In this document: positions 1 through 64,000 of the stretch, one piece after another
Layout of the letters: each line of letters begins with the position of its first letter
Numbering within the stretch: position 1 is the stretch's first letter
Source: Spirochaetia bacterium
GTDB lineage: Bacteria > Spirochaetota > Spirochaetia > SZUA-6 > Bin103
NCBI GenBank assembly: GCA_965203515.1
Contig: OZ241907.1
Location: 1,714,578-1,778,577 of the forward strand
Reading direction: 5' to 3'
Length of the DNA stretch: 64,000 nt
Notes under the pieces: generated by a model
Databases searched by the model: none
What the model saw: the letters and a program-made list of their open reading frames with translations, nothing else
What the model was told of the DNA's origin: nothing
Program-made: the position numbers and the translations under genes

Positions 1-253
1 AGTGGAAGAAGGTGGAGAAGGCGCGCACCAGATTGGTCGTGTCGGCGATGTCCAGACCGGTCAGCAGGTCGGTCAGCGCAGCGCGCGCGCCGCTTCCCGC
101 CGCCGCGTCGCGCGCCTGCTTGCTCAGCGTGCGCACCTGCTCCACCAGTTCCAGCAACTGCGGGCCATGCTGGCGGACCAGCGTCTGCCCCAGCAGGTTG
201 CCGAGCAGCCTGATGTCCGACCGCAGCGCCGCGTCGTTCCCCGAAGAGCTCAT
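1..253 (-). CDS. ppc: phosphoenolpyruvate carboxylase, N-terminal fragment (rest of the gene lies beyond the window start)
   Basis: Reverse complement of 251-253 is ATG. Hand translation of the minus strand gives MSSSGNDAALRSDIRLLGNLLGQTLVRQHGPQLLELVEQVRTLSKQARDAAAGSG..., which resembles the conserved PEPC N-terminus (E. coli Ppc [43 protein letters not shown]). Not in the ORF track because it runs off the window edge. Confidence 0.6.
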   Translation of the reverse strand, partial: MSSSGNDAALRSDIRLLGNLLGQTLVRQHGPQLLELVEQVRTLSKQARDAAAGSGARAALTDLLTGLDIADTTNLVRAFSTFFH

Positions 254-340
254 GATCGGTACTATAGTGCTCGTCCTGCGATCGGTCGTTCCCGACCGCC
301 GTCTACTGGCAAGCGACCCATCGCGGCTTGGCGGTCCTGC

Positions 341-1633
341 ATGAATGCACTACTTCCCTACGTCCGCGAACTCGAACGTGAGCTGAGCGCGCCGAGTCGC
401 TCCGGTGCGCAATGGGAATCATGGCGCGACCGCTGTCTGGACGGTGGACCGGCCCGCGAACTGCGAGCAGCCGTTCAGCGGGCGGACCTGAGGGAGCAGG
501 GCGCGTTCTTTACCGGCCCCGAACTTGGCAGGAGAGCAGCGCTCGCGTTCGGCCCGCCGATTGCTGACGACTCGGTGTACTTTGATCCGTCCTGCGGGAC
601 AGGAGACCTGCTGCTCGCCGCGGCCGGACGGCTGCCCCGAGCGCCGACGGTTGCCGGGACACTTGCGCTCTGGGGAAGCCGCTTGGCGGGCTGCGATCTT
701 TCTCCGGTGTTCGTCCGGGCGGCCAGTGCGCGCCTTGCCCTGCTGGCGATGCGCCGTTGCGGCACCCGCGAGCGGGTCGCGCCGGAAGCGGCAGGTGCTC
801 TGCTGCCGGCGTTAACGGTCGACGATGCGTTGCGCTGTCCCGACCGGTACGCGGCGGCGGGCCGGATCATGATGAACCCGCCGTTCCGTGCCATCCGTGC
901 GCCGGACGGCTGCGAGTGGTCGGCCGGCCGCATCAACGCGGCCGCTCTCTTCACGGAGACCGCCATTCTCAACTCCCGGGACGGAACACGGATCACCGCC
1001 ATTCTTCCCGATGTCCTACGCTCGGGAAGTCGCTACCATCGGTGGCGCTGCATGATCGGCGGCAATGCGGTCGTAGAAGAGATTACCGCATACGGAGCGT
1101 TTGATCGCCACGCCAACGTCGACGTATTCCTGTTGCGCCTGACCGTCGCCAAGGGCAGGGAGGTCCCGACCGCCGAGGAGTGGGCGGGTATCGACAGGGT
1201 TTGCAGTGACACCGTGGCGGGGCACTTCACGGTCCGCGTCGGCGCCGTCGTGCCCCATCGGCACGGGGAAACCGGGCCGGAATACCCGTACCTGCATGCG
1301 CGCTCGTTGCCGCCTTGGCAAACGGTTACGAAGATAACTAAAACGCGGCGCTTCGCCGGCACGGTCTTCGCGCCGCCATTCGTCGCGGTGAGACGTACGT
1401 CCGGCCCCCGGGATCGACACCGGGCGGTGGCTACGATCGTGCTCGGCCGGCGGGCGGTGGCGGTCGAGAATCACGTCATCGTGTGCCTGCCCGACGACGG
1501 CACGATCGAGCGGTGTCGGGCTCTGCTGGCTCGTCTGCGCAGCGGCAATACCGATGGCTGGCTCAACCGGCGCATCCGCTGTCGTCACCTGACGACCTCG
1601 GCAGTGGCCGAGATACCGTGGTGGGAGCCATGA
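341..1633 (+). CDS. N6-adenine DNA methyltransferase-like protein (gamma-class: motif X FFTGP, motif I DPSCGTGDLL, motif IV MMNPPF; C-terminal TRD-like region)
   Basis: Track ORF 2..1633. Its first 113 aa overlap ppc on the opposite strand, so the start is set at ATG 341 (MNALLPYVRELE...). Motif order X-I-IV is typical of Eco57I/TaqI-like N6A MTases. The stop TGA 1631-1633 overlaps the next start (ATGA). Confidence 0.6.
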   Translation: MNALLPYVRELERELSAPSRSGAQWESWRDRCLDGGPARELRAAVQRADLREQGAFFTGPELGRRAALAFGPPIADDSVYFDPSCGTGDLLLAAAGRLPRAPTVAGTLALWGSRLAGCDLSPVFVRAASARLALLAMRRCGTRERVAPEAAGALLPALTVDDALRCPDRYAAAGRIMMNPPFRAIRAPDGCEWSAGRINAAALFTETAILNSRDGTRITAILPDVLRSGSRYHRWRCMIGGNAVVEEITAYGAFDRHANVDVFLLRLTVAKGREVPTAEEWAGIDRVCSDTVAGHFTVRVGAVVPHRHGETGPEYPYLHARSLPPWQTVTKITKTRRFAGTVFAPPFVAVRRTSGPRDRHRAVATIVLGRRAVAVENHVIVCLPDDGTIERCRALLARLRSGNTDGWLNRRIRCRHLTTSAVAEIPWWEP

Positions 1634-3696
1634 GCACGGCGCGCATACGGTTTTCCGCCGACATCCTGCGCCGACTGGGCGAGGAATTGAATCCCCATCT
1701 GGACAAGGGGATCGTGGAGCTGGTCAAGAACTCCTACGACGCGGACGCGACCTGGTGCCGCATCGAGATGAGCGGAACAGGCGGCGCCGGCGGCACCATC
1801 ATCGTTACCGACAACGGCGACGGCATGACGCCGGCCGAGATCGAACGGGGGTGGCTGGTGCTCGGCAGATCCACCAAGAATGCGGCGCGACGTACGCGGC
1901 TGGGGCGCATCCCGGCCGGCAGCAAAGGTTTGGGGCGGCTGGCGGCCCTACGTATGGGATCGCACGCGCTGCTGAGCACCAGACCGCGGAAGCAGCCTGC
2001 GGACGAGTATCGGCTACCGATCGACTGGCGTGCGTTCGATGCCACGGATCTGGTCGATGACGTAGCGCTGAATATCGACCATGCCCCGAGGTCACCGGAC
2101 TCCGGCCCGGGAACCGAGATCAGGATCAAAGGACTGCGCAAGCGGATACAGCGCATGGAGGTCAAGCGTCTAGCGCGCGAGTTGATCCTGCTTGCTGATC
2201 CGTTCGGCGACGATCCTGCCGGGTTCGCGCCCACGCTGATCGCACCCGACTTCAATGACTTGGCCGGGCTGGTGAGGAATCGATACTTCGATGATGCCGA
2301 GTACCATCTGGCCGCCGGCGTCGACGAGACCGGCCGCGCAACCGCGGCGGTGGTCGACTGGAAGGGCCAGCTCCTGTTCAGCGCCGGCCATGACGAAATC
2401 GCCGCGGCTGACGAACGCCGGCCCTACCACTGTCCCGCGGTCCGTTTCGATCTTTGGGTCTTCATTCTGAATCGCGCCACCTTTTCCACGAGAATCAGCA
2501 CCCTGAAAGAAGTCCGTCAATGGTTGGGTGAGTTCGGCGGCGTGCACGTCTATCACAATGGGCTGCGGGTGATGCCGTACGGCAACCCCGGCAACGACTG
2601 GTTGGAGATGAACCTGCAGCGCGTGCGTAGCCCAGAAGAACGTCCGGGAACGAATACCTCCATCGGCCGCATCGTGGTGACCGATACCGATGCGCGGCTC
2701 GTCCAGAAGACCGACCGCTCCGGGTACGTCGAGGACGAAGCGTTTACCGATCTGGTGCGATTCGCCCAGGAGGCCATGGAGTGGATGGCCGACCGGCGGC
2801 TGGAGACAGCGGAGCGGCGCCGCGCCACGGCGCGCGGCATCGCCTCGAACAGGTCACGCGAGGCGCAACGAGCGTTGCGAACGGCCATCGACCAAGTTCC
2901 GCTTTCAGATCGCGAGCCCCTGGAGGCCGCATTCAAGCAGTATGATCGTTCACGAGACCAGGAGGCGGATACCTTGCGCAAGGAGGTGCAGTTGTATCGG
3001 ACGTTGAGTACGGCGGGCATCACCGCAGCGACCTTTGCGCACGAGTCGAGCGGCAATCCGATCAAGGTGATAAGGCAGTCGGTCGACGCGCTCGCGCGCC
3101 GCGCCGGTGAGATGCTAGGCGACCGGTACGAGCCTCTGTTGAGCCGACCGGTGACCGGTATTCAACGAGCCGTCCGCAGCCTTGCCGTTCTGGGAAACGC
3201 CACGCTGAAGCTGCTCGACCACGACAAACGCCGGTTATCGAGAGTCGATCTGCATGACGTCGTACGTGAGGTCGTAGACACGTTCAGACCATTCCTCAAT
3301 GGAAGAAACGTGGCGACCACCGTGTGCCTGTGTTCAGGTGATCCCTACGTCCGCGGCAGTCGGGCAGCGATCGAATCGATCGTCACCAACCTGCTCAACA
3401 ACAGCCTCACCGCGTTCGAAAACGCCGGCACGATGGAACGAAGGATCGAGCTTACCACCTCGATCGAAGATGGTCGTTGGCGGCTGGCGGTGTCCGACAA
3501 CGGTCCGGGGATCACCGACATTAGTACGCGCGACATCTGGCTGCCCGGCCGCACTACGCGCAAGAACGGCACCGGACTGGGACTGACGATCGTCCGGGAT
3601 GCGGTCCGGGACCTCGACGGCGACGTCGATGCCCATGAGCACGGTGGCCTGGGCGGCGCCGAAATCATCGTAGAGATACCGATTCTGGGAGGCTGA
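1630..3696 (+). CDS. dual GHKL-ATPase protein: N-terminal MORC/Hsp90-like Bergerat ATPase + candidate H-box + C-terminal histidine-kinase HATPase_c
   Basis: ATG 1630 overlaps the upstream stop (ATGA). N-terminal domain motifs: ELVKNSYDADAT (N-box), VTDNGDGMT (G1), GSKGLGRLAA (G2). Mid region: ATFAHESSGNP (H-box-like). C-terminal domain motifs: IVTNLLNNSLTAF (N-box), VSDNGPGI (G1), GTGLGLTIV (G2). No TM segments. Confidence 0.6.
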   Translation: MSTARIRFSADILRRLGEELNPHLDKGIVELVKNSYDADATWCRIEMSGTGGAGGTIIVTDNGDGMTPAEIERGWLVLGRSTKNAARRTRLGRIPAGSKGLGRLAALRMGSHALLSTRPRKQPADEYRLPIDWRAFDATDLVDDVALNIDHAPRSPDSGPGTEIRIKGLRKRIQRMEVKRLARELILLADPFGDDPAGFAPTLIAPDFNDLAGLVRNRYFDDAEYHLAAGVDETGRATAAVVDWKGQLLFSAGHDEIAAADERRPYHCPAVRFDLWVFILNRATFSTRISTLKEVRQWLGEFGGVHVYHNGLRVMPYGNPGNDWLEMNLQRVRSPEERPGTNTSIGRIVVTDTDARLVQKTDRSGYVEDEAFTDLVRFAQEAMEWMADRRLETAERRRATARGIASNRSREAQRALRTAIDQVPLSDREPLEAAFKQYDRSRDQEADTLRKEVQLYRTLSTAGITAATFAHESSGNPIKVIRQSVDALARRAGEMLGDRYEPLLSRPVTGIQRAVRSLAVLGNATLKLLDHDKRRLSRVDLHDVVREVVDTFRPFLNGRNVATTVCLCSGDPYVRGSRAAIESIVTNLLNNSLTAFENAGTMERRIELTTSIEDGRWRLAVSDNGPGITDISTRDIWLPGRTTRKNGTGLGLTIVRDAVRDLDGDVDAHEHGGLGGAEIIVEIPILGG

Positions 3697-4353
3697 GTGA
3701 CCAACGGCAGCAGTACGATTGAACGGGTGCTTATCGTCGATGACGACGAAACGGCAAGGGAGGGATTCGGGTATCCGATTGAAGAACTGGGAATCACTCC
3801 CGTGCCGGAGACCGGGCCGATAGAAAACCTGCGTCGGTTCGTTGAGGGAGTGCCAGACCGGGCGCAGGCGGTGCTGTGTGATTATCGACTGAAGACGTCC
3901 GCCTATTCTTCATACAACGGGGATGAGGTGGTCGCCGCCTGCTATCGGCGCGGCATTCCGGGTCTGCTGTGCACGCAGTACACCGACGTGATCGTCGAAA
4001 TAAATCGGCGGCTGCGTCGGTTCATTCCGTCTCTCCTCAAGACGAGCTCGCCAACTCCTGAGGCCATTCACGCCTCACTACGCGCCTGCCAGGACGAACT
4101 CTCCGGTTCGATTCATCCTGCCCGGCGGCCGTGGCGCACTCTGGTCCGGGTGCATGACGCACCGGCGGATGCGGGCTACTGTCACGTTGTCGTACCCGCC
4201 TGGAATGCTGACCAAGCGATTCGACTGTATTTACACGACATTCCCGAAGAGATATTGCCGTGCATGACGGCAGGGTCGCGCGTGCATGCCAAGGTCAACA
4301 TCGGTGCCGGTAGTTTCGAAGAGGTGTACTTCGATGAGTGGGAGCCGGAATGA
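3697..4353 (+). CDS. receiver (REC) domain protein with ~100-aa uncharacterised C-terminal domain
   Basis: GTG 3697 abuts the upstream stop at 3696. RVLIVDDDETAREGF acidic pocket, AVLCDYRL candidate phospho-Asp, GLLCTQYTD, LLKTSS. Stop 4351-4353 overlaps the next ATG 4350 (ATGA). Confidence 0.55.
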   Translation: MTNGSSTIERVLIVDDDETAREGFGYPIEELGITPVPETGPIENLRRFVEGVPDRAQAVLCDYRLKTSAYSSYNGDEVVAACYRRGIPGLLCTQYTDVIVEINRRLRRFIPSLLKTSSPTPEAIHASLRACQDELSGSIHPARRPWRTLVRVHDAPADAGYCHVVVPAWNADQAIRLYLHDIPEEILPCMTAGSRVHAKVNIGAGSFEEVYFDEWEPE

Positions 4354-5417
4354 GAGATTGCGCCGGGCGCCTGCGTGAGACGCTGGCCGTACTGGACGTC
4401 GGACACGGCTCCAGTGCCGTCCTCTTTTCCGGGGGCGACGTGGCGGTCTTCGATACGGGACCCGGCTCCGGCCTGCTCGAGTTTCTCAAAGAGCAGAACG
4501 TCAAGCATATCAAGACCGTCTTCGTTTCGCATGCGGACCGCGATCACATCGGCGGCCTGGTCGGTCTGCTGGCCGCGAATATCATCACAGTCGAGCGGGT
4601 CGTCCTCAATACCGACAGCTCGAAAGGCTCCGCCGCGTGGGATGACCTGCTCTACGAGCTCGATGCTCGGCATCGGGCCGGAACGACCAGGTTCGACACC
4701 ACGATCCGCGCAGGTGACAGCGAAGTCTTCGGGACGGTGACCGCGGCCGCGGCCGGCCCGAGTACGTATCTTACGGCAAGAGGACCCGGCAGTACAGACC
4801 GGTCCGGCAGGAGAATCACCAGTAACTCGATCAGTGCCGTGATCCGGCTCGCCGCCGACACCGGTCCGGTAGCACTCCTGACCGGTGACCTCGACATGAT
4901 CGGGCTCGATGCACTGCTGCACGAGGGAGGCGCCATAGATGCGCCGGTACTGGTGTTTCCTCATCATGGCGGAGGAGTAGGCGGCAGCAATGTCGGTGGT
5001 TACGTCACCAAGCTGGTCAAGCGCGTGCGCCCGTGTGTCGTGGTGTTCTCCATCGGTCGCCGGCGGAAGGGAACGCCCGATCCTGAGATAGTCCGTTACC
5101 TTCGGGGGGCGGCGCCGGCGGCACGCATTGTGTGCACGCAGTTGTCGCAGCACTGCGCGAAGGCGCGTCCGACGTTCGCACCGGCGCACTTGTCACCGGC
5201 GTTCGCGCTCGGTCGAAGTGACGGCGCCTGCTGTGGCGGCACGATTCTGATGCCGTTGCGTGATGCGCCCGGGATCACGCCGGACTCCGCCAATCACCTG
5301 GAATTCATCAGGAAAGCGGCTGAAACACCGTTGTGCATGGGATGGCCGATCCCCGCCGTAGAACGGCCGCTCAGGCCAAGTGCCGGGAGAAGAACCGGAC
5401 CCAGTTGCGGTGCATGA
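4350..5417 (+). CDS. MBL-fold metallo-hydrolase (ComEC/Rec2-like beta-lactamase fold), Cys-rich C-terminus
   Basis: VLDVGHGSSAVL...VFVSHADRDHIGGL (HxHxDH-like), PVLVFPHHGG. ATGA coupling to the upstream gene. C-terminal CTQLSQHCAK...GACCGG cysteine cluster. Confidence 0.6.
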   Translation: MRDCAGRLRETLAVLDVGHGSSAVLFSGGDVAVFDTGPGSGLLEFLKEQNVKHIKTVFVSHADRDHIGGLVGLLAANIITVERVVLNTDSSKGSAAWDDLLYELDARHRAGTTRFDTTIRAGDSEVFGTVTAAAAGPSTYLTARGPGSTDRSGRRITSNSISAVIRLAADTGPVALLTGDLDMIGLDALLHEGGAIDAPVLVFPHHGGGVGGSNVGGYVTKLVKRVRPCVVVFSIGRRRKGTPDPEIVRYLRGAAPAARIVCTQLSQHCAKARPTFAPAHLSPAFALGRSDGACCGGTILMPLRDAPGITPDSANHLEFIRKAAETPLCMGWPIPAVERPLRPSAGRRTGPSCGA

Positions 5418-6483
5418 CGTCGGTCACCTGTTCGTCGTCGTAGCCGCGGCGGGTCAGCACGTCGGCCAGCCGGCGGTAGTCGACCACGGTGTCGATCTCC
5501 GCCGGCGCGCCGGCGCGTCCGCCCTGGCCGTCGGTGTCCCCGCCGATGCCGGCGTGGCGCGCGTCGCCGGCGAGCTGACAGACGTGATCGACGTGGTCGG
5601 CAAGATCGTCGAGCGTGACGTCGGCCTTGCCGAACGGCCGTTGCAGCCCCTCGACGTTGGCCCAATCGATGCCGCCGCGGTACAGCATGGCGGTGTCCAT
5701 CGACACCCCGATCACGCCGTCCCGCTCGATGATCGCCCGCAGGATTGCGTCGGGGAACTGCCGCTCACCGGGTACGATCGCCCGGCAGTTCTGGTGCGTG
5801 GCGATCACCGGGCCGTCGAACCGGTCGAGCGCCTGCGTGATGGTCGCGTCGGAGGCATGCGTGGCATCCAGCACGATGCCCAGCCGCCGCATGTCCGCCA
5901 GCAGCCGGCCGGCCGGTGGAAACAGCCCGCCGTCGGTACCCGTGCCGGTGCCGTGTCCGTACGCGCTGGTGTCGTAGTGGGTCAGGCTGACGATGCGCAA
6001 GCCGGCCGCGTGGTACTCCTCCAGCGACTCCGTATCCAGGATCGGATCGGCGCCCTCCAGCCCCAGGATCACGCCCACCGGCAGGTCGTCGAAGCCGCTC
6101 CCCGCGCGCTCCGCATCCTCCCAGCTCCGCACGTGCGCGGCCAGGTCGGCCGCCGATTTCAGGACGCGGTAGCGCCCGCGCCGCTCCATGATCCGGTAAT
6201 AGGCGATCTGGCCCCAGGTCTCCGCGTAGGCCAGCTCGCCGGAGCGGTGCCCCCAGAGCTGCGCCCCCGGACGATGGATGCGCGCGGTCAGCTTGCCGAT
6301 GAAGGCGGCGATGCCGGCGCGCCGCTGCTCCGGGACCGACGCCATCAGTTCCGTCTGATAGCCCAGGTCCTCGCTCGCCATCCCCGCCGGCGGCGCGGAG
6401 CGCACCGCCTCGATCGGCTGGGTGAGGTCGGCGTTGAGCCGCGCCGCCACGTTGACCGGATAGTCGCCGTCGAAGATCAGCAT
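5371..6483 (-). CDS. membrane dipeptidase (peptidase family M19)
   Basis: Track ORF. VSLTHYDTSAYGHG, ATHQNCRAIVPGERQ and AMLYRGG resemble renal-dipeptidase family motifs. Convergent 47-nt overlap with the MBL gene end. Confidence 0.75.
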   Translation of the reverse strand: MLIFDGDYPVNVAARLNADLTQPIEAVRSAPPAGMASEDLGYQTELMASVPEQRRAGIAAFIGKLTARIHRPGAQLWGHRSGELAYAETWGQIAYYRIMERRGRYRVLKSAADLAAHVRSWEDAERAGSGFDDLPVGVILGLEGADPILDTESLEEYHAAGLRIVSLTHYDTSAYGHGTGTGTDGGLFPPAGRLLADMRRLGIVLDATHASDATITQALDRFDGPVIATHQNCRAIVPGERQFPDAILRAIIERDGVIGVSMDTAMLYRGGIDWANVEGLQRPFGKADVTLDDLADHVDHVCQLAGDARHAGIGGDTDGQGGRAGAPAEIDTVVDYRRLADVLTRRGYDDEQVTDVMHRNWVRFFSRHLA

Positions 6484-6505
6484 TTCCGCGCCTCCGCTCG
6501 CCCAG

Positions 6506-7540
6506 TCAGGCGCCGGTCCAGTCGAACACGACGTTGACCATGCTCTTATCGCGCTTGAAGGCCATGTCGTACGCCTGCCGCATCTCGGTGTAGTGGAGCC
6601 GATGGGTGATCAGCTTGCTGGGCTCGAGCACGCCGTCCGCCATGAGCTGCAGCACGTGAGGCCGGTGATGGCGCGTGCCGGAGGTCGTGCCCGCACGCGC
6701 GGCCGGGCGCGGATACAGGCTGGGATCGCCGCCGCTGACGGCGATCAGGGTCACCGCCTTGTCGTAGAAGAGCTGCATCGACAGCGGGTTGAAGTCGAGC
6801 GCCTCCTCGCCGCGGCCGAGCAGGCTGACGATCGCCACGCGGCCGTCGTAGCGCACGATCTCCAGCGACGTCCGATACGCCGGCCACGGGTTCGCGGTCA
6901 GGATCACCAGGTCGATGCCGCGCCCGTCGCTGAACCGGTCGAGCTTGGCGCGCAGGTCCGGGTCGTCGGACATGAGCGCCTCGTGCGCTCCCATGGTGCG
7001 CGCCGCCCGCAGGCGGATGTCGCTGTTGCCCAACGCGACGGTGCGGGCGCCGAACAGCGGACCCAGCGCCACCGCGCCGAGCCCCAGGGTGCCCAGGCCC
7101 ACCACCGCCACCGTCTCTCCCGGCCGGAACAGCGCCTTGTGGTAGCAGAGCGCGCTCAGCGCATAGAGGTTGGCGTACACCGCGTCCTCGTCGGCGGCGC
7201 CGTCCGGGACCTTGGCGGGATCTTCGCCCGCCTGCTGGACGTACATCGACTGGTGCCAGGCGCCGGAGACCACCCGATCGCCGACTGCGAGGTGCCGCAC
7301 CGCGCTCCCCACCCCGCGTACGATGCCGAGGTTGCTGTCGCCGACCCCGCGCGGGTAGTCGGGCGCGCCGGGAACCCGTTCCGCCCCCTCGTAGTTGCCC
7401 CGGTCGGTTCCGATCTTCAGCGCGCTGACCGTCGTCTGCACCCACACTTCGTCCGGCGCCAGGTTGTCGGTATCGAGGGTATCCTCCTCGATGCGCAGGT
7501 CGCCGGGTCCGTAGAGGACCGCTTTCTTGCAGATCGTCAT
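6506..7540 (-). CDS. zinc-dependent alcohol dehydrogenase family (MDR) oxidoreductase
   Basis: Track ORF. GETVAVVGLGTLGLGAV Rossmann motif; GroES-like N-terminal region. Confidence 0.7.
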   Translation of the reverse strand: MTICKKAVLYGPGDLRIEEDTLDTDNLAPDEVWVQTTVSALKIGTDRGNYEGAERVPGAPDYPRGVGDSNLGIVRGVGSAVRHLAVGDRVVSGAWHQSMYVQQAGEDPAKVPDGAADEDAVYANLYALSALCYHKALFRPGETVAVVGLGTLGLGAVALGPLFGARTVALGNSDIRLRAARTMGAHEALMSDDPDLRAKLDRFSDGRGIDLVILTANPWPAYRTSLEIVRYDGRVAIVSLLGRGEEALDFNPLSMQLFYDKAVTLIAVSGGDPSLYPRPAARAGTTSGTRHHRPHVLQLMADGVLEPSKLITHRLHYTEMRQAYDMAFKRDKSMVNVVFDWTGA

Positions 7541-8976
7541 GGCGAGTCTCCCTCCTTATGCTCCTCGGCCTCGGCCGGATGCTCCTCGGCCGGATGCTCC
7601 TTGGACAGATGCGCCTGCAGACGCTGCGCCTGCTTGCGGCTGCCGATGTGGAGCTTCCGGTATGCCTCTTCCGAGGACGCGAACGGCGCGTCGCCGGTGC
7701 CGTGCCAGCCGAGCTGGGTGAACATCGGGTTGCGGCGGCCGGTCTGCGCCTCGCGCCGCTCGACGTGGGCCGCCATCCGCTCCTCCAGCAGGGCGACCAC
7801 GGCCGGTTCCCGATCGGCCAGGTTCTCCGTCTCATCCGGGTCGCGCACCAGGTTGTACAACTCCACCTCCGGCTTGCGGTGGAAGTCGGGCTCCAGGGCG
7901 CGGATCAGCTTCCACTCGGGCGTGCGCCAGCCGTGCTTGCGCATCCAGGTCGCCTCCGTCAGGTAGAGCTCGGTCTCCGGGACGAACGGCTCACCGCGCG
8001 CCGGCGGCAGCAGGCTGCGGCCGTCGAACTCCAGCCCCGCGTCGACGCCCAGCAAGTCGAGCATGGTGGGCGTCATGTCCCTGGTCTGCACCCACGGATC
8101 GACCCGCGCCCCGGCGGGCAGCTTGCCGGGCGCGCGGATGATCAGCGGCACCACCAGATTCGAGTCGTACAGGCCGTGATGGTCGTACCAGCACTCATGC
8201 TCGTTCAGGGTCTCGCCGTGATCGGCGGTGACCACCACCACCGTGTTCTCCGCCAGCCCGAGCTCGTCGAGCACCGTGAACAGCCGGCCGATCGCGGCGT
8301 CCATGTAGGCGACCGCCCCGTCGTACAGGCTGTCGACGAACCGGGCGTCGGTGACCTTGCCGGGAAACCAGGACCTGAAGTAATCCGCGAACGGCGCGAA
8401 CGCGTACAGGCGGTCGAGCGAGCGATTGGCGGGGTCGAGCTCGTCGCCCTCGTAGAAGAGACGGTCGAACGGCGCCGGCGGCAGGTACGGGCTGTGCGGG
8501 TCCATGTGACGCAGGAACAGAAAGAACGGATCGCCGCCGGCGGCGGCCGTGCGCAGATACGGGACGGCCACCTCGTTCAGGGCGTGCGCCTTGGGCATCG
8601 CGCCGCCGGGCGCGTCCCCCCAGCCTTCGTACTCCAGATAGGTCCGGAAGCCGCGCGACGCCGGATTGCCGGGAAACCCCACGCAGCAGGTCGAGTAGCC
8701 GGCCCGCTCCAGGATCTCGGGCAGCATCGGCGCGGCCACGTCGCCCTTGTGGCGCAGGCCCACCACGCCGGTGCCGAAGCAGTCGCGCCCGGTGAGCATC
8801 GACGCGTAGGCCGGCGTGGTCGGCACGCTCGGGCTGAAGGGGCGGCGGAACATCGTCCCCTGCTCGGCGAAGCGGGCGAGGTGCGGCGTGGTGAGGCGAT
8901 GGTAGCCGTACAGGCTCATGTGATCGCGACGCAGGCTGTCGATGGCGATCAGCAGCAGGTTCGGTCGAGCGGCCAT
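7537..8976 (-). CDS. sulfatase-like hydrolase/transferase (alkaline-phosphatase superfamily)
   Basis: Track ORF 7537..9162 trimmed to the internal ATG at 8974-8976 (MAARPNLLLIAIDSLRRDHM...). That ATG overlaps the upstream stop (ATGA). Motifs: VVVTADHGE, TPAYASMLTGR. Confidence 0.7.
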   Translation of the reverse strand: MAARPNLLLIAIDSLRRDHMSLYGYHRLTTPHLARFAEQGTMFRRPFSPSVPTTPAYASMLTGRDCFGTGVVGLRHKGDVAAPMLPEILERAGYSTCCVGFPGNPASRGFRTYLEYEGWGDAPGGAMPKAHALNEVAVPYLRTAAAGGDPFFLFLRHMDPHSPYLPPAPFDRLFYEGDELDPANRSLDRLYAFAPFADYFRSWFPGKVTDARFVDSLYDGAVAYMDAAIGRLFTVLDELGLAENTVVVVTADHGETLNEHECWYDHHGLYDSNLVVPLIIRAPGKLPAGARVDPWVQTRDMTPTMLDLLGVDAGLEFDGRSLLPPARGEPFVPETELYLTEATWMRKHGWRTPEWKLIRALEPDFHRKPEVELYNLVRDPDETENLADREPAVVALLEERMAAHVERREAQTGRRNPMFTQLGWHGTGDAPFASSEEAYRKLHIGSRKQAQRLQAHLSKEHPAEEHPAEAEEHKEGDSP

Positions 8977-9779
8977 CAGCGTGCTCCCAGCGCCTTGAGG
9001 CAGGCGTTGAGGTAGCCGGCGCTCTCGGCGGCGATGGTGGCGCTCAGCGCCGGATCGTCCCAGGTCTGGGCGCCGATCACCTCCAGGCTCAGCGCGCCGT
9101 CGTAGCCGGCCTCCACGAGCACCCGGCAGTAGCCGGCCAGGTCGATCTGACCGCGGCCGCACGCCTGTTGCGCGGGAGGTCCGGGCGAGGGGTCGCGCGA
9201 CGGGCAGTCGCGGACGTGCACGTGCCGCACGCGGGCGACCACGGCGCGCAGCGCCTCCACCACGTCCTCGCCCGCGCGGTGGATGTGGCTGGGGTCCATG
9301 TTGACGCCGAATCCGGGCGAGTCGATCGCCTCCATGGCGGCCAGCGTGGTCGGCGTGTCGTGGACGGCGCTGCCGACGTGCGCCTTCAGGCAGAGGGTGA
9401 CCCCGTGCCGGTGCGCTTCGTCGGCCAGCGCCGCGATCCGCTCCACGGCGGCGTCGAGCGAGTCCCGGTCGCCGGCGGCGCCGCCGGAGCCGATGCAGAC
9501 CACGGGGATGCCGAGCTCGGCAGCCGCCTCGAAGGCAAGGCGCAGGCGCTCCTCATTCAGGGCCGACTCCTCCATGGCGAGCGCCTGCAGGCCGTGGTCG
9601 TCGAGGACCGCGCGCAGCTCGGCCGCCTGCCGGCGCCAGCTCGACAGTTTCAGGTGCTCGCACATACCGGCCAGGGCCGCGACCTCGACCCCGTCGTAAC
9701 CGGCCGCGGACAACAGGCGCGCCGCGGCCGCGAATCCGGACCGGCCGAAGAGAACGGTGTTCGCTGACAGCTTGATCAT
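8976..9779 (-). CDS. sugar phosphate isomerase/epimerase (xylose-isomerase-like TIM barrel)
   Basis: Track ORF 8976..9818. Start is more likely ATG 9779 (MIKLSANTVLFG...), as is typical for this family. The 9818 start is possible. Confidence 0.6.
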   Translation of the reverse strand: MIKLSANTVLFGRSGFAAAARLLSAAGYDGVEVAALAGMCEHLKLSSWRRQAAELRAVLDDHGLQALAMEESALNEERLRLAFEAAAELGIPVVCIGSGGAAGDRDSLDAAVERIAALADEAHRHGVTLCLKAHVGSAVHDTPTTLAAMEAIDSPGFGVNMDPSHIHRAGEDVVEALRAVVARVRHVHVRDCPSRDPSPGPPAQQACGRGQIDLAGYCRVLVEAGYDGALSLEVIGAQTWDDPALSATIAAESAGYLNACLKALGAR

Positions 9780-9878
9780 GGCAGCGCATCTTGTCACTTC
9801 GGACGGCCGCGGCGCCACCGGGCGCGCTGCCGAGGCGCTTGACCGCCGCTCCCGTCCGCCGTATGTTCGGGTGCTCCC

Positions 9879-10931
9879 ATGGCATTCGAGTCACGAGTCT
9901 ACGCCCTGCGTATCGAGCCGCACCCCAACGCCGACCGCCTGGAGCTGGCGGCGATCGGCGGCTTCCGTTGCGTCGTCGGCAAGGACAGCTACGTCGACGG
10001 CGACCTGGCCGCGTACATCCCGGAAGGGGCGGTCTGTCCCGAATGGCTGATCGCGGAGCTGGGGCTGGAAGGCAAGCTGGCCGGCAGCAAGAAGAACCGC
10101 GTCAAGGCGGTGCAGCTCCGCGGCGCGCTTTCGCAGGGGTTGGTCTATCCGGTCCGCGACGGGATGATCCGCGGGCGGCAGGTCGCCGAAGGGGACGAAG
10201 TCACCGAGCTGCTGGAGCTGGTCAAGTACGAACCGCCGATCCCGATCTCCATGCAGGGCGAGGTGCGGTCCGCGCACGGCGCCACCCTCCACTACGACAT
10301 CGAGGACTTCAAGAAATACCCGGAGGAGTTCCGGGACGGGGACCCGGTGATGGTCACGGAGAAGCTGCACGGCACGTGGTGCTGCCTGGGCTGGCACGCC
10401 GACCACGGCCCGATCGTCACCTCCAAGGGTATGTCGGACAAGGGCATGGCGCTGCTGATCGACGACGCGAACAAGACCAATCTGTACGTGCGCACGTGGC
10501 GCGCGCATCAGGAGGCGTTCGAGTCGGCGCGCGCCCGCCTTGCCGGCGACGGCCGGCCGTTCTACGTCCTGGGCGAGGTGTACGGCCGCGGCGTGCAGGA
10601 CCTCCATTACGGGGAGCCCAACCCGGCGTTCCGGGTGTTCGATGCGTACCTGGGCGAACCGGGAACCGGCCGCTACCTGAACCCGGAGGAACTGGCGGAA
10701 TCGCTGAGCGATCTGTTTCCGCTGGTGCCGGAGCTCTATCGCGGCCCGTTCAGCCTGGCGAAGCTGCAGGAGCTCACCGACGGCGCCACCACGCTCGGCG
10801 GCGGCCACGTACGCGAAGGCGTGGTCGTGAGGCCGGCCATGGAGCGCGTGTCGCACGCCTGCGGACGGGTGATCCTGAAGAGCGTCTCCGGCAAGTACCT
10901 GACGCGCAAGGGCGGCACGGAGTTCAACTGA
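9879..10931 (+). CDS. RNA ligase family protein (Rnl2/PF09414-like nucleotidyltransferase, motif I KLHGT) with N-terminal tRNA-binding-like OB domain
   Basis: EKLHGTWC matches the KxHG adenylylation motif (T4 Rnl2 KIHGTN). The N-terminus MAFESRVYALRIEPHPNADRLELAAIGGFRCVVG resembles the CsaA/EMAP-type OB fold seen in DraRnl-like ligases. Confidence 0.5.
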   Translation: MAFESRVYALRIEPHPNADRLELAAIGGFRCVVGKDSYVDGDLAAYIPEGAVCPEWLIAELGLEGKLAGSKKNRVKAVQLRGALSQGLVYPVRDGMIRGRQVAEGDEVTELLELVKYEPPIPISMQGEVRSAHGATLHYDIEDFKKYPEEFRDGDPVMVTEKLHGTWCCLGWHADHGPIVTSKGMSDKGMALLIDDANKTNLYVRTWRAHQEAFESARARLAGDGRPFYVLGEVYGRGVQDLHYGEPNPAFRVFDAYLGEPGTGRYLNPEELAESLSDLFPLVPELYRGPFSLAKLQELTDGATTLGGGHVREGVVVRPAMERVSHACGRVILKSVSGKYLTRKGGTEFN

Positions 10932-10955
10932 CTCCGAAAGGCCGGCTCCCCTTCT

Positions 10956-12104
10956 TTACGACGCCTCGCCGGCGAGGCGCCGGATCAGGTCCGGGAGGCT
11001 GACGAAGCGGACGCTGAAACCCGGAAAGTCACGCACCCAGGAGCGTTCCGTGTCCGCAGTCACGACGTAGTTGGCGCCGGTGGGATAGCGGGCGCGGAAG
11101 GCGCGCAGGTTCCGGGGATCGAATCCGCCGGCGCGCCACTTGCACTCCACGGTCACCGGGGGCGCGGCGCGATCGTCGATCACGAAGTCGATCTCATGGC
11201 CGCGCTTGTCGCGCCAGTAGCAAAGCCGACGCCGTTGCAGGCGTCCGAGGTATTCGTTGAGCACGCAGTGCTCCCACAGGGAGCCGCGATCCTCGTCGCG
11301 CAGCCGGTTCCAGCCCATGAACAGGCTGACGAAGCCGGTATCGAAGCCGTAGACCTTGGGCGTCGCCACGATCTCCGTCGCGCGGCGCGTGCTGAAGGGC
11401 CGAACGATCTGCACGACGTGGGTATCTTCGAGCACCTGCAGATAGTTGACGATGGTGGCGCGGCTCACCTCGCACGAGGCGGCGTACCTGGTCGCCTCGA
11501 ACAACCCGCCGCTGGCGGCGAACAACAACTCCACGAAGCGCAGGAAGGACCAGCGCCGTTGCAGCCGGAAGTGCTCCTGGATGTCCCGCGCCCAGTAGGA
11601 GTCGATCCAGTCCTGAAACCCGCGCTCCGGAAACTCGGAAGCAAGGAAGAAGGGGGGCAGCCCGCCGTGCAGAAAGCGGTGATCGATGCCGCGCGGGCCG
11701 AACTCGTGCTCGTCCTGGAGCAGCATCGGCGTCATCCACAGATCGCGCTTGCGGTCGGTGAGCGTATCCCGAAATCGGCGCGACGCTCCCAGTGACGAGG
11801 AGCCGGTAGCGACGATCTGCGTATCGGGATGGTAATCCGCCGCGATCTTCAGCAGCTCGGACGGATTGGGCAGACGGTGTATCTCGTCCAGCACGACCCG
11901 CCGCGCACCGACGTCACGCAGGAAGCTCTCAGGGGACTCCAGCGCGCGGCGGGTGCTCGGCAGTTCGCAGTCGAGGTACTCGACGTCCGGCAGAGACTGA
12001 CACAGGACCGTCTTGCCGGCGCGGCGGACCCCCGACAGCCAGACGACCGACTTCTCGCGCCACAGCTTCTCTACGGCCGCGATCCAGTAGCTTCTCCGTA
12101 CCAT
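10956..12104 (-). CDS. AAA+ ATPase with DUF4143 (AAA_14 family), paralog 1
   Basis: GVRRAGKT Walker A, VVLDEIHRLPN Walker B. Paralogous to the gene at 42406..43734. Confidence 0.7.
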   Translation of the reverse strand: MVRRSYWIAAVEKLWREKSVVWLSGVRRAGKTVLCQSLPDVEYLDCELPSTRRALESPESFLRDVGARRVVLDEIHRLPNPSELLKIAADYHPDTQIVATGSSSLGASRRFRDTLTDRKRDLWMTPMLLQDEHEFGPRGIDHRFLHGGLPPFFLASEFPERGFQDWIDSYWARDIQEHFRLQRRWSFLRFVELLFAASGGLFEATRYAASCEVSRATIVNYLQVLEDTHVVQIVRPFSTRRATEIVATPKVYGFDTGFVSLFMGWNRLRDEDRGSLWEHCVLNEYLGRLQRRRLCYWRDKRGHEIDFVIDDRAAPPVTVECKWRAGGFDPRNLRAFRARYPTGANYVVTADTERSWVRDFPGFSVRFVSLPDLIRRLAGEAS

Positions 12105-12150
12105 GTGTAAACCAGGATGTCACATGGTGGCACCATATGTCAATCATGGT
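12105..12150. promoter_or_regulatory. palindromic operator-like element upstream of the DUF4143 ATPase
   Basis: TGTCACATGGTGGCACCATATGTCA is an imperfect 25-bp palindrome with a perfect core ATGGTG-G-CACCAT. It lies in a lower-GC intergenic region. Confidence 0.3.
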
Positions 12151-12222
12151 GGCGTTCGGTAGCAGTTGCGCCATCTTCCCGGACGCGACGGAACCGCGGT
12201 GGTGCGTGTGGCTGAACTGAAG

Positions 12223-13254
12223 TCAGCGCTCCCGATCTGACGCGTGGGTCTGTCGGCGGAGCAACTCGAACGCCTGCTGGCCGATGCCGGTAGCCTGCTC
12301 GATGATCGACCACTCGACGCCGGCGCGCAGAAAACTCTCGATGGTGGCCACCTGGCCTTCCTGGCGGCCCTCCTGGCGGCCTTCCTGGCGGCCCTCCTGG
12401 CGGCCTTCCTGACGGCCTTCCTGACGGCCTTCCTGACGGCCTTTCAGCACGCCTTCCTGGATCAACTGCTCCCCATACGTCTTCATATCCCCTCCTGGTC
12501 CCCGTACTTCCCGCCGCAGCGCCGCGCCGAACTCCCGCAACCTCTCATCATCCTGCGTGCGGAGCACGTACAACACCACCACCGCGAACCGTTCGCTCTG
12601 TCCCGCCCGGTCCAACTCTCCCATGAGCTGCACCGCCGTCTCCAGCGCCGCCCTCACCTCGCGGCGCGCCGCCGCCATCAGCGCAAGCTGTGCTATCCGG
12701 CCCAGCGTTTCGCCCTGTACCGCTCCCACCCCCATCTGCGACTGGTCCACCAGCAGGTGCTCGAACTGCGGCGTCCAGGGCCACCCTCTGACCGATTCCG
12801 CAAACAAGTCGCTGAACTGAGCCGCATGTCGCCAGTGGGACTCACCCTGATAGAACACCACCGGCACGATCGGCGGCAAGTCCGGCGTCTCCCCTGCTTC
12901 GTCAGAGCGCAAGAAATCATCCCAGATGCGGCAGCAGTACTTCAGCAGCCGGAAGCGCATCAATCGATCCGGCCTCGATTGGTGCTCGAACAGCAGATAG
13001 AGCCGCAGCGAACGCCGCGCGTCACCCGGCTCGGCGGCGCCCGGTCGCTGCTCGATGGCATACAGCAGGTCGGACTCGCTGGCGCGCAGGTCGTCGTCCA
13101 CATAGCTGTCGGGCATCAGCGTCAGGCTGGCCCAGTCCAGCGTACCGGCGAGCCACGACGGCACGTGGGCGCGCAGCAAGCCAGCCGCTTCGGCCGGCTC
13201 GGAGAACACCTTGCGAAACAGATGGTCGTGCGGCTGGTGCAGATCGCGTGTCAT
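12223..13254 (-). CDS. Rpn/YhgA-family recombination-promoting nuclease / putative transposase (PD-(D/E)XK), copy 1
   Basis: Start ATG 13252-13254 (MTRDLHQPHDHLFRKVF...). LYLLFEHQSRPDR and LLKYCCRIW are family motifs. C-terminal QEGR tandem repeat. Paralog at 58974..59933. Confidence 0.7.
   Translation of the reverse strand: MTRDLHQPHDHLFRKVFSEPAEAAGLLRAHVPSWLAGTLDWASLTLMPDSYVDDDLRASESDLLYAIEQRPGAAEPGDARRSLRLYLLFEHQSRPDRLMRFRLLKYCCRIWDDFLRSDEAGETPDLPPIVPVVFYQGESHWRHAAQFSDLFAESVRGWPWTPQFEHLLVDQSQMGVGAVQGETLGRIAQLALMAAARREVRAALETAVQLMGELDRAGQSERFAVVVLYVLRTQDDERLREFGAALRREVRGPGGDMKTYGEQLIQEGVLKGRQEGRQEGRQEGRQEGRQEGRQEGRQEGQVATIESFLRAGVEWSIIEQATGIGQQAFELLRRQTHASDRER
12354..12437. repeat. 12-nt tandem repeat GGCC(T/C)TCCTG(G/A)C x7 (encodes (RQEG)n on the minus strand)
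   Basis: Seven consecutive 12-nt units read directly from the sequence, inside the Rpn copy-1 coding region. Confidence 0.85.
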
Positions 13255-13343
13255 GCGTGGTGCCGCGCAGCATAGCATGGATCGAACGGACGCCGAAGCG
13301 CAAGTATCTTCGCCGGCAAGCGGCCGTCTGTGGCGCCGGCGCG

Positions 13344-14070
13344 TCATGCCCTGCGAGCGACGAGAATATAGCCAAAGACCAGACTGTCGACGCGCAGGAC
13401 CCGGCACGCAGGGGACTCGTTCAGATGATCCAGCACCACTCGCCAATCGAAGCCGAGGTGCGGCCCCCAGCCGTCGGCGTCCGGGTCCCGAAACACGGAG
13501 ATCGATTGGCCCGTGAGCAGGTGCCACACGTAGCGGGATTCGCTCTGATCGCGGAAGAAGCTCTCGTACGGCCTCCTTCGGAATACCTTCCTCGCACCGT
13601 ACTTGAGCAATCCGGGCAAGCCGATCTCGTTCGGCACCGAGATGAGCAGCGTGCCGCCGGGCTTGCACGAGGCGAGCAGCGTGTCGATAGCATTCGGGAC
13701 GTTGCCTACGTGCTCCAACGTCTCGAAGCAGGTGACGACGTCGAACAGACGCTCCCCGGGGGGGGGGGGGGGGGGGGGCGTTGAGATCGACGTAATCGAA
13801 CACGGCGTTGTCGATGTTGCGAGCCTTCGCCGCGGCCAGCAGATCGGACGAGTGATCGAAGCCGAACAGGCACATCGAACCGGCTTCGGGCAGCGCTCGC
13901 AACAGTTCTGCGAAGAAGAATGCGTTGGAGCACCCGAAGTCGGCGACGGCCGCCCGTACCGGTAACGAGAGCGAGCGCATGGTCTCGACGACCCGGCGCA
14001 GTCGGGCACGATGGAAGAAGCTGAACGGATGAAGTCCCTTGTAGGAGCTTTCGTGTACGACCACCGCCAT
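13344..14070 (-). pseudogene. class I SAM-dependent methyltransferase, frameshifted at a poly-C (poly-G on + strand) tract
   Basis: N-terminal part (VADFGCSNAFFFAELL motif I) is in the frame of track ORF 12223..14070. C-terminal part (FDVVTCFETLEHVGNVPNAIDTLLASCKPGGTLLISVPNE) is in the frame of ORF 13344..14117. The switch is at the 21-G run 13758-13778, which encodes poly-Pro in both frames. Confidence 0.6.
13758..13778. repeat. 21-nt G homopolymer inside a coding sequence
   Basis: Direct count: g at 13758-13778. Confidence 0.9.
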
Positions 14071-14074
14071 GATC

Positions 14075-15730
14075 CTACGATGAGTCCACCTTTCGCGAAA
14101 GATCGGAAGTGAGGCACTCCACCAGGGAGATGGCTGACAGTACGACGGCGGCCGCGAAACCGACGGTGACCTGATCGCCCGATAGGTGCTGACCGTAGTT
14201 ACCGACCGAATGCAGATGGTTCACTATGAGGCTGGTAGTTCTGGTGACATACGTGCTCTGGCGTTGGGCGCGCTCAGAGCCGGTTATGAGCCGCAGTATC
14301 CGGCACTCCCGGCCTGGGGAGTCGTGAGGAATCTTGCCTCGTTCGTCCGGCAGCCTCTCGATTCCTGCGTGCTTCCATTCGTCGAGCCATGCATCGGGTA
14401 GACGGCGGTCAGGTGGGAGCTCGGCGGTCCAGATCAGATGCAGCGCCCGATTGGCAATGCTCCTGATCCAGACGAGTGCACTCTCTGGAGCCGGGACGAG
14501 GTCGCGGATCGCCAAGCGCACGTAGTCGCAAAGGTCACTGTCCACGGATCCCTGCGACACTTGGTCGAGGCGCAGCTCAAGCAGCATCTGAACATGCGTC
14601 TCGAATTTGGCGGCCGTGCCCAGAAGACGGGTCAGGTCGGCAATGGCGGGTGCCTGATCCTGAGCGTAGCGCTGCATCAGGCGACAGGAACTGCGCAGTC
14701 GGTTCCTCGACTGTTGGCCGAACCCTCGCTCCTCCAGTGCTTGCCGCCGCGGCTGAGACAGCTCGGCCAGCGGTATTTCGTCGGCAGTCAGCGCGCCGAG
14801 ATCAGCACGCAATTCGCTGTCGCAATCATCCCACAATGCGTCGAGGAGCTGGCGCGGCCCGTCCAGCACCGCTTCCGCAGCATGATCTATTTCCGATTTG
14901 GAAAGACGTTGTCCGCGGTGTCCGGCCCACAGCCTCTGCAGGAGCGCGCAAACGAGCAAAGGCACCCTTCCTGTCCAGTTGGCTATCTCCTTCCGCACCG
15001 ACTCGTCCAACTCGCAGCCGGCGTCACGGAGCGGCTGCAGGAACGCTTCCAGATCACGGTCGTCGAGCGCGGCCACGCGCACCGGCGTATCGTAGAATAT
15101 CCCCCAGAAGTCCGAGGTCCGCGACTCCTCCGTCTTGCACAGCTCGCGCAACGGCCGCCGGCTGCCGGTGACCAGTCGCAGACTGGTCCTCTGCGCCAGC
15201 GCGCGCAGTTGGTCCCACAGGTTCCGCGTCAACCCGGTACCGGCAAGCGCATAGTCGAAGCCATCGAGCACCGCGAGCAGGCGCACGCCGTCCTTTTCGA
15301 GTTGGTCGAATATGATGCCCAGCACCTCATGCCTGGAAACTTCTTCGAAGTCGTCGAAATACCCCACAAGGTCTGGACAGACCCCCTGCAACGCCGCCTT
15401 GATCTCGTCCGCAAACCGCCGCATGAATTCGTGGTCCGAGGCCGGTACCCCGCGGCGGAGATCGACGTACGCAGCGGTGACATACTGCTCGACCCCGTCC
15501 CGGTAGGTGGCGGCGGCATGGTGCAGCAGGACGGACTTTCCGTAGTGCGCCGGCCCCACGACCGACACGTGATCCGGCGACGGTTTCCGCAGGTGCTTGT
15601 CGATGCGGCTCATGAGCGCTGCGCGGCCCAGCATGGGGGGGACCGAAGGTCCCAGGACTTGGTACGGGTCAGGGTCAGGCATGGCGTATGGCCTCCTGGC
15701 GGGCGCGCTCCACGAGGTCGTCGAAGTCAA
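14075..15730 (-). CDS. STAND-like P-loop NTPase (Arch_ATPase/AAA_16-like) with C-terminal helical domain
   Basis: VSVVGPAHYGKSVLL Walker A, RLLAVLDGFD Walker B, LVTGSRRPL sensor-like. Resembles the ATPase module at the C-terminus of the upstream giant gene. 4-nt gap to the downstream SAM-MTase. Confidence 0.55.
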   Translation of the reverse strand: MTSTTSWSAPARRPYAMPDPDPYQVLGPSVPPMLGRAALMSRIDKHLRKPSPDHVSVVGPAHYGKSVLLHHAAATYRDGVEQYVTAAYVDLRRGVPASDHEFMRRFADEIKAALQGVCPDLVGYFDDFEEVSRHEVLGIIFDQLEKDGVRLLAVLDGFDYALAGTGLTRNLWDQLRALAQRTSLRLVTGSRRPLRELCKTEESRTSDFWGIFYDTPVRVAALDDRDLEAFLQPLRDAGCELDESVRKEIANWTGRVPLLVCALLQRLWAGHRGQRLSKSEIDHAAEAVLDGPRQLLDALWDDCDSELRADLGALTADEIPLAELSQPRRQALEERGFGQQSRNRLRSSCRLMQRYAQDQAPAIADLTRLLGTAAKFETHVQMLLELRLDQVSQGSVDSDLCDYVRLAIRDLVPAPESALVWIRSIANRALHLIWTAELPPDRRLPDAWLDEWKHAGIERLPDERGKIPHDSPGRECRILRLITGSERAQRQSTYVTRTTSLIVNHLHSVGNYGQHLSGDQVTVGFAAAVVLSAISLVECLTSDLSRKVDSS

Positions 15731-18700
15731 CGTTCATCCGCAGCCAGTCGGCCATCAACGGGATGGCCAGTCGGTACGTGACCCCGCGGTTGGATTGGTC
15801 GATCTCGAGCAGCTCCAGTTCACGGAGCTCGGTAATGTCGTCAGCGAGAGCTTCGTCATCCCGGACCGGTACACGATATTCCTCGAATTTCAGGCCGATG
15901 AGATCGCGGTTGAAGGCGTCCGGGGCGTCCGCCATACGGTCGCTGAGCGCCAGTATCAGTCTGCGCCGTTCGCTGCCGGCGTAGCCCCACAGGGTCTGGA
16001 AGTGCTCGTTGTCCCGCACCATCTCGGTTGCGGCCCGGTCCACGAGGTCACCCGTGATGATTCGTTCGCTCCCCGCGGCGGCCTGGTCGAACACCCGGCT
16101 GCAGAGCGACTGGATGAGAAACGGATGGCGCGAGCACAGTGCTACCAGCTGGTCACGCGCCTGTGGCAGGTAGCGGATTCGACGCGCGACCGGTTCGGTG
16201 ACCAGCCGCCGGGCTTCCTCCTCCGGCAGCGCACTGACCCCGATCCGGTGGCCGAACCCGAACAGCGCCGACCAGTACTCTTCGCGCAGCCGCTTCAGCC
16301 TGCGGGAGCCGGTGAGGATCGCGCCCAGACCGGATTGGTGCTGCAACAGGTGACGAATGTTCTCGGGGACCTGCTGACTGGTAATACCGCCGTCGATACC
16401 ATCCTGGAGCTTGTCGAACTCGTCGAGCATGAGCAGGACCCGGCGCCGGCGCGGCTTGGCGGCCTCGATCGCCGTCGACAGGTACAACGCCAACGTCTCG
16501 TAGGGGTGATCGTCGGAGAACGCGCCGCGCAATGCGGCGAGGAAGGCCAACTTGAACGGTCGCCCCGACTCCGGGGCCGGCGCATCAGGAATCCAGGTTT
16601 CGATGCCGGCGTCGGCAAGGGCAATACCCGTCTGCCTCGCCAACAGCCTGAACACGTTGGACGTGGACATGCTGTCCATATCCTGGAACGAGCAGTAGAC
16701 GGGAACCCATCCGGGAAGCGCTTCCTCTTTCCGCAACTGCTGCAGGATCGACGTCTTGCCGGTACGCCGATTCCCTTCCAGCAGGATCACGTTGGCCTGC
16801 TCACCGCCGAGATGGCGCCTGATCTGATCCATGATGCCGTCGCGGCCGAAGAACATTTCGGCCCGGTCCACCGGAGGCCCGACGATGTAGGGACTGGCGT
16901 CGAGGTCGCCGGTAGCGGCGGCCTCATTGCCGGAGCGGACCGGCACGGAGACCTTCGTCCGGCCCTCTACGGGCGTGGCGTCGAGGCGGCGCGCCTGCCA
17001 CGCCACGTCGATATCCAGCGGCTGCGTATCGTCTTGCGCCCGGACGACAAGCGGAATCTCATGCCGCTGACCTTCGGCCAAGTAGGGCACTTCTCTCACT
17101 AACGTACGATCGGCCTGACTCACTAACGTGAGATCGGCCTGCCGCACGGTCACCCGCACCTTGCTCAGCGGCACCGGCGACAGGTTGGCAACCCGAAGCC
17201 GCACCTCAGCGACGGTGCCGGCCAGCACTTCCGCGGGTACGGTGATGTCGAGCCTGCCTCTGCGCTGCATGGCGTGGGCCTCATCCTCGACGAGACCCAC
17301 CAGCCCCCAAGTAACAGAACGCAGGCGCTCACCGAGCGGATCTTCGGCCCGGTCGAGGACGCCAAGCGCCTCGCGCAACTTCGCCACAGCGAATTCGAGA
17401 ACCACCAGGCGGCCTGCGCCTTCAGGAACCGAATCGAGATAGTCCAAGGAGGCAGCCGCCCTCCTCGCCGCCTCCAGCCATCTGTCGATCGCACCATCGC
17501 CGGCCGTCGGTGCGGCTGGGGGAGTATCGAGCGATCGTATCTCCGCCGCGAGCTTTGCAAGCATATCTATGCCGCGCGCGCCGTCAGAACGGCGCCCTGC
17601 CGCCAGACTCGCCGCAAGAGGTCCTTCCAGCCAGAGGGCGACCGGATGCCGCGCCATCCCGGAGAGCAGGCGGAAGAGCACGGCCAGCGCGTCTCCGCGC
17701 AGCTCGCCAAGTTCCTTGAGCACGGCATCCTGCACCGAGACAGGCGGCACCGGAACTTTCAACGCGCGGAGCACGGGAATCGACAGATGACGAATCGTCG
17801 ATCCGGTGGCGTGACCCGACAACCAGAACCAATACGCGGGTGAGCGCAACAGGGCGGCCAGGAATCGCGGCTTGACGATCCCTTCGTGCACGCGAACGAA
17901 CGCGATGGTCTCGTCGGCCATCACCTCATACTCGTGCTCGTGCTCGTTTTCCTCAACCAGAAAGATGCTGCCTACGTTGTCCGTCATCGGGACGAGCAGG
18001 TCGCCGCCACGAAGATATGCCCGTGGGTCAGGGTTACCCAACAACGAGCTGAAATCGAAGGGCCAGGTCTGCGGCCGGCGAATACGCACATCCGTCACGT
18101 CGGCGGAGCGGAGCAGATTCGGCTCGGGTGCGTCAAAAAAATCGTTTTCCACCCCAGGAAACACCTCTGCGACCTCGTCCAGACTTTTCACCTTCAGAGA
18201 AGGGTCTGCCTTGACGAGCCGCTCGATCTCGGCGTCCAGCCGCTCGCTTCCCGACTTCTTGGCGATCAACTCGTAGTCGCGGAGCGTGAGTTCGCGCACG
18301 GGGGCGGACCATGACTCGACACCCGGCGAAGCGTAACTCGCAGACGCCTGGCGGTGATCCCCGATCATCTCGGCGACGCCCCGCGCATCTTCCTGGGCCG
18401 CCTGCCATGCCATCGGTGAGACGGTCAGAAACCGTACGGCGTCACGCGGTTCATCGCGGGAAAACACGATAACGCTCATGGATATACCGGTGAACGGCTC
18501 GAACGAGCCGGCCGGAAGCGCGATCACATCCTGCACGCGGTATTCCGAAAGAAGCGCCTTCCTCAGAGGCAAGGAATCGGCATGGAACAGCGGCCGCTCC
18601 GGTAACGCGACTACGGCTCGTCCGCCGGGCCGCATGTTGGCCATCACGTGCTGCAGGAACAGCTCTTCGACGCGATAGCTGGGAAACCGGAAGCTATCGT

Positions 18701-19553
18701 CTTCGTCGTATAACTCGTCTTCGTCGCTCCACGGCGGGGAGGCGACGACGCAGTCGAAGACCGCCTCCGATCCGTCACTCGGCACTGCCTTTTTCAGCGC
18801 GTTACCGTACTCCAGCCCCGGGGGTTCGACCCCGGCCAACAACAGTCGGCACAGTGTGATAAGGTACGCGCGTTCCGCGACTTCGACGCCGGAAACCGCA
18901 GCCGGTCCGACATTCGATCGCGGTGATGACGGAAGCGCCGCGTTCAGCCGGCGCGATGCCCCAGCGAGCAGTTCCCCAAAGCCGAAGCACGGATCATAGA
19001 CGCTTTCACCGGGTTTGAGGTCGGCCAGATCCAGCATGAGATCGGCGACCGGCGCAGGCGTGATGAACTGGCCCAGGCGATCCGCGTGCCGTTTCACCAT
19101 GAACCGCAACGCGTCGTCGAATACACCCGTCGCACGCCGGCGCCCTTCCGACGTGCTCAAATCGAGAGCGAACAACCAGTCGATTACCCGACGCATCTCG
19201 GCGCCGGTAGAAGTTCTCAATATCACATTCGTCGCTAAATCGGAAAATCCATAAAAATCTTCGTCGATAAGATATCGATCTTGCATCCGAAACAGCCCGG
19301 CATCGACACGCTTCGCCGCCAGTATGGCATCCGACTTTGGGGGCCTCTTCCATCTCTTTTTCTCGACCAATTCATCTATATCATCGCCTGAATCGATCTG
19401 GCCTTCGGTATCGTCCGAACCGGCGTATCCGATGAACAGTCCGGCCAGCCCCCACACTGCGCTCACAGGATGCTTCCACTCTTCGATCAGCGTCCGCAGG
19501 TCGGAACGCACCTGTTCCAAGGCTGCTTGTTCGTGCTTCCCGTCATGGTTCAT
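15675..19553 (-). CDS. 1292-aa fusion protein: HsdM-like N6-adenine MTase + HsdS-like TRD + uncharacterised middle + C-terminal STAND/Arch_ATPase-like NTPase
   Basis: GQFITPAPVADLM (motif X), YDPCFGFGELL (motif I), FDCVVASPPW (motif IV variant). HLSIPVLRALKVPVPPVSVQDAVLKEL is an S-subunit TRD signature. C-terminal PYIVGPPVDRAEMFFGRDGI...VILLEGNRRTGKTSIL (Walker A), RRVLLMLDEFDKL (Walker B), ILTGSRRL. Overlaps the downstream NTPase gene by 56 nt. Confidence 0.6.
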   Translation of the reverse strand: MNHDGKHEQAALEQVRSDLRTLIEEWKHPVSAVWGLAGLFIGYAGSDDTEGQIDSGDDIDELVEKKRWKRPPKSDAILAAKRVDAGLFRMQDRYLIDEDFYGFSDLATNVILRTSTGAEMRRVIDWLFALDLSTSEGRRRATGVFDDALRFMVKRHADRLGQFITPAPVADLMLDLADLKPGESVYDPCFGFGELLAGASRRLNAALPSSPRSNVGPAAVSGVEVAERAYLITLCRLLLAGVEPPGLEYGNALKKAVPSDGSEAVFDCVVASPPWSDEDELYDEDDSFRFPSYRVEELFLQHVMANMRPGGRAVVALPERPLFHADSLPLRKALLSEYRVQDVIALPAGSFEPFTGISMSVIVFSRDEPRDAVRFLTVSPMAWQAAQEDARGVAEMIGDHRQASASYASPGVESWSAPVRELTLRDYELIAKKSGSERLDAEIERLVKADPSLKVKSLDEVAEVFPGVENDFFDAPEPNLLRSADVTDVRIRRPQTWPFDFSSLLGNPDPRAYLRGGDLLVPMTDNVGSIFLVEENEHEHEYEVMADETIAFVRVHEGIVKPRFLAALLRSPAYWFWLSGHATGSTIRHLSIPVLRALKVPVPPVSVQDAVLKELGELRGDALAVLFRLLSGMARHPVALWLEGPLAASLAAGRRSDGARGIDMLAKLAAEIRSLDTPPAAPTAGDGAIDRWLEAARRAAASLDYLDSVPEGAGRLVVLEFAVAKLREALGVLDRAEDPLGERLRSVTWGLVGLVEDEAHAMQRRGRLDITVPAEVLAGTVAEVRLRVANLSPVPLSKVRVTVRQADLTLVSQADRTLVREVPYLAEGQRHEIPLVVRAQDDTQPLDIDVAWQARRLDATPVEGRTKVSVPVRSGNEAAATGDLDASPYIVGPPVDRAEMFFGRDGIMDQIRRHLGGEQANVILLEGNRRTGKTSILQQLRKEEALPGWVPVYCSFQDMDSMSTSNVFRLLARQTGIALADAGIETWIPDAPAPESGRPFKLAFLAALRGAFSDDHPYETLALYLSTAIEAAKPRRRRVLLMLDEFDKLQDGIDGGITSQQVPENIRHLLQHQSGLGAILTGSRRLKRLREEYWSALFGFGHRIGVSALPEEEARRLVTEPVARRIRYLPQARDQLVALCSRHPFLIQSLCSRVFDQAAAGSERIITGDLVDRAATEMVRDNEHFQTLWGYAGSERRRLILALSDRMADAPDAFNRDLIGLKFEEYRVPVRDDEALADDITELRELELLEIDQSNRGVTYRLAIPLMADWLRMNVDFDDLVERARQEAIRHA

Positions 19554-19567
19554 GGCTATACCGTACG

Positions 19568-19583
19568 TAGCAGAAACCGTGCC
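19568..19583 (-). promoter_or_regulatory. sigma-54 (-24/-12) promoter TGGCACGGTTTCTGCT
   Basis: Minus-strand sequence matches TGGCACG-N4-TTGCW with GG and GC at canonical spacing. It lies 15 nt upstream of the giant ORF start (19553) and 2 nt downstream of the RtcR-like stop (19585-19587). Confidence 0.5.
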
Positions 19584-19584
19584 A

Positions 19585-21081
<1,497 letters not shown>

Positions 21082-21082
21082 C

Positions 21083-22078
21083 TCAGCCGATCGGCTCGAC
21101 CTCGACTACCTCGGAACGCTGGAAGGAGCGGACGCACGCCTCGATGACCAGTTGCGCCTGCAGCGCGTCGACGCCGGACGCGTCGATCCGCTCCGGCGGC
21201 ACGCCCTGGTCGAGTTGATCGACCCAGCGGCCGATGCGGCTGTCGAAGGTCTCGCCGAAGCCCAGCATCCCGCCCAGAAACTGATACGTCTCCGCCTCCT
21301 GGCTCTCCCGCGTGAAGAAGGTGAGGCGCTGGCACGCCTCCTCCAGCAGGAAGCGGCCCTTGGAGCCGGTCACGTCGCAGGTCTCCAGGCCGAAGCCGCC
21401 GCCGGCGTCGTAGCTGCCGGTGAGCGACCCGATCATGCCGCCGGCGAACTCCAGGACGATCTTGGCGTTCGACCAGATGGCGCGGCCCTCCCCCTGCATG
21501 AAGAACGCCGCCACCCGCCGCACGTCGCCGGCGAAGTAGCGCATGACGTCGATCGAATGCGGGTGCAGCGCGCGGATGTGGAACCACGGCGAGGTCTCCA
21601 CCGGGTTGTCGATCCACATGGTCATGCCGATCATGTGCAGCGTCCCCAGCCGGCCCGACTCGACCCACTCCCTGGCGCGCTCGGCGGCCGGCGTGAAGCG
21701 GTGGTTGAGGTTGATGCCGTAGGGCAGTCCCTTGGACGCGGCCAGCTCGACCATCCTGCGCCCCTCGTCGATCCGGTTGGAGATCGGCTTCTCTCCCAGG
21801 ACCGGGATGCCGGCTGCGAGCAGCTCCATGGTCGGGGCGAAGTGATCGCCGCCGTTCTCCTCACCCTTGGTGCAGACGCTGCACGCCGCCAGCTCGATGC
21901 CGCTGGCCAGCATGTCGGCGATCGACGTGAACGCCCGCGCGCCGTGCGCGTCCGCCAGTCGGGAAGCGCGCGCGGCGTCGACGTCGCAGACCGCCGCCAC
22001 GTCGCTCTTGGGGTGCCTGGCGTATGCTTGCGCGTGGCGGGTGCCGATGCCGCCTGCGCCGACGATTCCGATCTTCAT
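21083..22078 (-). CDS. Gfo/Idh/MocA family oxidoreductase
   Basis: MKIGIVGAGGIGTRHAQAY Rossmann N-terminus; GEKPIS motif. Confidence 0.75.
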   Translation of the reverse strand: MKIGIVGAGGIGTRHAQAYARHPKSDVAAVCDVDAARASRLADAHGARAFTSIADMLASGIELAACSVCTKGEENGGDHFAPTMELLAAGIPVLGEKPISNRIDEGRRMVELAASKGLPYGINLNHRFTPAAERAREWVESGRLGTLHMIGMTMWIDNPVETSPWFHIRALHPHSIDVMRYFAGDVRRVAAFFMQGEGRAIWSNAKIVLEFAGGMIGSLTGSYDAGGGFGLETCDVTGSKGRFLLEEACQRLTFFTRESQEAETYQFLGGMLGFGETFDSRIGRWVDQLDQGVPPERIDASGVDALQAQLVIEACVRSFQRSEVVEVEPIG

Positions 22079-22119
22079 GTCGCGCGGCAGCTTAGCACGG
22101 CGCCCGCCCGGGGGGTGAC

Positions 22120-22920
22120 GTGAACCGAGCGTGCGGATACGTGATCGCGAACGACGGCGTGCGGCTCCACTACGACGAAGCCGGCGTCGGCAAGGCGGCG
22201 GTGCTCATCCACGGCGGCGGCCTGAGCAACGTATGGTGGGAGCGCAACCTGCCGGCGCTCAGCGGTCGGTTCCACGTGATCGCGCCCGACACGCGCGGCT
22301 GCGGGCGCTCGCAACGCACGCCCTGGGGCCATCGCACCGCCCGCTACGCGGCGGACGTGCGGGAGATCATCCACGCCCTGGGCCTGCACGACGTGACGCT
22401 GGTCGGCTGGTCGATCGGCGCGCGCACCTGCTACTCCTACCTGGAGCTGTTCGGCGCGCACCGGCTGCGCGGCGTGGTGCTGGTCGATGAGACCGTGCAC
22501 GTCTCCGTCCACCGGCCTCCCCCGCCGGGTTCGGAGCGGCAGCCGGGCGAGAGCGACGGCGATTACCGGCGGCGCAAGATGCGGGCGCTGCTGGGCCCGG
22601 TCTACGGCCCGCAGGCGACCGGCCCGGAGATCGATCGGCTGGCGAACTCCGCCTCCGACTACGCGCCGGCCGGCCAGACGCTCGGCCCCGACTACCACGC
22701 GCAGGACTGGCGCCCGCTCTGCCCGGCGATCAGGGTTCCGGTGCTGGTGGCCGCCGGCCGGCACAGCGGCGCACTCCCCGGCTGCCGCTACGCGGCCGAT
22801 CACATCCCCGGCGCCCGCCTGGAGATATTCGAGCACAGCGATCACGCGCCGTTCTACTCGGAGGCGGAGCGGTTCAACCGCGTCGTCGCCGATTTCGTGA
22901 ACGATCCGCTCCCGGCGTAG
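22120..22920 (+). CDS. alpha/beta hydrolase fold protein
   Basis: AVLIHGGG...VGWSIGA nucleophile elbow (GxSxG). GTG start. Confidence 0.65.
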   Translation: MNRACGYVIANDGVRLHYDEAGVGKAAVLIHGGGLSNVWWERNLPALSGRFHVIAPDTRGCGRSQRTPWGHRTARYAADVREIIHALGLHDVTLVGWSIGARTCYSYLELFGAHRLRGVVLVDETVHVSVHRPPPPGSERQPGESDGDYRRRKMRALLGPVYGPQATGPEIDRLANSASDYAPAGQTLGPDYHAQDWRPLCPAIRVPVLVAAGRHSGALPGCRYAADHIPGARLEIFEHSDHAPFYSEAERFNRVVADFVNDPLPA

Positions 22921-22995
22921 CCGCTCTCCGGCGGCTACGGGTCGGCGTGCGCCTGCGCATGGACGCTCGCCGGTTCGACGGCCGCTCCCGGGCGG

Positions 22996-24324
<1,329 letters not shown>

Positions 24325-24402
24325 CAGCTACCTCCGATCAGAGAATCGTCACGGACGGTACCGCCCCGCAGGCTTGCGCTCAAGGTCACCCCGATATATC
24401 CC

Positions 24403-26289
24403 ATGCCAACCGATCCGCCGCCCTACGGAGTCGTCAACGCCCGCAACTGCGGGATGACCGCGCGCGACGGCGCGTGGCTGGCCACCGACGTGTGGCGGCC
24501 GGCGCGCGATGGCGAGCCGCTGCCCGGCCCGTTTCCCGCCATCCTGCTGCGCACGCCGTACGACCGCGCGCGCCCCACGGTCCAGGAGACGGGCGAGTTC
24601 TTCGCCGGCCGCGGCTACCTGGCCGCGATCCAGGACTGCCGCGGGCGCTACGGCTCGGAAGGCGAGTTCGTCCTGTTGGCGAACGAGGGCCCCGACGGCT
24701 ACGACGCGATCGAGTGGCTGGCATCCTTGCCGTACTGCGACGGCAACGTCGGCACCTACGGCACCTCCTACCTGGCCTGGGTACAGAACGCCGCGGCGAT
24801 CGAGCGGCCGCCGCACCTCAAGGCGATGTGGGTCAACCAGGGCGGCGCCAACGGCAACACCGCCACGCTGCGCCACAACGGCGCGCTGGAGCTGCGCTGG
24901 CTGACCTGGGCGGTCACCTTTGGCACGGTGTCGTGCGAGGCGCAACGCGATCCGGCGCTGCAGGCCGACCTGACCCGCGCCGGCGAGCGGATGTACGAAT
25001 GGCTGACGCGGCTGCCGTGGCGGGGCCGCGACTCGCCGCTGGCCGGCCTGCCGGTATACGAGCGCTGGGCGCGCGACCTCTACGAGCACGGCGATGCCGA
25101 CGAGTTCTGGCAGCAGTCCGGCCTCAACTTCGCCGCCCACTACGATCGCACCGCCGACGTGCCGACCATGTACGCCGGCTCCTGGTACGACTCCTATACG
25201 CGCGCCACGGTGGAGAACTACCAGGCGCTGAGCGCGCGTCTGGCCGAGCAGTCGCTGCTGGTGGGGGCATGGACCCACGGCGACGCCACCATGGATACCT
25301 GCGTGGCGGGCGACGTCGACCTGGGGCCGGGCCTGCCGGTAGCGGGCAACCTGGCGGCCGATCACCGGCACCTGGTACTGCGCTGGTTCGACCGCCACCT
25401 GCGCGGCCGGACCGACGGCGCCCAAGCCGACCCGCCGGTGCGCCTGTTCGTCATGGGCGGCGGCTCCGGCGGCCGCAGCGCCGAGGGGCGGCTGCAGCAC
25501 GGCGGGCGCTGGCGCGCCGAGCGCGCGTGGCCCCTGGCGCGGGCGGTCGCCACGCCCTTCTTTCTGGCGGCCGACGGCCGGCTCGCAGCCGGTCCGCCGT
25601 CTGCGCCCGCCGCGCTGTCGGCGCGCTTCGATCCGGCCGATCCGCTGCCGACCATCTCGGCCAACACCTCCTCCCTCAACGAGATCCTGCCGGCGCCGGA
25701 ACGCTTTGCGCCGGACGCCCCGAACGCCCTGACGCGGGTGATGGTCGTGCAGGGCGGCGCCGATCAGCGGACGCGGCCCGACCTGCACGGGTGCGCGCCG
25801 CCGTATGCGCCGCTGGAGTCCCGGCCGGACGTCCTGCTGTTCGCCACCGAACCGCTCGACGAGCCGCTCGAAGTGACCGGACCGATCGCCGCGACCCTCT
25901 ACCTCTCCTCCGACGCGCCGGATACCGACCTGTTCGTGATGCTGCAGGACTACTATCCGCCGAGCGCCGCGTGGCCGGACGGCTATCGGCTCAACGTCGC
26001 CGACGGCATCATGCGCGTGCGCTACCGCGACGGCATGGACCGGCCGCAGCCGATGGAGCCGGGCCGGGTCTACCGCGTCGTCGTGCCGCTCTACCCCACC
26101 AGCAACCTGTTCGCCGCCGGCCACCGGCTGCGGCTGCTGGTCAGCTTCTCGTCGTTCCCGCGGTTCGACGTCAACCCCAACACCGGCCAGCCGATCGGCC
26201 GCCATACGCGCACGCAGACGGCGACCAACACGATCCACCTGTCGCCGGAGCACCCGTCCGCGGTCGAGCTTCCGGTGGTTCCGACGTGA
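24403..26289 (+). CDS. CocE/NonD family hydrolase (S15 X-Pro dipeptidyl-peptidase-like)
   Basis: Track ORF 628 aa. GTSYLAW nucleophile region and family-typical C-terminal beta-sandwich. Confidence 0.7.
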   Translation: MPTDPPPYGVVNARNCGMTARDGAWLATDVWRPARDGEPLPGPFPAILLRTPYDRARPTVQETGEFFAGRGYLAAIQDCRGRYGSEGEFVLLANEGPDGYDAIEWLASLPYCDGNVGTYGTSYLAWVQNAAAIERPPHLKAMWVNQGGANGNTATLRHNGALELRWLTWAVTFGTVSCEAQRDPALQADLTRAGERMYEWLTRLPWRGRDSPLAGLPVYERWARDLYEHGDADEFWQQSGLNFAAHYDRTADVPTMYAGSWYDSYTRATVENYQALSARLAEQSLLVGAWTHGDATMDTCVAGDVDLGPGLPVAGNLAADHRHLVLRWFDRHLRGRTDGAQADPPVRLFVMGGGSGGRSAEGRLQHGGRWRAERAWPLARAVATPFFLAADGRLAAGPPSAPAALSARFDPADPLPTISANTSSLNEILPAPERFAPDAPNALTRVMVVQGGADQRTRPDLHGCAPPYAPLESRPDVLLFATEPLDEPLEVTGPIAATLYLSSDAPDTDLFVMLQDYYPPSAAWPDGYRLNVADGIMRVRYRDGMDRPQPMEPGRVYRVVVPLYPTSNLFAAGHRLRLLVSFSSFPRFDVNPNTGQPIGRHTRTQTATNTIHLSPEHPSAVELPVVPT

Positions 26290-27470
26290 GCCTGCGGGTC
26301 GGGCTGGTCGGCGCGCGCTTCGCCGCCAACTTCCACGCCGACTGCTACCGCGGGCTCGGTCCGGGAGCGGTCACGGTCGCCGGCGTCTACTCGCCCACCG
26401 CCGCGCGCCGCGATGCCTTCGCCGAGCGCCACGGCGTGGCGGCGTGCTCGTCGCTCGACCACCTGCTGGACGTCTCCGACGTGATCGACGTGTGCGCGCC
26501 GCCGTACGCCCACGAACCCTGCGTCGTCGCCGCGGCGGCGGCCGGCAAGCACGTGATCGTCGAGAAGCCGTTCACGGGCGCCTTCGGGCCGGACGGCGAT
26601 CCCGACTGGCGAGGCGACCGCGCCTCCAAGGCCGAGCTCCTGGCGGAGGCGATGGCCAGCGCGGATCGCATGCGGCAGGCGGTCGAGCAGGCCGGGATCA
26701 CGCTCTGCTACGCCGAAAACTGGGTCTACGCTCCGTCCATACGGAAGGAGGTCGAAGTCATCGTCAAGACGCAGGCGCGCATCCTGTGGATACACGGCGA
26801 GGAGTCCCATTCCGGCTCGCACTCCCCGGTCTACGGCATCTGGGCCAGGACCGGCGGCGGCTCCCTGGTCGGCAAGGGGTGCCATCCGCTCACCGCGGCG
26901 CTCTACCTGAAGCGGGTGCAGGGCCAGGCGACCGACGGCGCCCCGGTGCGCCCGCGCGCGGTGAGCGCCCGCGTGCACCGCCTGACGGCGGCGGCCGGCT
27001 TTCGCGACCTCGGCTGGCTGCGTACCGACTACCGGGACGTGGAGGACTACTGCCAGGTGCACGTGGTCTTCGACGACGGCACCGTAGCCGACGTCCACTC
27101 CACGGAGATCGTCATGGGCGGGGTGCACAACTGGCTGGAGGTCTACGCGAACAACCACCGCATGCGCTGCAACGTCAATCCCACCGACGCCAACATCCTG
27201 TACAACCCGGAGGAACGGCAGCTCGACGACGTGTACGTCGTCGAAAAGATCGGCACCAAGCAGGGCTGGTCGTTTCCCGCCCCGGACGAGGATTGGGCGA
27301 CCGGCTACCGCCAGGAGCTGGCGGACTTCCTTGCCGCGATCCGCGACCGCCGCGAACCGGCGAGCGGTCTGCCGCTCGCGCTCGATACGACCGCGGTGCT
27401 GTACGCGGCGTACCTGTCGGCCGAGCGCGACGGCCGGGAAGTCGCCGTCCCGCGTCTGACGGAAGGCTGA
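26286..27470 (+). CDS. Gfo/Idh/MocA family oxidoreductase
   Basis: GTG 26286 overlaps the upstream stop (GTGA). VSLRVGLVGARFAANFH...EKPF motifs. Corresponds to the second half of the 1050-aa track ORF 24318..27470. Confidence 0.7.
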   Translation: MSLRVGLVGARFAANFHADCYRGLGPGAVTVAGVYSPTAARRDAFAERHGVAACSSLDHLLDVSDVIDVCAPPYAHEPCVVAAAAAGKHVIVEKPFTGAFGPDGDPDWRGDRASKAELLAEAMASADRMRQAVEQAGITLCYAENWVYAPSIRKEVEVIVKTQARILWIHGEESHSGSHSPVYGIWARTGGGSLVGKGCHPLTAALYLKRVQGQATDGAPVRPRAVSARVHRLTAAAGFRDLGWLRTDYRDVEDYCQVHVVFDDGTVADVHSTEIVMGGVHNWLEVYANNHRMRCNVNPTDANILYNPEERQLDDVYVVEKIGTKQGWSFPAPDEDWATGYRQELADFLAAIRDRREPASGLPLALDTTAVLYAAYLSAERDGREVAVPRLTEG

Positions 27471-27487
27471 GCGAAGGCAGGCGACGG

Positions 27488-28213
27488 ATGGCAGGCGAGC
27501 TCCGCATCGGCCGCGACCGCGTCGTGGTCCTGGCCAAGACCGGCCGGCAGGCGAGCTGGCACCGGCTGGCGGCCGACCGGCGCCGCGCGGCCGAACGGGA
27601 GCACGTCGATCTGATGCTGTCGATCGCGGCCCGGCACCGTCTGCGGCGACTGGAAGGCTATCGGCTGATCGGACTGCAGGGCCGTTGGGAGCGGTTCTGG
27701 GTGATCGAGTTCCCCGACCTGGACGGCGCCGAGGCGTGGATCGAGGCGGAAATGGCGCCGCCGTACGGGGCGTACGGATTCTATGAATATCATCTGACCC
27801 GGCCGCTGGCGCCGGAAGTCCTGGCCGGCTGGCTGCCGGGGCCGCCGCGGGAGATCGAACCGCAGGCAGCCGATCCGAGGGCGATTCCCGCGCTCGCCGC
27901 CGACCGTTCCAGCGTGGCCGTGCTGCAGTTCTCGCGGACCGCCGCGGCAGCCGGTCACGCCGATGCCGAGCGCACCGAGGACCTGCGGCGGATCGCCCGC
28001 GAGCGCGGGATGCTGAGCCTGGAGTGCTTCCAGCTCATCGACCCGATCCCGGCCTGGCACCGCGTCTGGATAGGCGAGTTTCCGGACTTGGCCGGCGCCG
28101 AGGCATGGATCGACGCCGAGGCGGCGCCGGCGCGCGCCGCGCATGCCGAACGCGCCTCGTATCTGGCGCGCCGCTGGGCGCCGGCCTACTTCGCCTCCTG
28201 GCGCCGTCCTTGA
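27488..28213 (+). CDS. hypothetical protein with internally duplicated ~100-aa domain
   Basis: The two halves share W.R.WVIEFPDLDGAEAWIEAEMAP vs WHRVWIGEFPDLAGAEAWIDAEAAP. Confidence 0.4.
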   Translation: MAGELRIGRDRVVVLAKTGRQASWHRLAADRRRAAEREHVDLMLSIAARHRLRRLEGYRLIGLQGRWERFWVIEFPDLDGAEAWIEAEMAPPYGAYGFYEYHLTRPLAPEVLAGWLPGPPREIEPQAADPRAIPALAADRSSVAVLQFSRTAAAAGHADAERTEDLRRIARERGMLSLECFQLIDPIPAWHRVWIGEFPDLAGAEAWIDAEAAPARAAHAERASYLARRWAPAYFASWRRP

Positions 28214-28256
28214 CGGCCCGTCCGTAAAAACGGCGAGCAGGCGGCAGAACCGATCC

Positions 28257-29018
28257 ATGCTGCTCGGACAGCCGCTGCCGGCGGTGGCGGCGGCGGCGGC
28301 GATCGTGGCCGCCGCGTCGGCTCTGCAGGCCACCATCGGCTTCGGTCTGGCGCTGCTGGCCATCCCCTTGCTGCACCTGAGCGGCTTCGCGCCGCCGGAG
28401 GCGATCGCCGTCTCCAGCTCGGCCATGCTGGTGCAGATGGCCAACGGGGTAGTGCGGCTGCGCGCCTGGGTACGGCCGCAGGAGCTGCTGTGGCCGCTGG
28501 CGGTCGTCATGGCGGCGCTGGCGGCCGGCGTGCTGGCGCTGCGCGCGGTGGTCGCCGTCCGGCCCGATCTGGCCCGGCAGGCCGCCGGCGCCGTGGTGCT
28601 GATCGCGCTGCTGGCGCTGGCGCTCCGCCGGCCGCCGCCGCGGCAGCGGGTGGCGGCGCCGTGGACGGTGCTGGCGATGGGCGCCTCCGGGCTGCTGGCC
28701 GGCTCGACCGGCATGGGCGGCGTGCCGCTGGCGCTCTGGACCTACGCGCACCGGTGGCCGCCGGAGCGCATCCGCGCCACGATCTGGGCTATCGCGCTGC
28801 CGGCCACCGCCATGCTGCTGGCGCTGCTGGCGGTCACCTTTGGCGCCGGCGTGGTCCGCGCGCTGGCGCTGGCGGCGCTGTTGTCTCCGTGCGCGCTGGC
28901 CGGATCGAACGCCGGACTCGCCCTGGCGCGGCGCCTGTCGGTGGCGCGTCTGCGGGCGGCCGCCTTCGCGGCGCTGGCCGTACTCGGCGTGAGCGCGGTC
29001 ATCCGCCCGCTGCTGTAA
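28257..29018 (+). CDS. TauE/SafE-type membrane transporter (sulfite exporter family)
   Basis: ~250-aa polytopic membrane protein, Gly/Ala-rich TM helices. Internal ATG 28257 chosen over track start 28143. Confidence 0.55.
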   Translation: MLLGQPLPAVAAAAAIVAAASALQATIGFGLALLAIPLLHLSGFAPPEAIAVSSSAMLVQMANGVVRLRAWVRPQELLWPLAVVMAALAAGVLALRAVVAVRPDLARQAAGAVVLIALLALALRRPPPRQRVAAPWTVLAMGASGLLAGSTGMGGVPLALWTYAHRWPPERIRATIWAIALPATAMLLALLAVTFGAGVVRALALAALLSPCALAGSNAGLALARRLSVARLRAAAFAALAVLGVSAVIRPLL

Positions 29019-29055
29019 GGTATCGCCGGAGATACGCAGCGTATCGCCGGAGATA
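29019..29055 (+). promoter_or_regulatory. tandem direct repeat (G/C)GTATCGCCGGAGATA x2, each a near-palindrome TATC-N6-GATA; candidate enhancer-binding-protein UAS
   Basis: Repeats at 29019-29034 and 29040-29055, about 75-90 bp upstream of the sigma-54 promoter at 29108. Confidence 0.4.
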
Positions 29056-29107
29056 GGGCGGTGCGCCCCGCAGCCCGCGCGCGGACTCGTCAGGCGCCCG
29101 GAATCGG

Positions 29108-29122
29108 TGGCACGGATTGTGC
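29108..29122 (+). promoter_or_regulatory. sigma-54 promoter TGGCACGGATTGTGC
   Basis: Perfect -24 TGGCAC and -12 TGC at canonical spacing. Followed by RBS AGGAGG (29134-29139) and ATG 29149. Confidence 0.55.
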
Positions 29123-29148
29123 CTGAAACATCGACAGGAGGATTCCAC

Positions 29149-30024
29149 ATGCACAAATCACTGATCGCGACCGTACTCGGCGTCATGATCGTCGCCGGCG
29201 CCGCCGCCAACGACGACGACGACAACGACGAGGTGTCGACCGTCGATGTCCTGGCGGTGCTCGAAGAGATCAACCAGAAGCTCGATCACGACCGGTCGTT
29301 CGACTCTGACGGAGCGCCGGACTCCGGCTTCGGCGGCGGCCCGTGGATGCCGGTGCGCTACCTGCCCGCCATCGCCGACCTCAACGCCTACTTCAAGAAG
29401 CTCGGTTCGTACGCTCCCATGAACCCGTTCTTCTTCCCGTTCAAGGACGGCGGCGCCGGCACCTGGCGATGGAGCCTCGACCGCAGCCTGCAGATCGGCA
29501 TGGAGTACGGGGGGTTCGGCCAGGACGTCCTGGGCTTCGCCACGCATGCGAGCGATCCTCTGGGACCGCGCGACACCGTCGATGCGGACGGCGACGGCTA
29601 CGACGACTACCACAGCTACGCCGGATACGGGCAGCACTACTTCGCCGGCATCTTCCAGTACAAGGTGCCGATAGCGCCCCGGCTGCTCTATTTGGCGACC
29701 GGTATCAAGACCGGCCTGGCGTTCGAGTCGCTGCGGTACGGCATGGACCGCCGCCAAGTGCTCACCGACACGCTCGGCATCACGTCCGGCGGCAACTCCT
29801 GGAAGCGGACCAGCCTGCTGGGCGGCGTGTACGCCGGGCTGCAGATCCGCCTGGACGGCGATCTCAACGTATTCAAGCTGGGGATCGAGGCCGGCGTGAC
29901 CGGACACTACGCCATAAGCGCCTGGGCGCCGGCCACCGGCGTCCACAAACGCACGCCCGCTCCCCCCGACGCCATGCAGGCGCACAACTTCTGGGTGGCG
30001 ATCGGCCCTCAGTTTCACTACTGA
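29149..30024 (+). CDS. secreted hypothetical protein (signal peptide MHKSLIATVLGVMIVAGAAAND, Asp-rich region)
   Basis: Strong RBS AGGAGG 10 nt upstream of ATG 29149. Hydrophobic N-terminal signal sequence. Confidence 0.5.
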   Translation: MHKSLIATVLGVMIVAGAAANDDDDNDEVSTVDVLAVLEEINQKLDHDRSFDSDGAPDSGFGGGPWMPVRYLPAIADLNAYFKKLGSYAPMNPFFFPFKDGGAGTWRWSLDRSLQIGMEYGGFGQDVLGFATHASDPLGPRDTVDADGDGYDDYHSYAGYGQHYFAGIFQYKVPIAPRLLYLATGIKTGLAFESLRYGMDRRQVLTDTLGITSGGNSWKRTSLLGGVYAGLQIRLDGDLNVFKLGIEAGVTGHYAISAWAPATGVHKRTPAPPDAMQAHNFWVAIGPQFHY

Positions 30025-30040
30025 GTCCGCCGTCTGAGGG

Positions 30041-30553
30041 ATGGACCTGGGATCGCTGCTCGACGGGCTGCTCCGGTCCACGGCGGTCGCGCTGGGCCTG
30101 ATCGGCGTGGTCGAGATCGGCCTGGACCGGCCGGAGGTCCAAACCGACCGTTCCGGGGCGATCACCATCACCGTGCATCTGCACGGCCACGTGACCGATC
30201 AGGTCCGCGATCTGATTCAGAGCTCGGCGCGGGTGGCGATCGATTTCGAGCTCCGGTACTTTCCTCGCACGGGCCGGAAGCTCCGGCTGGTCAGCCGCAA
30301 TCTGATCCGGTTCCACAGCCTGACCGGCCGCTACGAAGTGCGCCGCGGCGATGAGACGGCATCGGTCGCTTCCCTGGAGGAGGCGGCGGAGCTGCTCGGC
30401 TCGGCAACGGTGAAGATCGGGCCGGTCGGCCCGGGGCTCGCGGTCATCAAGGCGCGCGCCTCGCTCCCCGACGTTCACGCCGGAGACATGCCCGGCGCAC
30501 TGTGGTCCGGGGCCGTGCCGAGCACGTCGGCGTTGATCCCCGCGGACCCATGA
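30041..30553 (+). CDS. DUF4390-like protein (commonly precedes sensor kinase/NtrC pairs)
   Basis: Gene position and ~170-aa size. Stop overlaps the HK start (ATGA). Confidence 0.45.
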   Translation: MDLGSLLDGLLRSTAVALGLIGVVEIGLDRPEVQTDRSGAITITVHLHGHVTDQVRDLIQSSARVAIDFELRYFPRTGRKLRLVSRNLIRFHSLTGRYEVRRGDETASVASLEEAAELLGSATVKIGPVGPGLAVIKARASLPDVHAGDMPGALWSGAVPSTSALIPADP

Positions 30554-31698
30554 GAGGCTATGCGGTTGCGCTGATCGCCCTTACCCTGGCCGCGGTCGCC
30601 GCCGTCACCCTGGCGGCGATCGGATCGATCGGGCGGCTCTCCGACCCGGCCGACGCGGTGCGGGCCGCCGCTCACCTGCAGGAGGCGCGCGGCGCGGTGC
30701 GCAACGCCTACGCCGCCGAATCGGCGCCGGCCGCGCGGGCGCTGCTCGAGGAGGCGGCGCAGCAGCTCGACACGGCCGGCGGGCTGCTCGCCGGAGCCGA
30801 GGTCGTGCAGGCTGCGGTCAGCCGCACCGTCCTGGTGACCGTCTTCGCCGCGGCGCTGCTGGGGCTCCTTGCCGGCGCGCTCCTGTGGTTCGGTTCGTTC
30901 CGGTGGGTGATCGCACCCCTGTCCGGTCTGGCCGACCGCATGCAGCGACTGACCGACGCGCCCGCGCCGGTCGAGGTGACGGCTCGCGGGCCTCGGGAGA
31001 TACGCGCGCTGCAGCGCGCCTTCAACCGCCTGGTCACCGCGCTGCGCGACTACCGGGAACGGATCACGGCGATGGAACGCGCCCACATAGGCCGCTTCCT
31101 CACGCACCAGTTCCGTAACTCCCTCACCCCGATCCGCCTGGCCGCCGACGAACTGGCGCGGGCGCCGGCCGCCGATACCCGGTCGATCGCCGACCTGCTG
31201 AGCGGGGAGGCGGCCCGGATGGAGGAGATACTGCAACGGTTCGGCACGCTCTACCGTTTTCCCGAGCCGGAACCGGCCGATCTCGACATCGCCCTGTTGG
31301 CGCGGCGCGTGGCGGCCGGCTATCCCGGTATCCGGGTGGAGGTACCCGGGCATACGGTGCTGGTGCATGCCGATCGCACCCTGATAGAGCAGGCGCTGAC
31401 CAACCTCATCCGCAACGCCATCGACGCCACGGAAGGGGGCGATTACGGTTCCGTCACCGTCCGGGTAACCGACCGGCCGGCGGTGATCGGCGTCCGCGAC
31501 CGCGGTGCCGGGATGACGCCGGAACAGCGGAATCGCGCCTTCGACGACTACTTCACCACCAAGGAGAACGGCATGGGCGTGGGCCTCAGCTTCGTGCGGA
31601 AGGTAGCCGCCGCGCACCGTATCCGGCTGACGATGCGGTCCCGCCCCGGCCAGGGCACGACCGTCGAGCTGGCATTCCCGGCAACCGGCCGCCCATGA
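30550..31698 (+). CDS. sensor histidine kinase (two TM helices, H-box THQFRNSLTPI, HATPase_c)
   Basis: LTNLIRNAIDA N-box, VRDRGAGMT G1, GMGVGLSFV G2. Confidence 0.75.
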   Translation: MRGYAVALIALTLAAVAAVTLAAIGSIGRLSDPADAVRAAAHLQEARGAVRNAYAAESAPAARALLEEAAQQLDTAGGLLAGAEVVQAAVSRTVLVTVFAAALLGLLAGALLWFGSFRWVIAPLSGLADRMQRLTDAPAPVEVTARGPREIRALQRAFNRLVTALRDYRERITAMERAHIGRFLTHQFRNSLTPIRLAADELARAPAADTRSIADLLSGEAARMEEILQRFGTLYRFPEPEPADLDIALLARRVAAGYPGIRVEVPGHTVLVHADRTLIEQALTNLIRNAIDATEGGDYGSVTVRVTDRPAVIGVRDRGAGMTPEQRNRAFDDYFTTKENGMGVGLSFVRKVAAAHRIRLTMRSRPGQGTTVELAFPATGRP

Positions 31699-31708
31699 AG
31701 ACCCGCCC

Positions 31709-33061
31709 ATGAAGACCACCGTGCTGATCGTCGACGACGATGAGAACGTCGGCCGCAGCGTCTCCATGACGCTGGCCCGGCGCGGGATGGAGCCGCGTTG
31801 CGCGTCGCCGTCCGAATGGCCTGCGGCGCTGACCGAAGCCGTCGACGTGGTGCTGCTCGACCTGTACCTGGGCGGCGTCAAGGGCCGCGACGTCCTGGAG
31901 CGTCTGCTGGCGGAGCATCCGCTGGTGCCGGTCATCATCATGTCCGGTCTCGCTTCGGCCGAGGAGGCGGTCGACTGCGTGCGGCGCGGCGCCTTCGACT
32001 ACCTGGAGAAACCGCTCACCGCCGAACGGCTGGCGATCACCGTGCGCAACGCCGCCCGCTTCCGGCAGGTGCGGCTGTCGGTCCTGGCCGACACCATGCC
32101 GGTCTTCGCGTCGCAGAGCATGCGCGCGCTGGCCGAAGACGCGCGCAAGGTGGCGGCCACCGACGCCGCCGTGCTGATCACCGGCGAGAGCGGAACCGGC
32201 AAGGAGGTGACCGCGCGCTACATCCACGGCCTGTCGCGCCGCAGCGGGCAGCCGCTGATCAAGGTCGATTGCGGCGCGTTGCCCGAGAGCCTGATCGAGA
32301 GCGAGCTGTTCGGGCACGCGAAGGGGGCCTTTACCGGCGCGAACGCGGACTATGCCGGCAAGCTGCCGGCGGCCGCCGGCGGCACCCTGTTTCTGGACGA
32401 GGTAGCGGAGTTGCCGCCCACCGCGCAGACACGACTGCTGCGCTTCCTGGACTCGGGCGAGGTGCAGCGCGTCGGCTCGACTGCGGTCACCACGGTCGAC
32501 GCACGGGTCATCGCCGCCACCAACGTCGACCTCGAACAGGCCGTCGCCGACGGCGCGCTGCGCCGTGACCTCTACTACCGCCTCAACGTCATTCGGCTGC
32601 GGATCCCGCCGCTGCGGTCACGGCGCGAGGACATCGCCCCGCTCGCCGACAGCTTCGTGACCTCGTTGGCCGTGCGGCTGGGCGTGCAGCCGCCGGTCCT
32701 GAGCCCGGACGCGTACCGGCGGCTGCGCGCGCTGTCGCTCCCCGGCAACGTGCGCGAGCTCAAGACGATCATCGAGCGGGTGCTGGTGCTGGTCGGCGCG
32801 CCGGTGATCGACGCGGCGCACGTCGAGCGAGCGGCGGCCGGCGGCATGGTCGATGCCGACGACCCCTTCGCCCGCACCATGCCGCTTGCGGAGGCGAAGC
32901 GGCAGCTCGAACGCCGGTACCTGCAGCGCCAGCTCGATCTGCATGGGCGTTCGGTCAAGCGCACGGCAGCGGCGCTCGGTATACTGCCGAACAATCTGAG
33001 TCGCCGCGTGCGCCAGCTCGAATCGCGGGATACGGAAGAGATCGAAGACGGCGAGCCGTGA
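31709..33061 (+). CDS. sigma-54-dependent response regulator (NtrC family: REC + AAA+ + Fis HTH)
   Basis: LIVDDDENV, VLLDLYL, ITGESGTGKE, GAFTGA, LFLDEVAEL. Confidence 0.8.
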   Translation: MKTTVLIVDDDENVGRSVSMTLARRGMEPRCASPSEWPAALTEAVDVVLLDLYLGGVKGRDVLERLLAEHPLVPVIIMSGLASAEEAVDCVRRGAFDYLEKPLTAERLAITVRNAARFRQVRLSVLADTMPVFASQSMRALAEDARKVAATDAAVLITGESGTGKEVTARYIHGLSRRSGQPLIKVDCGALPESLIESELFGHAKGAFTGANADYAGKLPAAAGGTLFLDEVAELPPTAQTRLLRFLDSGEVQRVGSTAVTTVDARVIAATNVDLEQAVADGALRRDLYYRLNVIRLRIPPLRSRREDIAPLADSFVTSLAVRLGVQPPVLSPDAYRRLRALSLPGNVRELKTIIERVLVLVGAPVIDAAHVERAAAGGMVDADDPFARTMPLAEAKRQLERRYLQRQLDLHGRSVKRTAAALGILPNNLSRRVRQLESRDTEEIEDGEP

Positions 33062-33146
33062 AGCGGCCGGCCGAGCGGATCGTCCGCCCCGGGCGCTGCG
33101 TGCCTCAACCCGACTCCGGGACACATCCCGATATGGAAGGCGATCC

Positions 33147-34799
33147 ATGAAGCCACGCGCCGATCTCAACTACGATCTGGATACGTTCCGCGGCGACCTG
33201 TTCGGCGGCATCACCTCCACGGTGGTGGCGTTGCCGGTCTCGCTGGCGTTCGGCGTCGCGTCGGGGCTCGGGGCGGCGGCCGGGCTGTACGGGGCGATCG
33301 CGGTCGGCTTCTTCGCCGCCGTGTTCGGCGGCACGCGCTCGCAGATTTCGGGTCCCACCGCCCCCATGGCGGTGGCGATGTCGGTGATCATCACCACCCA
33401 CGCGTCCAACCTCTCGGAGGCGCTGACGGTCGTGATGGCCGCCGGCCTGCTGCAGATGCTGTTCGGCGTGCTGGGCATCGGCCGCTTCATCGCCTACACG
33501 CCGCACGTCGTGGTCTCCGGCTTCATGACCGGCATCGGCATCATCGTCATGCTGATTCAGACGCTGCCGTTCCTGGGAGCGCCGACTGCGGCCGGCGGCG
33601 CGATCGGCGCGGTGCGCGCATGGCCGGAGGCGGTGGAGAACCTCAATCTCCACGCCATGGCGATCGCCGCGGCGACGCTCGTCATCGGCGCGATCTGGCC
33701 GCGCCGCCTGGCGCGCGTCGTTCCCGGCTCCCTGGTTGCGCTGATCGTGGGCACGGCGCTCGGCGTGCTGGTGTTCCGCGACGCGCCGGTGATCGGCGCA
33801 GTGCCCAGCGGGCTGCCGCAACTGCCGCACACGGAATTGCCGTCCGCCGGTTTCCTGCTGCGCGCTCTGCAGCCGGCGCTCATCCTGGCGCTGCTCGGGT
33901 CGGTCGACAGCCTGCTCACCTCCCTGGTGGCGGATTCGATCACCGGCACCCGTCACAACGCGAATCGGGAACTGGTGGGGCAGGGCCTCGGCAATCTGGT
34001 CGCCGGGCTGATCGGGGGCGTACCGGGAGCCGGCGCGACCATGGGCACCGTGACCAACATCCGCGCCGGCGGGCAGACGCGCCTGTCGGGCGTGGTGCGC
34101 GCGGTACTGCTGCTCGGTCTGGTGCTGGGTCTGGGGCGCTACGTCGAGCCGATTCCGCATGCCGTGCTGGCCGGCATCCTGATGAAGGTGGGATGGGACA
34201 TCGTCGACTGGCGTATGGTGCTTCGCCTCCACCGCATCCGACGCGAGCACCTGATGGTGCTGCTGCTCACGTTCGTCCTGACCGTGTTCGTGGATCTGGT
34301 GACCGCGGTGGCGATCGGGCTGATCGCGGCCGGCATGGCGCATGCCCGTCAGCTCGAACGGCTGGAGCTCGACAGCGTGGTCTCGGTGCCGCTGCTGGAC
34401 CGGACGTTCCTGACCGATGCGGGCGGCGCGATCGACCCGTACTCGGCGCGGGTCGGTCTCATCGCGCTCAGGGGCAGCTTCACCGTCGCCTCCGCCCAGA
34501 AGCTGGTCAGAGTGATCGGCCCGGACATCAAGGACCATGAGGTGGTGATCTTCGACTTCTCGGGCGCCACGTACGTGGACGACAGCGCGGCGATGCTGAT
34601 CCGGCAGCTCCTGGACCTCGCCGGTGACGAGAACACCCAGTGCGTGGTGATGGGGCTGTCCGGCTCGGTCGCCGATACGCTCCGCGCGCTCGACGTGCTG
34701 CGCGGCGTCCCCGCCGATCAGGTCGTAGCGACGCTCGACGACGCTCGGCAGACCGCCCGGAAGCTGCTCGACGCCGCCTCTCCGGCTGCCGCATCCTGA
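33147..34799 (+). CDS. SulP family anion transporter with C-terminal STAS domain
   Basis: Track ORF 550 aa; family-typical TM core and STAS. Confidence 0.8.
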   Translation: MKPRADLNYDLDTFRGDLFGGITSTVVALPVSLAFGVASGLGAAAGLYGAIAVGFFAAVFGGTRSQISGPTAPMAVAMSVIITTHASNLSEALTVVMAAGLLQMLFGVLGIGRFIAYTPHVVVSGFMTGIGIIVMLIQTLPFLGAPTAAGGAIGAVRAWPEAVENLNLHAMAIAAATLVIGAIWPRRLARVVPGSLVALIVGTALGVLVFRDAPVIGAVPSGLPQLPHTELPSAGFLLRALQPALILALLGSVDSLLTSLVADSITGTRHNANRELVGQGLGNLVAGLIGGVPGAGATMGTVTNIRAGGQTRLSGVVRAVLLLGLVLGLGRYVEPIPHAVLAGILMKVGWDIVDWRMVLRLHRIRREHLMVLLLTFVLTVFVDLVTAVAIGLIAAGMAHARQLERLELDSVVSVPLLDRTFLTDAGGAIDPYSARVGLIALRGSFTVASAQKLVRVIGPDIKDHEVVIFDFSGATYVDDSAAMLIRQLLDLAGDENTQCVVMGLSGSVADTLRALDVLRGVPADQVVATLDDARQTARKLLDAASPAAAS

Positions 34800-34839
34800 T
34801 CCCGAGCTCCCGCCGACGGCCGATCCGGAATCTTTTTTG

Positions 34840-34875
34840 AGACACTTGTCTTCGACAGCAAAGGTGTCTTATACT
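34840..34875 (+). promoter_or_regulatory. MerR-type promoter/operator: -35 TTGTCT (34846-51), 18-bp spacer, -10 TATACT (34870-75), flanked by inverted repeat AGACAC/GTGTCT
   Basis: Read directly. The -10 ends 7 nt before MerR ATG 34883 (near-leaderless). Confidence 0.35.
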
Positions 34876-34882
34876 GCATGCG

Positions 34883-35314
34883 ATGTCGAATGACGGCGAC
34901 CGTCTGGCGATAGACGAACTGTGCGCCCTGGTGGATCTGCCCAGGCGTACCGTCCGCTACTACATCCAGGAAGGACTCGTCGACCGGCCCGCCGGGGCCA
35001 AGCGTGGCGCCTACTACACCAGGCGCCACGTGGAACAATTGATGACGATCCGCACCTGGCAGCGGGCCGGCCTGAGCCTGGAACGTATCCGCGAGCTGGT
35101 GGCCGGCGGCGGTAAGAGCTCCGCTCCCCTGCCGCCGCCGCGCCCCCGGCGCCCCGGAGACGTGACGTTGCGTACCCACGTCACGATCCGCCCCGGCGTC
35201 GAGCTGGTGATCGATCCGCATGAATCGGGTCTGAGCGCCGAGGAGGTGCGTGCGGTCGTCCGTCGAACGGCATCGCTCATCGACGAAACGCGCAAGGAGG
35301 ATGCAGAGAGATGA
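34883..35314 (+). CDS. MerR family transcriptional regulator
   Basis: N-terminal HTH LAIDELCALVDLPRRTVRYYIQEGLV. Stop overlaps the next start (ATGA 35311-35314). Confidence 0.7.
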   Translation: MSNDGDRLAIDELCALVDLPRRTVRYYIQEGLVDRPAGAKRGAYYTRRHVEQLMTIRTWQRAGLSLERIRELVAGGGKSSAPLPPPRPRRPGDVTLRTHVTIRPGVELVIDPHESGLSAEEVRAVVRRTASLIDETRKEDAER

Positions 35315-37656
35315 GAACGACGACGATCCTGGTCGCAACGATGGAGACCGCTCACGGCGACGTGGTGTTGGAGGAGGTCGGCATCGACGCCGCGATCGAC
35401 GACCTCATGGCGGCCGTCAGCGTGTGTCAGCGGTACCGCAACCCCGGCACGACCCACGTGGAGGCGGTCTACACCTTCCCGCTGCCGCTGGATGCCGTCC
35501 TGTTGCAGTTCGAGCTGGAGCTGGGCGATCGGCGGATGGCCGGCACGGTCATAGCCAAGCCGGACGCCGAAGAGCGGTATGAGAACGCCATCGCCGAAGG
35601 CGACGCGGCGGTGCGCCTGGAGCAGTCGCAGCCGGGGCTCTACACCGCGAACGTCGGCAACCTGGCTCCGGGCGAGACGGCGACCGTCCGCTTCCGGTAC
35701 GGGCTTCTGCTGCGCTGGAACGGCGACACCGTCCGGCTCATGCTGCCGACGACCATCGCCCCGCGGTACGGCGATCCGGCCGCCGGCGGCCTTGCCCCGC
35801 ATCAGGCGCCGGAGTACGCGTTCGACGCCGAACGCTCCTTTCGGCTGCAGGCCGCGGTGCGGGGCGCGCTGCAGGGGGCGCGCTGGGCATCGCCGTCGCA
35901 CGACATCGCGGTCACGCCTGACACCTGGCAGACGGTGATCGAGATCGCCCGGCCTGCGGCGATGGACCGCGACGTGGTGCTGGAGGCGCGCGCCGCGGCG
36001 GCGGTCGATACCGGCGATAGCAGGGCGTTGCTCGCCCGCGACGGAGGAGGCTGGGTCGTCCTGGCGAGCTTCCGGCCCGAGCTGACCGACCTGACCGAAC
36101 CCGCAGCGCACCGCAACCTCAAGATCGTCGTCGACTGCTCCGGATCGATGAGCGGCGACTCGATCGCCCAGGTGCGGATCGCCGGAGAGCGGATACTCGA
36201 AAGCCTGCGGCCCGGCGACCTGTTCGACATCGTCGCGTTCGGCAGCCGCCATCGCGCGCTGTTCGGCCGCGAGACGCCGGCGTCCGCGGCCAACGTCGCC
36301 CGCGCGCGCCGCTTCGTGAGCGGCCTGGACGCCGACATGGGCGGCACGGAGATACAGGCCGCGCTGCGGGCCGCCTACCGCATCGCCGGAGAACCCGGCA
36401 TGACGCGCGACCTGCTGCTGATCACCGACGGCGAAGTGTGGCAGACCAGGAGCGCCGTCGATGAGGCGCGCCGGTCCGGCCACCGCATCTTTACGGTCGG
36501 CGTCGGCAGCTCGGTCGCCGAGCCGTTCGTCCGCGCGCTCGCCAAAGCGACCGGCGGCGCCTGCGAGCTGGTAGCGCCGCGGGAAGACATGGCCGAACGC
36601 ATCCACCGCCACTTCCAGCGCATCCTCGCGCCGCCCGCGCGTACGGCTCGCGTCGTCTGGCCGGCCCCCGTACGGCAGACGGTCCCCGATCCGCTGCCGC
36701 CGCCGTACCCCGGCGACACCATGCACCTGTTCGGATCGTTCGCCGAGCGGCCGTGCGGACCGGTCACCCTGGAGCTGGAGTTGGCCGACGGCCGCACGAT
36801 CACCCAACGGATGGAGGTCGGCCCGGAGCCGACCGATGACACCGTGGACGGGCCGAGCGCCGTTCGGTCCGACGTGGCGCGCATGGGCGCCGCGCAGCGG
36901 TTGCCGGCGATGGCCGACGGGGCGGCGGCGACCGAGCTGGCGGTCCGGTATCAACTCCTGTCGGAGTGGACGGACTACCTGGTCGTTCACGTGCGGGCGG
37001 AGGCCGACAAGGCGAACGATCTGCCGGCCCTGGTCAAGGTCCCGCAGGTGCTGGCCGCCGGCTGGCACGGAGTCGGCACCGTGCTGCACGATCGCGCCGC
37101 GCCGCGCCCGATGGCCGCGCCACAGCCGATGGATCAGGACGTCGGCGAACCGCTCTGTGAGTACAGAGCAAGACCTTCTGCGGGCCGTTCTGACAAATCC
37201 CGAAGAGGCACGCGGAAACCAGCGTCTGGGGCGCGAGCGAGCCACCGCCGGTCGGATCTCACCTATGCAGAACGCCGGCTTCCAGATGAGGCCTTCTCCC
37301 CAGAGCCCCTTCCAGCGCCGCACGCGATCACCCCTGTCGAACTCGTCGCCGCGCTGAACGAGCGCCCGCTGCCGGCCGCGCCGACGCTCGACGATCTGCT
37401 GGCGCGCGGCGTTCCCGACGAGATCGTCGACCAGCTCCGGGAACTGGCCGACGGAGGCGGTGAGGACCCGTCCGCTATCGCCATCATCTTCCTGTACCTG
37501 CTGTGCCGGTCATCCGCCGGCAAGGCGCTGGACGCGCAGCAACGCCGGTCGATACTGGCCGCCTACCGGAAGCTGTCGGACCGCGAGGCGACGGTCCGCG
37601 CCGTCCGGCGCGTCTGGCGGGAGTGGGAGGCATCCGGCGCCCACGCGCTCCCGTAA
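35311..37656 (+). CDS. VIT domain + von Willebrand factor A (vWA) domain protein with long C-terminal extension
   Basis: vWA MIDAS motif KIVVDCSGSMSGDSI...TDG; VIT-like N-terminal region. Confidence 0.65.
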   Translation: MRTTTILVATMETAHGDVVLEEVGIDAAIDDLMAAVSVCQRYRNPGTTHVEAVYTFPLPLDAVLLQFELELGDRRMAGTVIAKPDAEERYENAIAEGDAAVRLEQSQPGLYTANVGNLAPGETATVRFRYGLLLRWNGDTVRLMLPTTIAPRYGDPAAGGLAPHQAPEYAFDAERSFRLQAAVRGALQGARWASPSHDIAVTPDTWQTVIEIARPAAMDRDVVLEARAAAAVDTGDSRALLARDGGGWVVLASFRPELTDLTEPAAHRNLKIVVDCSGSMSGDSIAQVRIAGERILESLRPGDLFDIVAFGSRHRALFGRETPASAANVARARRFVSGLDADMGGTEIQAALRAAYRIAGEPGMTRDLLLITDGEVWQTRSAVDEARRSGHRIFTVGVGSSVAEPFVRALAKATGGACELVAPREDMAERIHRHFQRILAPPARTARVVWPAPVRQTVPDPLPPPYPGDTMHLFGSFAERPCGPVTLELELADGRTITQRMEVGPEPTDDTVDGPSAVRSDVARMGAAQRLPAMADGAAATELAVRYQLLSEWTDYLVVHVRAEADKANDLPALVKVPQVLAAGWHGVGTVLHDRAAPRPMAAPQPMDQDVGEPLCEYRARPSAGRSDKSRRGTRKPASGARASHRRSDLTYAERRLPDEAFSPEPLPAPHAITPVELVAALNERPLPAAPTLDDLLARGVPDEIVDQLRELADGGGEDPSAIAIIFLYLLCRSSAGKALDAQQRRSILAAYRKLSDREATVRAVRRVWREWEASGAHALP

Positions 37657-37792
37657 CCCTTACGGCCGGCCGGGGGAACCCGGCCGGCCCTTCAGGCGCC
37701 TCACGTCCGCAGCCGACGGCCCGGCGCATCGCCGGCTCACCCTCCTTGACCGTGGCCGCCGGTTGCGGTAATCACGTCCGGTCACTCACGAG

Positions 37793-38824
37793 ATGAGCAT
37801 TACCCGCACCGAGTTCGGCGTTGCCGGCGACAGCCCGGTCTACCGCTATGAAATGCGCAACCGCCGCGGCACGACCGCGGCGGTGTTGACGCTGGGCGCC
37901 AATCTGCAATCGGTGCGCGCGCCGGGCCGGCATGACCCGGAAGAGATCACCCTGAGCTACGACGACGTGAGCGGCTACCTGGACCCGGACTACCCGTACT
38001 TCGGCGCCGTGATCGGCCGGGTCGCCAACCGCATCGCCGGCGGCGTCTTCGATCTCGACGGCGCCCGCTACGAGCTGGCGCGCAACGCGGGCGACCTGCA
38101 CCTGCACGGCGGCGCGATCGGCTTCGACCGGCGCATCTGGGAAGCCGACGCGCACGAGGACGACGGCGAGGACCGCATCGCGCTGCGCTACCGCAGCCCC
38201 GACGGCGAGGAGGGATACCCCGGCGCTCTCACCGCGCAGGCGGTCTACCGATTGACCGAGCACGACGAGCTGGTGATCGATCTGCAGGCGTCCACCGACG
38301 CGCCGACGATCGTCAACCTCACCAATCACGCCTACTGGAATCTGGCCGGCGCCGGCAACGGGACCGTGGAGGGCCACGAGCTCCACCTGCACTGCTCGCG
38401 CGTGCTGCAGCGAGGCGCCGACGGAGTCCCCACCGGCGCAGTGGTGCCGGTGACCGGCAGCGCCTTCGACTTCACTCACCCGCGCCGGATCGGCGATCGG
38501 ATCCGGCAGGCCGGCGGTTACGACCACTGCTTCGTGATCGACGGAGCGCCCGGACAGCTCCGCACGTTCGCCCGCGTGTACGCGCCGGGCTCCGGCCGGG
38601 TCATGGAGGTGGCCACCACGCAGCCCGGAGTGCAGCTCTACACCTCGGAGTTCCTGCCGCCCACCGTCGGCGCCGGCGGGCGGATGTTCGGGCCGCGCGG
38701 CGCCCTCTGCCTGGAGACCCAACACTTCCCCGACAGCGTGCACCACCCCCACTTTCCCTCGATCGTGCTGCGGCCGGGCCAGACCTACCGGCACCGCACC
38801 GTGCACCGCTTCTGGGTGACGTAA
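37793..38824 (+). CDS. aldose 1-epimerase (galactose mutarotase)
   Basis: LTNHAYWNL and HGGAIGFDRRIW mutarotase motifs. Confidence 0.8.
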   Translation: MSITRTEFGVAGDSPVYRYEMRNRRGTTAAVLTLGANLQSVRAPGRHDPEEITLSYDDVSGYLDPDYPYFGAVIGRVANRIAGGVFDLDGARYELARNAGDLHLHGGAIGFDRRIWEADAHEDDGEDRIALRYRSPDGEEGYPGALTAQAVYRLTEHDELVIDLQASTDAPTIVNLTNHAYWNLAGAGNGTVEGHELHLHCSRVLQRGADGVPTGAVVPVTGSAFDFTHPRRIGDRIRQAGGYDHCFVIDGAPGQLRTFARVYAPGSGRVMEVATTQPGVQLYTSEFLPPTVGAGGRMFGPRGALCLETQHFPDSVHHPHFPSIVLRPGQTYRHRTVHRFWVT

Positions 38825-38871
38825 CCGACGCCAGGAACCGCGGCTCCGGCCGCCAGGGAACGGCGGCTCCG

Positions 38872-40020
38872 TCAGACCGCCAGCCGGTACTCCTCGTAAG
38901 CGTTGGCGCGCGGGTTGCCGCGGCTGACGTGCATGCGGCCGGCGTCCGCCTCGATGACGACCGAGAACACGCTGGTCCAGAAGCCGTGCCGGGGGTGATC
39001 GTTGGCGTGCCGGCAGATCGACCGCGGCGCGCCCTGATGATCGCGCAACGCCGCCTGCGCCGCCCGGAGGACGTCGCCGCCGCCGGCGGCCCCTTCCAGC
39101 AGGGCGTCGATGCGCCGCTTGCGCGGACCGGACTCGATCAGCTCCGGGAAGCGGTCGTTCACCGCGGCCAACGCCGGATGCAGGCAGTGGTTGGTGTGGG
39201 TCAGCCAGGCGGCTCCGCCGTCCGGCCGCAGCACGCGCAAGTCGTCGATCAGAATCTCGAAGTCGGCCGGCCCCTGCGGCGTAGCCAGCAGGAGGTTGGC
39301 CGGAATGGCGCGCCGCGCGCTCCGCACCTCGTCGATAGCGGCATCGAGCGATTCGGCCTCCAGCACGCGGCGCACGATGAAGTAATGCGGTACGCCGACC
39401 CCGCGGGCTGGCGCCGGCAGCGCGTTCAGACAGACGCCGATGCCGCGCTCGCTGCAACCGACGTAGCCGATCAACCCGGCCTGGCCGATCGTCAGCGTCG
39501 CCGGAGCGGCCAACGGCCGGCGGGTCAGCACCACCGTGTACGGGTCGAGTTCCGGGTCGTTGTCCCAGTTCTGGGCGACCAGCGCCGGCCGCCGCGCCGC
39601 CAGAGCGGTGCAGCCGCCGTCGCCCGGCGCCGCCTCGCCTGCGTGCCGCCGCCCGGCGTCTTCGCTGCCCCGAAGTTGATTGCGGACCTGCAGGAGCATC
39701 AACTCCGCAAGCGATAGGCCGCTCGATTCGGCCATTCCGTGCAGCTCGGCAAGCAGCTCCGGCGCATAGTCGGCGACGTACGGGATGCACGCGGAGGCGG
39801 CGGCGAGCGCATGCTCGCGGGTGACCGGTACCGTCTTGTTGACCCGGTCCAGGGCGATGCGCGCGAAGCCGCGAATCTCCTCTCCCGCCGCTTCGCCGAT
39901 CCGGCGGCCGATTTCGCGCGGCGTCCCCTCCACCTCGATTTCGCGATAGCGCCAAGCACTGCCGGCCGCAATGCGGCGGTAGCCGCTGGGCGGCGCGCCG
40001 CCGGCGATCGGTTCCATCAC
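38872..40020 (-). CDS. C45 family peptidase / acyl-CoA:6-APA acyltransferase-like
   Basis: GDGGCTAL nucleophile region. Family size ~380 aa. Confidence 0.5.
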   Translation of the reverse strand: MMEPIAGGAPPSGYRRIAAGSAWRYREIEVEGTPREIGRRIGEAAGEEIRGFARIALDRVNKTVPVTREHALAAASACIPYVADYAPELLAELHGMAESSGLSLAELMLLQVRNQLRGSEDAGRRHAGEAAPGDGGCTALAARRPALVAQNWDNDPELDPYTVVLTRRPLAAPATLTIGQAGLIGYVGCSERGIGVCLNALPAPARGVGVPHYFIVRRVLEAESLDAAIDEVRSARRAIPANLLLATPQGPADFEILIDDLRVLRPDGGAAWLTHTNHCLHPALAAVNDRFPELIESGPRKRRIDALLEGAAGGGDVLRAAQAALRDHQGAPRSICRHANDHPRHGFWTSVFSVVIEADAGRMHVSRGNPRANAYEEYRLAV

Positions 40021-41000
40021 GAATCGAGATCGATCACGACCTGGCAGGCGCCGTCGTCGCCGGAGCGCGACAGCTCATAGGCCCGCGCCGCGTCGTCGAT
40101 CGACAGGCGGTGGGTGATCAGTCCGTCGAAGTCGAAATCGCCGCGGGCCAGATGGTTGGTCGCCAGTCGATAGGCGTGGTAGCCGCCGGCCTCGTAGGTG
40201 GCCGGCGTCGACATCAGCACCGCGCACTGCTTCTGGTAGAGCACGCCGTAGTCGAGCGGAACGGTCGGCGCGCGCGGCTCGCCGTACAGCAGCAGGCGCC
40301 CCTCCGCGCGCACCAGCGCAAGCGCCAGGTTGATCGACGCCGCGGCGCCGGCCGCCTCCACCACCACGTCCGGGAGCGCGCCGGAGACCGCGGCCACCTG
40401 CGCCGCCGCATCGGCAGCGCCGCCGCCGGGATCGACTACGGCGGTGGCGCCGTAGCGCAACGCCGCCTCGCGCCGCGCGGCGATCGGGTCGATCCCGATC
40501 ACCTGCCGCGCGCCGGCGCGCCGCAGCACCGCGTCCAGCACCACGCCGGCCGGCCCCTGACCGACCACCGCCACCGACCGCCCCACGACGTCGCGGAGCC
40601 GGTCGGCCGCGATCAGGGCGCAGGCGAGCTGATGCACCAGCGCCAGCCGGTCGAGCGGCGTGTCGAGCGTCTGATGGATCAGCTCGCCGATCGGGACCAG
40701 GATCTGCTCCGCCAGTCCGTCGTAGCCGGGACGCCGGACGATGGCGACCTCGTCCACCACGAACGGCAGCGGCTTGACGCCGACGTACTCGATCGCCTCG
40801 ACGCGGCCCACGATCTGATGCGCGCACGTCGACTGAGCCAGCGGGTAGGAGCCGGGGGCGCCGTCGTAGACGCGGCGCGTGTCGCCGCCGCCGATGGCGA
40901 TGACCAGCGGTCGTACCACCGCGCTGCCGGGCCGGACCGTCAGATCGGCGACCTGATCCACTTCGACGCGGCCGGGCGCGACGATCCGGGCGCTCTTCAT
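40017..41000 (-). CDS. zinc-binding dehydrogenase (MDR family)
   Basis: VAVVGQGPAGVV Rossmann motif. ATGA overlap with the downstream gene. Confidence 0.7.
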   Translation of the reverse strand: MKSARIVAPGRVEVDQVADLTVRPGSAVVRPLVIAIGGGDTRRVYDGAPGSYPLAQSTCAHQIVGRVEAIEYVGVKPLPFVVDEVAIVRRPGYDGLAEQILVPIGELIHQTLDTPLDRLALVHQLACALIAADRLRDVVGRSVAVVGQGPAGVVLDAVLRRAGARQVIGIDPIAARREAALRYGATAVVDPGGGAADAAAQVAAVSGALPDVVVEAAGAAASINLALALVRAEGRLLLYGEPRAPTVPLDYGVLYQKQCAVLMSTPATYEAGGYHAYRLATNHLARGDFDFDGLITHRLSIDDAARAYELSRSGDDGACQVVIDLDS

Positions 41001-41059
41001 GCCGCCCCGATCCTACCGAACTGGCCGCAGGCGACAACAGCCCGATACAATCCGCACCG

Positions 41060-42376
41060 ATGAAGCTGCTGTTCATGGACCGGCGCGACGTGCATCGGCC
41101 CTGGGGCCACGTGCGGTTCCGGCCTACCCCGTTCCGGTATCTGGGCAGGACCGGGATGCGCGACGTCATCTGCTTTGCGGCGCCCCGACCCGACGGCGCT
41201 GCGGACGTGTTCCACTACCGGATGAGCCGCCACACGCCCTGGAAGCTGCTGCGCAGCGTGACGGCCGACGGCATCCGGTTCGAGGAGACGCACGTCGTCT
41301 GCGAGCGCTCGGAGCACAAGTGGCACTACGCCGCGCGCATGATGCACAGCCCGGAGCTGGAGCGTTACGTCTTCATGAAGAACGCGTTCCACGACGGCGA
41401 GATGCAGATGTACGTCTTCCACAGCCGCGACGGCGAACGCTGGGAGGAGCATGCTGGCGGCCCGGTGTTCGCCGAGGGCGACGCCTGGGGCGCGATGTGG
41501 TCTTCCGCCGCGCAGCGGTTCATCTACTACGGCAAGGGCTGGCAGCGCTGGGACAAGGGCGTGCACGACCTGGTGCTCAACGGCCGCCGGGTGGTGACGA
41601 TCCGCACGAGCCCGGACGGCTTCCGGTGGACGCCGGACTCCGCCAGCCGGTATTTCGAGGGATCGGAGTACCGCAACGACATGCTGCTGCTGCGCGGGCG
41701 GCTGGTGCCGATCGAGTTCCAGATCTCGCCGGACGATCGGGACCCGCCGGACCTGGAGTTCTACTCGGCCAACGCCTTCGCGTACGAGGGCCGCTATTAC
41801 CTCCACATGAACAACTACGCCGGCAGCTTCATCCAGCCCGGCATCGACCCGATGCGCGCCAATGGCCACGGCGTGTTCCTGCCCTGCGAGCGCTGGATCA
41901 GCCGCGACGGCCTGCACTGGAGCCGGCCGTTCCGGGAGATCGACGTGGGCGCGTTCGCGCTGCACAACCCGATCCTGGCGGGCGGCATGATGCTGTTTCA
42001 GCGCGGCGACCGCCTGCACGGGCTGCCGGCCGACCGGCTGACCTACGTGACCTCACCGACCAATTCCCGGTTCGAGACCGACGAGTTCCGGATGCCGGCC
42101 GGCCCGTTGCGGCTCAACGCCAAGATTCCCGGCGACGAGTACGACAACCAGGAGAACCAGGCCTACGTGATGGCGGAGCTGATCGACGCCCGCGATCGGG
42201 TGATCCCCGGCTACGAGCGGGACGGCTGCCTGCTGCAGGCGCCGCTCGACCGCCCCGACCACCCGCTGGTCTGGCGGAGCGAAGGCCGGCGCCGCGACGG
42301 CTCGGCGCTGGCCGGCTCGCCAGTGCGGGTCCGCTTCTACGCCCGCGCGTCCGCTGTCTACGCGCTCACCGGATAG
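41060..42376 (+). CDS. hypothetical protein (possible beta-propeller/glycoside-hydrolase-like)
   Basis: Track ORF, no shadow conflict, no recognisable motifs. Confidence 0.4.
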   Translation: MKLLFMDRRDVHRPWGHVRFRPTPFRYLGRTGMRDVICFAAPRPDGAADVFHYRMSRHTPWKLLRSVTADGIRFEETHVVCERSEHKWHYAARMMHSPELERYVFMKNAFHDGEMQMYVFHSRDGERWEEHAGGPVFAEGDAWGAMWSSAAQRFIYYGKGWQRWDKGVHDLVLNGRRVVTIRTSPDGFRWTPDSASRYFEGSEYRNDMLLLRGRLVPIEFQISPDDRDPPDLEFYSANAFAYEGRYYLHMNNYAGSFIQPGIDPMRANGHGVFLPCERWISRDGLHWSRPFREIDVGAFALHNPILAGGMMLFQRGDRLHGLPADRLTYVTSPTNSRFETDEFRMPAGPLRLNAKIPGDEYDNQENQAYVMAELIDARDRVIPGYERDGCLLQAPLDRPDHPLVWRSEGRRRDGSALAGSPVRVRFYARASAVYALTG

Positions 42377-42405
42377 CCGGTCGGCCGAGCGAGGCGTAGT
42401 ACCGA

Positions 42406-43734
42406 TCATTCGTCGGGAGGCGCCAACAACCATTCGCAGGCGGGCTGCGCCACGACGCCGGCCGGCAGGTCGTCGGGGATGCCGTCGCGAACGAGCGTCA
42501 GCAGCCGCTTGCCGGCGCCGGGGAACATCGCTCCGGCGGCGGCGAGCGCGCGCAGTTCACGGTTGGCGGTCGCCGCGTCGGAGAGGTCCGCGCAGACCTG
42601 GATCAGTTCCGCTTCGCCGCCGGCGCGCCGGGCCAGAAAGTCGACCTCGAACCCTTCCCGGCTCCGCACGTAGGTGACGTCATACCGGCGCCGTTCCAGC
42701 TCTACCAGGACGGCGGTCTCCAGCGCGTGGCCGACGTTCGCCCGGCCGGTGCGATCGAACAACGGGATCAATCCCGGATCGACCGGATACGCCTTGCGGG
42801 GGTTCACCATGCGCTGGCGCTCCGACCCGGATTCCATCCACACCAGCCGCACCAGGAAGCAGTCTTCCAGATGGGCCAGGAGCCGATGCAGCGTGTCCCT
42901 GCCGATCGCGATGCCCTGCGACCTGAGCGCGGCGTGAAACTTCTCCACGCTGAACATCGAGCCGGCGTTACCCAGAAGGTGACGGACCAGGGCGCGCAAA
43001 CCGACCACGTTGCGGACCTCGTGGCGCTCGATGACGTCGCGCAGCACCGCCACGTCGACGTAGTCGTGGAGCAGCCGGTGCCGCGACGCCGCGTCGAGAC
43101 CCTGCGCTTCCGGGAATCCGCCCGCCTGCAGCCAGTCGAGCAGCGCGCGCTCCACCTGGGACCGTTCTTTCGGGGCAAGAAAGCCCGGTTCCGCCGGGAC
43201 GGGCTGCCGCCGGTGACGCAGGGCCTCCTCGAACGAGAACGGATGCATCACCACCTGCCACGCACGGCCGCGGAGCGCGGTGGCGATCTCCCGCGACAAC
43301 AACGCGGCCGACGAACCGGTGACGAACACCCGCACCCGGTCGGTGTCGAGCAGGCGGCGCACGAACCGCTCCCACCCGGCGACCATCTGCACCTCGTCGA
43401 AGCACCACGTCACCTCGACGTCGTGAAGGTCGGGAAACCGCCGGTAGTACTCTTCCACCGCCAACCCCAGGTCGCGGCCGTCGAGCCCGGCCAGCCGTTC
43501 GTCCTCGAACGACAGGTACGGCAGGCGCTCCCGGGGCACGCCGCGATCGACGAGGTCGCGGCGCATCCGGTGGAGGAAGGCGGTCTTGCCCGCGCGGCGG
43601 ATGCCGGTGACCGCGGTCGCCTTGCCGGCGAACCAAAGCCGGCCGAAGACGCGGCGGGCCGTGTACTCCGGCAGCGGCCGTCGCAGGGAATCGGCGAGCT
43701 GCTCGGACAGGACCCGACGCTGCAGGTCATCCAT
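42406..43734 (-). CDS. AAA+ ATPase with DUF4143 (AAA_14 family), paralog 2
   Basis: GIRRAGKT Walker A, WCFDEVQ Walker B. Strong SD AAGGAGAA 8 nt upstream of the ATG. Confidence 0.7.
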   Translation of the reverse strand: MDDLQRRVLSEQLADSLRRPLPEYTARRVFGRLWFAGKATAVTGIRRAGKTAFLHRMRRDLVDRGVPRERLPYLSFEDERLAGLDGRDLGLAVEEYYRRFPDLHDVEVTWCFDEVQMVAGWERFVRRLLDTDRVRVFVTGSSAALLSREIATALRGRAWQVVMHPFSFEEALRHRRQPVPAEPGFLAPKERSQVERALLDWLQAGGFPEAQGLDAASRHRLLHDYVDVAVLRDVIERHEVRNVVGLRALVRHLLGNAGSMFSVEKFHAALRSQGIAIGRDTLHRLLAHLEDCFLVRLVWMESGSERQRMVNPRKAYPVDPGLIPLFDRTGRANVGHALETAVLVELERRRYDVTYVRSREGFEVDFLARRAGGEAELIQVCADLSDAATANRELRALAAAGAMFPGAGKRLLTLVRDGIPDDLPAGVVAQPACEWLLAPPDE

Positions 43735-43740
43735 GTCGTC

Positions 43741-43800
43741 AATGTTCTCCTTGCGAAAAGGAGAAGATACCCGATTTTTCTCCTTTCTGAAAGGAGAAAT
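43741..43800 (-). promoter_or_regulatory. two tandem SD/anti-SD hairpins in the 5' leader of the DUF4143 ATPase gene
   Basis: TTCTCCTT-GCGAA-AAGGAGAA (8-bp stem) and TTTCTCCTTTC-T-GAAAGGAGAAA in a locally AT-rich region. The first hairpin contains the gene's SD. Confidence 0.45.
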
Positions 43801-43874
43801 TATCTTAGAAGGCCTTACTTCAATGGAATACTATCTTTCACTGCAACTGAATCCCGACATATGTCTGCCCGGAC

Positions 43875-44612
43875 TCACGCCCTCAGCGTCTCGGCCAAGG
43901 CGATGCAGTCGTCCGCGGTCAGGCCATGCGGAGCGGCCGGCGCCTCGGCGCTCCCGTTCGGTCCCCACTCCTGCGGCCGCGGCAGAAAGGCGGTGCGAAA
44001 GCCGACCGCCCGCGCCCCGCGCAGGTCGTCGTCATGCGCCGCCACCATGAGGATCCGCTCCGGCGGCAGGCTCAGGCGAGCGGCTGCGGTGGTATAGACC
44101 GCCGGCGCCGGCTTGTAGGTGCGCGCGTGCTCGGCCGACAGGATGCGGTCGAAGCGCAACCGGTTGTAACTCGCCAAGTCCTCCAGCAGCAAGACGTTGC
44201 CGTTCGAGAGCGCGCAGACCCTGAAGCGCCCGCGCAGCCGCTCCAGCCCCTCCCGCACGTCGGGCCATGACGGCAACCGGTGCCAGGCGTGGTTGAGCCG
44301 GCGGCGATCGTCTTCCTCGATCCCCAGGCCGAGATCGGCCAGCAACCGGTCGAGTATCTCCCGGTGCAGCACGTCGATCGGCGCCCACGGGCGCCGGCCG
44401 CTGCGCACCTCTTCCATCGCCGGCTCGTAGCCGCCGCGCCACGCGTCGGCGAACCGCGCCCAGTCCGTGTCGATACCGGTCCGCCCGCGCAGTTCCCGGC
44501 CGGCGTCGATCACCCCGGTGCGCCAGTCGACCAGCGTGCCGAACACGTCGAAGGTGACCGCTTCGATCGATCCGGGGGCCGGTCCGTCGCCGTCGTTGCC
44601 GCGCTGCGCCAC
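43875..44612 (-). CDS. haloacid dehalogenase type II (HAD superfamily)
   Basis: VTFDVFGTLVDW (DxYGTL-like motif I); family C-terminal motifs. Confidence 0.7.
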   Translation of the reverse strand: MAQRGNDGDGPAPGSIEAVTFDVFGTLVDWRTGVIDAGRELRGRTGIDTDWARFADAWRGGYEPAMEEVRSGRRPWAPIDVLHREILDRLLADLGLGIEEDDRRRLNHAWHRLPSWPDVREGLERLRGRFRVCALSNGNVLLLEDLASYNRLRFDRILSAEHARTYKPAPAVYTTAAARLSLPPERILMVAAHDDDLRGARAVGFRTAFLPRPQEWGPNGSAEAPAAPHGLTADDCIALAETLRA

Positions 44613-44668
44613 GTCGCCGCATCATAGCAGCCCGCACGGTGCCCCGGGGCGCCGGAGGAGGAGCGCCG

Positions 44669-46213
44669 ATGCCATACTCGCCCGACGCCGACCTGCCCGC
44701 CCGCATCGCGTTCGCCATGGCGTACGTGAGCCGCTGGTGCGAGCGCAGTCTGAACGCCGGCGTCCCGGATCCGCACAACTACGGCCGGGCGGTCGACGCG
44801 CTCCTGAAGGGAGCCGCGGCGAGCGGTACGCCGGCCCCGGAGCCGATCGTCGACCGCCTGCGCACCGTGCTGTTGGAACTGACCGACAACCCGCTGGGAT
44901 TCCCGTACGCCAACGGCCGAACCGATCCGCACGACCTGCGCGAGATCGTGCAGGCGTTCACGGAGCTCGGTACCGCCCGCGACGACCGCGCCGCCCGCGC
45001 GCGGTTGGGCCGGCTGCTCGACGCATGGCTGCGCCTCACCAACCCGGACGGCACGTGGCGGGCCGATCCGGTAGCGGCCGAGCCCGGCCTGCGCCACCCG
45101 GGCTTCACCGACGACCGCCACGGAGTCGAGTCCCCGCCGCCGCGCTCGCGGACGCGGGCCGTGATGGCGCTCACCCACCTCTTCCGCCTCACCGGCGATC
45201 AGCGCGCCCTGGAGCTGGCCGACCGCTTCGTGCGGCTGGCGCGCGCCAAGGCGTTCACGGATGACGGCCGGCTCACCATGCAGGCCGGCGTCCATACCCA
45301 CTCGGTGACCGGCGCCGTGCACGGCCTTGCCGACTACGGGCTGCTGATCGGCGATCTGGACATCGTCGAACACGCCCGCCGCATCTTCGACGTGGGACTG
45401 GCTCCCACGCGCAGCAGCTTCGGCTGGTCGATCGAGAGCCTGGGAAACGAGCGCGTGCCCGGCCGCGGCGAGATCAACAACACCGGCGACATGATCCAGA
45501 CGGCGATCGTGCTGGGACTGGCCGGCCGGCCCGAGTACTTCGGCGTGGCCGAGCGCATGATCCGCAGCCACGTGCTGCCGAGCCAGTGGCTCGTCGGGCA
45601 GGAGATACTCCGGCCGGCGGACGCTCCCGATTACGCGATGACCGCCTTTCCGCGGGAAGCCGACGGCGGCTGGGGGTTTCCCGGCCCCTCGGACCGCCAC
45701 GTCCCCGACCCGCTGGGGATCGCCAACAGCGTGCTGGACATCACGCAGGGCGGCATCCAGTGCCTGTGGGCCGCGCTCCGCCGCGGATCGACGCGCCGCG
45801 GCGCGGACACGCGGCTCAACCTGCTATTCTCCAGCGACCAGGCCGCCGCGCGCACTCGCAGCCGGCTGCCCGGCGCGGGTGAGGTGACGGTGACCATGCC
45901 GGCCGCCGGCCGCCTGTGGGTGCGCACGCCGGACTGGTTGCCGCCGGAGGAGCTGGCCGTCGACCGCGTCGATCAGGCCGGCGGCCCGCTCGGCTTGCTG
46001 CGCATCGCGCCGTGGGCGGTGACCGATCCGCTGCCGACGGGCGCGGAGGTGCGGGTGCGCTTCAGGCCGGTGCGCCGCGTGGAGGAGGAGTGGAGCTACT
46101 GGCAGCGGTACCGCATGGCGTTCGAAGGCGATACCCTGGTGGAGATGAGCCCGCGCGGCCGCCACGCGCCGATGTTCCCGGCGCTCCGCAGCCCGGCCGA
46201 ACGGACGCGCTGA
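44669..46213 (+). CDS. hypothetical protein (possibly alpha/alpha-toroid glycoside-hydrolase-like)
   Basis: Track ORF 44639..46213. Internal ATG 44669 (MPYSPDADL) chosen. Confidence 0.4.
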   Translation: MPYSPDADLPARIAFAMAYVSRWCERSLNAGVPDPHNYGRAVDALLKGAAASGTPAPEPIVDRLRTVLLELTDNPLGFPYANGRTDPHDLREIVQAFTELGTARDDRAARARLGRLLDAWLRLTNPDGTWRADPVAAEPGLRHPGFTDDRHGVESPPPRSRTRAVMALTHLFRLTGDQRALELADRFVRLARAKAFTDDGRLTMQAGVHTHSVTGAVHGLADYGLLIGDLDIVEHARRIFDVGLAPTRSSFGWSIESLGNERVPGRGEINNTGDMIQTAIVLGLAGRPEYFGVAERMIRSHVLPSQWLVGQEILRPADAPDYAMTAFPREADGGWGFPGPSDRHVPDPLGIANSVLDITQGGIQCLWAALRRGSTRRGADTRLNLLFSSDQAAARTRSRLPGAGEVTVTMPAAGRLWVRTPDWLPPEELAVDRVDQAGGPLGLLRIAPWAVTDPLPTGAEVRVRFRPVRRVEEEWSYWQRYRMAFEGDTLVEMSPRGRHAPMFPALRSPAERTR

Positions 46214-46252
46214 GCGGACCGGCTCAGCGCGGACCGGCTCAGCCCAGACCGC

Positions 46253-47893
46253 TCAGCCCGGCCGCGGCGAGTCCGGCCAGATGCCGTCCGGGTACTCGTA
46301 GCGCAGCTCCAGCTCGACGTCCTCTACGGTGATGGCGAACTCCGCGGCCAGCCGTTCGTTGCGCTTGGCCATGCGCAGGGTCACCTCGTTGCGGCCGCGC
46401 CGCGGCAGATGGTCCGACAGGTCGTACTCGAACCAGTCCCGCCCGGTCCAGCGCATGCAGTACGCGCCGGGACGCTGCGGCGTGGCGCACTCCAGCAACT
46501 CGCCGTTCAGCCTCACCTCCACCTGGTCGTACACGGTCATGTTCCGCAGGTGGACGCGCAGCCGGCACCCGCTCAGACGGTCCGCCTTGCCGCGCGCGTC
46601 ATCCGCCACCTCAATCGTGATCGGCAGCGGCCGGGAGCCGAGCACCGCCGGTATCTGCCGCTCGGTCCGCAGGCAATTGGGGAACGAGTCGTGCGAACGC
46701 ATGACCACGTAGGTCTTGTCCTTGCACTCCAGCCGCAGCGGGCTGCCTATGTCGTCCAGCGCGTCGCGGTTGTCGTAGTTGTAGGTGGGAGCGGTGCCGA
46801 AGTAGTTGAACACGTACAGGCCGGGGACGCCCTTCGCCAGATGGCGGGCGGCGATCGCGCGCGTCATCTCATTGGTCATGCGCGTCATGATCGGCGTGCG
46901 GATGAACCAGCGCTTGTCGTCGGCGTCGCCGGCCAGGTAGCCCTCCTCGATCGCGGGATATACCTGCACGTCGGTCGACGCGGTCAGCTCGACCCACTCG
47001 CTCACGTCCTCCTCCACGTCCTGCCCGAAGAAGCAGGACGGCACCAGCAGGTCGACCAGGCCGTCGCGCACCCAGGAGCGTACGTCCAGCCCCAGCCGTT
47101 CGCTGCCGGCGATGGTGTTGGGCACGCGCGCGGCAAAGCCGATCGGCCGGCCGCGCGCGTCGCCGATGCGGTCGAGCCCGGCGCGCATCTGCCGCATCAG
47201 GTCGGTCATGAGCGGCATGCCGGCCTGCTCCGCGCCGCGCTTGAAGTAGCCGGGGCAGCGCATGAAGTCGCACAGGAACCCGTCCACGTCGTAGCGCTCG
47301 CACGCCTCGAACGCCAGGTCGCGCCGCAGGTCGCGGACCTCCCGGTGGGCGTAGTCCTGGAAGAAGCGGAGCACGTTCCACAGGTTTTTCGGCCAGCCGG
47401 CGGCGCCGTCCTCGCCGATCAGGTATTCGGGATGCTCGGCGAAGAACTCGCCCGACCAGAGGTTGGCGTCGTCGGCGTCCGCCCCCCAGTGGTGCCAGTC
47501 GTTCATGGCCAGCCGGAACCAGAAGTCGACGCCGATCCGCTTGGCCTCCCGCACCTTGACCGCTTCCGGGTCGATGCCGGCGGCGAACGCCAGGCGCAGG
47601 TGCTCGGCGTGGCGCCACAGCTTGAGGTCGCCCACGCGGGCGCCCCGCTGCATGCGATCGACGATGAACTCCGCGCCCTCGACCTGCGTCGGCCACCCCA
47701 CGGTGAAGCCGGCGTTGGAGCCCATGGCGCCGACGTAGGCGTCGACCGGGCGGCCCTGGAAGAAGCCGAAGTGCGCCTGCGCTATCCGTTCCGCCGAGAT
47801 CGGCGGGTGATAGAACATCTCCTGCCCCGCGTTCTGGTCCCACATGACCCGGTAGCGCCGCACGCGCCGGTCCCCGCTCCGATCGTCAGCCAC
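46253..47893 (-). CDS. hypothetical protein, putative glycoside hydrolase-like
   Basis: Track ORF 546 aa. Start may be the internal ATG (MWDQNAGQ) at 47845. Confidence 0.4.
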   Translation of the reverse strand: MADDRSGDRRVRRYRVMWDQNAGQEMFYHPPISAERIAQAHFGFFQGRPVDAYVGAMGSNAGFTVGWPTQVEGAEFIVDRMQRGARVGDLKLWRHAEHLRLAFAAGIDPEAVKVREAKRIGVDFWFRLAMNDWHHWGADADDANLWSGEFFAEHPEYLIGEDGAAGWPKNLWNVLRFFQDYAHREVRDLRRDLAFEACERYDVDGFLCDFMRCPGYFKRGAEQAGMPLMTDLMRQMRAGLDRIGDARGRPIGFAARVPNTIAGSERLGLDVRSWVRDGLVDLLVPSCFFGQDVEEDVSEWVELTASTDVQVYPAIEEGYLAGDADDKRWFIRTPIMTRMTNEMTRAIAARHLAKGVPGLYVFNYFGTAPTYNYDNRDALDDIGSPLRLECKDKTYVVMRSHDSFPNCLRTERQIPAVLGSRPLPITIEVADDARGKADRLSGCRLRVHLRNMTVYDQVEVRLNGELLECATPQRPGAYCMRWTGRDWFEYDLSDHLPRRGRNEVTLRMAKRNERLAAEFAITVEDVELELRYEYPDGIWPDSPRPG

Positions 47894-47967
47894 CGTTTCG
47901 ACCTCCGTGTCATGCTACTATTGCATCTAACGCCTGCGTTCGCCAGGACGCAGCGCAAGGGAGGGAC

Positions 47968-48763
47968 GATGACCGCCACGCAGAAGTATCTCTTCGACCT
48001 GCAGGGCTTCCTGATCGTCGAGGACGTGCTCTCGGACGAGGAATGCGAGCTTGCCAAGCGCAAGATAGACGAGCGCATGGAGCCGATGGACAAGACGCCG
48101 GACGGCTACGACGCGAACGGCACCTGGCACCGCGCCTGGGGGCTGGTCAACGCCGGCGAGCCGTTCACCACGCTGATCGACCATCCCAAGCTGATCTCGG
48201 TGCTCACCGAGATCATCGGCCCCAAGTTGCGGTTGGAAGGCAACTACAGCTTCGTGCGCTCGAAGGGCTGCCCGCACTTCGAGATGCACGGCGGCCACCG
48301 CGGCGGCCGGGTCAACTTCCGCTACTACGTGCATGGCGATCAGATCTACACCGGGCTCACCGTCGTGTCGTTCACCCTGCAGGACATCGCCGAGGAGGAC
48401 GGCGGCTTCGCCTGCATCCCCGGCTCGCACAAGTCCGACTTCAACGTCCCGCGCGAGGACCACAAGCGCCTGTTCGCGATCGACGGCCCGCTGGTCCGCA
48501 ACATCGCCGCGCCCAAAGGCTCGGCCATCATCTTCACGGAGACGCTCGCGCACGGCGCCGCCTCCTGGCAGGGGGACGAGCCCCGCTACGGGGTGTTCTA
48601 CAAGTACAACGACCGCGCGGCGACCTACGGCTACCGGCCCTATCGGCTCCCCGGCAAGGAGACGCTGGCCACGCTCACGCCGGCGCAGCGCGTCTTCTTC
48701 AACGGCACGTGGGAGGCGTTCGGCCCGGAGGACAACCCGCACAACGAGTACGCCGAGGCGTAG
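47968..48763 (+). CDS. phytanoyl-CoA dioxygenase (PhyH) family protein
   Basis: RBS AAGGGAGGG before ATG 47968. 2OG-Fe(II) oxygenase-like His/Asp residues. Confidence 0.55.
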
Positions 48764-48787
48764 CCGTTCCGGGGGTCGGGCGCAGGA

Positions 48788-51922
<3,135 letters not shown>

Positions 51923-51953
51923 CGCCCGTCCTCCCCTGTGACGATGACGAATC

Positions 51954-53021
51954 TCACCGTGCCGGCCCGCCGCTGATCACGTTCGCCTTCCAAAGTTGGC
52001 CCAGAGAGTACTCCTTTAGCCAGTCCTGCAGGCGATCCGGGTCCAGCCGCTCGAAGGCCGACTCGCCATCCCGGCGATCGACCACCACGATGTCTTCCGG
52101 CCGAAACTCGCTGACCAGGTCGGCGGATTGCGTGGAGACGATCACCTGCCGCGCTTCACTCGCCGACTGCAGCATCTCCGCCAGCAGCGTAAGCGCGAAC
52201 GGATGCAGCCCCAGTTCCGGCTCATCGATCAGAATCAGCCGCGGCTGCATCGCGGTCGGCTGCAGAAGCAGGGTGGCAAGGCACAGGAAGCGGAGCGTGC
52301 CGTCCGAAAGCTGAAGCGGTCCCAGCGGCGTATCGGCATCGTCGACGTGGTGCCATTCGAGCTCCATGCGCTCATCGACATCCCTGCGATAGACGAAGCC
52401 GCCGAAGAACGGCGCGGCCAGCCGCACGGCGTCGACGATCTCGCGGTGCTCGTGCGGATGGCGTTCATGGAGCAAGCGCAGGAATGGCCCCAGGTTGGCC
52501 CCGTCCGGCTTCAACCGCAGGTTGTCGCGCACCGCCTGCGGGCAGCGCATGCCCGCAACCTCACTGGTATCGTGAAAGTGATACACCCGCCAGTCCCGCA
52601 TCGCCGGCAGCACGTAAGCCGCAAAGTCGCCGCCCTCGATACTCGCCGCCTGCGCTTCCAGGTGGCCCGACCAAGTCGATCTTTCCGGAAAAACGTGCTC
52701 TCGCGCGAACGCCATTCCGTCCGCCACCGGCTCAAGCGAAAAGCCGTATCGGCGGCTGTTGCCGTTGAAGGACAACTCCACGTCCAGACCCGAAGTCCGC
52801 CGGCGACCGCCGAACAGCAGAGCGTCCGCTCTCCCCTCCCGCTTGACGAACAGTTGGAGTCTCTTCGCGGCAAGTTCGGACACCATCCGAAACAGACTCA
52901 TCAAGTTGCTCTTGCCCGCTCCGTTCGCTCCGACGAGGACATTCAGTCCGCGCAACTCGAAGTCCTCCAGCACCCGAATCGACTTGAAGCCGCGAACGGA
53001 CAGTCGGTCTATCGCAGCCAT
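51954..53021 (-). CDS. AAA_21/ABC-type ATPase (OLD/Abi-like NTPase domain only)
   Basis: [13 protein letters not shown] Walker [14 protein letters not shown] Walker B/D-loop. Internal ATG ([14 protein letters not shown]) chosen. Confidence 0.6.
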
Positions 53022-53207
53022 GTCGTGTCTCTCGCTTCGAGAAGCTGGGCGTCCCATACGCGAATGACGACCTTCGTCGCCGCGACCGTCTCGTGCATCA
53101 TCCTCATTCGCGCCACAGGTACCGACTCAGACTTCGGCGCCGAAGTCCCGCCCCGCCCACAGTCCGACTCTGCCCTCTCCCGCTGCCGGTCATCGCCGCT
53201 AGCGACT

Positions 53208-54323
53208 TCAGTTTCCAGCCTCGACGGAAATGATGCATGCGTTACGTAAGGAAAGACGTTGACGGTGTTGCTCTAGATCGCCTCTCATAACGACCGTTGA
53301 TCTCTGCCTATGGGCCTCCGTCAGTCGCTCGTAATCAGTTCTCTTGGCGTAAACCTTGACCGATTTCCATTGTCCGTCAATAGGCGCCCGCATGGTGACC
53401 ACACCGTCGCTCTCCCATTCCTCGCGATGCAGACGGTGTATCGGTCCGGTCAGAGATATGTCGGGGTGAGGCTCGCGCTCGCGAAACGACCGCGCTGCTT
53501 CCCGCAGGATCGGAGCGTCGGGGTTAGAGAATTCAACGATCTTTCCAGCCGACTTCATCGGCCGTGTACGAGCCCAGGTCATGTCTACATCAAGCGTCGG
53601 AAACGGACTGATCATCCTGTATAGCGCTTCGCACAGGTTCGCGCTAACCCCCTTGTCGACGACTCTCGCAAAGGCTTCTCCGTCACCTGCAACCGTGCTC
53701 TCCGTAGCGCTCCGGGCAGCGTCGAGAGCCTCGATCAGACGTGTTGTCATCCGTCGTTCGATGGGGGCGTCGAATTCCTCAGAGTCTCCGAACAAGGTCG
53801 GAATCGGTGGAGGTATCGAGATCACTAGTGCGACAACGAAACTTCCCTGTTCGGTCTGTCCCAGACGAACTCGGCTCAGAAGGTCGGCCGCCTCCTTGTT
53901 GGCGCCCGCGCGGTACAGTGCCTGCGGCTCACGCAACGAGCAGGCCGCCGCCAAGAGCATGTCACGCGCGCCATCGATGAGGTCGACGCCGTCGTTCACT
54001 GTCAGGCTGCCGTCATCGCTTCCGCCGGCTCTTACCCGCACGACATCACGGTTGGCGTTCACCAAATCGCGGTAGAGGGCGAGTTCGTCGCGTTCGGTTA
54101 CTCTCGTGAATATCTCGATCAGTTGGGCTACGACACTTGCGTAGTCACCTAAACGTTGCGTGCGTGGCAGGATGATCTCAGGCAGCCCCTCTGCGGCATA
54201 AACGTCGGAATGGGCGCCGTATCTCTCATTCGTCTTGGACCAACCCGCAGCCCGCGCGTAAGCCGAAAGCGCATCCGGCGAAATCGCCCGCAAAGCGTCG
54301 CGATCTCGAATATTCACCTTCAT
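53208..54323 (-). CDS. hypothetical protein (lower-GC, within R-M island)
   Basis: Track ORF. ATGA overlap with the upstream DUF4365 gene. Confidence 0.4.
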   Translation of the reverse strand: MKVNIRDRDALRAISPDALSAYARAAGWSKTNERYGAHSDVYAAEGLPEIILPRTQRLGDYASVVAQLIEIFTRVTERDELALYRDLVNANRDVVRVRAGGSDDGSLTVNDGVDLIDGARDMLLAAACSLREPQALYRAGANKEAADLLSRVRLGQTEQGSFVVALVISIPPPIPTLFGDSEEFDAPIERRMTTRLIEALDAARSATESTVAGDGEAFARVVDKGVSANLCEALYRMISPFPTLDVDMTWARTRPMKSAGKIVEFSNPDAPILREAARSFREREPHPDISLTGPIHRLHREEWESDGVVTMRAPIDGQWKSVKVYAKRTDYERLTEAHRQRSTVVMRGDLEQHRQRLSLRNACIISVEAGN

Positions 54324-54850
54324 CGGACGTTCCCTCCTCTCGATCGATCCATGATCAGACGCAAATTTTTGACGTCAAACACGTTCTCATTCGGAATCCG
54401 CACCGTGACAGAAGATCGGTTGTCGGTCTCATCCGCTCCCACCAAGCTCAGCCAGTAGGCACACCGCCTCAGAGCCAACTCGTCGGTCGTAACTTTAATC
54501 CATTGGTCCTCATCTCTGGGTAGATCGAGCACTACGAGCACGCGTGGTGTCTGGGTCTGAATGCGGAGCAGGTCGTAGTTGCGCCGTTTCAACTCAAAGC
54601 GGTAGTGACCATCGCCCACCGGATTCAGATTGACGGTCGCCTTCAACTGCAAGTCGATGGCCGGCCTCATCCGTCCGCCCGAATGAATTCGGAGATCGAC
54701 ACCGTCACGGTCGAAGTCGCAGTCTGCTGTCACGTACCCCGCACCCGCCGCCACGGCGCGCGCGTACACACGGGACAGCGCTTCTTCCCGATCCGCGGGC
54801 GTAAGCAAAGCATCCTTCACACGGCCTCTATATTCCACTGTCATCCACAC
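54320..54850 (-). CDS. DUF4365-like protein
   Basis: Size and context. Lower GC than surroundings. Confidence 0.4.
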   Translation of the reverse strand: MWMTVEYRGRVKDALLTPADREEALSRVYARAVAAGAGYVTADCDFDRDGVDLRIHSGGRMRPAIDLQLKATVNLNPVGDGHYRFELKRRNYDLLRIQTQTPRVLVVLDLPRDEDQWIKVTTDELALRRCAYWLSLVGADETDNRSSVTVRIPNENVFDVKNLRLIMDRSRGGNVR

Positions 54851-56490
54851 AGCTCCCCGGAAATCAGTTTCGGCAAGAGCGCGTCGAGCTGCGCCATCAG
54901 ATTACGGGATGCATTCTGGTTTGCCAGAATACCCTCCATGTACGGAGACACCAAGTCATCGAACATGCCCGCTACTTTCGTCGGAGGGATAATCGTCGTT
55001 GCGACTGTGAACGTGTCACGTGTTATCGTGTCGAAAATCGTACCATGGGTTCGGGTGGTAAGCTCCTTGATCGACATTCGCAGGTTCCAATAGGTGAATA
55101 GATCCGGGTACCCGTCACGTCCACGAATTCCATAACACGTCTGGTTCATTGCCATCGGGACCCCTAAGCATGCTAATTTGCCTACGGTACCTCGCGCCGT
55201 AATGATTGTCGTCCGAGCAGGAAGGATCCGAGTGGAACTATTGGCGACGCCCAGCGGTGATATGGTACGCTCGGTGTCGATAGCGAAAACGCCGTTGAAC
55301 GAAGGATCGTCCTTTGCGGTATACCAGGGAATATCACCATCCCAGTATTCCGGCACGGACGTTCGGGGAGTGCCTCCGTTGATGATCTCAACGATATTCG
55401 CCAAGGCTCCAATCTCCCAACCGTAAGGTACGTTCGCTCCGTTGTTCGACGCCACGAAGCGGTCAGGGAACAGGTCGGCGATATCTTTGGGCAGGCCGGT
55501 GTCGCGATCTTCTTGCTTGGCCCATACCGGCTCAAAATCGACAAACCACGACATGAACAGCGCTCGTGCCGTTGCATCCAGAGTCTCGTTCATGAGGCAG
55601 TATAGCTTAATTCTTTCGTCAAGTGGTTCAAGTACGCGGACAATGGCGCGCTGTACGTCGAGGGGCGGAACCGGTATCGATATGGATCGAAGATAAGAGA
55701 TCGGCTGCGCTATCGAGGGGACGCCGACCTGGGACGTGTTCGCGAGTAACTTGTGCCGACCTTCGGGTGTCTTGAAGTAGTACGCCACGAACTGCGGGAG
55801 CACCTGACGTCGATCACAGCGCATGTAGAACTGGCTTTGAGAAATGACGTAACGATCGTAGATTGAATTCTCCGGGACATAGGCGACCTGGCCGATGGTA
55901 CCTCGATGAGTGAATACTACGTCGCCTCGTGCTACGTTCGCGTTCCGCAGCCGCTCTGCATGTTCTTCAGTGATGAAGTTGAATCCCGGTCTGTCATCGA
56001 CCATCATTCCGTGGAGATGCTGGCCGCTGATTATCGGTACGCCCGTTGGTACGAACGTGTTCACGCGAATGGATGACCCGAAAGGACCCATCGCGACCTT
56101 CTCGGCGATCTCCTCAATGCGCTTCTCTTGCCACTTCACCCGCCGAGACCGTTCCTTTTCTATAAGAGCCACGTAGTCCCTTTCAATGCGGGAATGAAAG
56201 CTCTCCGGCAAGCGTGCCCAGTCGTGCGCTTCAACCAGGAACGGAACCGTGGAATCGCGCAGTGCTTCCTCGAAATCGGCCAGCCGCGTAATGTCGATCT
56301 TGGCGAGGCCGGGGCCGCGCAGCACGAGGTCGAGGTCGCTGCCGTCGTGGCTCTCGCCGTTCACGCGGCTGCCGTAGGCCCACACTTCCACCTCGGGCAG
56401 GTGCTCCTGCAGCAGCGCTTCGAGCATGGCGCGATGGCGAGCCGACAGATGCAGCGTGCCGGCGGGCCGCTCACCCGGTGCGTCAGGCAT
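54841..56490 (-). CDS. hsdS: in-frame fusion of minimal nucleotidyltransferase (MNT antitoxin-like) domain and type I R-M specificity subunit
   Basis: ATG 56488-56490. AYGSRVNGESHDGSDLDLVL (MNT GSx9-11DxD), then with no intervening stop KVAMGPFGSS...two TRDs...KLISGELCG (HsdS). Track ORF 54841..56721. Confidence 0.55.
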   Translation of the reverse strand: MPDAPGERPAGTLHLSARHRAMLEALLQEHLPEVEVWAYGSRVNGESHDGSDLDLVLRGPGLAKIDITRLADFEEALRDSTVPFLVEAHDWARLPESFHSRIERDYVALIEKERSRRVKWQEKRIEEIAEKVAMGPFGSSIRVNTFVPTGVPIISGQHLHGMMVDDRPGFNFITEEHAERLRNANVARGDVVFTHRGTIGQVAYVPENSIYDRYVISQSQFYMRCDRRQVLPQFVAYYFKTPEGRHKLLANTSQVGVPSIAQPISYLRSISIPVPPLDVQRAIVRVLEPLDERIKLYCLMNETLDATARALFMSWFVDFEPVWAKQEDRDTGLPKDIADLFPDRFVASNNGANVPYGWEIGALANIVEIINGGTPRTSVPEYWDGDIPWYTAKDDPSFNGVFAIDTERTISPLGVANSSTRILPARTTIITARGTVGKLACLGVPMAMNQTCYGIRGRDGYPDLFTYWNLRMSIKELTTRTHGTIFDTITRDTFTVATTIIPPTKVAGMFDDLVSPYMEGILANQNASRNLMAQLDALLPKLISGELCG

Positions 56491-56932
56491 CGCCCGTCCC
56501 GTCGATGACGGCAGCCAACCTCTTGGCGTCGGCGATGAAGGCCGGGAGCAGCTTGAGGGTCGCCTCGGCGAAGCCTTCACCGTAGTCGTGGGCAGTGTCG
56601 TTACGGTTGTCGCGGTACTCCAGCCAGCGCTCGCAGGCGTCCGCCGGCAGCAGGCAGTGCTTGGCGGCGTGGCGGAACACGTCCTTGAACACGAGGCGGT
56701 CGGCCTGCCGGTTGCTGGCAAACCAGGGGCGCAGGCGCTTCTTCAGCAGCTTGCCGCTCTGTTCCAGCACCAACTCGAACTCCTTGACGCAGGCAGCGCG
56801 GTAGATGTCGCGGAGTACGTCGTCGCCGGCAGCCTGGTCGCGGAGTCTGTCGAGCGCCTGCTCCAGGGTCCTGATGCAACGCTTCAGATAGGTGGTGTCT
56901 ATCGCCCTCTGTTCCATTGGGTCCTGGCTCAA
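56483..56932 (-). CDS. hepT: HepT-like HEPN toxin (nucleotidyltransferase substrate-binding protein family)
   Basis: RNDTAHDY (Rx4HxY HEPN motif). Immediately upstream of the MNT domain. Confidence 0.65.
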   Translation of the reverse strand: MSQDPMEQRAIDTTYLKRCIRTLEQALDRLRDQAAGDDVLRDIYRAACVKEFELVLEQSGKLLKKRLRPWFASNRQADRLVFKDVFRHAAKHCLLPADACERWLEYRDNRNDTAHDYGEGFAEATLKLLPAFIADAKRLAAVIDGTGDA

Positions 56933-57074
56933 TCAACCGTGCGCCGGCTACCGAGCCGACGAATCTCGCACGACCGAGCGCTTCAACATACCATGGCGAA
57001 CGCCCCCCATTCACCGGCCGGCGGGCACCGCGGCGCTTGACGTACCGATCTCCGCACGTACAGTACACGTACTC

Positions 57075-57356
57075 ATGGCGAGTGAACGGATTACGAACTA
57101 CACTGAGGCCCGTCAGAATCTCAAGTCGTTGATGGACAGCGTCATCGAGGACGGCACACCGGTGATCATCACGCGGACGACAGGCGACCCGGTGGTCATG
57201 CTGGCCAAGATGGAGTACGACGCCATGATGGAGACCCTTCACCTGCTGCGCTCGCCACGAAACGCGACACGCCTACGCGACGCGATGGCCGGCGTCGAAG
57301 CGGGTAACGTCGTCCACGCCGGCCTCATCGACGGGGAGATCGCCGAGCGGCCGTAA
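57075..57356 (+). CDS. Phd/YefM family antitoxin (apparently orphan)
   Basis: MASERITNYTEARQNLKSLMDSVIEDGTPVIITR resembles a YefM N-terminus. No toxin ORF downstream. Confidence 0.6.
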   Translation: MASERITNYTEARQNLKSLMDSVIEDGTPVIITRTTGDPVVMLAKMEYDAMMETLHLLRSPRNATRLRDAMAGVEAGNVVHAGLIDGEIAERP

Positions 57357-57480
57357 ACCGGGAGCGCACCGGCCGTCATCGCGTTCTCCCGGCAGGGCTT
57401 GGCAGGGTCGTCCGCCGGAACGCGCGGCTGATCAAGGAGTCACCCATTCGTCGTAGCCACGTACGGGGTCACGTGTTGGA

Positions 57481-58074
57481 TCACGGGGAGAAATGTCTGA
57501 GGACACGTACCGCTTGGCTCAAAGTTCCGCCATGAGAGCGCAGCCACTGAGGAACATCGTTTGGGTCAACTGTTAGCCATGCCGTATCTCTACCAGCGCG
57601 ACCGCCGTGCTGTGACTGGATTTCACCCGAACGCCACTTCTCCATCATTATCGACTTTGGGACAATCCAGCAGTGGGCGTTGAATGGTGCTATTCCGAGC
57701 CAGATTCCGATGTGGTAATTCTGGTCACGAAGTTGCTGAAACTTGTACGAACCAGCCTTCCACAGTGTGGAAAATTTGATCTCTACGCGGACGCCGCCAA
57801 TGATCCTGTCAGCTTCGCTATCCGGGGACTTGGCTACGTCGAAGTTCTTTGCGGCGAAGAAACCCGCGACCAGTTGCTCGCCGATCTTTCCTATCTGGCG
57901 AGACGGCCGTGACTTGATCCAGGCGAAGGGACTCCCGGCCCATGACATATCCCCATCTTCATAATCAGCATACAGCGAAGTGGCGATCCCCGTAAGCATC
58001 CTTACGTCCGGATCGGCAATGTTGTAGCTATTGTCCATGAGTTTCCTGAAACAGCGTGGGCTGAGCATCATCAT
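57481..58074 (-). CDS. hypothetical protein, candidate restriction endonuclease partner of the adjacent MTase
   Basis: Markedly lower GC. Co-oriented and overlapping the MTase 3' end. No recognisable motifs. Confidence 0.3.
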   Translation of the reverse strand: MMMLSPRCFRKLMDNSYNIADPDVRMLTGIATSLYADYEDGDMSWAGSPFAWIKSRPSRQIGKIGEQLVAGFFAAKNFDVAKSPDSEADRIIGGVRVEIKFSTLWKAGSYKFQQLRDQNYHIGIWLGIAPFNAHCWIVPKSIMMEKWRSGEIQSQHGGRAGRDTAWLTVDPNDVPQWLRSHGGTLSQAVRVLRHFSP

Positions 58075-58930
58075 CGTGTAGAACGAGGCTTTCGCATCCG
58101 TCGAACTCGACGCCGTACGGCGCCAGGCGCTTGCTCATGACCCGTATCGCATCCGGGTTGTCGTCGATCAGGATGAAGTCGCGGCCGAGCCGCGCAGCGG
58201 CCTCGCCCAGCGTTCCGCTGCCCGCGAAGAAGTCGATCACCAAGTCGCCGGGATGGGTGTGCACGCGGACGATTCGCTCGATGATGCCGAGCGGCTTCTG
58301 CGTCGCGTAGCCGGTCTTTTCCTTGCCATTGGGACTGACGATCGTATGCCACCAGACGTCGGTCGGCGTCTTGCCTCGGGCTGCCTTTTCGGCACCGACC
58401 AGGCCGGGAGCCAGGTACGGAATCCGGTCGATCTCGTCGTACCGGAAGGTGTAGTTTGCCGGATCCTTGGCGTACCAGAGGATGTTGTCGTGCTTGGCCG
58501 GCCATCGGGACTTGGAGCGGCCGCCGTAGTCGTAAGCCCAGATGATCTCGTTGATGAACGACTCGCGACCGAAGAGTTCGTCCAACAGCACCTTGCAATA
58601 GTGGACTTCCCGATAGTCCACGTGCAGGAAGAACGAGCCGTTCGGTTTGAGCACGCGCCGCGCCTCGCGCAACCGAGGTTCCAGGAAGCCGAGGTAATCG
58701 TCGAACGCGTCGGCATAGCCGCTGGAGCCGAGCTCGATAGTCCGATAGCGCTTGCCCTGGAAGCCGGTGCGGTCGCCGGTTACCTCATCCCGCACCGTGC
58801 TGATGGTCGTCCTGGACTGCGTCCGCCCGGTATTGAACGGCGGATCGATATAGACGAGCGCCGCCGACTCGTCCGGCACCGACGCTAGCGCTTCGAGATT
58901 GTCGGCAAAGATCACCTTGCCCATACTCAA
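58028..58930 (-). CDS. beta-class DNA methyltransferase (N6A/N4C; motif IV DPPF precedes motif I FAGSGT)
   Basis: YIDPPFNTG, DFFAGSGTLGEAA. Confidence 0.8.
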   Translation of the reverse strand: MSMGKVIFADNLEALASVPDESAALVYIDPPFNTGRTQSRTTISTVRDEVTGDRTGFQGKRYRTIELGSSGYADAFDDYLGFLEPRLREARRVLKPNGSFFLHVDYREVHYCKVLLDELFGRESFINEIIWAYDYGGRSKSRWPAKHDNILWYAKDPANYTFRYDEIDRIPYLAPGLVGAEKAARGKTPTDVWWHTIVSPNGKEKTGYATQKPLGIIERIVRVHTHPGDLVIDFFAGSGTLGEAAARLGRDFILIDDNPDAIRVMSKRLAPYGVEFDGCESLVLHDDDAQPTLFQETHGQ

Positions 58931-58973
58931 CTCATCTATGAGGTATAACGCTCGATCCTTATGCCACGAGGAG

Positions 58974-59933
58974 TTACAACGGCGCAGCCTGCTCCGCCCC
59001 GGGGGAGGCGTCGCGTTTGAGGGTGCGGTAGGTCTGCTCGTCGATGCCGGTGGCGGATTGGATCACCGGCCACCCGACCCCCTCCCGCAGGAACCCTTCG
59101 ATGGCCTCCATCAGGCCCTTTCGGCGGCCCTTCAACTCGCCTTCCTGCCGGCCTTCCCGGCGCAGCATCTCGCCACAGGTCATCAAATCACCTCTCAGTT
59201 CCGGCGCCATGCGCGGCTTCAGCTCATCCAGCGTGTCCGCCGGCCCGGTCTTCACAATGTACTCCATGAACGCCCGGTAGTAATCCACCCCGCCACGCGC
59301 CGGCTCCCGCTGCAACGCCGCCAGCAGCGGTGCGATCCGCTCCCGCGCCTCCCTCGGAGCCTGCTCGAAGGTGTGCATCATCGCCAGTTGGAGCAGCCGG
59401 CCGCGCAACGCCCCGGCCACGGCCGCCGGCGCCACCTGGGTCTGGTCCAACAGCAGGTGACGGAAGCGCGGCACCCAGGGCTGATCGCGCAGCGCCGGCG
59501 GGAAGGACTCCGCCAGTTCGGTGGCGTAGCGCCAGCGGCGCTTGCCCTGGTAGAACACCAGCGGCAGCACCGGGCGCAGGAACCGTTCCTTGGGGTGGGT
59601 GTGGCGGTCGGCCTCCCAGATGCGGCAGCAGTAGCGCAGCAAGCGCAGCGCCATCCAGCGGTCGGGGCGGGATTGATGTTCGAACAGCAGGTAGAGCCAC
59701 AGCGGCGGCGCGGCCGCGGCGGCGGTGCGCACCTCGAACAGCAGGTCGGAGACGGAGCCGCGCAGTTGCTGGTCGACGAAGGAGCCTGGGGCGCGGCGCA
59801 GGGAGGACCAGAGGAAGCGGCGCCGGAGGGAGTCCGGCAGGCGGGCGCGGAGGAAGGCGGCAGTCTCCTCGGAGTCGGCGAACACTAGGCGGAACAGGTG
59901 ATCGTGGGGCTGGCGCAGCGGCGGTGCCATCAC
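58974..59933 (-). CDS. Rpn/YhgA-family recombination-promoting nuclease / putative transposase, copy 2
   Basis: QPHDHLFRLVF, LYLLFEHQSRPDR, LLRYCCRIW. Paralog of 12223..13254. Confidence 0.7.
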   Translation of the reverse strand: MMAPPLRQPHDHLFRLVFADSEETAAFLRARLPDSLRRRFLWSSLRRAPGSFVDQQLRGSVSDLLFEVRTAAAAAPPLWLYLLFEHQSRPDRWMALRLLRYCCRIWEADRHTHPKERFLRPVLPLVFYQGKRRWRYATELAESFPPALRDQPWVPRFRHLLLDQTQVAPAAVAGALRGRLLQLAMMHTFEQAPREARERIAPLLAALQREPARGGVDYYRAFMEYIVKTGPADTLDELKPRMAPELRGDLMTCGEMLRREGRQEGELKGRRKGLMEAIEGFLREGVGWPVIQSATGIDEQTYRTLKRDASPGAEQAAPL

Positions 59934-60089
59934 GCATTGACATCGACGCGGCGTCCGTGGCGCTTTTCGACGCGCGGCGCCGGCGAGATCGTGCGCGGCG
60001 GAGAATCGACGGTAGAAAGCGGGTCCCCATACGGTTCTCTCCTAGACCTAGAGCGTTGCTTCCGGCGCGGGTTGCGGCATGATCGCCGG

Positions 60090-61754
60090 TCATCCGCCGA
60101 ACCCGAGCCGCTTCAGGTTGTCGGCGATGGCGGCGTCGAGTGAGCGCGCCTCTGCCTGCTGCTCGCGCCACGAGGAGGCGAGGCGCTTCATCTTCTCCGC
60201 GAACGGCTCGCCGTCGTCCGCCGGCGCTGCGGCGCCGACATACCGGCCGGGGGTGAGCACGTAGCCGTGCCGGCGCACCTCCTCCAGCGCGGCGCTCTTG
60301 CAGAAGCCGGGCACGTCGGCGTATTCGCCGGCGCCCTCCTCCCCGCGCCACGCGTGATAGGTGTCGGCGATGCGGGCGATCTCCTCCGCGGTCAGTTCGC
60401 GGTGGGTGCGGTCGACCATGCGGCCGAGCTTGCGCGCGTCGATGAACAGCAGCTCCCCGCGCCGGTCGCGCAGCGCGCCGTTGCCGCGGGCGCGGGCCAG
60501 GAACCACAGGCAGGCCGGTATCTGCGTCGAGTAGAACAGTTGCCCCGGCAGCGCCACCATGCAATCGATCAGGTCCGCCTCGAGCAGGCTCCGGCGAATG
60601 GCGCCTTCGCCGGCTTGGTTCGACGACATCGAGCCGTTGGCCAGCACGAACCCGGCCACGCCGGCCGGCGCCAGATGATGCACGATGTGCTGCGCCCACG
60701 CGAAGTTGGCGTTGCCCTTGGGCGGCGCGCCGTAGCGCCAGCGGCGGTCCTCGGCCAGCCGTTCGCCGCCCCAGTCGGAGACGTTGAACGGCGGATTGGC
60801 CAGGATGAAGTCCGCCTTCAGATCGGGGTGGCGGTCGTCGTGGAAGCTGTCGCCGTGCTCGATCCGTCCGTCGATGCCGCGAATCGCCAGGTTCATCTTG
60901 GCCAGCCGCCACGTCGTGTAATTCGACTCCTGGCCGTAGATCGAGATGTCGGTCGCGGCGCCGCGCGGCGCCTTGCCGCCGTTGCCATTGCCGGTGGCGT
61001 GCGCGTCGATGAACGCGACCGACTGCACGAACATGCCGGACGAGCCGCAGCACGGGTCGTACACCCGCCCCCGGTAGGGCTCCAGCATCTCCACCAGCAG
61101 CTTGACGATGCAGCGCGGGGTGTAGAACTCGCCGCCCTTCTTGCCCTCGGCGCTCGCGAACTGCGACAGGAAGTACTCGTAGACCCGGCCGAGCACGTCC
61201 TTGGAGCGGGCGTCTTCGTCGCCCACCTTGATGTTGCCGATCAAGTCGATGAGCTGGCCGAGGCGCTGCTGGTCGAAGCCGGGGCGGGCGTAATCCTTGG
61301 GCAGCACGTCCTTGAGCGCCGCGTTGTCACGCTCGATGCCGGCCATCGCGTCGTCGACCGCGCGCCCGATGGCAGGCTGCCGCGCCAGCGCCCGGAGGCG
61401 CTCCCAGCGCGCCTCGCGCGGCACCCAGAAGATGTTTTCGGCGCGGTACTCGTCAGGGTCCTCGGGGTCGGCCCCCTCGCCCCGCTCCGCTTCCAGGACG
61501 GCATGACGCTCCTCGAAGGCGTCGGAGATGTACTTGAGGAAGATCAGCCCCAGCACGACGTGCTTGTACTCGGCGGCGTCCAGCGAGCCGCGCAGGGTGT
61601 CGGCCATGCGCCACAGCTCCGCCTCATGGCCGGTGGTGGCGCCGCTGGCGTCGGCGGTAACGGCTGCCTTGCGGGCGGCGCCGGCGTTGCGCCTGTCCGG
61701 CCGCCCGCGCGCCCGTCCTTCCGAATCGCCGTCCCTGATGATGAGTCGTGGCAT
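60090..61754 (-). CDS. hsdM: type I R-M DNA methyltransferase subunit M
   Basis: [11 protein letters not shown]...[17 protein letters not shown] (HsdM_N), [27 protein letters not shown]. Confidence 0.85.
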
Positions 61755-61833
61755 CCTCGCATCAACCTCGTCTCGGGTAGTATACGCGCTATCGGGCGGT
61801 ATCGGCGGCCTTTACGCCGGTACCCGCAGGAGC

Positions 61834-62805
61834 ATGACGCACGTGACGCTGGCACCTCGCAGAATACGCACCTCGATCGTCGGTTTGGTCGCCGCGGTAC
61901 TCGCGATACTGCTGTGGGCCGGTTCGAGTTCGCCGGCGCGGGCGCATGAACGTCAGGACGGCGTGGCGCGCACCGCCGTGGTATCTGCCTTCGCGCCGGA
62001 GCTGTCGATCCTCAAGGCGGAGCTGGACGGCGCCGTCACCCATTCGCTGAACGGCGTGGAGTTCTCCGCCGGGACCCTGCAGGGGCGCCCGGTCGTATTG
62101 TTCCTGAGCGGCATCAGCGTCGTCAACGCGGCGATGACGACCCAGCTCGCCCTGGACCACTTCACCATCGAGCGGATCGTGTTCTCCGGCATCGCCGGCG
62201 GCGTCGATCCCGCGCTCCACGTCGGCGACCTCGTGATCGCCGACCGATGGGGCCAGTATCTCGAACTGGTCTTTGCCCGCGAGGAGGAAGAGGGATGGCG
62301 TCCGCCGCCGTTCTTCGACTATCCGTACCCCAACTACGGCATGATGTTTCCGCGCTCCGTCACCGTGCAGGGCGTGGGCGCCGGCGCAGGCGCGGACGCG
62401 CCGGAGACCCGCTTCTGGTTCCCGGTCGACGCGGCGCTGCTGGCCGCCGCCGGGGAAGCCGCCGCGGCGGTGACGCTCGCTCGCTGTACCGCGGCCGGCG
62501 CCTGCCTGCGGCGCGCGCCCAGGATCGTGGTCGGCGGCGCCGGCGTCTCCGGGAGCGCCTTCATCGACAACGCGGCGTTCCGGGAATACACGTTCGAGAC
62601 CTTCGGCGCGCGCGTGCTGGACATGGAAAGCGCCGCGGTGGCGCACGTGGCCTACGCGAACGGCGTCCCGTTCATCGCCATTCGCAGCCTGTCCGACTTG
62701 GCGGGCGGCGGCGAGGGTGAGAATCAGTTGGAGGTCTTTCTCGATCTCGCGGCCGGCAACGCGGCGGCGGCCGTCAAGTCGCTCCTGCGCGCGCTGCCCG
62801 CATAG
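61834..62805 (+). CDS. nucleoside phosphorylase family 1 protein (MTA/SAH nucleosidase-like) with N-terminal signal/TM segment
   Basis: SIVGLVAAVLAILLWAG hydrophobic N-terminus. AFAPELSILK...VVLFLSGISVVNAAM...IAIRSLSDLAGG resemble PNP_UDP_1 family motifs. RBS GGAG before ATG 61834. Confidence 0.55.
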   Translation: MTHVTLAPRRIRTSIVGLVAAVLAILLWAGSSSPARAHERQDGVARTAVVSAFAPELSILKAELDGAVTHSLNGVEFSAGTLQGRPVVLFLSGISVVNAAMTTQLALDHFTIERIVFSGIAGGVDPALHVGDLVIADRWGQYLELVFAREEEEGWRPPPFFDYPYPNYGMMFPRSVTVQGVGAGAGADAPETRFWFPVDAALLAAAGEAAAAVTLARCTAAGACLRRAPRIVVGGAGVSGSAFIDNAAFREYTFETFGARVLDMESAAVAHVAYANGVPFIAIRSLSDLAGGGEGENQLEVFLDLAAGNAAAAVKSLLRALPA

Positions 62806-62877
62806 ACCGGCCTTGAACCTTGAACAGACCACTTGCCCATACGTGCCAAACGTGAGATATTGATACGTAGCAGCGTC

Positions 62878-63141
62878 ATGAGCACGAAACTCACCCTGAG
62901 CGTCAACGCTACGATCGTCCAACGGGCGAAGGAGTTGGCGAGACGGCGACGAACGAGCCTCTCCGGACTGGTCGAGGAGTATCTCCGATTTGCCAGCGCC
63001 GGCCTTGATGAGCCGCCCGCCGTCAGCGTCCGAGTTCAGGCGGTTGCCGAATCACTGCCGATGCCGCCGGACGCTACCTACGATCGCTTGCAGGAGCAGT
63101 ACCTGCGGGAAAAGCTACTCGGTGCGGAAGATTCTACTTGA
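62878..63141 (+). CDS. vapB: RHH-type antitoxin (VapB-like)
   Basis: MSTKLTLSVNATIVQRAKELARRRRTSLSGLVEEYL. Overlaps the VapC start by 20 nt. Confidence 0.5.
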   Translation: MSTKLTLSVNATIVQRAKELARRRRTSLSGLVEEYLRFASAGLDEPPAVSVRVQAVAESLPMPPDATYDRLQEQYLREKLLGAEDST

Positions 63142-63586
63142 TTCCGACGTCATTCTGGATCTGTTCGTCTCGCGCGAACCGCATCACACGGTCGCCCTGC
63201 ATTTCTTCTCGTGCATCGATCTCGCGCGAGACACCATCAGCGCAACGGCGTCGCCGGTGGCTATGGCCAACGTCGCCTACGTGTTGTCCAAGTTGAAGAA
63301 TCAGGCATTTGCGGTGGGTAAACTGCGCGAACTCAGAACCATGATCGGGGTGTCTCCCATCAACCAAACGGTCGTGGACCGTGCCCTGGCACGTCCGCAT
63401 CGTGATTTCGAAGATGCCCTGCAACGAGAATGCGCGCTGGAGAATGGCATCGAGATTCTCGTGACTCGCAACACCCGCCACTATCCCAAGACCGACGTCG
63501 CTATCCTCTCACCGGCTGACTTCTTGCAGCTTCACGGCGCCGCGCTGGCGCTCATGGGCGGCGGCGGACCGGGCAGACCGTCCTGA
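63122..63586 (+). CDS. vapC: PIN-domain toxin VapC
   Basis: GTG 63122. (M)[13 protein letters not shown] with the conserved first Asp, then further acidic residues through the domain. Confidence 0.65.
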
Positions 63587-64000
63587 TCCGCCAGCCGAAC
63601 CAGAAGCTGCTTGCCCTCCAGCGTTTGGCGCGCCCAATACAGGTTCTGGTATTGATCGTAGCCGCCGTCGCTCTCGCTCTCTGCCAGCCTGGCCGCGCCG
63701 GTCGCGGTGGTGCCGCCGGACGGCGCCGCGCCGAAGGTCACGGTTGGGGCAGTCGTGTAGCCGCTCCCACGGTTCGTGATCGTCACCGACGTGACGCCGG
63801 TTTGCAGCACTGCGGTGCCGATTGCCGTGGTGCCGCCGGACGGCGCCGCTCCGAAGGTCACGGTAGGAGCGGAGGTGTAGCCGGCCCCCGCGTTCGTGAT
63901 CGTCACCTCCTCTACTCTGGTGGTCCGTAACGTCGCGGTGGCGCTCGCGCCGGAGCCTCCTCCTCCCGAAAACGATACGGTTGGGGCAGAGGTGTAGCCG
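63532..64000 (-). CDS. repeat-containing (Gly/Thr/Ala-rich, ~41-aa repeats) protein, C-terminal part; gene continues beyond the window end
   Basis: Minus-strand translation shows repeated VTITN(A/R)G(A/S)GYT(S/T)[16 protein letters not shown] units. The underlying ~123-nt DNA repeats run from ~63700 to the window end. Confidence 0.4.

Follow-up and report, generated by a model that had tools for sequence, protein, structure and literature searches.

RtcR of Escherichia coli and Salmonella is a CARF-AAA+-HTH enhancer-binding protein that acts at the sigma-54 promoter of rtcBA, a target that lies divergently across an intergenic region carrying an upstream activating sequence (UAS) and an IHF site. 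RtcR deleted for its CARF domain is constitutively active, the CARF domain being a negative regulatory module (PMC9650030). A class of RtcR-like CARF regulators has been predicted to switch on downstream restriction-modification (R-M) genes via sigma-54 (Makarova 2014, PMC4012209), and regulators of this kind head R-M and CoCoNuT defence 'superoperons' (PMC4012209; Bell 2024, PMC11090510). In the parts of these two papers drawn on here, regulation is inferred from gene order and domains, and a promoter, its position relative to the stop codon, an operator or enhancer motif and a short leader are absent from the accounts. PspF, the phage-shock activator of pspA, is likewise a bacterial enhancer-binding protein (bEBP) with AAA+ and HTH domains, and the UAS that it uses is next to the pspF gene, permitting joint target activation and autoregulation. 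Sigma-54 enhancers also occur in unusual places, including neighbouring coding sequences, as with the 'ftr' enhancers of Caulobacter FlbD; these and the distant enhancers of NtrC are precedents for oddly placed, long-distance sigma-54 enhancers.

The window analysed here, the whole 64-kb stretch of DNA, holds a sigma-54 activator gene with a three-gene operon behind it (Table 1). The site between them is probably the sigma-54 promoter of this restriction-like defence operon and part of a conserved four-part cassette. With its CARF-AAA+-HTH activator, promoter and interchangeable cargo, the cassette looks like a portable, signal-induced defence switch, since about 60 related loci, spread over many bacterial phyla, share this layout. 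As at rtcBA, a CARF-AAA+-HTH enhancer-binding protein is predicted to work at a sigma-54 promoter; unlike at rtcBA, the target is co-directional and begins 31 nt past the activator stop, the candidate enhancer is internal to the activator gene itself, and the cargo is a methyltransferase-ATPase-nuclease operon with no adjoining rtcBA. With the RtcR-like R-M and CoCoNuT regulators the locus shares the protein class (PADLOC E = 1.7e-197), the place ahead of a co-directional run of defence genes, at their 5' end, and, as far as the parts of those papers drawn on here go, the predicted sigma-54-dependent activation of the genes downstream. Its cargo (a methyltransferase-specificity-ATPase fusion, an ATPase and an Rpn-type nuclease) is not among the systems named in the same parts of PMC4012209 and PMC11090510. 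Earlier work had thus already predicted this class of regulator and its association with R-M loci, and the promoter, the embedded enhancer and the short leader are new details; a literature search found no paper describing an activator-stop promoter or an ACAAGA-N2-TCTTGT operator.

Table 1. Coordinates of the activator, its candidate control sites and the cargo operon in the window.
Feature	Position	Strand	Description
Activator gene, 498 aa	19585..21081	minus	CARF-like N-terminus, sigma-54 AAA+ domain, C-terminal DNA-binding region
Candidate operator B1, ACAAGAAACTTTCTG	19926..19940	minus	Codons D381-S385; ~350 nt upstream of the -24 GG
Candidate operator B2, GCAAGAAACGTTCTC	19906..19920	minus	Codons A388-L392; degenerate, right half CGTT, not TCTT
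Candidate operator-type site for the activator, ACAAGAAATCTTGT			
Predicted sigma-54 promoter, TGGCACGGTTTCTGCT	19584-19569 (16 nt)	minus	From the sequence read and the top PWM score
Doublets of the predicted promoter	-24 GG 19583-19582; -12 GC 19571-19570	minus	Exactly 10 nt between them
Predicted transcription start zone	19556..19560	minus	11-14 nt past the -12 C, from standard -24/-12 geometry
Cargo gene 1, 1292 aa	15675..19553	minus	N6 DNA methyltransferase, type I specificity-like TRD, AAA_16 (STAND-like) ATPase
Cargo gene 2, AAA_22/AAA_16 ATPase	14075..15682	minus	Pfam AAA_22, AAA_16
Cargo gene 3, 615 aa	12223..14070	minus	C-terminal Rpn/YhgA-type PD-(D/E)XK nuclease domain

On the minus strand the junction reads CTGACCCAA, the activator stop TGA (19587-19585), TGGCACGGTTTCTGCT, ACGTACGGTATAGCC and then ATG AAC. 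The -24 TGGCAC and -12 TGC that a sequence-only reading had reported at exact spacing were borne out by the coordinates, as was its distance of 15 nt from the end of the motif to the ATG (19553) of the 1292-aa ORF; that reading had placed the start of the motif 2 nt past the activator stop, and we found it on the immediately following base, 19584, so that the element occupies the front of a 31-nt gap. As the criterion for a sigma-54 site we used GG and GC doublets exactly 10 nt apart within TGGCACG-N4-TTGCW, of which 11 of the 12 specified bases are matched, the sole departure being C for T at -15. The CTGC variant at -12 is known from the Klebsiella nifH promoter and goes with weak closed complexes. 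By itself the motif is within chance for a GC-rich 64-kb window: the 16-nt consensus at up to one mismatch matches only at the promoter site, with 0.62 matches expected, and at least one such match arose in 44 of 100 shuffles of the window, while the loose pattern TGGCAC-N6-TGC occurs three times in the 64 kb against 0.68 expected. The suggested scan of the window with an approximate RpoN position weight matrix (PWM) put the site first of ~128,000 positions, at 16.3 bits against 12.6 for the next. The worry that the motif might score no better than random matches is therefore justified for the motif alone and does not extend to its PWM rank, its placement or its conservation, and we take placement and conservation to carry its significance. 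The orientation is correct, on the activator's strand and directly behind the gene for a sigma-54 activator. Scans between activator and cargo turned up no terminator on the coding (minus) strand and nothing resembling a sigma-70 promoter on either; the lone terminator-like site between genes is on the plus strand and within chance. Elsewhere in the window, sigma-54-like matches at 59653 and 29108 score at most 12.6 bits and overlap long ORFs.

Conservation of the element was followed through 70 homologous metagenomic loci from many bacterial phyla, some counts covering 71 loci. These loci were gathered by a metagenome scan with an alignment of the CARF domain only. This query replaced a scan of genome contigs with the whole activator, in which generic sigma-54 activators dominated through the word FGHEKGAF and only one locus, L001, was a true full-length relative. 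Across phyla the activator homologs are 67-99% identical, and a sigma-54 element lies 0-4 nt past the activator's stop in ~60 of the 70 loci. Matches of at least 14 bits numbered 48 in 6,650 post-stop positions and 20 in 1.35 million others, a ~490-fold enrichment of strong motifs in the post-stop region of the 70 loci. The offset from the stop codon was 0 nt in half of the motif-bearing loci (30 of 60, that is, 59 homologous loci and the window) and 0-4 nt in 54 of these 60; when the searched region was widened, 69 of 71 loci had a motif scoring 10 bits or more. A logo of 61 loci is conserved only at -26 to -20 and -15 to -11, with a free spacer. The window's promoter is identical in relatives at 99% and 96%, in which adjoining spacer bases vary. 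What stands behind the conserved promoter differs among loci (HsdR, ABC ATPases, methyltransferase-ATPase fusions), and promoter and candidate operator are conserved from Proteobacteria to Acidobacteria. This family-wide -24/-12 conservation just past the activator stop, ahead of varied cargo, supports the earlier suggestion that the site is a sigma-54 promoter of the downstream gene.

The activator itself matches the PADLOC profile RtcR_PspF2--CARF_AAA_HTH over its full length (residues 4-496, at the E value given above); the RtcR_PspF names were reportedly introduced by a 2020 CARF classification paper. It also matches PADLOC CARF4 (E = 6e-10), and an AlphaFold model of the N-terminal part reached pLDDT 74-88 over residues 1-100 (mean 65.6). 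CARF proteins (Csm6, Cam1, Cdn1, VC1899 and Can2) led the Foldseek results for the N-terminal model, with probabilities up to 1.00 and E of at least 3e-3, and a PDB sequence search with the CARF profile gave no match. Pfam Sigma54_activat (PF00158) covers residues 180-346 (E = 6.5e-71) and is accompanied by AAA_lid_14; the GAFTGA loop (GHEKGAFTGA, at 20319) is intact, as is the ORF with all catalytic motifs. Pfam HTH_8 had no match in the window activator at E <= 0.001 and is annotated in many of its homologs. RtcR is the best NCBIfam match, at 351.6 bits over residues 65-486 only, short of the equivalog cut-off of 650 for RtcR NF038308. RtcB and RtcA families are absent from the called genes, no rtcBA adjoins the activator, and its neighbours are an oxidoreductase gene upstream and the methyltransferase-ATPase operon downstream. 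These results agree with the view of the sequence-only reading that the CARF activator controls the downstream operon and not rtcBA; the idea is less new than that reading implied, because the role of the class has been predicted before (PMC4012209, PMC11090510). No rpoN lies within the 64-kb window. The genome nonetheless likely uses sigma-54, since a second sigma-54 activator, a response-regulator (two-component) bEBP with an intact GAFTGA, is encoded 12 kb away at 31709-33061; we know of no role for GAFTGA activators without sigma-54.

Where such an activator might bind is suggested by a palindromic candidate operator, ACAAGA-N2-TCTTGT, which most activator genes carry as a tandem pair on their upstream side, spaced by 20 nt in 51 of 67 loci. 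The motif also occurs inside the activator coding sequence in 63 of 71 loci; the conserved internal pair is at codons ~381-392, about 335-365 nt upstream of the -24 element. An initial reading of the internal site as a TTTCT-N9-AGAAA dyad fitted only 18 of 71 loci, because an Arg/Lys codon varies, and was dropped for ACAAGA-N2-TCTTGT once that motif had turned up upstream of activator genes as well. A PWM trained only on sites upstream of homologous activator genes returned 97 matches in the internal 100-nt region and 68 in the remaining 1.44 million positions. In the window, the search of the activator gene for dyad UAS sites that had been proposed led to B1 (19940-19926), the best operator-PWM match of the whole window at 12.4 bits, the exact pattern being expected 0.02 times per window. 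B2 scores only 3.8-5.1 bits in the window, and because it is degenerate the enhancer input may be weaker here; in the family its consensus is GCAAGAAATCTTCTG (codons GCA in 63 of 70, CTT in 54 of 57), and in homologs the distance from its centre down to the -24 GG is 333-343 nt. The earlier expectation that enhancers would lie within the activator coding sequence thus finds support in the conserved pair, of which the window has one good copy. Of 213 degenerate columns, the four that vary least at the third codon position include three inside the operator stretch; the serine columns S184, S225 and S483, also low in entropy, were excluded from this reading of constraint because serines there use the two-fold AGY codon family. 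The intragenic pair is held by synonymous-site constraint.

An enhancer within coding sequence at a distance of ~340 bp would be an unusual arrangement. Unlike the FlbD and NtrC enhancers, the candidate would be embedded in the ORF of the activator, at a constant distance of ~340 bp, and would move together with that gene as a unit. In most homologs the upstream tandem operators, some of which neighbour divergent sigma-54 promoters, recall the PspF layout. Such divergent promoters lie near the upstream pair in 10-15 loci, mostly with 55-180 nt to the -24 GG, a spacing that would be canonical enhancer geometry; in a weak case, L094, the pair is 258-278 nt from the divergent -24 GG. Unlike the window activator, PspF lacks a sensor domain, its control being exerted by PspA, and, again unlike PspF, the window lineage has lost the upstream pair entirely. 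Both the pair and the intergenic region are missing there because the activator start adjoins the preceding gene, its GTG lying 2 nt past the stop of the upstream oxidoreductase gene.

On the other side of the promoter, the leader predicted for the window is ~3-7 nt, and no Shine-Dalgarno sequence precedes the cargo ATG at 19553. This ATG lies 17 nt past the -12 C. Across the family the distance falls into two modes, 14 and 17 nt, implying predicted leaders of 2-5 nt; of 42 ATGs at such short range, 32 begin the long cargo ORF. The N-terminus that begins at ATG 19553 is conserved as MN(H/Q)D..AAL..R(S)D(I/L)R.LIE in homologs down to ~55% identity. That the mRNA is leaderless or nearly so, as had been proposed, is thus backed on the side of the start codon by the conserved N-terminus and the 17-nt mode, and the transcription start at its other end is a prediction; a 5-nt leader is not leaderless in the strict sense.

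We considered what else could account for the site. The promoter may be vestigial, the cassette decaying in the window lineage while read-through from the oxidoreductase and activator genes mainly expresses the operon and the site contributes little. The activator's close abutment on the upstream gene (2 nt), the loss of the upstream pair and intergenic region, the degenerate B2, the CTGC variant at -12 and the missing terminator between activator and cargo would all fit such decay, and with no terminator in place, read-through from upstream could also express the operon. The promoter, however, has stayed identical in the 99% and 96% relatives next to spacer bases that vary, the activator ORF has kept every catalytic motif, B1 outscores any other operator match in 64 kb, and a cargo ATG lacking a Shine-Dalgarno sequence would make read-through RNA a poor template for translation; we consider decay unlikely. 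Sigma-54 holoenzyme forms stable complexes at promoters that do not go on to initiate, and many of its E. coli sites are intragenic, according to the part of PMC4591121 drawn on here; a closed complex that adjoins the stop codon, as the site does in half of the loci, with no terminator between activator and cargo, might therefore serve mainly as a roadblock or insulator that stops read-through into a toxic cargo, with initiation secondary. This is a still less probable account, as the site is always directed into the cargo and always accompanied by a dedicated activator gene and operators; moreover, blocking and initiation can coexist.

There is very little likelihood that the motif is a chance match, or that it is conserved for some reason other than sigma-54, such as marking a recombination junction or forming an RNA structure. 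About 0.6 matches of equal quality are expected per 64 kb, and cargo switches right behind the motif, which therefore marks the cassette boundary. Against this, conservation falls exactly on -26 to -20 and -15 to -11 around a free spacer, the element has no hairpin-like symmetry, Rfam families gave no match in the window, the post-stop enrichment is ~490-fold, and similar motifs occur at divergent genes beside identical operators. We think it just as improbable that a real promoter is served here by another host activator in place of the CARF protein. The response-regulator bEBP at 31709-33061 is an example 12 kb away, and enhancers, and the proteins that bind them, can work from a distance (PMC4641369), but across many phyla and varied neighbourhoods the promoter accompanies the gene for the CARF activator, and an operator for another regulator is not evident.

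Taking the site as the sigma-54 promoter of the cargo operon, we infer from the elements, their positions and their conservation how binding, induction, transcription start and leaderless translation might proceed. By analogy with RtcR, the CARF domain would presumably keep the enhancer-binding protein inactive at rest, and its inhibition would be relieved by a ligand or partner made upon infection or RNA damage. The activator would then bind palindromes of the ACAAGA-N2-TCTTGT type, including the tandem pair in its own codons ~381-392, while sigma-54 holoenzyme would sit in a closed complex on TGGCAC-N5-CTGC directly behind the activator stop. As is general for bEBPs, DNA looping would carry the ATPase ring to the promoter, and ATP hydrolysis would open it. 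The transcript is predicted to begin ~5 nt ahead of the cargo ATG and so would be essentially leaderless; with such a start, translation of the cargo may be efficient only on the sigma-54 transcript, and poor on read-through RNA.

More tentatively, activator, embedded enhancer, promoter and near-leaderless start might together form a self-contained, host-independent cassette that crosses phyla with interchangeable cargo, an idea that we hold possible and rather doubt. If it were true, the ~340-bp spacing would let the DNA loop without bending proteins from the host, a leaderless start would dispense with Shine-Dalgarno pairing particular to one host, and restricting cargo translation to sigma-54-initiated transcripts would amount to a transcription-plus-translation gate on toxic genes. 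Anti-phage systems are mostly assumed to be constitutive. Our findings suggest that the restriction subunits, which in most loci means HsdR, are made upon induction and not always present, which bears on autoimmunity control and on cargo exchange in defence islands. A defined promoter and a candidate operator also make the signal sensed by the CARF domain directly testable.

In gene 1 of the window's cargo the methyltransferase and specificity-like domains (Pfam N6_Mtase, E = 2.4e-27; PADLOC MTase_I, E = 3.2e-43, and Specificity_I, E = 5.4e-12) are fused with an AAA_16 ATPase, and genes of this type also follow the activator in L162, L165 and L139. The gene 2 ORF opens at TTG 15730, with M at residue 17 of the translation; its start is likely ATG 15682, giving an 8-nt overlap with gene 1, and an identical overlap of the two genes was called in the relative L162. 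Gene 3 starts 4 nt past gene 2 and matches Pfam Transposase_31 (E = 3.4e-39) and the NCBIfam Rpn family TIGR01784 (68.1 bits, cut-off 52.1). The operon has no HsdR, so it falls short of a complete type I R-M set (HsdM, HsdS, HsdR), and holds the Rpn-type nuclease instead. Nor is it a MADS system by the MAD2 equivalog: NCBIfam antiphage_MADS2 scored 32.3 bits against a cut-off of 720, and PADLOC mad2 and mad5 matched only weakly. Across the loci the first downstream genes encode type I HsdR variants, which are the cargo in most of them, AAA_15/21 ATPases, methyltransferase-specificity-ATPase fusions or PDC-M09A. In one locus, L152, which we count in favour of the intragenic enhancer, a remnant second copy of the activator, residues 371-501 only, stands together with the promoter before an HsdR gene.

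Read on the minus strand, the junction between the activator gene and the downstream operon is ...CTGACCCAA TGA TGGCACGGTTTCTGCT ACGTACGGTATAGCC ATG AAC CAT GAC... In the 31-nt gap immediately behind the sigma-54 activator gene, and on the correct strand, lies a 16-nt sigma-54 motif whose sole mismatch to TGGCACG-N4-TTGCW is C for T at -15. The sequence-only reading had this motif begin 2 nt after the activator stop, but it actually begins on the very next base. The exact -24/-12 spacing claimed there holds, with the GG and GC doublets exactly 10 nt apart, as does the distance from the 3' end of the motif to the ATG of the 1292-aa ORF, which we counted as 15 bases. Taken within the window alone, the motif is not beyond chance: a match with at most one mismatch is expected 0.62 times per dinucleotide-preserving shuffle and was present in 44 of 100 shuffles, so the earlier caveat that it may be no better than random matches stands at this scale. 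The looser TGGCAC-N6-TGC occurs three times in the window. Scanning both strands of the window with an approximate sigma-54 weight matrix, a check that had been proposed for specificity, ranked the promoter site top, at 16.3 bits versus 12.6 for the second match. A scan between the activator and cargo genes turned up neither a sigma-70-like promoter, whichever the strand, nor a minus-strand terminator; the one terminator-like site, on the + strand, is within chance, and no Rfam family matched anywhere in the window.

Homologous loci speak more directly to whether the motif is a chance match. A first genome scan was dominated by generic activators, and scanning metagenome contigs with an alignment of the CARF domain only gave 80 loci, 70 of which contained the full-length activator gene followed by 120 nt or more of sequence. 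Among these 70, a TGGCAC-N5-TTGC element mostly follows the stop directly, often as 'TGA TGGCAC' as in the window. Sigma-54 matches of at least 14 bits numbered 48 in 6,650 post-stop positions versus 20 in the other 1.35 million, an enrichment of ~490-fold. Of the 60 loci with a motif (the window and 59 homologous ones), 30 have it directly against the stop, at an offset of 0 nt, and 24 more have it 1-4 nt beyond. When the search range was widened, a motif of at least 10 bits was present in 69 of 71 loci, counting the window. A 61-locus logo carries information only at -26 to -20 (TGGCACG) and -15 to -11 (TTGCT), with spacer and flanks free. The 16-mer is identical in the 99% and 96% identity relatives, in which two spacer bases downstream differ; in the 84-86% identity relatives the corresponding element is TGGCATGGTGCTTGCT and TGGCACGGATCTTGCT. 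The post-stop enrichment and the restriction of the logo to the -24/-12 blocks support the proposed promoter between activator stop and cargo, and we consider it quite likely that the site works as a sigma-54 promoter under the adjacent activator. In six homologous loci (L086, L089, L093, L097, L137, L145) the -12 reads TTGA, not TTGC, with TGGCACG-N4 otherwise perfect. The cargo that comes next is the same HsdR type in five of the six (the first gene of L089 differs); TTGA is an unusual -12 variant and may stem from one inherited change.

The activator has a Sigma54_activat AAA+ domain (E = 6.5e-71), an AAA lid and an intact GAFTGA loop. PADLOC holds a profile for exactly this CARF_AAA_HTH class, RtcR_PspF2--CARF_AAA_HTH, which matches the activator over its full length (E = 1.7e-197). 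In an AlphaFold model of the N-terminal domain, pLDDT averages 65.6 overall and is 74-88 in the first ~100 residues; the best structural neighbours of the model are CARF domains (Csm6, Cam1, Cdn1, VC1899, Can2), with modest E-values. The activator is RtcR-like, not RtcR: it differs in scoring 351.6 bits against the NCBIfam RtcR equivalog, whose cut-off is 650, and in having no rtcBA near it. Identity is 67-99% among family sequences named Gammaproteobacteria, Acidobacteria, Thermoanaerobaculia and Myxococcales, an exceptional degree of conservation. The host very probably uses sigma-54, because the window encodes a second, two-component sigma-54 activator at 30502-33061 (+), where a HAMP/HATPase kinase is paired with a response regulator with GAFTGA intact; rpoN itself was not seen in the window.

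Downstream genes vary by locus. They include three kinds of type I HsdR, and other first cargo comprises AAA_15/21 ATPases of NsnB/AriA type, PDC-M09A and others; a MTase-S-ATPase fusion as in the window is found in L139, L162 and L165. Therefore the element travels with the activator, not with the cargo, which, together with the lack of rtcBA nearby, upholds the earlier view that the activator serves the downstream operon. In at least eight cases, an activator homolog and a MTase-ATPase cargo homolog come from contigs of one and the same length (24329, 1119460, 22345, 7272, 23940, 257366, 59176 and 38295 bp), which suggests that this cargo is a recurrent partner of the activator, directly confirmed only in L162, L165 and L139. 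In L120 (9500-9650), the promoter leads into ~32 codons that look like the start of the HsdR protein usually found as cargo, and a different gene, an AAA_15-type ATPase, lies 145 nt past the stop, which suggests that recombination within the 5' end of the old cargo gene replaced it.

We found a candidate enhancer within the activator gene itself. In a codon alignment of 71 activator genes, synonymous sites are sharply conserved in a single island, window residues 381-392, with codons AAG AAA nTT TCT GCn nnn GCA ArA AAy CTT. In hosts of very different G+C, serine is encoded by TCT in 61 of 69 cases, alanine by GCA in 63 of 70 and leucine by CTT in 54 of 57. Third-position entropy averages 1.76 bits (sd 0.24) over 213 conserved four-/six-fold degenerate columns; it is 0.30-0.64 bits at these three, which together with a two-fold AGY serine column make up the bottom four. 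Upstream of the activator start, most loci carry A(C/T)AA(G/A)AAnT(C/T)TTGTA, a palindrome of type ACAAGA-N2-TCTTGT that is the same as the intragenic motif. Motif search placed two sites in 57 loci, and in 47 of these they form a tandem pair at a spacing of 20 nt; in an independent recount, 51 of the 67 loci whose upstream sequence is long enough had two sites or more. A matrix from the upstream sites alone re-found the intragenic stretch, both strands considered, with 97 matches in the internal 100-nt region versus 68 in the other 1.44 million positions. Inside the gene, too, the element is paired in 34 loci, at a spacing of 19-21 nt, and the centre of its promoter-proximal operator is 333-343 nt upstream of the -24 GG in 49 of 55.

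The operator is linked to sigma-54 activation by divergent promoters and by a remnant activator copy. A strong sigma-54 motif faces away from the activator gene in 10-15 loci, with the upstream operator pair mostly 55-180 nt from the -24 GG (258-278 nt in the weak L094 case), the same canonical enhancer geometry as at rtcR/rtcBA and pspF/pspA. In L152 (3780-4190), past an intact cassette that has a Schlafen/AlbA_2 protein as its first cargo, the remnant of a frameshifted second activator copy retains residues 371-501 only, comprising the operator pair, 3' end and sigma-54 promoter, ahead of an HsdR-type gene. Divergent promoters of 15-19 bits (L086, L122, L135, L136, L138, L139, L147, L148, L156, L157) lie ~100-200 nt upstream of the activator start on the opposite strand; because they share the activator's operator pair, some cassettes would drive genes both ways.

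In the window, chance alone would give 0.02 matches of the quality of the intragenic copy B1. With the activator GTG only 2 nt past the stop of a GFO/IDH/MocA oxidoreductase gene, there is no room for the upstream pair, which is absent; abutment and missing pair are shared by the 99% and 96% relatives (window 21081-21085), whereas the 84-86% relatives retain an intergenic region with operators. The window lineage has lost the activator's own upstream region. The expectation that any enhancer sites lie inside the activator coding sequence is supported by the family-wide pair at residues 381-392, of which the window keeps B1, and we lean towards these operators being the enhancer of the promoter. 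In the 84-86% relatives, HicB-like (UPF0150), AAA_16 and SulP genes are inserted between oxidoreductase and activator, and this junction, compared in L161, L162, L163, L164 and the window, behaves as a variable hot spot.

Features of the cassette and of the second defence island in the window
Feature	Position	Strand	Details
Activator ORF	21081..19585	minus	498 aa, stop TGA 19587-19585
B1 operator	19940-19926	minus	ACAAGAAACTTTCTG; best operator match in all 64 kb, 12.4 bits
B2 operator	19920-19906	minus	degenerate in window
Sigma-54 16-nt motif	19584-19569	minus	GG 19583-19582, GC 19571-19570
Cargo gene 1	ATG 19553	minus	N6 DNA methyltransferase + type I specificity-like domain + AAA_16 ATPase, fused
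Cargo gene 2	likely ATG 15682	minus	second ATPase; 8-nt overlap with gene 1
Cargo gene 3	begins 4 nt past gene 2	minus	615 aa, Rpn/YhgA nuclease domain
HsdR	48788-51922	minus	second island
AAA_21 ATPase	51954-53057	minus	second island
HsdS fused to nucleotidyltransferase domain	54841-56721	minus	second island
N6_N4 methylase	58028-58930	minus	second island
YhgA/Rpn-like protein	58974-59933	minus	second island
HsdM	60090-61754	minus	second island

Homologs of the 1292-aa protein, to ~55% identity, begin MN(H/Q)D...AAL..R(S)D(I/L)R.LIE, and because their N-terminus is conserved there we take ATG 19553 to be the real start. It lies 17 nt downstream of the -12 C. Family-wide, two distances from the -12 C to the nearest downstream ATG predominate, 14 nt in 16 loci and 17 nt in 9, the window among them. 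Of 42 such near ATGs, 32 open the long cargo ORF, where about one-third are expected in frame by chance. Sigma-54 transcription usually starts ~12 nt after the -12 C; given this position, leaders of ~2 or ~5 nt without a Shine-Dalgarno sequence are predicted, which supports, as a prediction, the near-leaderless transcript first proposed for the window. A second in-frame start preceded by GAGG is present in some loci, and in others the leader measures 30-140 nt; we rate the chances of a leaderless-like cargo transcript as even.

The elements, their order and their conservation are established. As inferred from RtcR, which is constitutive without CARF (PMC9650030), the CARF domain would keep the AAA+ ring inactive until a signal comes. 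By the general enhancer-binding protein mechanism, dimers on the tandem operators would nucleate a hexamer, a ~340-bp loop would deliver it to the closed sigma-54 complex, and the promoter would be opened through ATP hydrolysis; sigma-54 enhancers tolerate distance (PMC4641369). Any RNA reading through from the activator gene would be poorly translated for want of a Shine-Dalgarno sequence at the cargo ATG, and RNA beginning a few bases before this ATG could use the leaderless translation mode. The site is best filed under an already predicted class, a CARF-type enhancer-binding protein and sigma-54 promoter heading defence genes. Where they treat RtcR-like CARF-AAA+-HTH proteins, Makarova et al. 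2014 link them to R-M systems, not rtc, and predict that they activate downstream genes via sigma-54 (PMC4012209); Bell et al. 2024, in their account of RtcR homologs, place these at the head of co-directional defence superoperons and propose UAS binding (PMC11090510). In the texts accessible to our literature search we found no report of this promoter, operator or short leader. Three features are apparently new and can be tested: the placement of the promoter right against the stop codon, the siting of an enhancer within the codons of the activator itself, and a cargo that is nearly leaderless.

The window operon has no HsdR, in which it differs from canonical type I R-M, and it is not a member of MADS; in the relative L162, the identical 8-nt overlap is called between cargo genes 1 and 2. 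Beyond the operon lies a PDC-S01 candidate defence gene (AAA_14 + DUF4143; 12104..10956, minus), convergent with an Rnl-type RNA ligase gene (9879-10931, +). An RNA ligase is likewise at the island's far end in the relative L163, and its presence beside an RtcR-like regulator is suggestive of a putative functional tie. A second AAA_14 + DUF4143 gene is at 42406-43734. Further along, 48788-61754 (minus) forms a second defence island, a canonical type I R-M system with extras, and G+C drops to 0.56-0.62 at 52-58 kb of the window.

Follow-up and report, generated by a model that had tools for sequence, protein, structure and literature searches.

The gene cluster that starts at position 29149 of the stretch of DNA analyzed here (64 kb; the window) is very probably preceded by a conserved sigma-54 promoter and two dyads that are bound by the operon's own NtrC-family activator, an arrangement that would drive the first gene (gene 1) together with the operon's own sensor and activator genes. 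A preliminary description had proposed a sigma-54 promoter with a tandem dyad enhancer, probably bound by the NtrC-type activator encoded in the same direction, and phylogenetic footprinting supports this reading. The elements named there were recovered in place by a sequence check, namely, the sigma-54 site at 29108-29122, the AGGAGG, and the ATG at 29149, and the two direct copies of TATC-N6-GATA with 21-bp spacing were confirmed at 29020-34 and 29041-55. The analysis establishes these elements, their conservation, their co-occurrence and partial co-loss with the two-component genes, and the domains of the encoded proteins; activator binding, the transcript start, the signal, and autoregulation are inferences. 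The features concerned are the following.

29020..29034: putative upstream activator site 1, GTATC-GCCGGA-GATAC with the core TATC-N6-GATA, centered at about -107 from the predicted transcript start
29041..29055: putative upstream activator site 2, which repeats site 1 exactly at a distance of 21 bp (two helical turns) in the 3' direction and is centered at about -86
29108..29122, plus strand: sigma-54 (-24/-12) promoter element TGGCACGGATTGTGC, a consensus match conserved in orthologues, with the transcript start predicted near 29134
29137..29142, plus strand: ribosome-binding site AGGAGG, 6 nt 5' of the ATG at 29149, its GGAGG kept in orthologues
29149..30024, plus strand: gene 1, whose exported product (291 aa, with a signal peptide) is a predicted small outer-membrane beta-barrel
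30041..30553, plus strand: gene 2, whose 170-aa product combines an N-terminal hydrophobic helix with a beta-sandwich and is a divergent DUF4390 (PlrP-like) candidate kinase accessory
30550..31698, plus strand: histidine kinase of 382 aa, consisting of a transmembrane (TM) segment, a periplasmic segment of about 75 aa, a second TM segment, and HAMP, HisKA, and HATPase domains (Pfam)
31709..33061, plus strand: NtrC-family response regulator and sigma-54 activator of 450 aa, with a REC domain, an AAA+ domain containing GAFTGA, and a Fis-type helix-turn-helix (HTH; ...LPNNLSRRVRQL...), the proposed dyad binder
19585-21081, minus strand: second GAFTGA activator, of the RtcR/CARF type, 8 kb upstream (PADLOC model, E 1.7e-197)

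Both putative activator sites read GTATCGCCGGAGATA, with 21 bp from start to start, and this 15-mer does not recur exactly anywhere else in the window. The 4-bp arms, TATC and GATA, are perfect in each site; copy 1 extends to GTATC...GATAC and copy 2 ends in GATAG, while the GCCGGA spacer is nonpalindromic. No TATC-N6-GATA was found elsewhere in the 64 kb, where 0.14 occurrences would be expected against the two seen, and at least two occurrences were obtained in 1 of 100 shuffles. The geometry of the pair fits that of an enhancer, with two dyad sites located about 80 to 150 bp upstream of the start and in helical phase. Identical 15-mers at both sites are seen in this strain alone. The first repeat begins 2 nt past the stop codon of a TauE/SafE-family gene, which ends at 29018, leaving a gap of 130 bp to gene 1.

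The promoter element shows a single mismatch to TGGCAC-N5-TTGC (GTGC for TTGC, at -15) and retains the canonical GG/GC spacing. Six matches with one mismatch were present in the 64-kb window compared with 3.7 expected, so that such a match, taken alone, is at chance level. The element is nevertheless credible because it lies 41 nt 5' of the ATG within an intergenic gap and is conserved in orthologues. The transcript start was placed at about 29134 from the distance of 11 to 12 nt that usually separates it from the -12 GC. The gap between the TauE/SafE-family gene and gene 1 showed no sigma-70-like promoter. A search for the RpoN box within the 64-kb window, which has a GC content of 68%, gave no match; the presence of two GAFTGA activators in the window nonetheless implies RpoN in the genome. 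An Rfam search of the window and of seven metagenome loci returned no known RNA family.

The comparison with relatives gives strong support. A genome scan with gene 1 yielded 15 related loci of 6.5 to 13 kb each, all from genomes labeled as spirochetes and mostly from metagenome-assembled genomes named "Spirochaetia bacterium" (4.6 to 7.8 Mb). In 12 of the 15 loci, TATC-N6-GATA was present solely 5' of gene 1, and in all 12 a -24/-12 element followed the dyads. This element was situated 34 to 65 nt 5' of the gene 1 ATG in 10 loci and was likewise found ahead of gene 1 in L009, L015, and L099. Most of the 12 loci have the two dyads 21 bp apart, L014 and L015 have spacings of 33 and 23 bp, respectively, and in three loci no second site passed the filter used. 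Dyads and promoter keep their position across 34 to 80% identity of the gene 1 proteins and 42 to 68% GC. Because the genes upstream differ between loci, the dyads belong to gene 1 rather than to the upstream neighbor.

An alignment of eight orthologous upstream regions (gene 1 proteins 70 to 80% identical) contained 40 invariant columns, which mostly corresponded to TATC, GATA, (N)ATC, GATA, TGGCA, GG, GC, and the ribosome-binding site and start codon. Conservation was far lower between the dyads, the promoter, and the ribosome-binding site. In the relatives, site 2 reads (G/A)ATC-N6-GATA; its 21-bp offset is the same, but its spacer is not. In four of the eight regions the center of site 1 was computed to be at about -107 relative to the predicted start, and in the other four at about -117 to -120. 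As these two distances are about one helical turn apart, they are as expected if the face of the helix matters.

The presence of the dyads also follows that of the two-component genes. Dyads and promoter were found in all 10 loci in which kinase and activator genes adjoin gene 1. No two-component genes lie near gene 1 in L005, L007, and L011, and these loci contain neither the promoter nor the dyads, apart from a remnant of site 1 in L005. L005, the most telling of the three, keeps the junction between the TauE/SafE-family gene and gene 1, with site 2 and the promoter deleted and a decayed site 1 (GTATCATCGCAGACA) left right after the TauE stop codon; it is without the three signaling genes, and its gene 1 abuts a SulP gene. 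The exception is L008, where dyads and promoter are kept, two-component genes are absent within 6 kb, and gene 1 is monocistronic.

Two distant, low-GC organisms provide independent recurrences of the dyads with a DUF4390-kinase-activator module, and their gene arrangements support the link. In L099 (42% GC), which was found through a relative of gene 2 with 30% identity, the two dyads have a spacing of 22 bp and precede TGGCACAGTTCCTGC and a gene 1 homologue; beyond a hairpin come the relative of gene 2, the kinase gene, and a convergent activator gene. L093 (43% GC) was found solely by a DNA pattern search. Its DUF4390 protein is bona fide, its kinase shares the architecture of the one in the window, and an activator gene completes the module, after which come the dyad pair and a sigma-54 promoter, here ahead of a different gene, one for a lipoprotein. 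The helix-turn-helix of the activator is conserved in the orthologues and in L014 and L093 as well: in the recognition-helix region the window and the orthologues have LPNNLSRR, L014 has LPNNLARR, and L093 has the similar RSNLSRR.

The dyad type extends well beyond this operon. A metagenome scan for the dyad pair followed by a -24/-12 element returned 79 loci, none of which encodes gene 1 according to tblastn and profile searches. The geometry of the module is therefore widespread, and the regulon of the operon's activator is not thereby defined. Tandem TATC-N6-GATA dyads with sigma-54 promoters were present in soil metagenomes beside unrelated activators, including at RtcR-rtcB loci; hence, the dyad type is not exclusive to one activator family. 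In the literature, searched with queries that did not include the motif itself, no reported activator-binding motif resembling TATC-N6-GATA was found.

The proposed binder has the domains of a sigma-54-dependent response regulator. It scored 222.6 bits (E 3e-66) for Sigma54_activat and 62.8 bits for Response_reg, and it contains GAFTGA; its HTH_8 score of 18.3 bits is below the Pfam cutoff of 22. The closest solved relatives are NtrC1, NtrC4, LuxO, and NtrX. Its scores fall short of the NCBIfam cutoffs for AtoC (336.8 versus 714), NtrC (323.7 versus 558.6), NtrX (312.2 versus 600), GlrR (302.5 versus 763), and ZraR (285.5 versus 760). The partner kinase starts at ATG 30550, which overlaps the gene 2 stop codon (ATGA), and contigs from this strain, on which genes were called independently, likewise give 382 aa and a 4-nt overlap. 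A domain search of the kinase detected neither a PAS nor a PDC-type periplasmic domain, and its architecture is thus not that of NtrY or PlrS. With a kinase lacking detectable PAS and PDC domains and a regulator below every equivalog cutoff, the system is similar in its working to NtrYX, NtrBC, AtoSC, and ZraSR but is not a member of any of them.

Gene 1 had been described as encoding a secreted, Asp-rich protein. The signal peptide and an acidic stretch are indeed present; however, the product is better described as a predicted outer-membrane beta-barrel. It contains a conserved DxDxDGDGYDDY motif and ends in ...GPQFHY, and both the signal peptide and the terminal ...FHY are conserved. No family was assigned to it in Pfam or NCBIfam, and only 22 homologue clusters were found in a large protein collection. 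An exact-protein look-up of the window's gene 1 product gave no match; one with the 292-aa record P0001 was successful. The AlphaFold model (pLDDT 71.5) consists of long antiparallel strands, and its top folds in the PDB were the OmpA-TM, OmpW, Ail, and NspA barrels, although these matches were weak (E 4e-3 and above, target-normalized TM-score ≤0.66).

The assignment of gene 2 to DUF4390 in the preliminary description stands through its relatives and not by the protein's own score, which is 16.8 bits against a Pfam gathering cutoff of 27 for DUF4390 (PF14334). DUF4390 was matched by 13 of 18 gene 2 orthologues (best E 1.7e-4) and by 11 of 19 distant relatives (best E 1.4e-6). Furthermore, a profile of the gene 2 family matched the bona fide DUF4390 protein of L093 (itself 31.7 bits) at E 1.2e-6, and a direct hhalign comparison of close gene 2 orthologues with that protein gave E 0.069. 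The structure model shows an N-terminal helix and a beta-sandwich. This transitive evidence supports gene 2 as a divergent DUF4390 gene. On genetic evidence, PlrP, the DUF4390 protein of Bordetella, acts in the periplasm as a third component and modulates PlrS, an NtrY-type kinase (2026; PMC13001219). By analogy with PlrP, the product of gene 2 is likely to modulate the kinase on its periplasmic side. In Bordetella, plrP and plrS share a 4-bp overlap, and DUF4390 has been reported in beta-, gamma-, and zetaproteobacteria and Magnetococcia (PMC13001219).

The elements described above suggest the following sequence of events. Sigma-54 RNA polymerase would bind TGGCAC-N5-GTGC at 29108-29122 as a closed complex. 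The phosphorylated regulator (31709-33061) would bind the two TATC-N6-GATA dyads as dimers on the same face of the helix (at about -107 and -86), form an ATPase ring, reach the polymerase by DNA looping, and open the promoter. Transcription would start near 29134 and, in this lineage, would run through gene 1, the DUF4390-like gene, the kinase gene, and the activator gene. As a single transcript would include the activator gene, activation should raise the levels of the signaling proteins, which amounts to positive autoregulation. The positive autoregulation put forward previously thus follows, as an inference, from the gene packing in this lineage, but it is not a conserved property, since gene 1 is transcribed apart in L099 and L008. 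Because gene 1 stands apart from the signaling genes in these two loci, the conserved function would be the control of gene 1. We regard gene 1 as the likely conserved target across relatives and autoregulation as a probable consequence of the local gene order in this lineage.

How far the kinase and activator genes depend on this promoter is the point on which another reading deserves most attention. The promoter and enhancer may serve gene 1 only, with the kinase and activator transcribed mainly from an internal or read-through constitutive promoter and without meaningful autoregulation. Genes 1 and 2 of L099 are separated by a 154-nt gap and by a hairpin with trailing T's, and the activator gene there is convergent; gene 1 of L008 is monocistronic; the plrP-plrS-plrR genes of Bordetella are operon-like yet have internal promoters (PMC13001219); and a basal supply of activator is required anyway. 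However, the genes in the window are separated by gaps of only 17 nt (genes 1 and 2) and 10 nt (kinase and activator), with a 4-nt overlap between gene 2 and the kinase gene. A scan of the interval between genes 1 and 2 gave no terminator-like site, and neither a terminator-like nor a sigma-70-like site was detected between the operon genes. The relatives retain the same tight packing even where two ABC-transporter genes have been inserted. We therefore consider transcription of the signaling genes largely independent of the sigma-54 promoter to be unlikely in the window, though far from negligible. This reading is compatible with the rest of the main model. Downstream of the operon, a SulP/STAS transporter gene begins 85 nt past the activator gene.

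The remaining alternatives concern what binds the dyads and whether they act as DNA at all. The operon activator had been called the only NtrC-type activator nearby, which is incorrect, as the RtcR/CARF-type protein encoded at 19585-21081 also carries GAFTGA. The promoter and dyads could accordingly be real and yet be bound by this second activator or by a repressor that is not an activator, and tandem dyads with a sigma-54 promoter do occur beside RtcR homologues divergent from rtcB (L047 and L063) and beside other soil activators. The second activator nevertheless has a -24/-12 site of its own, right after its stop codon and ahead of a gene for a 1,292-aa methyltransferase/specificity/ATPase fusion, with no TATC-N6-GATA near its gene. 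Its helix-turn-helix region (SYQTLTNWLSK) differs from that of the operon activator. Furthermore, the two-component activator is the only one in the DNA examined at L012, L014, L093, and L099, all of which have the dyads, and L005 lost site 2 and the promoter along with the two-component genes. The second activator thus appears to be a weak rival for binding upstream of gene 1, and a binder other than the operon's activator is improbable overall. A role of the near-palindromes in RNA, as a terminator or stabilizer of the TauE/SafE-family transcript rather than as protein-binding DNA, would fit their start 2 nt past the TauE stop codon and the pairing of the two units in this strain (-18.3 kcal/mol; z -3.9 for the 41-nt core and z -2.3 in a 66-nt context). 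Against this role, no T-run follows the repeat and a terminator scan was silent, and in the relatives the hairpin between units is missing (z 0.9 to -2.4), with only the local stem of site 1 forming. Only the TATC/GATA arms are conserved; the spacers vary, whereas the 21-bp phasing is fixed. The dyads also remain with gene 1 where the TauE homologue lies 1.5 to 3.2 kb further upstream (L001-L004 and L009) or was not detected (L006, L010, L012-L014, and L099). The terminator or hairpin reading was rejected, as the long hairpin is unique to this strain and not conserved, and we hold it to be very improbable. That the promoter and enhancer are a chance resemblance is hardly credible: single one-mismatch -24/-12 matches are indeed as frequent in the window as expected, but two adjacent dyads stand against 0.14 expected per 64 kb, and dyads and promoter recur at the same position in orthologues that span 34 to 80% protein identity and 42 to 68% GC.

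The main model, in which the operon's own activator acts through the tandem dyads, closely resembles the glnA-ntrB-ntrC (glnALG) operon of enteric bacteria, where glnAp2 is a sigma-54 promoter with two NtrC dyad sites and positive autoregulation. Both have a -24/-12 promoter, two dyads about 100 to 140 bp upstream on the same helical face, and a regulator composed of REC, AAA+ (GAFTGA), and Fis-type HTH domains, and in both the target gene comes first in the transcript with the kinase and regulator genes behind it. In contrast, the motif here is TATC-N6-GATA and that of NtrC is TGCACC-N5-GGTGCA; the kinase is membrane bound with a HAMP domain, whereas NtrB is cytoplasmic; and a predicted outer-membrane protein takes the place of glutamine synthetase as the target. 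With a score well under the NCBIfam ntrC cutoff (323.7 bits versus 558.6), the regulator is not an NtrC orthologue.

Two further systems share an envelope- or surface-related output. In the ZraP-ZraS-ZraR envelope stress system of Escherichia coli, the periplasmic chaperone ZraP is encoded divergently from zraSR. As proposed for the window, it is a two-component system whose sigma-54 activator binds inverted repeats and drives the gene of an envelope protein along with its own genes. However, the genes here are co-directional, the target is a predicted beta-barrel, and the regulator reaches 285.5 bits against a ZraR cutoff of 760. Among spirochetes, Rrp2 of the Borrelia Rrp2-RpoN-RpoS pathway is likewise an NtrC-family sigma-54 activator, in control of surface-related functions, and it is reported to act without a defined upstream enhancer. 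The window differs in its conserved tandem dyad and in an activator with a C-terminal HTH.

The gene order is similar to that of PlrP-PlrS-PlrR/NtrYX, in which a DUF4390-type gene likewise directly precedes the kinase gene, overlapping it by 4 bp, and the gene of an NtrC-family regulator comes next (PMC13001219). In both cases the accessory protein is predicted to be exported or membrane anchored. The systems differ in that the window's protein is below the DUF4390 threshold, the kinase has no detected PAS or PDC domain, and the regulator scores 312 bits against 600 for NtrX. Furthermore, the host phylum is Spirochaetota, and the cluster here has a defined first gene, preceded by an enhancer and a sigma-54 promoter.

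The regulatory logic of the operon, with the target first, the kinase and regulator behind it, and a tandem enhancer upstream, is textbook, and the value of the analysis is that of an annotation and an experimental starting point, with no new principle. The new elements are the motif, the conserved target, and, for Spirochaetota, a DUF4390-type module whose output goes through sigma-54. Together they provide a concrete conserved motif, promoter, and single conserved target for an uncharacterized sigma-54 two-component system in uncultured high-GC spirochetes, and they extend the idea of DUF4390 as a third component beyond Proteobacteria. More tentatively, and as a possibility that we regard as worth entertaining even though it is probably not the case, DUF4390, kinase, and activator could form an ancient three-component envelope sensor of Proteobacteria (PlrPSR/NtrYX) and Spirochaetota. 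The spirochete form would be fully sigma-54 dependent, with a tandem TATC-N6-GATA code and one conserved direct target, the outer-membrane barrel with the calcium motif, and this dyad code would be common to many unrelated sigma-54 regulons of soil bacteria. If this reading is true, it would give the uncharacterized DUF4390 domain a simple, testable output.

In the window strain, and in no relative, the two TATC-N6-GATA dyads upstream of gene 1 (29020-29055) are identical 15-mers, spacer included. Site 2 of the relatives instead reads (G/A)ATC-N6-GATA and has a different spacer. The comparison of these sequences suggests that site 2 was recently copied or converted from site 1. The identical dyads also create a long hairpin that is not seen in the relatives. 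In four contigs from other samples, the gap sequence matched that of the window, with the exception of one base after the -12 element.

The organization of the gene 1 locus varied among the related Spirochaetia. In seven relatives (L001-L004, L006, L009, and L010), approximately 1.7 kb separates gene 1 from gene 2, and in L001 this insert (6869-8576) comprises genes encoding an ABC ATPase (313 aa) and an ABC-2 permease (253 aa). The insert is absent from the window (at 30024-30041), L012, and L014. Some gene 1 homologues are longer (448 to 461 aa) and carry an additional domain of approximately 160 residues behind the signal peptide; these include L005 5376-6798 and the proteins P0008, P0011, and P0012. 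In L005, site 2, the sigma-54 promoter, and all three signalling genes (gene 2, kinase, and activator) have been lost from the locus, and the gene 1 copy now lies 41 nt downstream of the TauE/SafE-family gene. Between 28 and 35 kb in the window, a single sigma-70-like promoter match was detected, upstream of two overlapping genes:

34846-34875, sigma-70-like promoter match TTGTCT-18-TATACT, 5' of the MerR-family gene
34883-35314, MerR-family regulator gene, overlapping the start of the next gene
35311-37656, VIT/VWA-domain protein gene

A metagenome search for two TATC-N6-GATA-type dyads 21 bp apart, followed by a 45- to 75-nt gap and TGGCAY-N7-GC, matched 79 contigs (L016-L094; 40 to 65% GC), most of them from soil and rhizosphere. 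None of the 79 encodes gene 1. In 18 contigs, the dyads are closely adjoined by a divergent activator gene (approximately 610 to 636 aa; HTH ...HPN[YN]LHRL...). The putative targets form several recurrent groups: exported proteins (~151-158 aa), membrane proteins (~1090 aa), Cys-rich peptides (~67 aa), and conserved, long leader regions that lack an early start codon. No Rfam match was obtained.

In the metagenome contigs L047 and L063, an RtcB RNA-ligase gene and a divergently oriented RtcR homologue flank tandem dyads of the same geometry together with a sigma-54 promoter. Such an arrangement suggests that TATC/GATA dyads are possibly used by RtcR-type activators as well.

The window itself encodes a second sigma-54 activator, which matched the PADLOC model RtcR_PspF2 (E = 1.7e-197):

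19585-21081, minus strand, activator gene of the RtcR/CARF-AAA-HTH type
19584-19570, minus strand, -24/-12 site TGGCACGGTTTCTGC, immediately 3' of the activator stop codon

This site is followed on the minus strand (within 15675-21081) by a 1292-aa ORF that joins a Type I-like N6-methyltransferase to a specificity-subunit-like region and to an ATPase of AAA/STAND-like type. The fusion may represent a sigma-54-dependent defence or modification gene under CARF-signal control.
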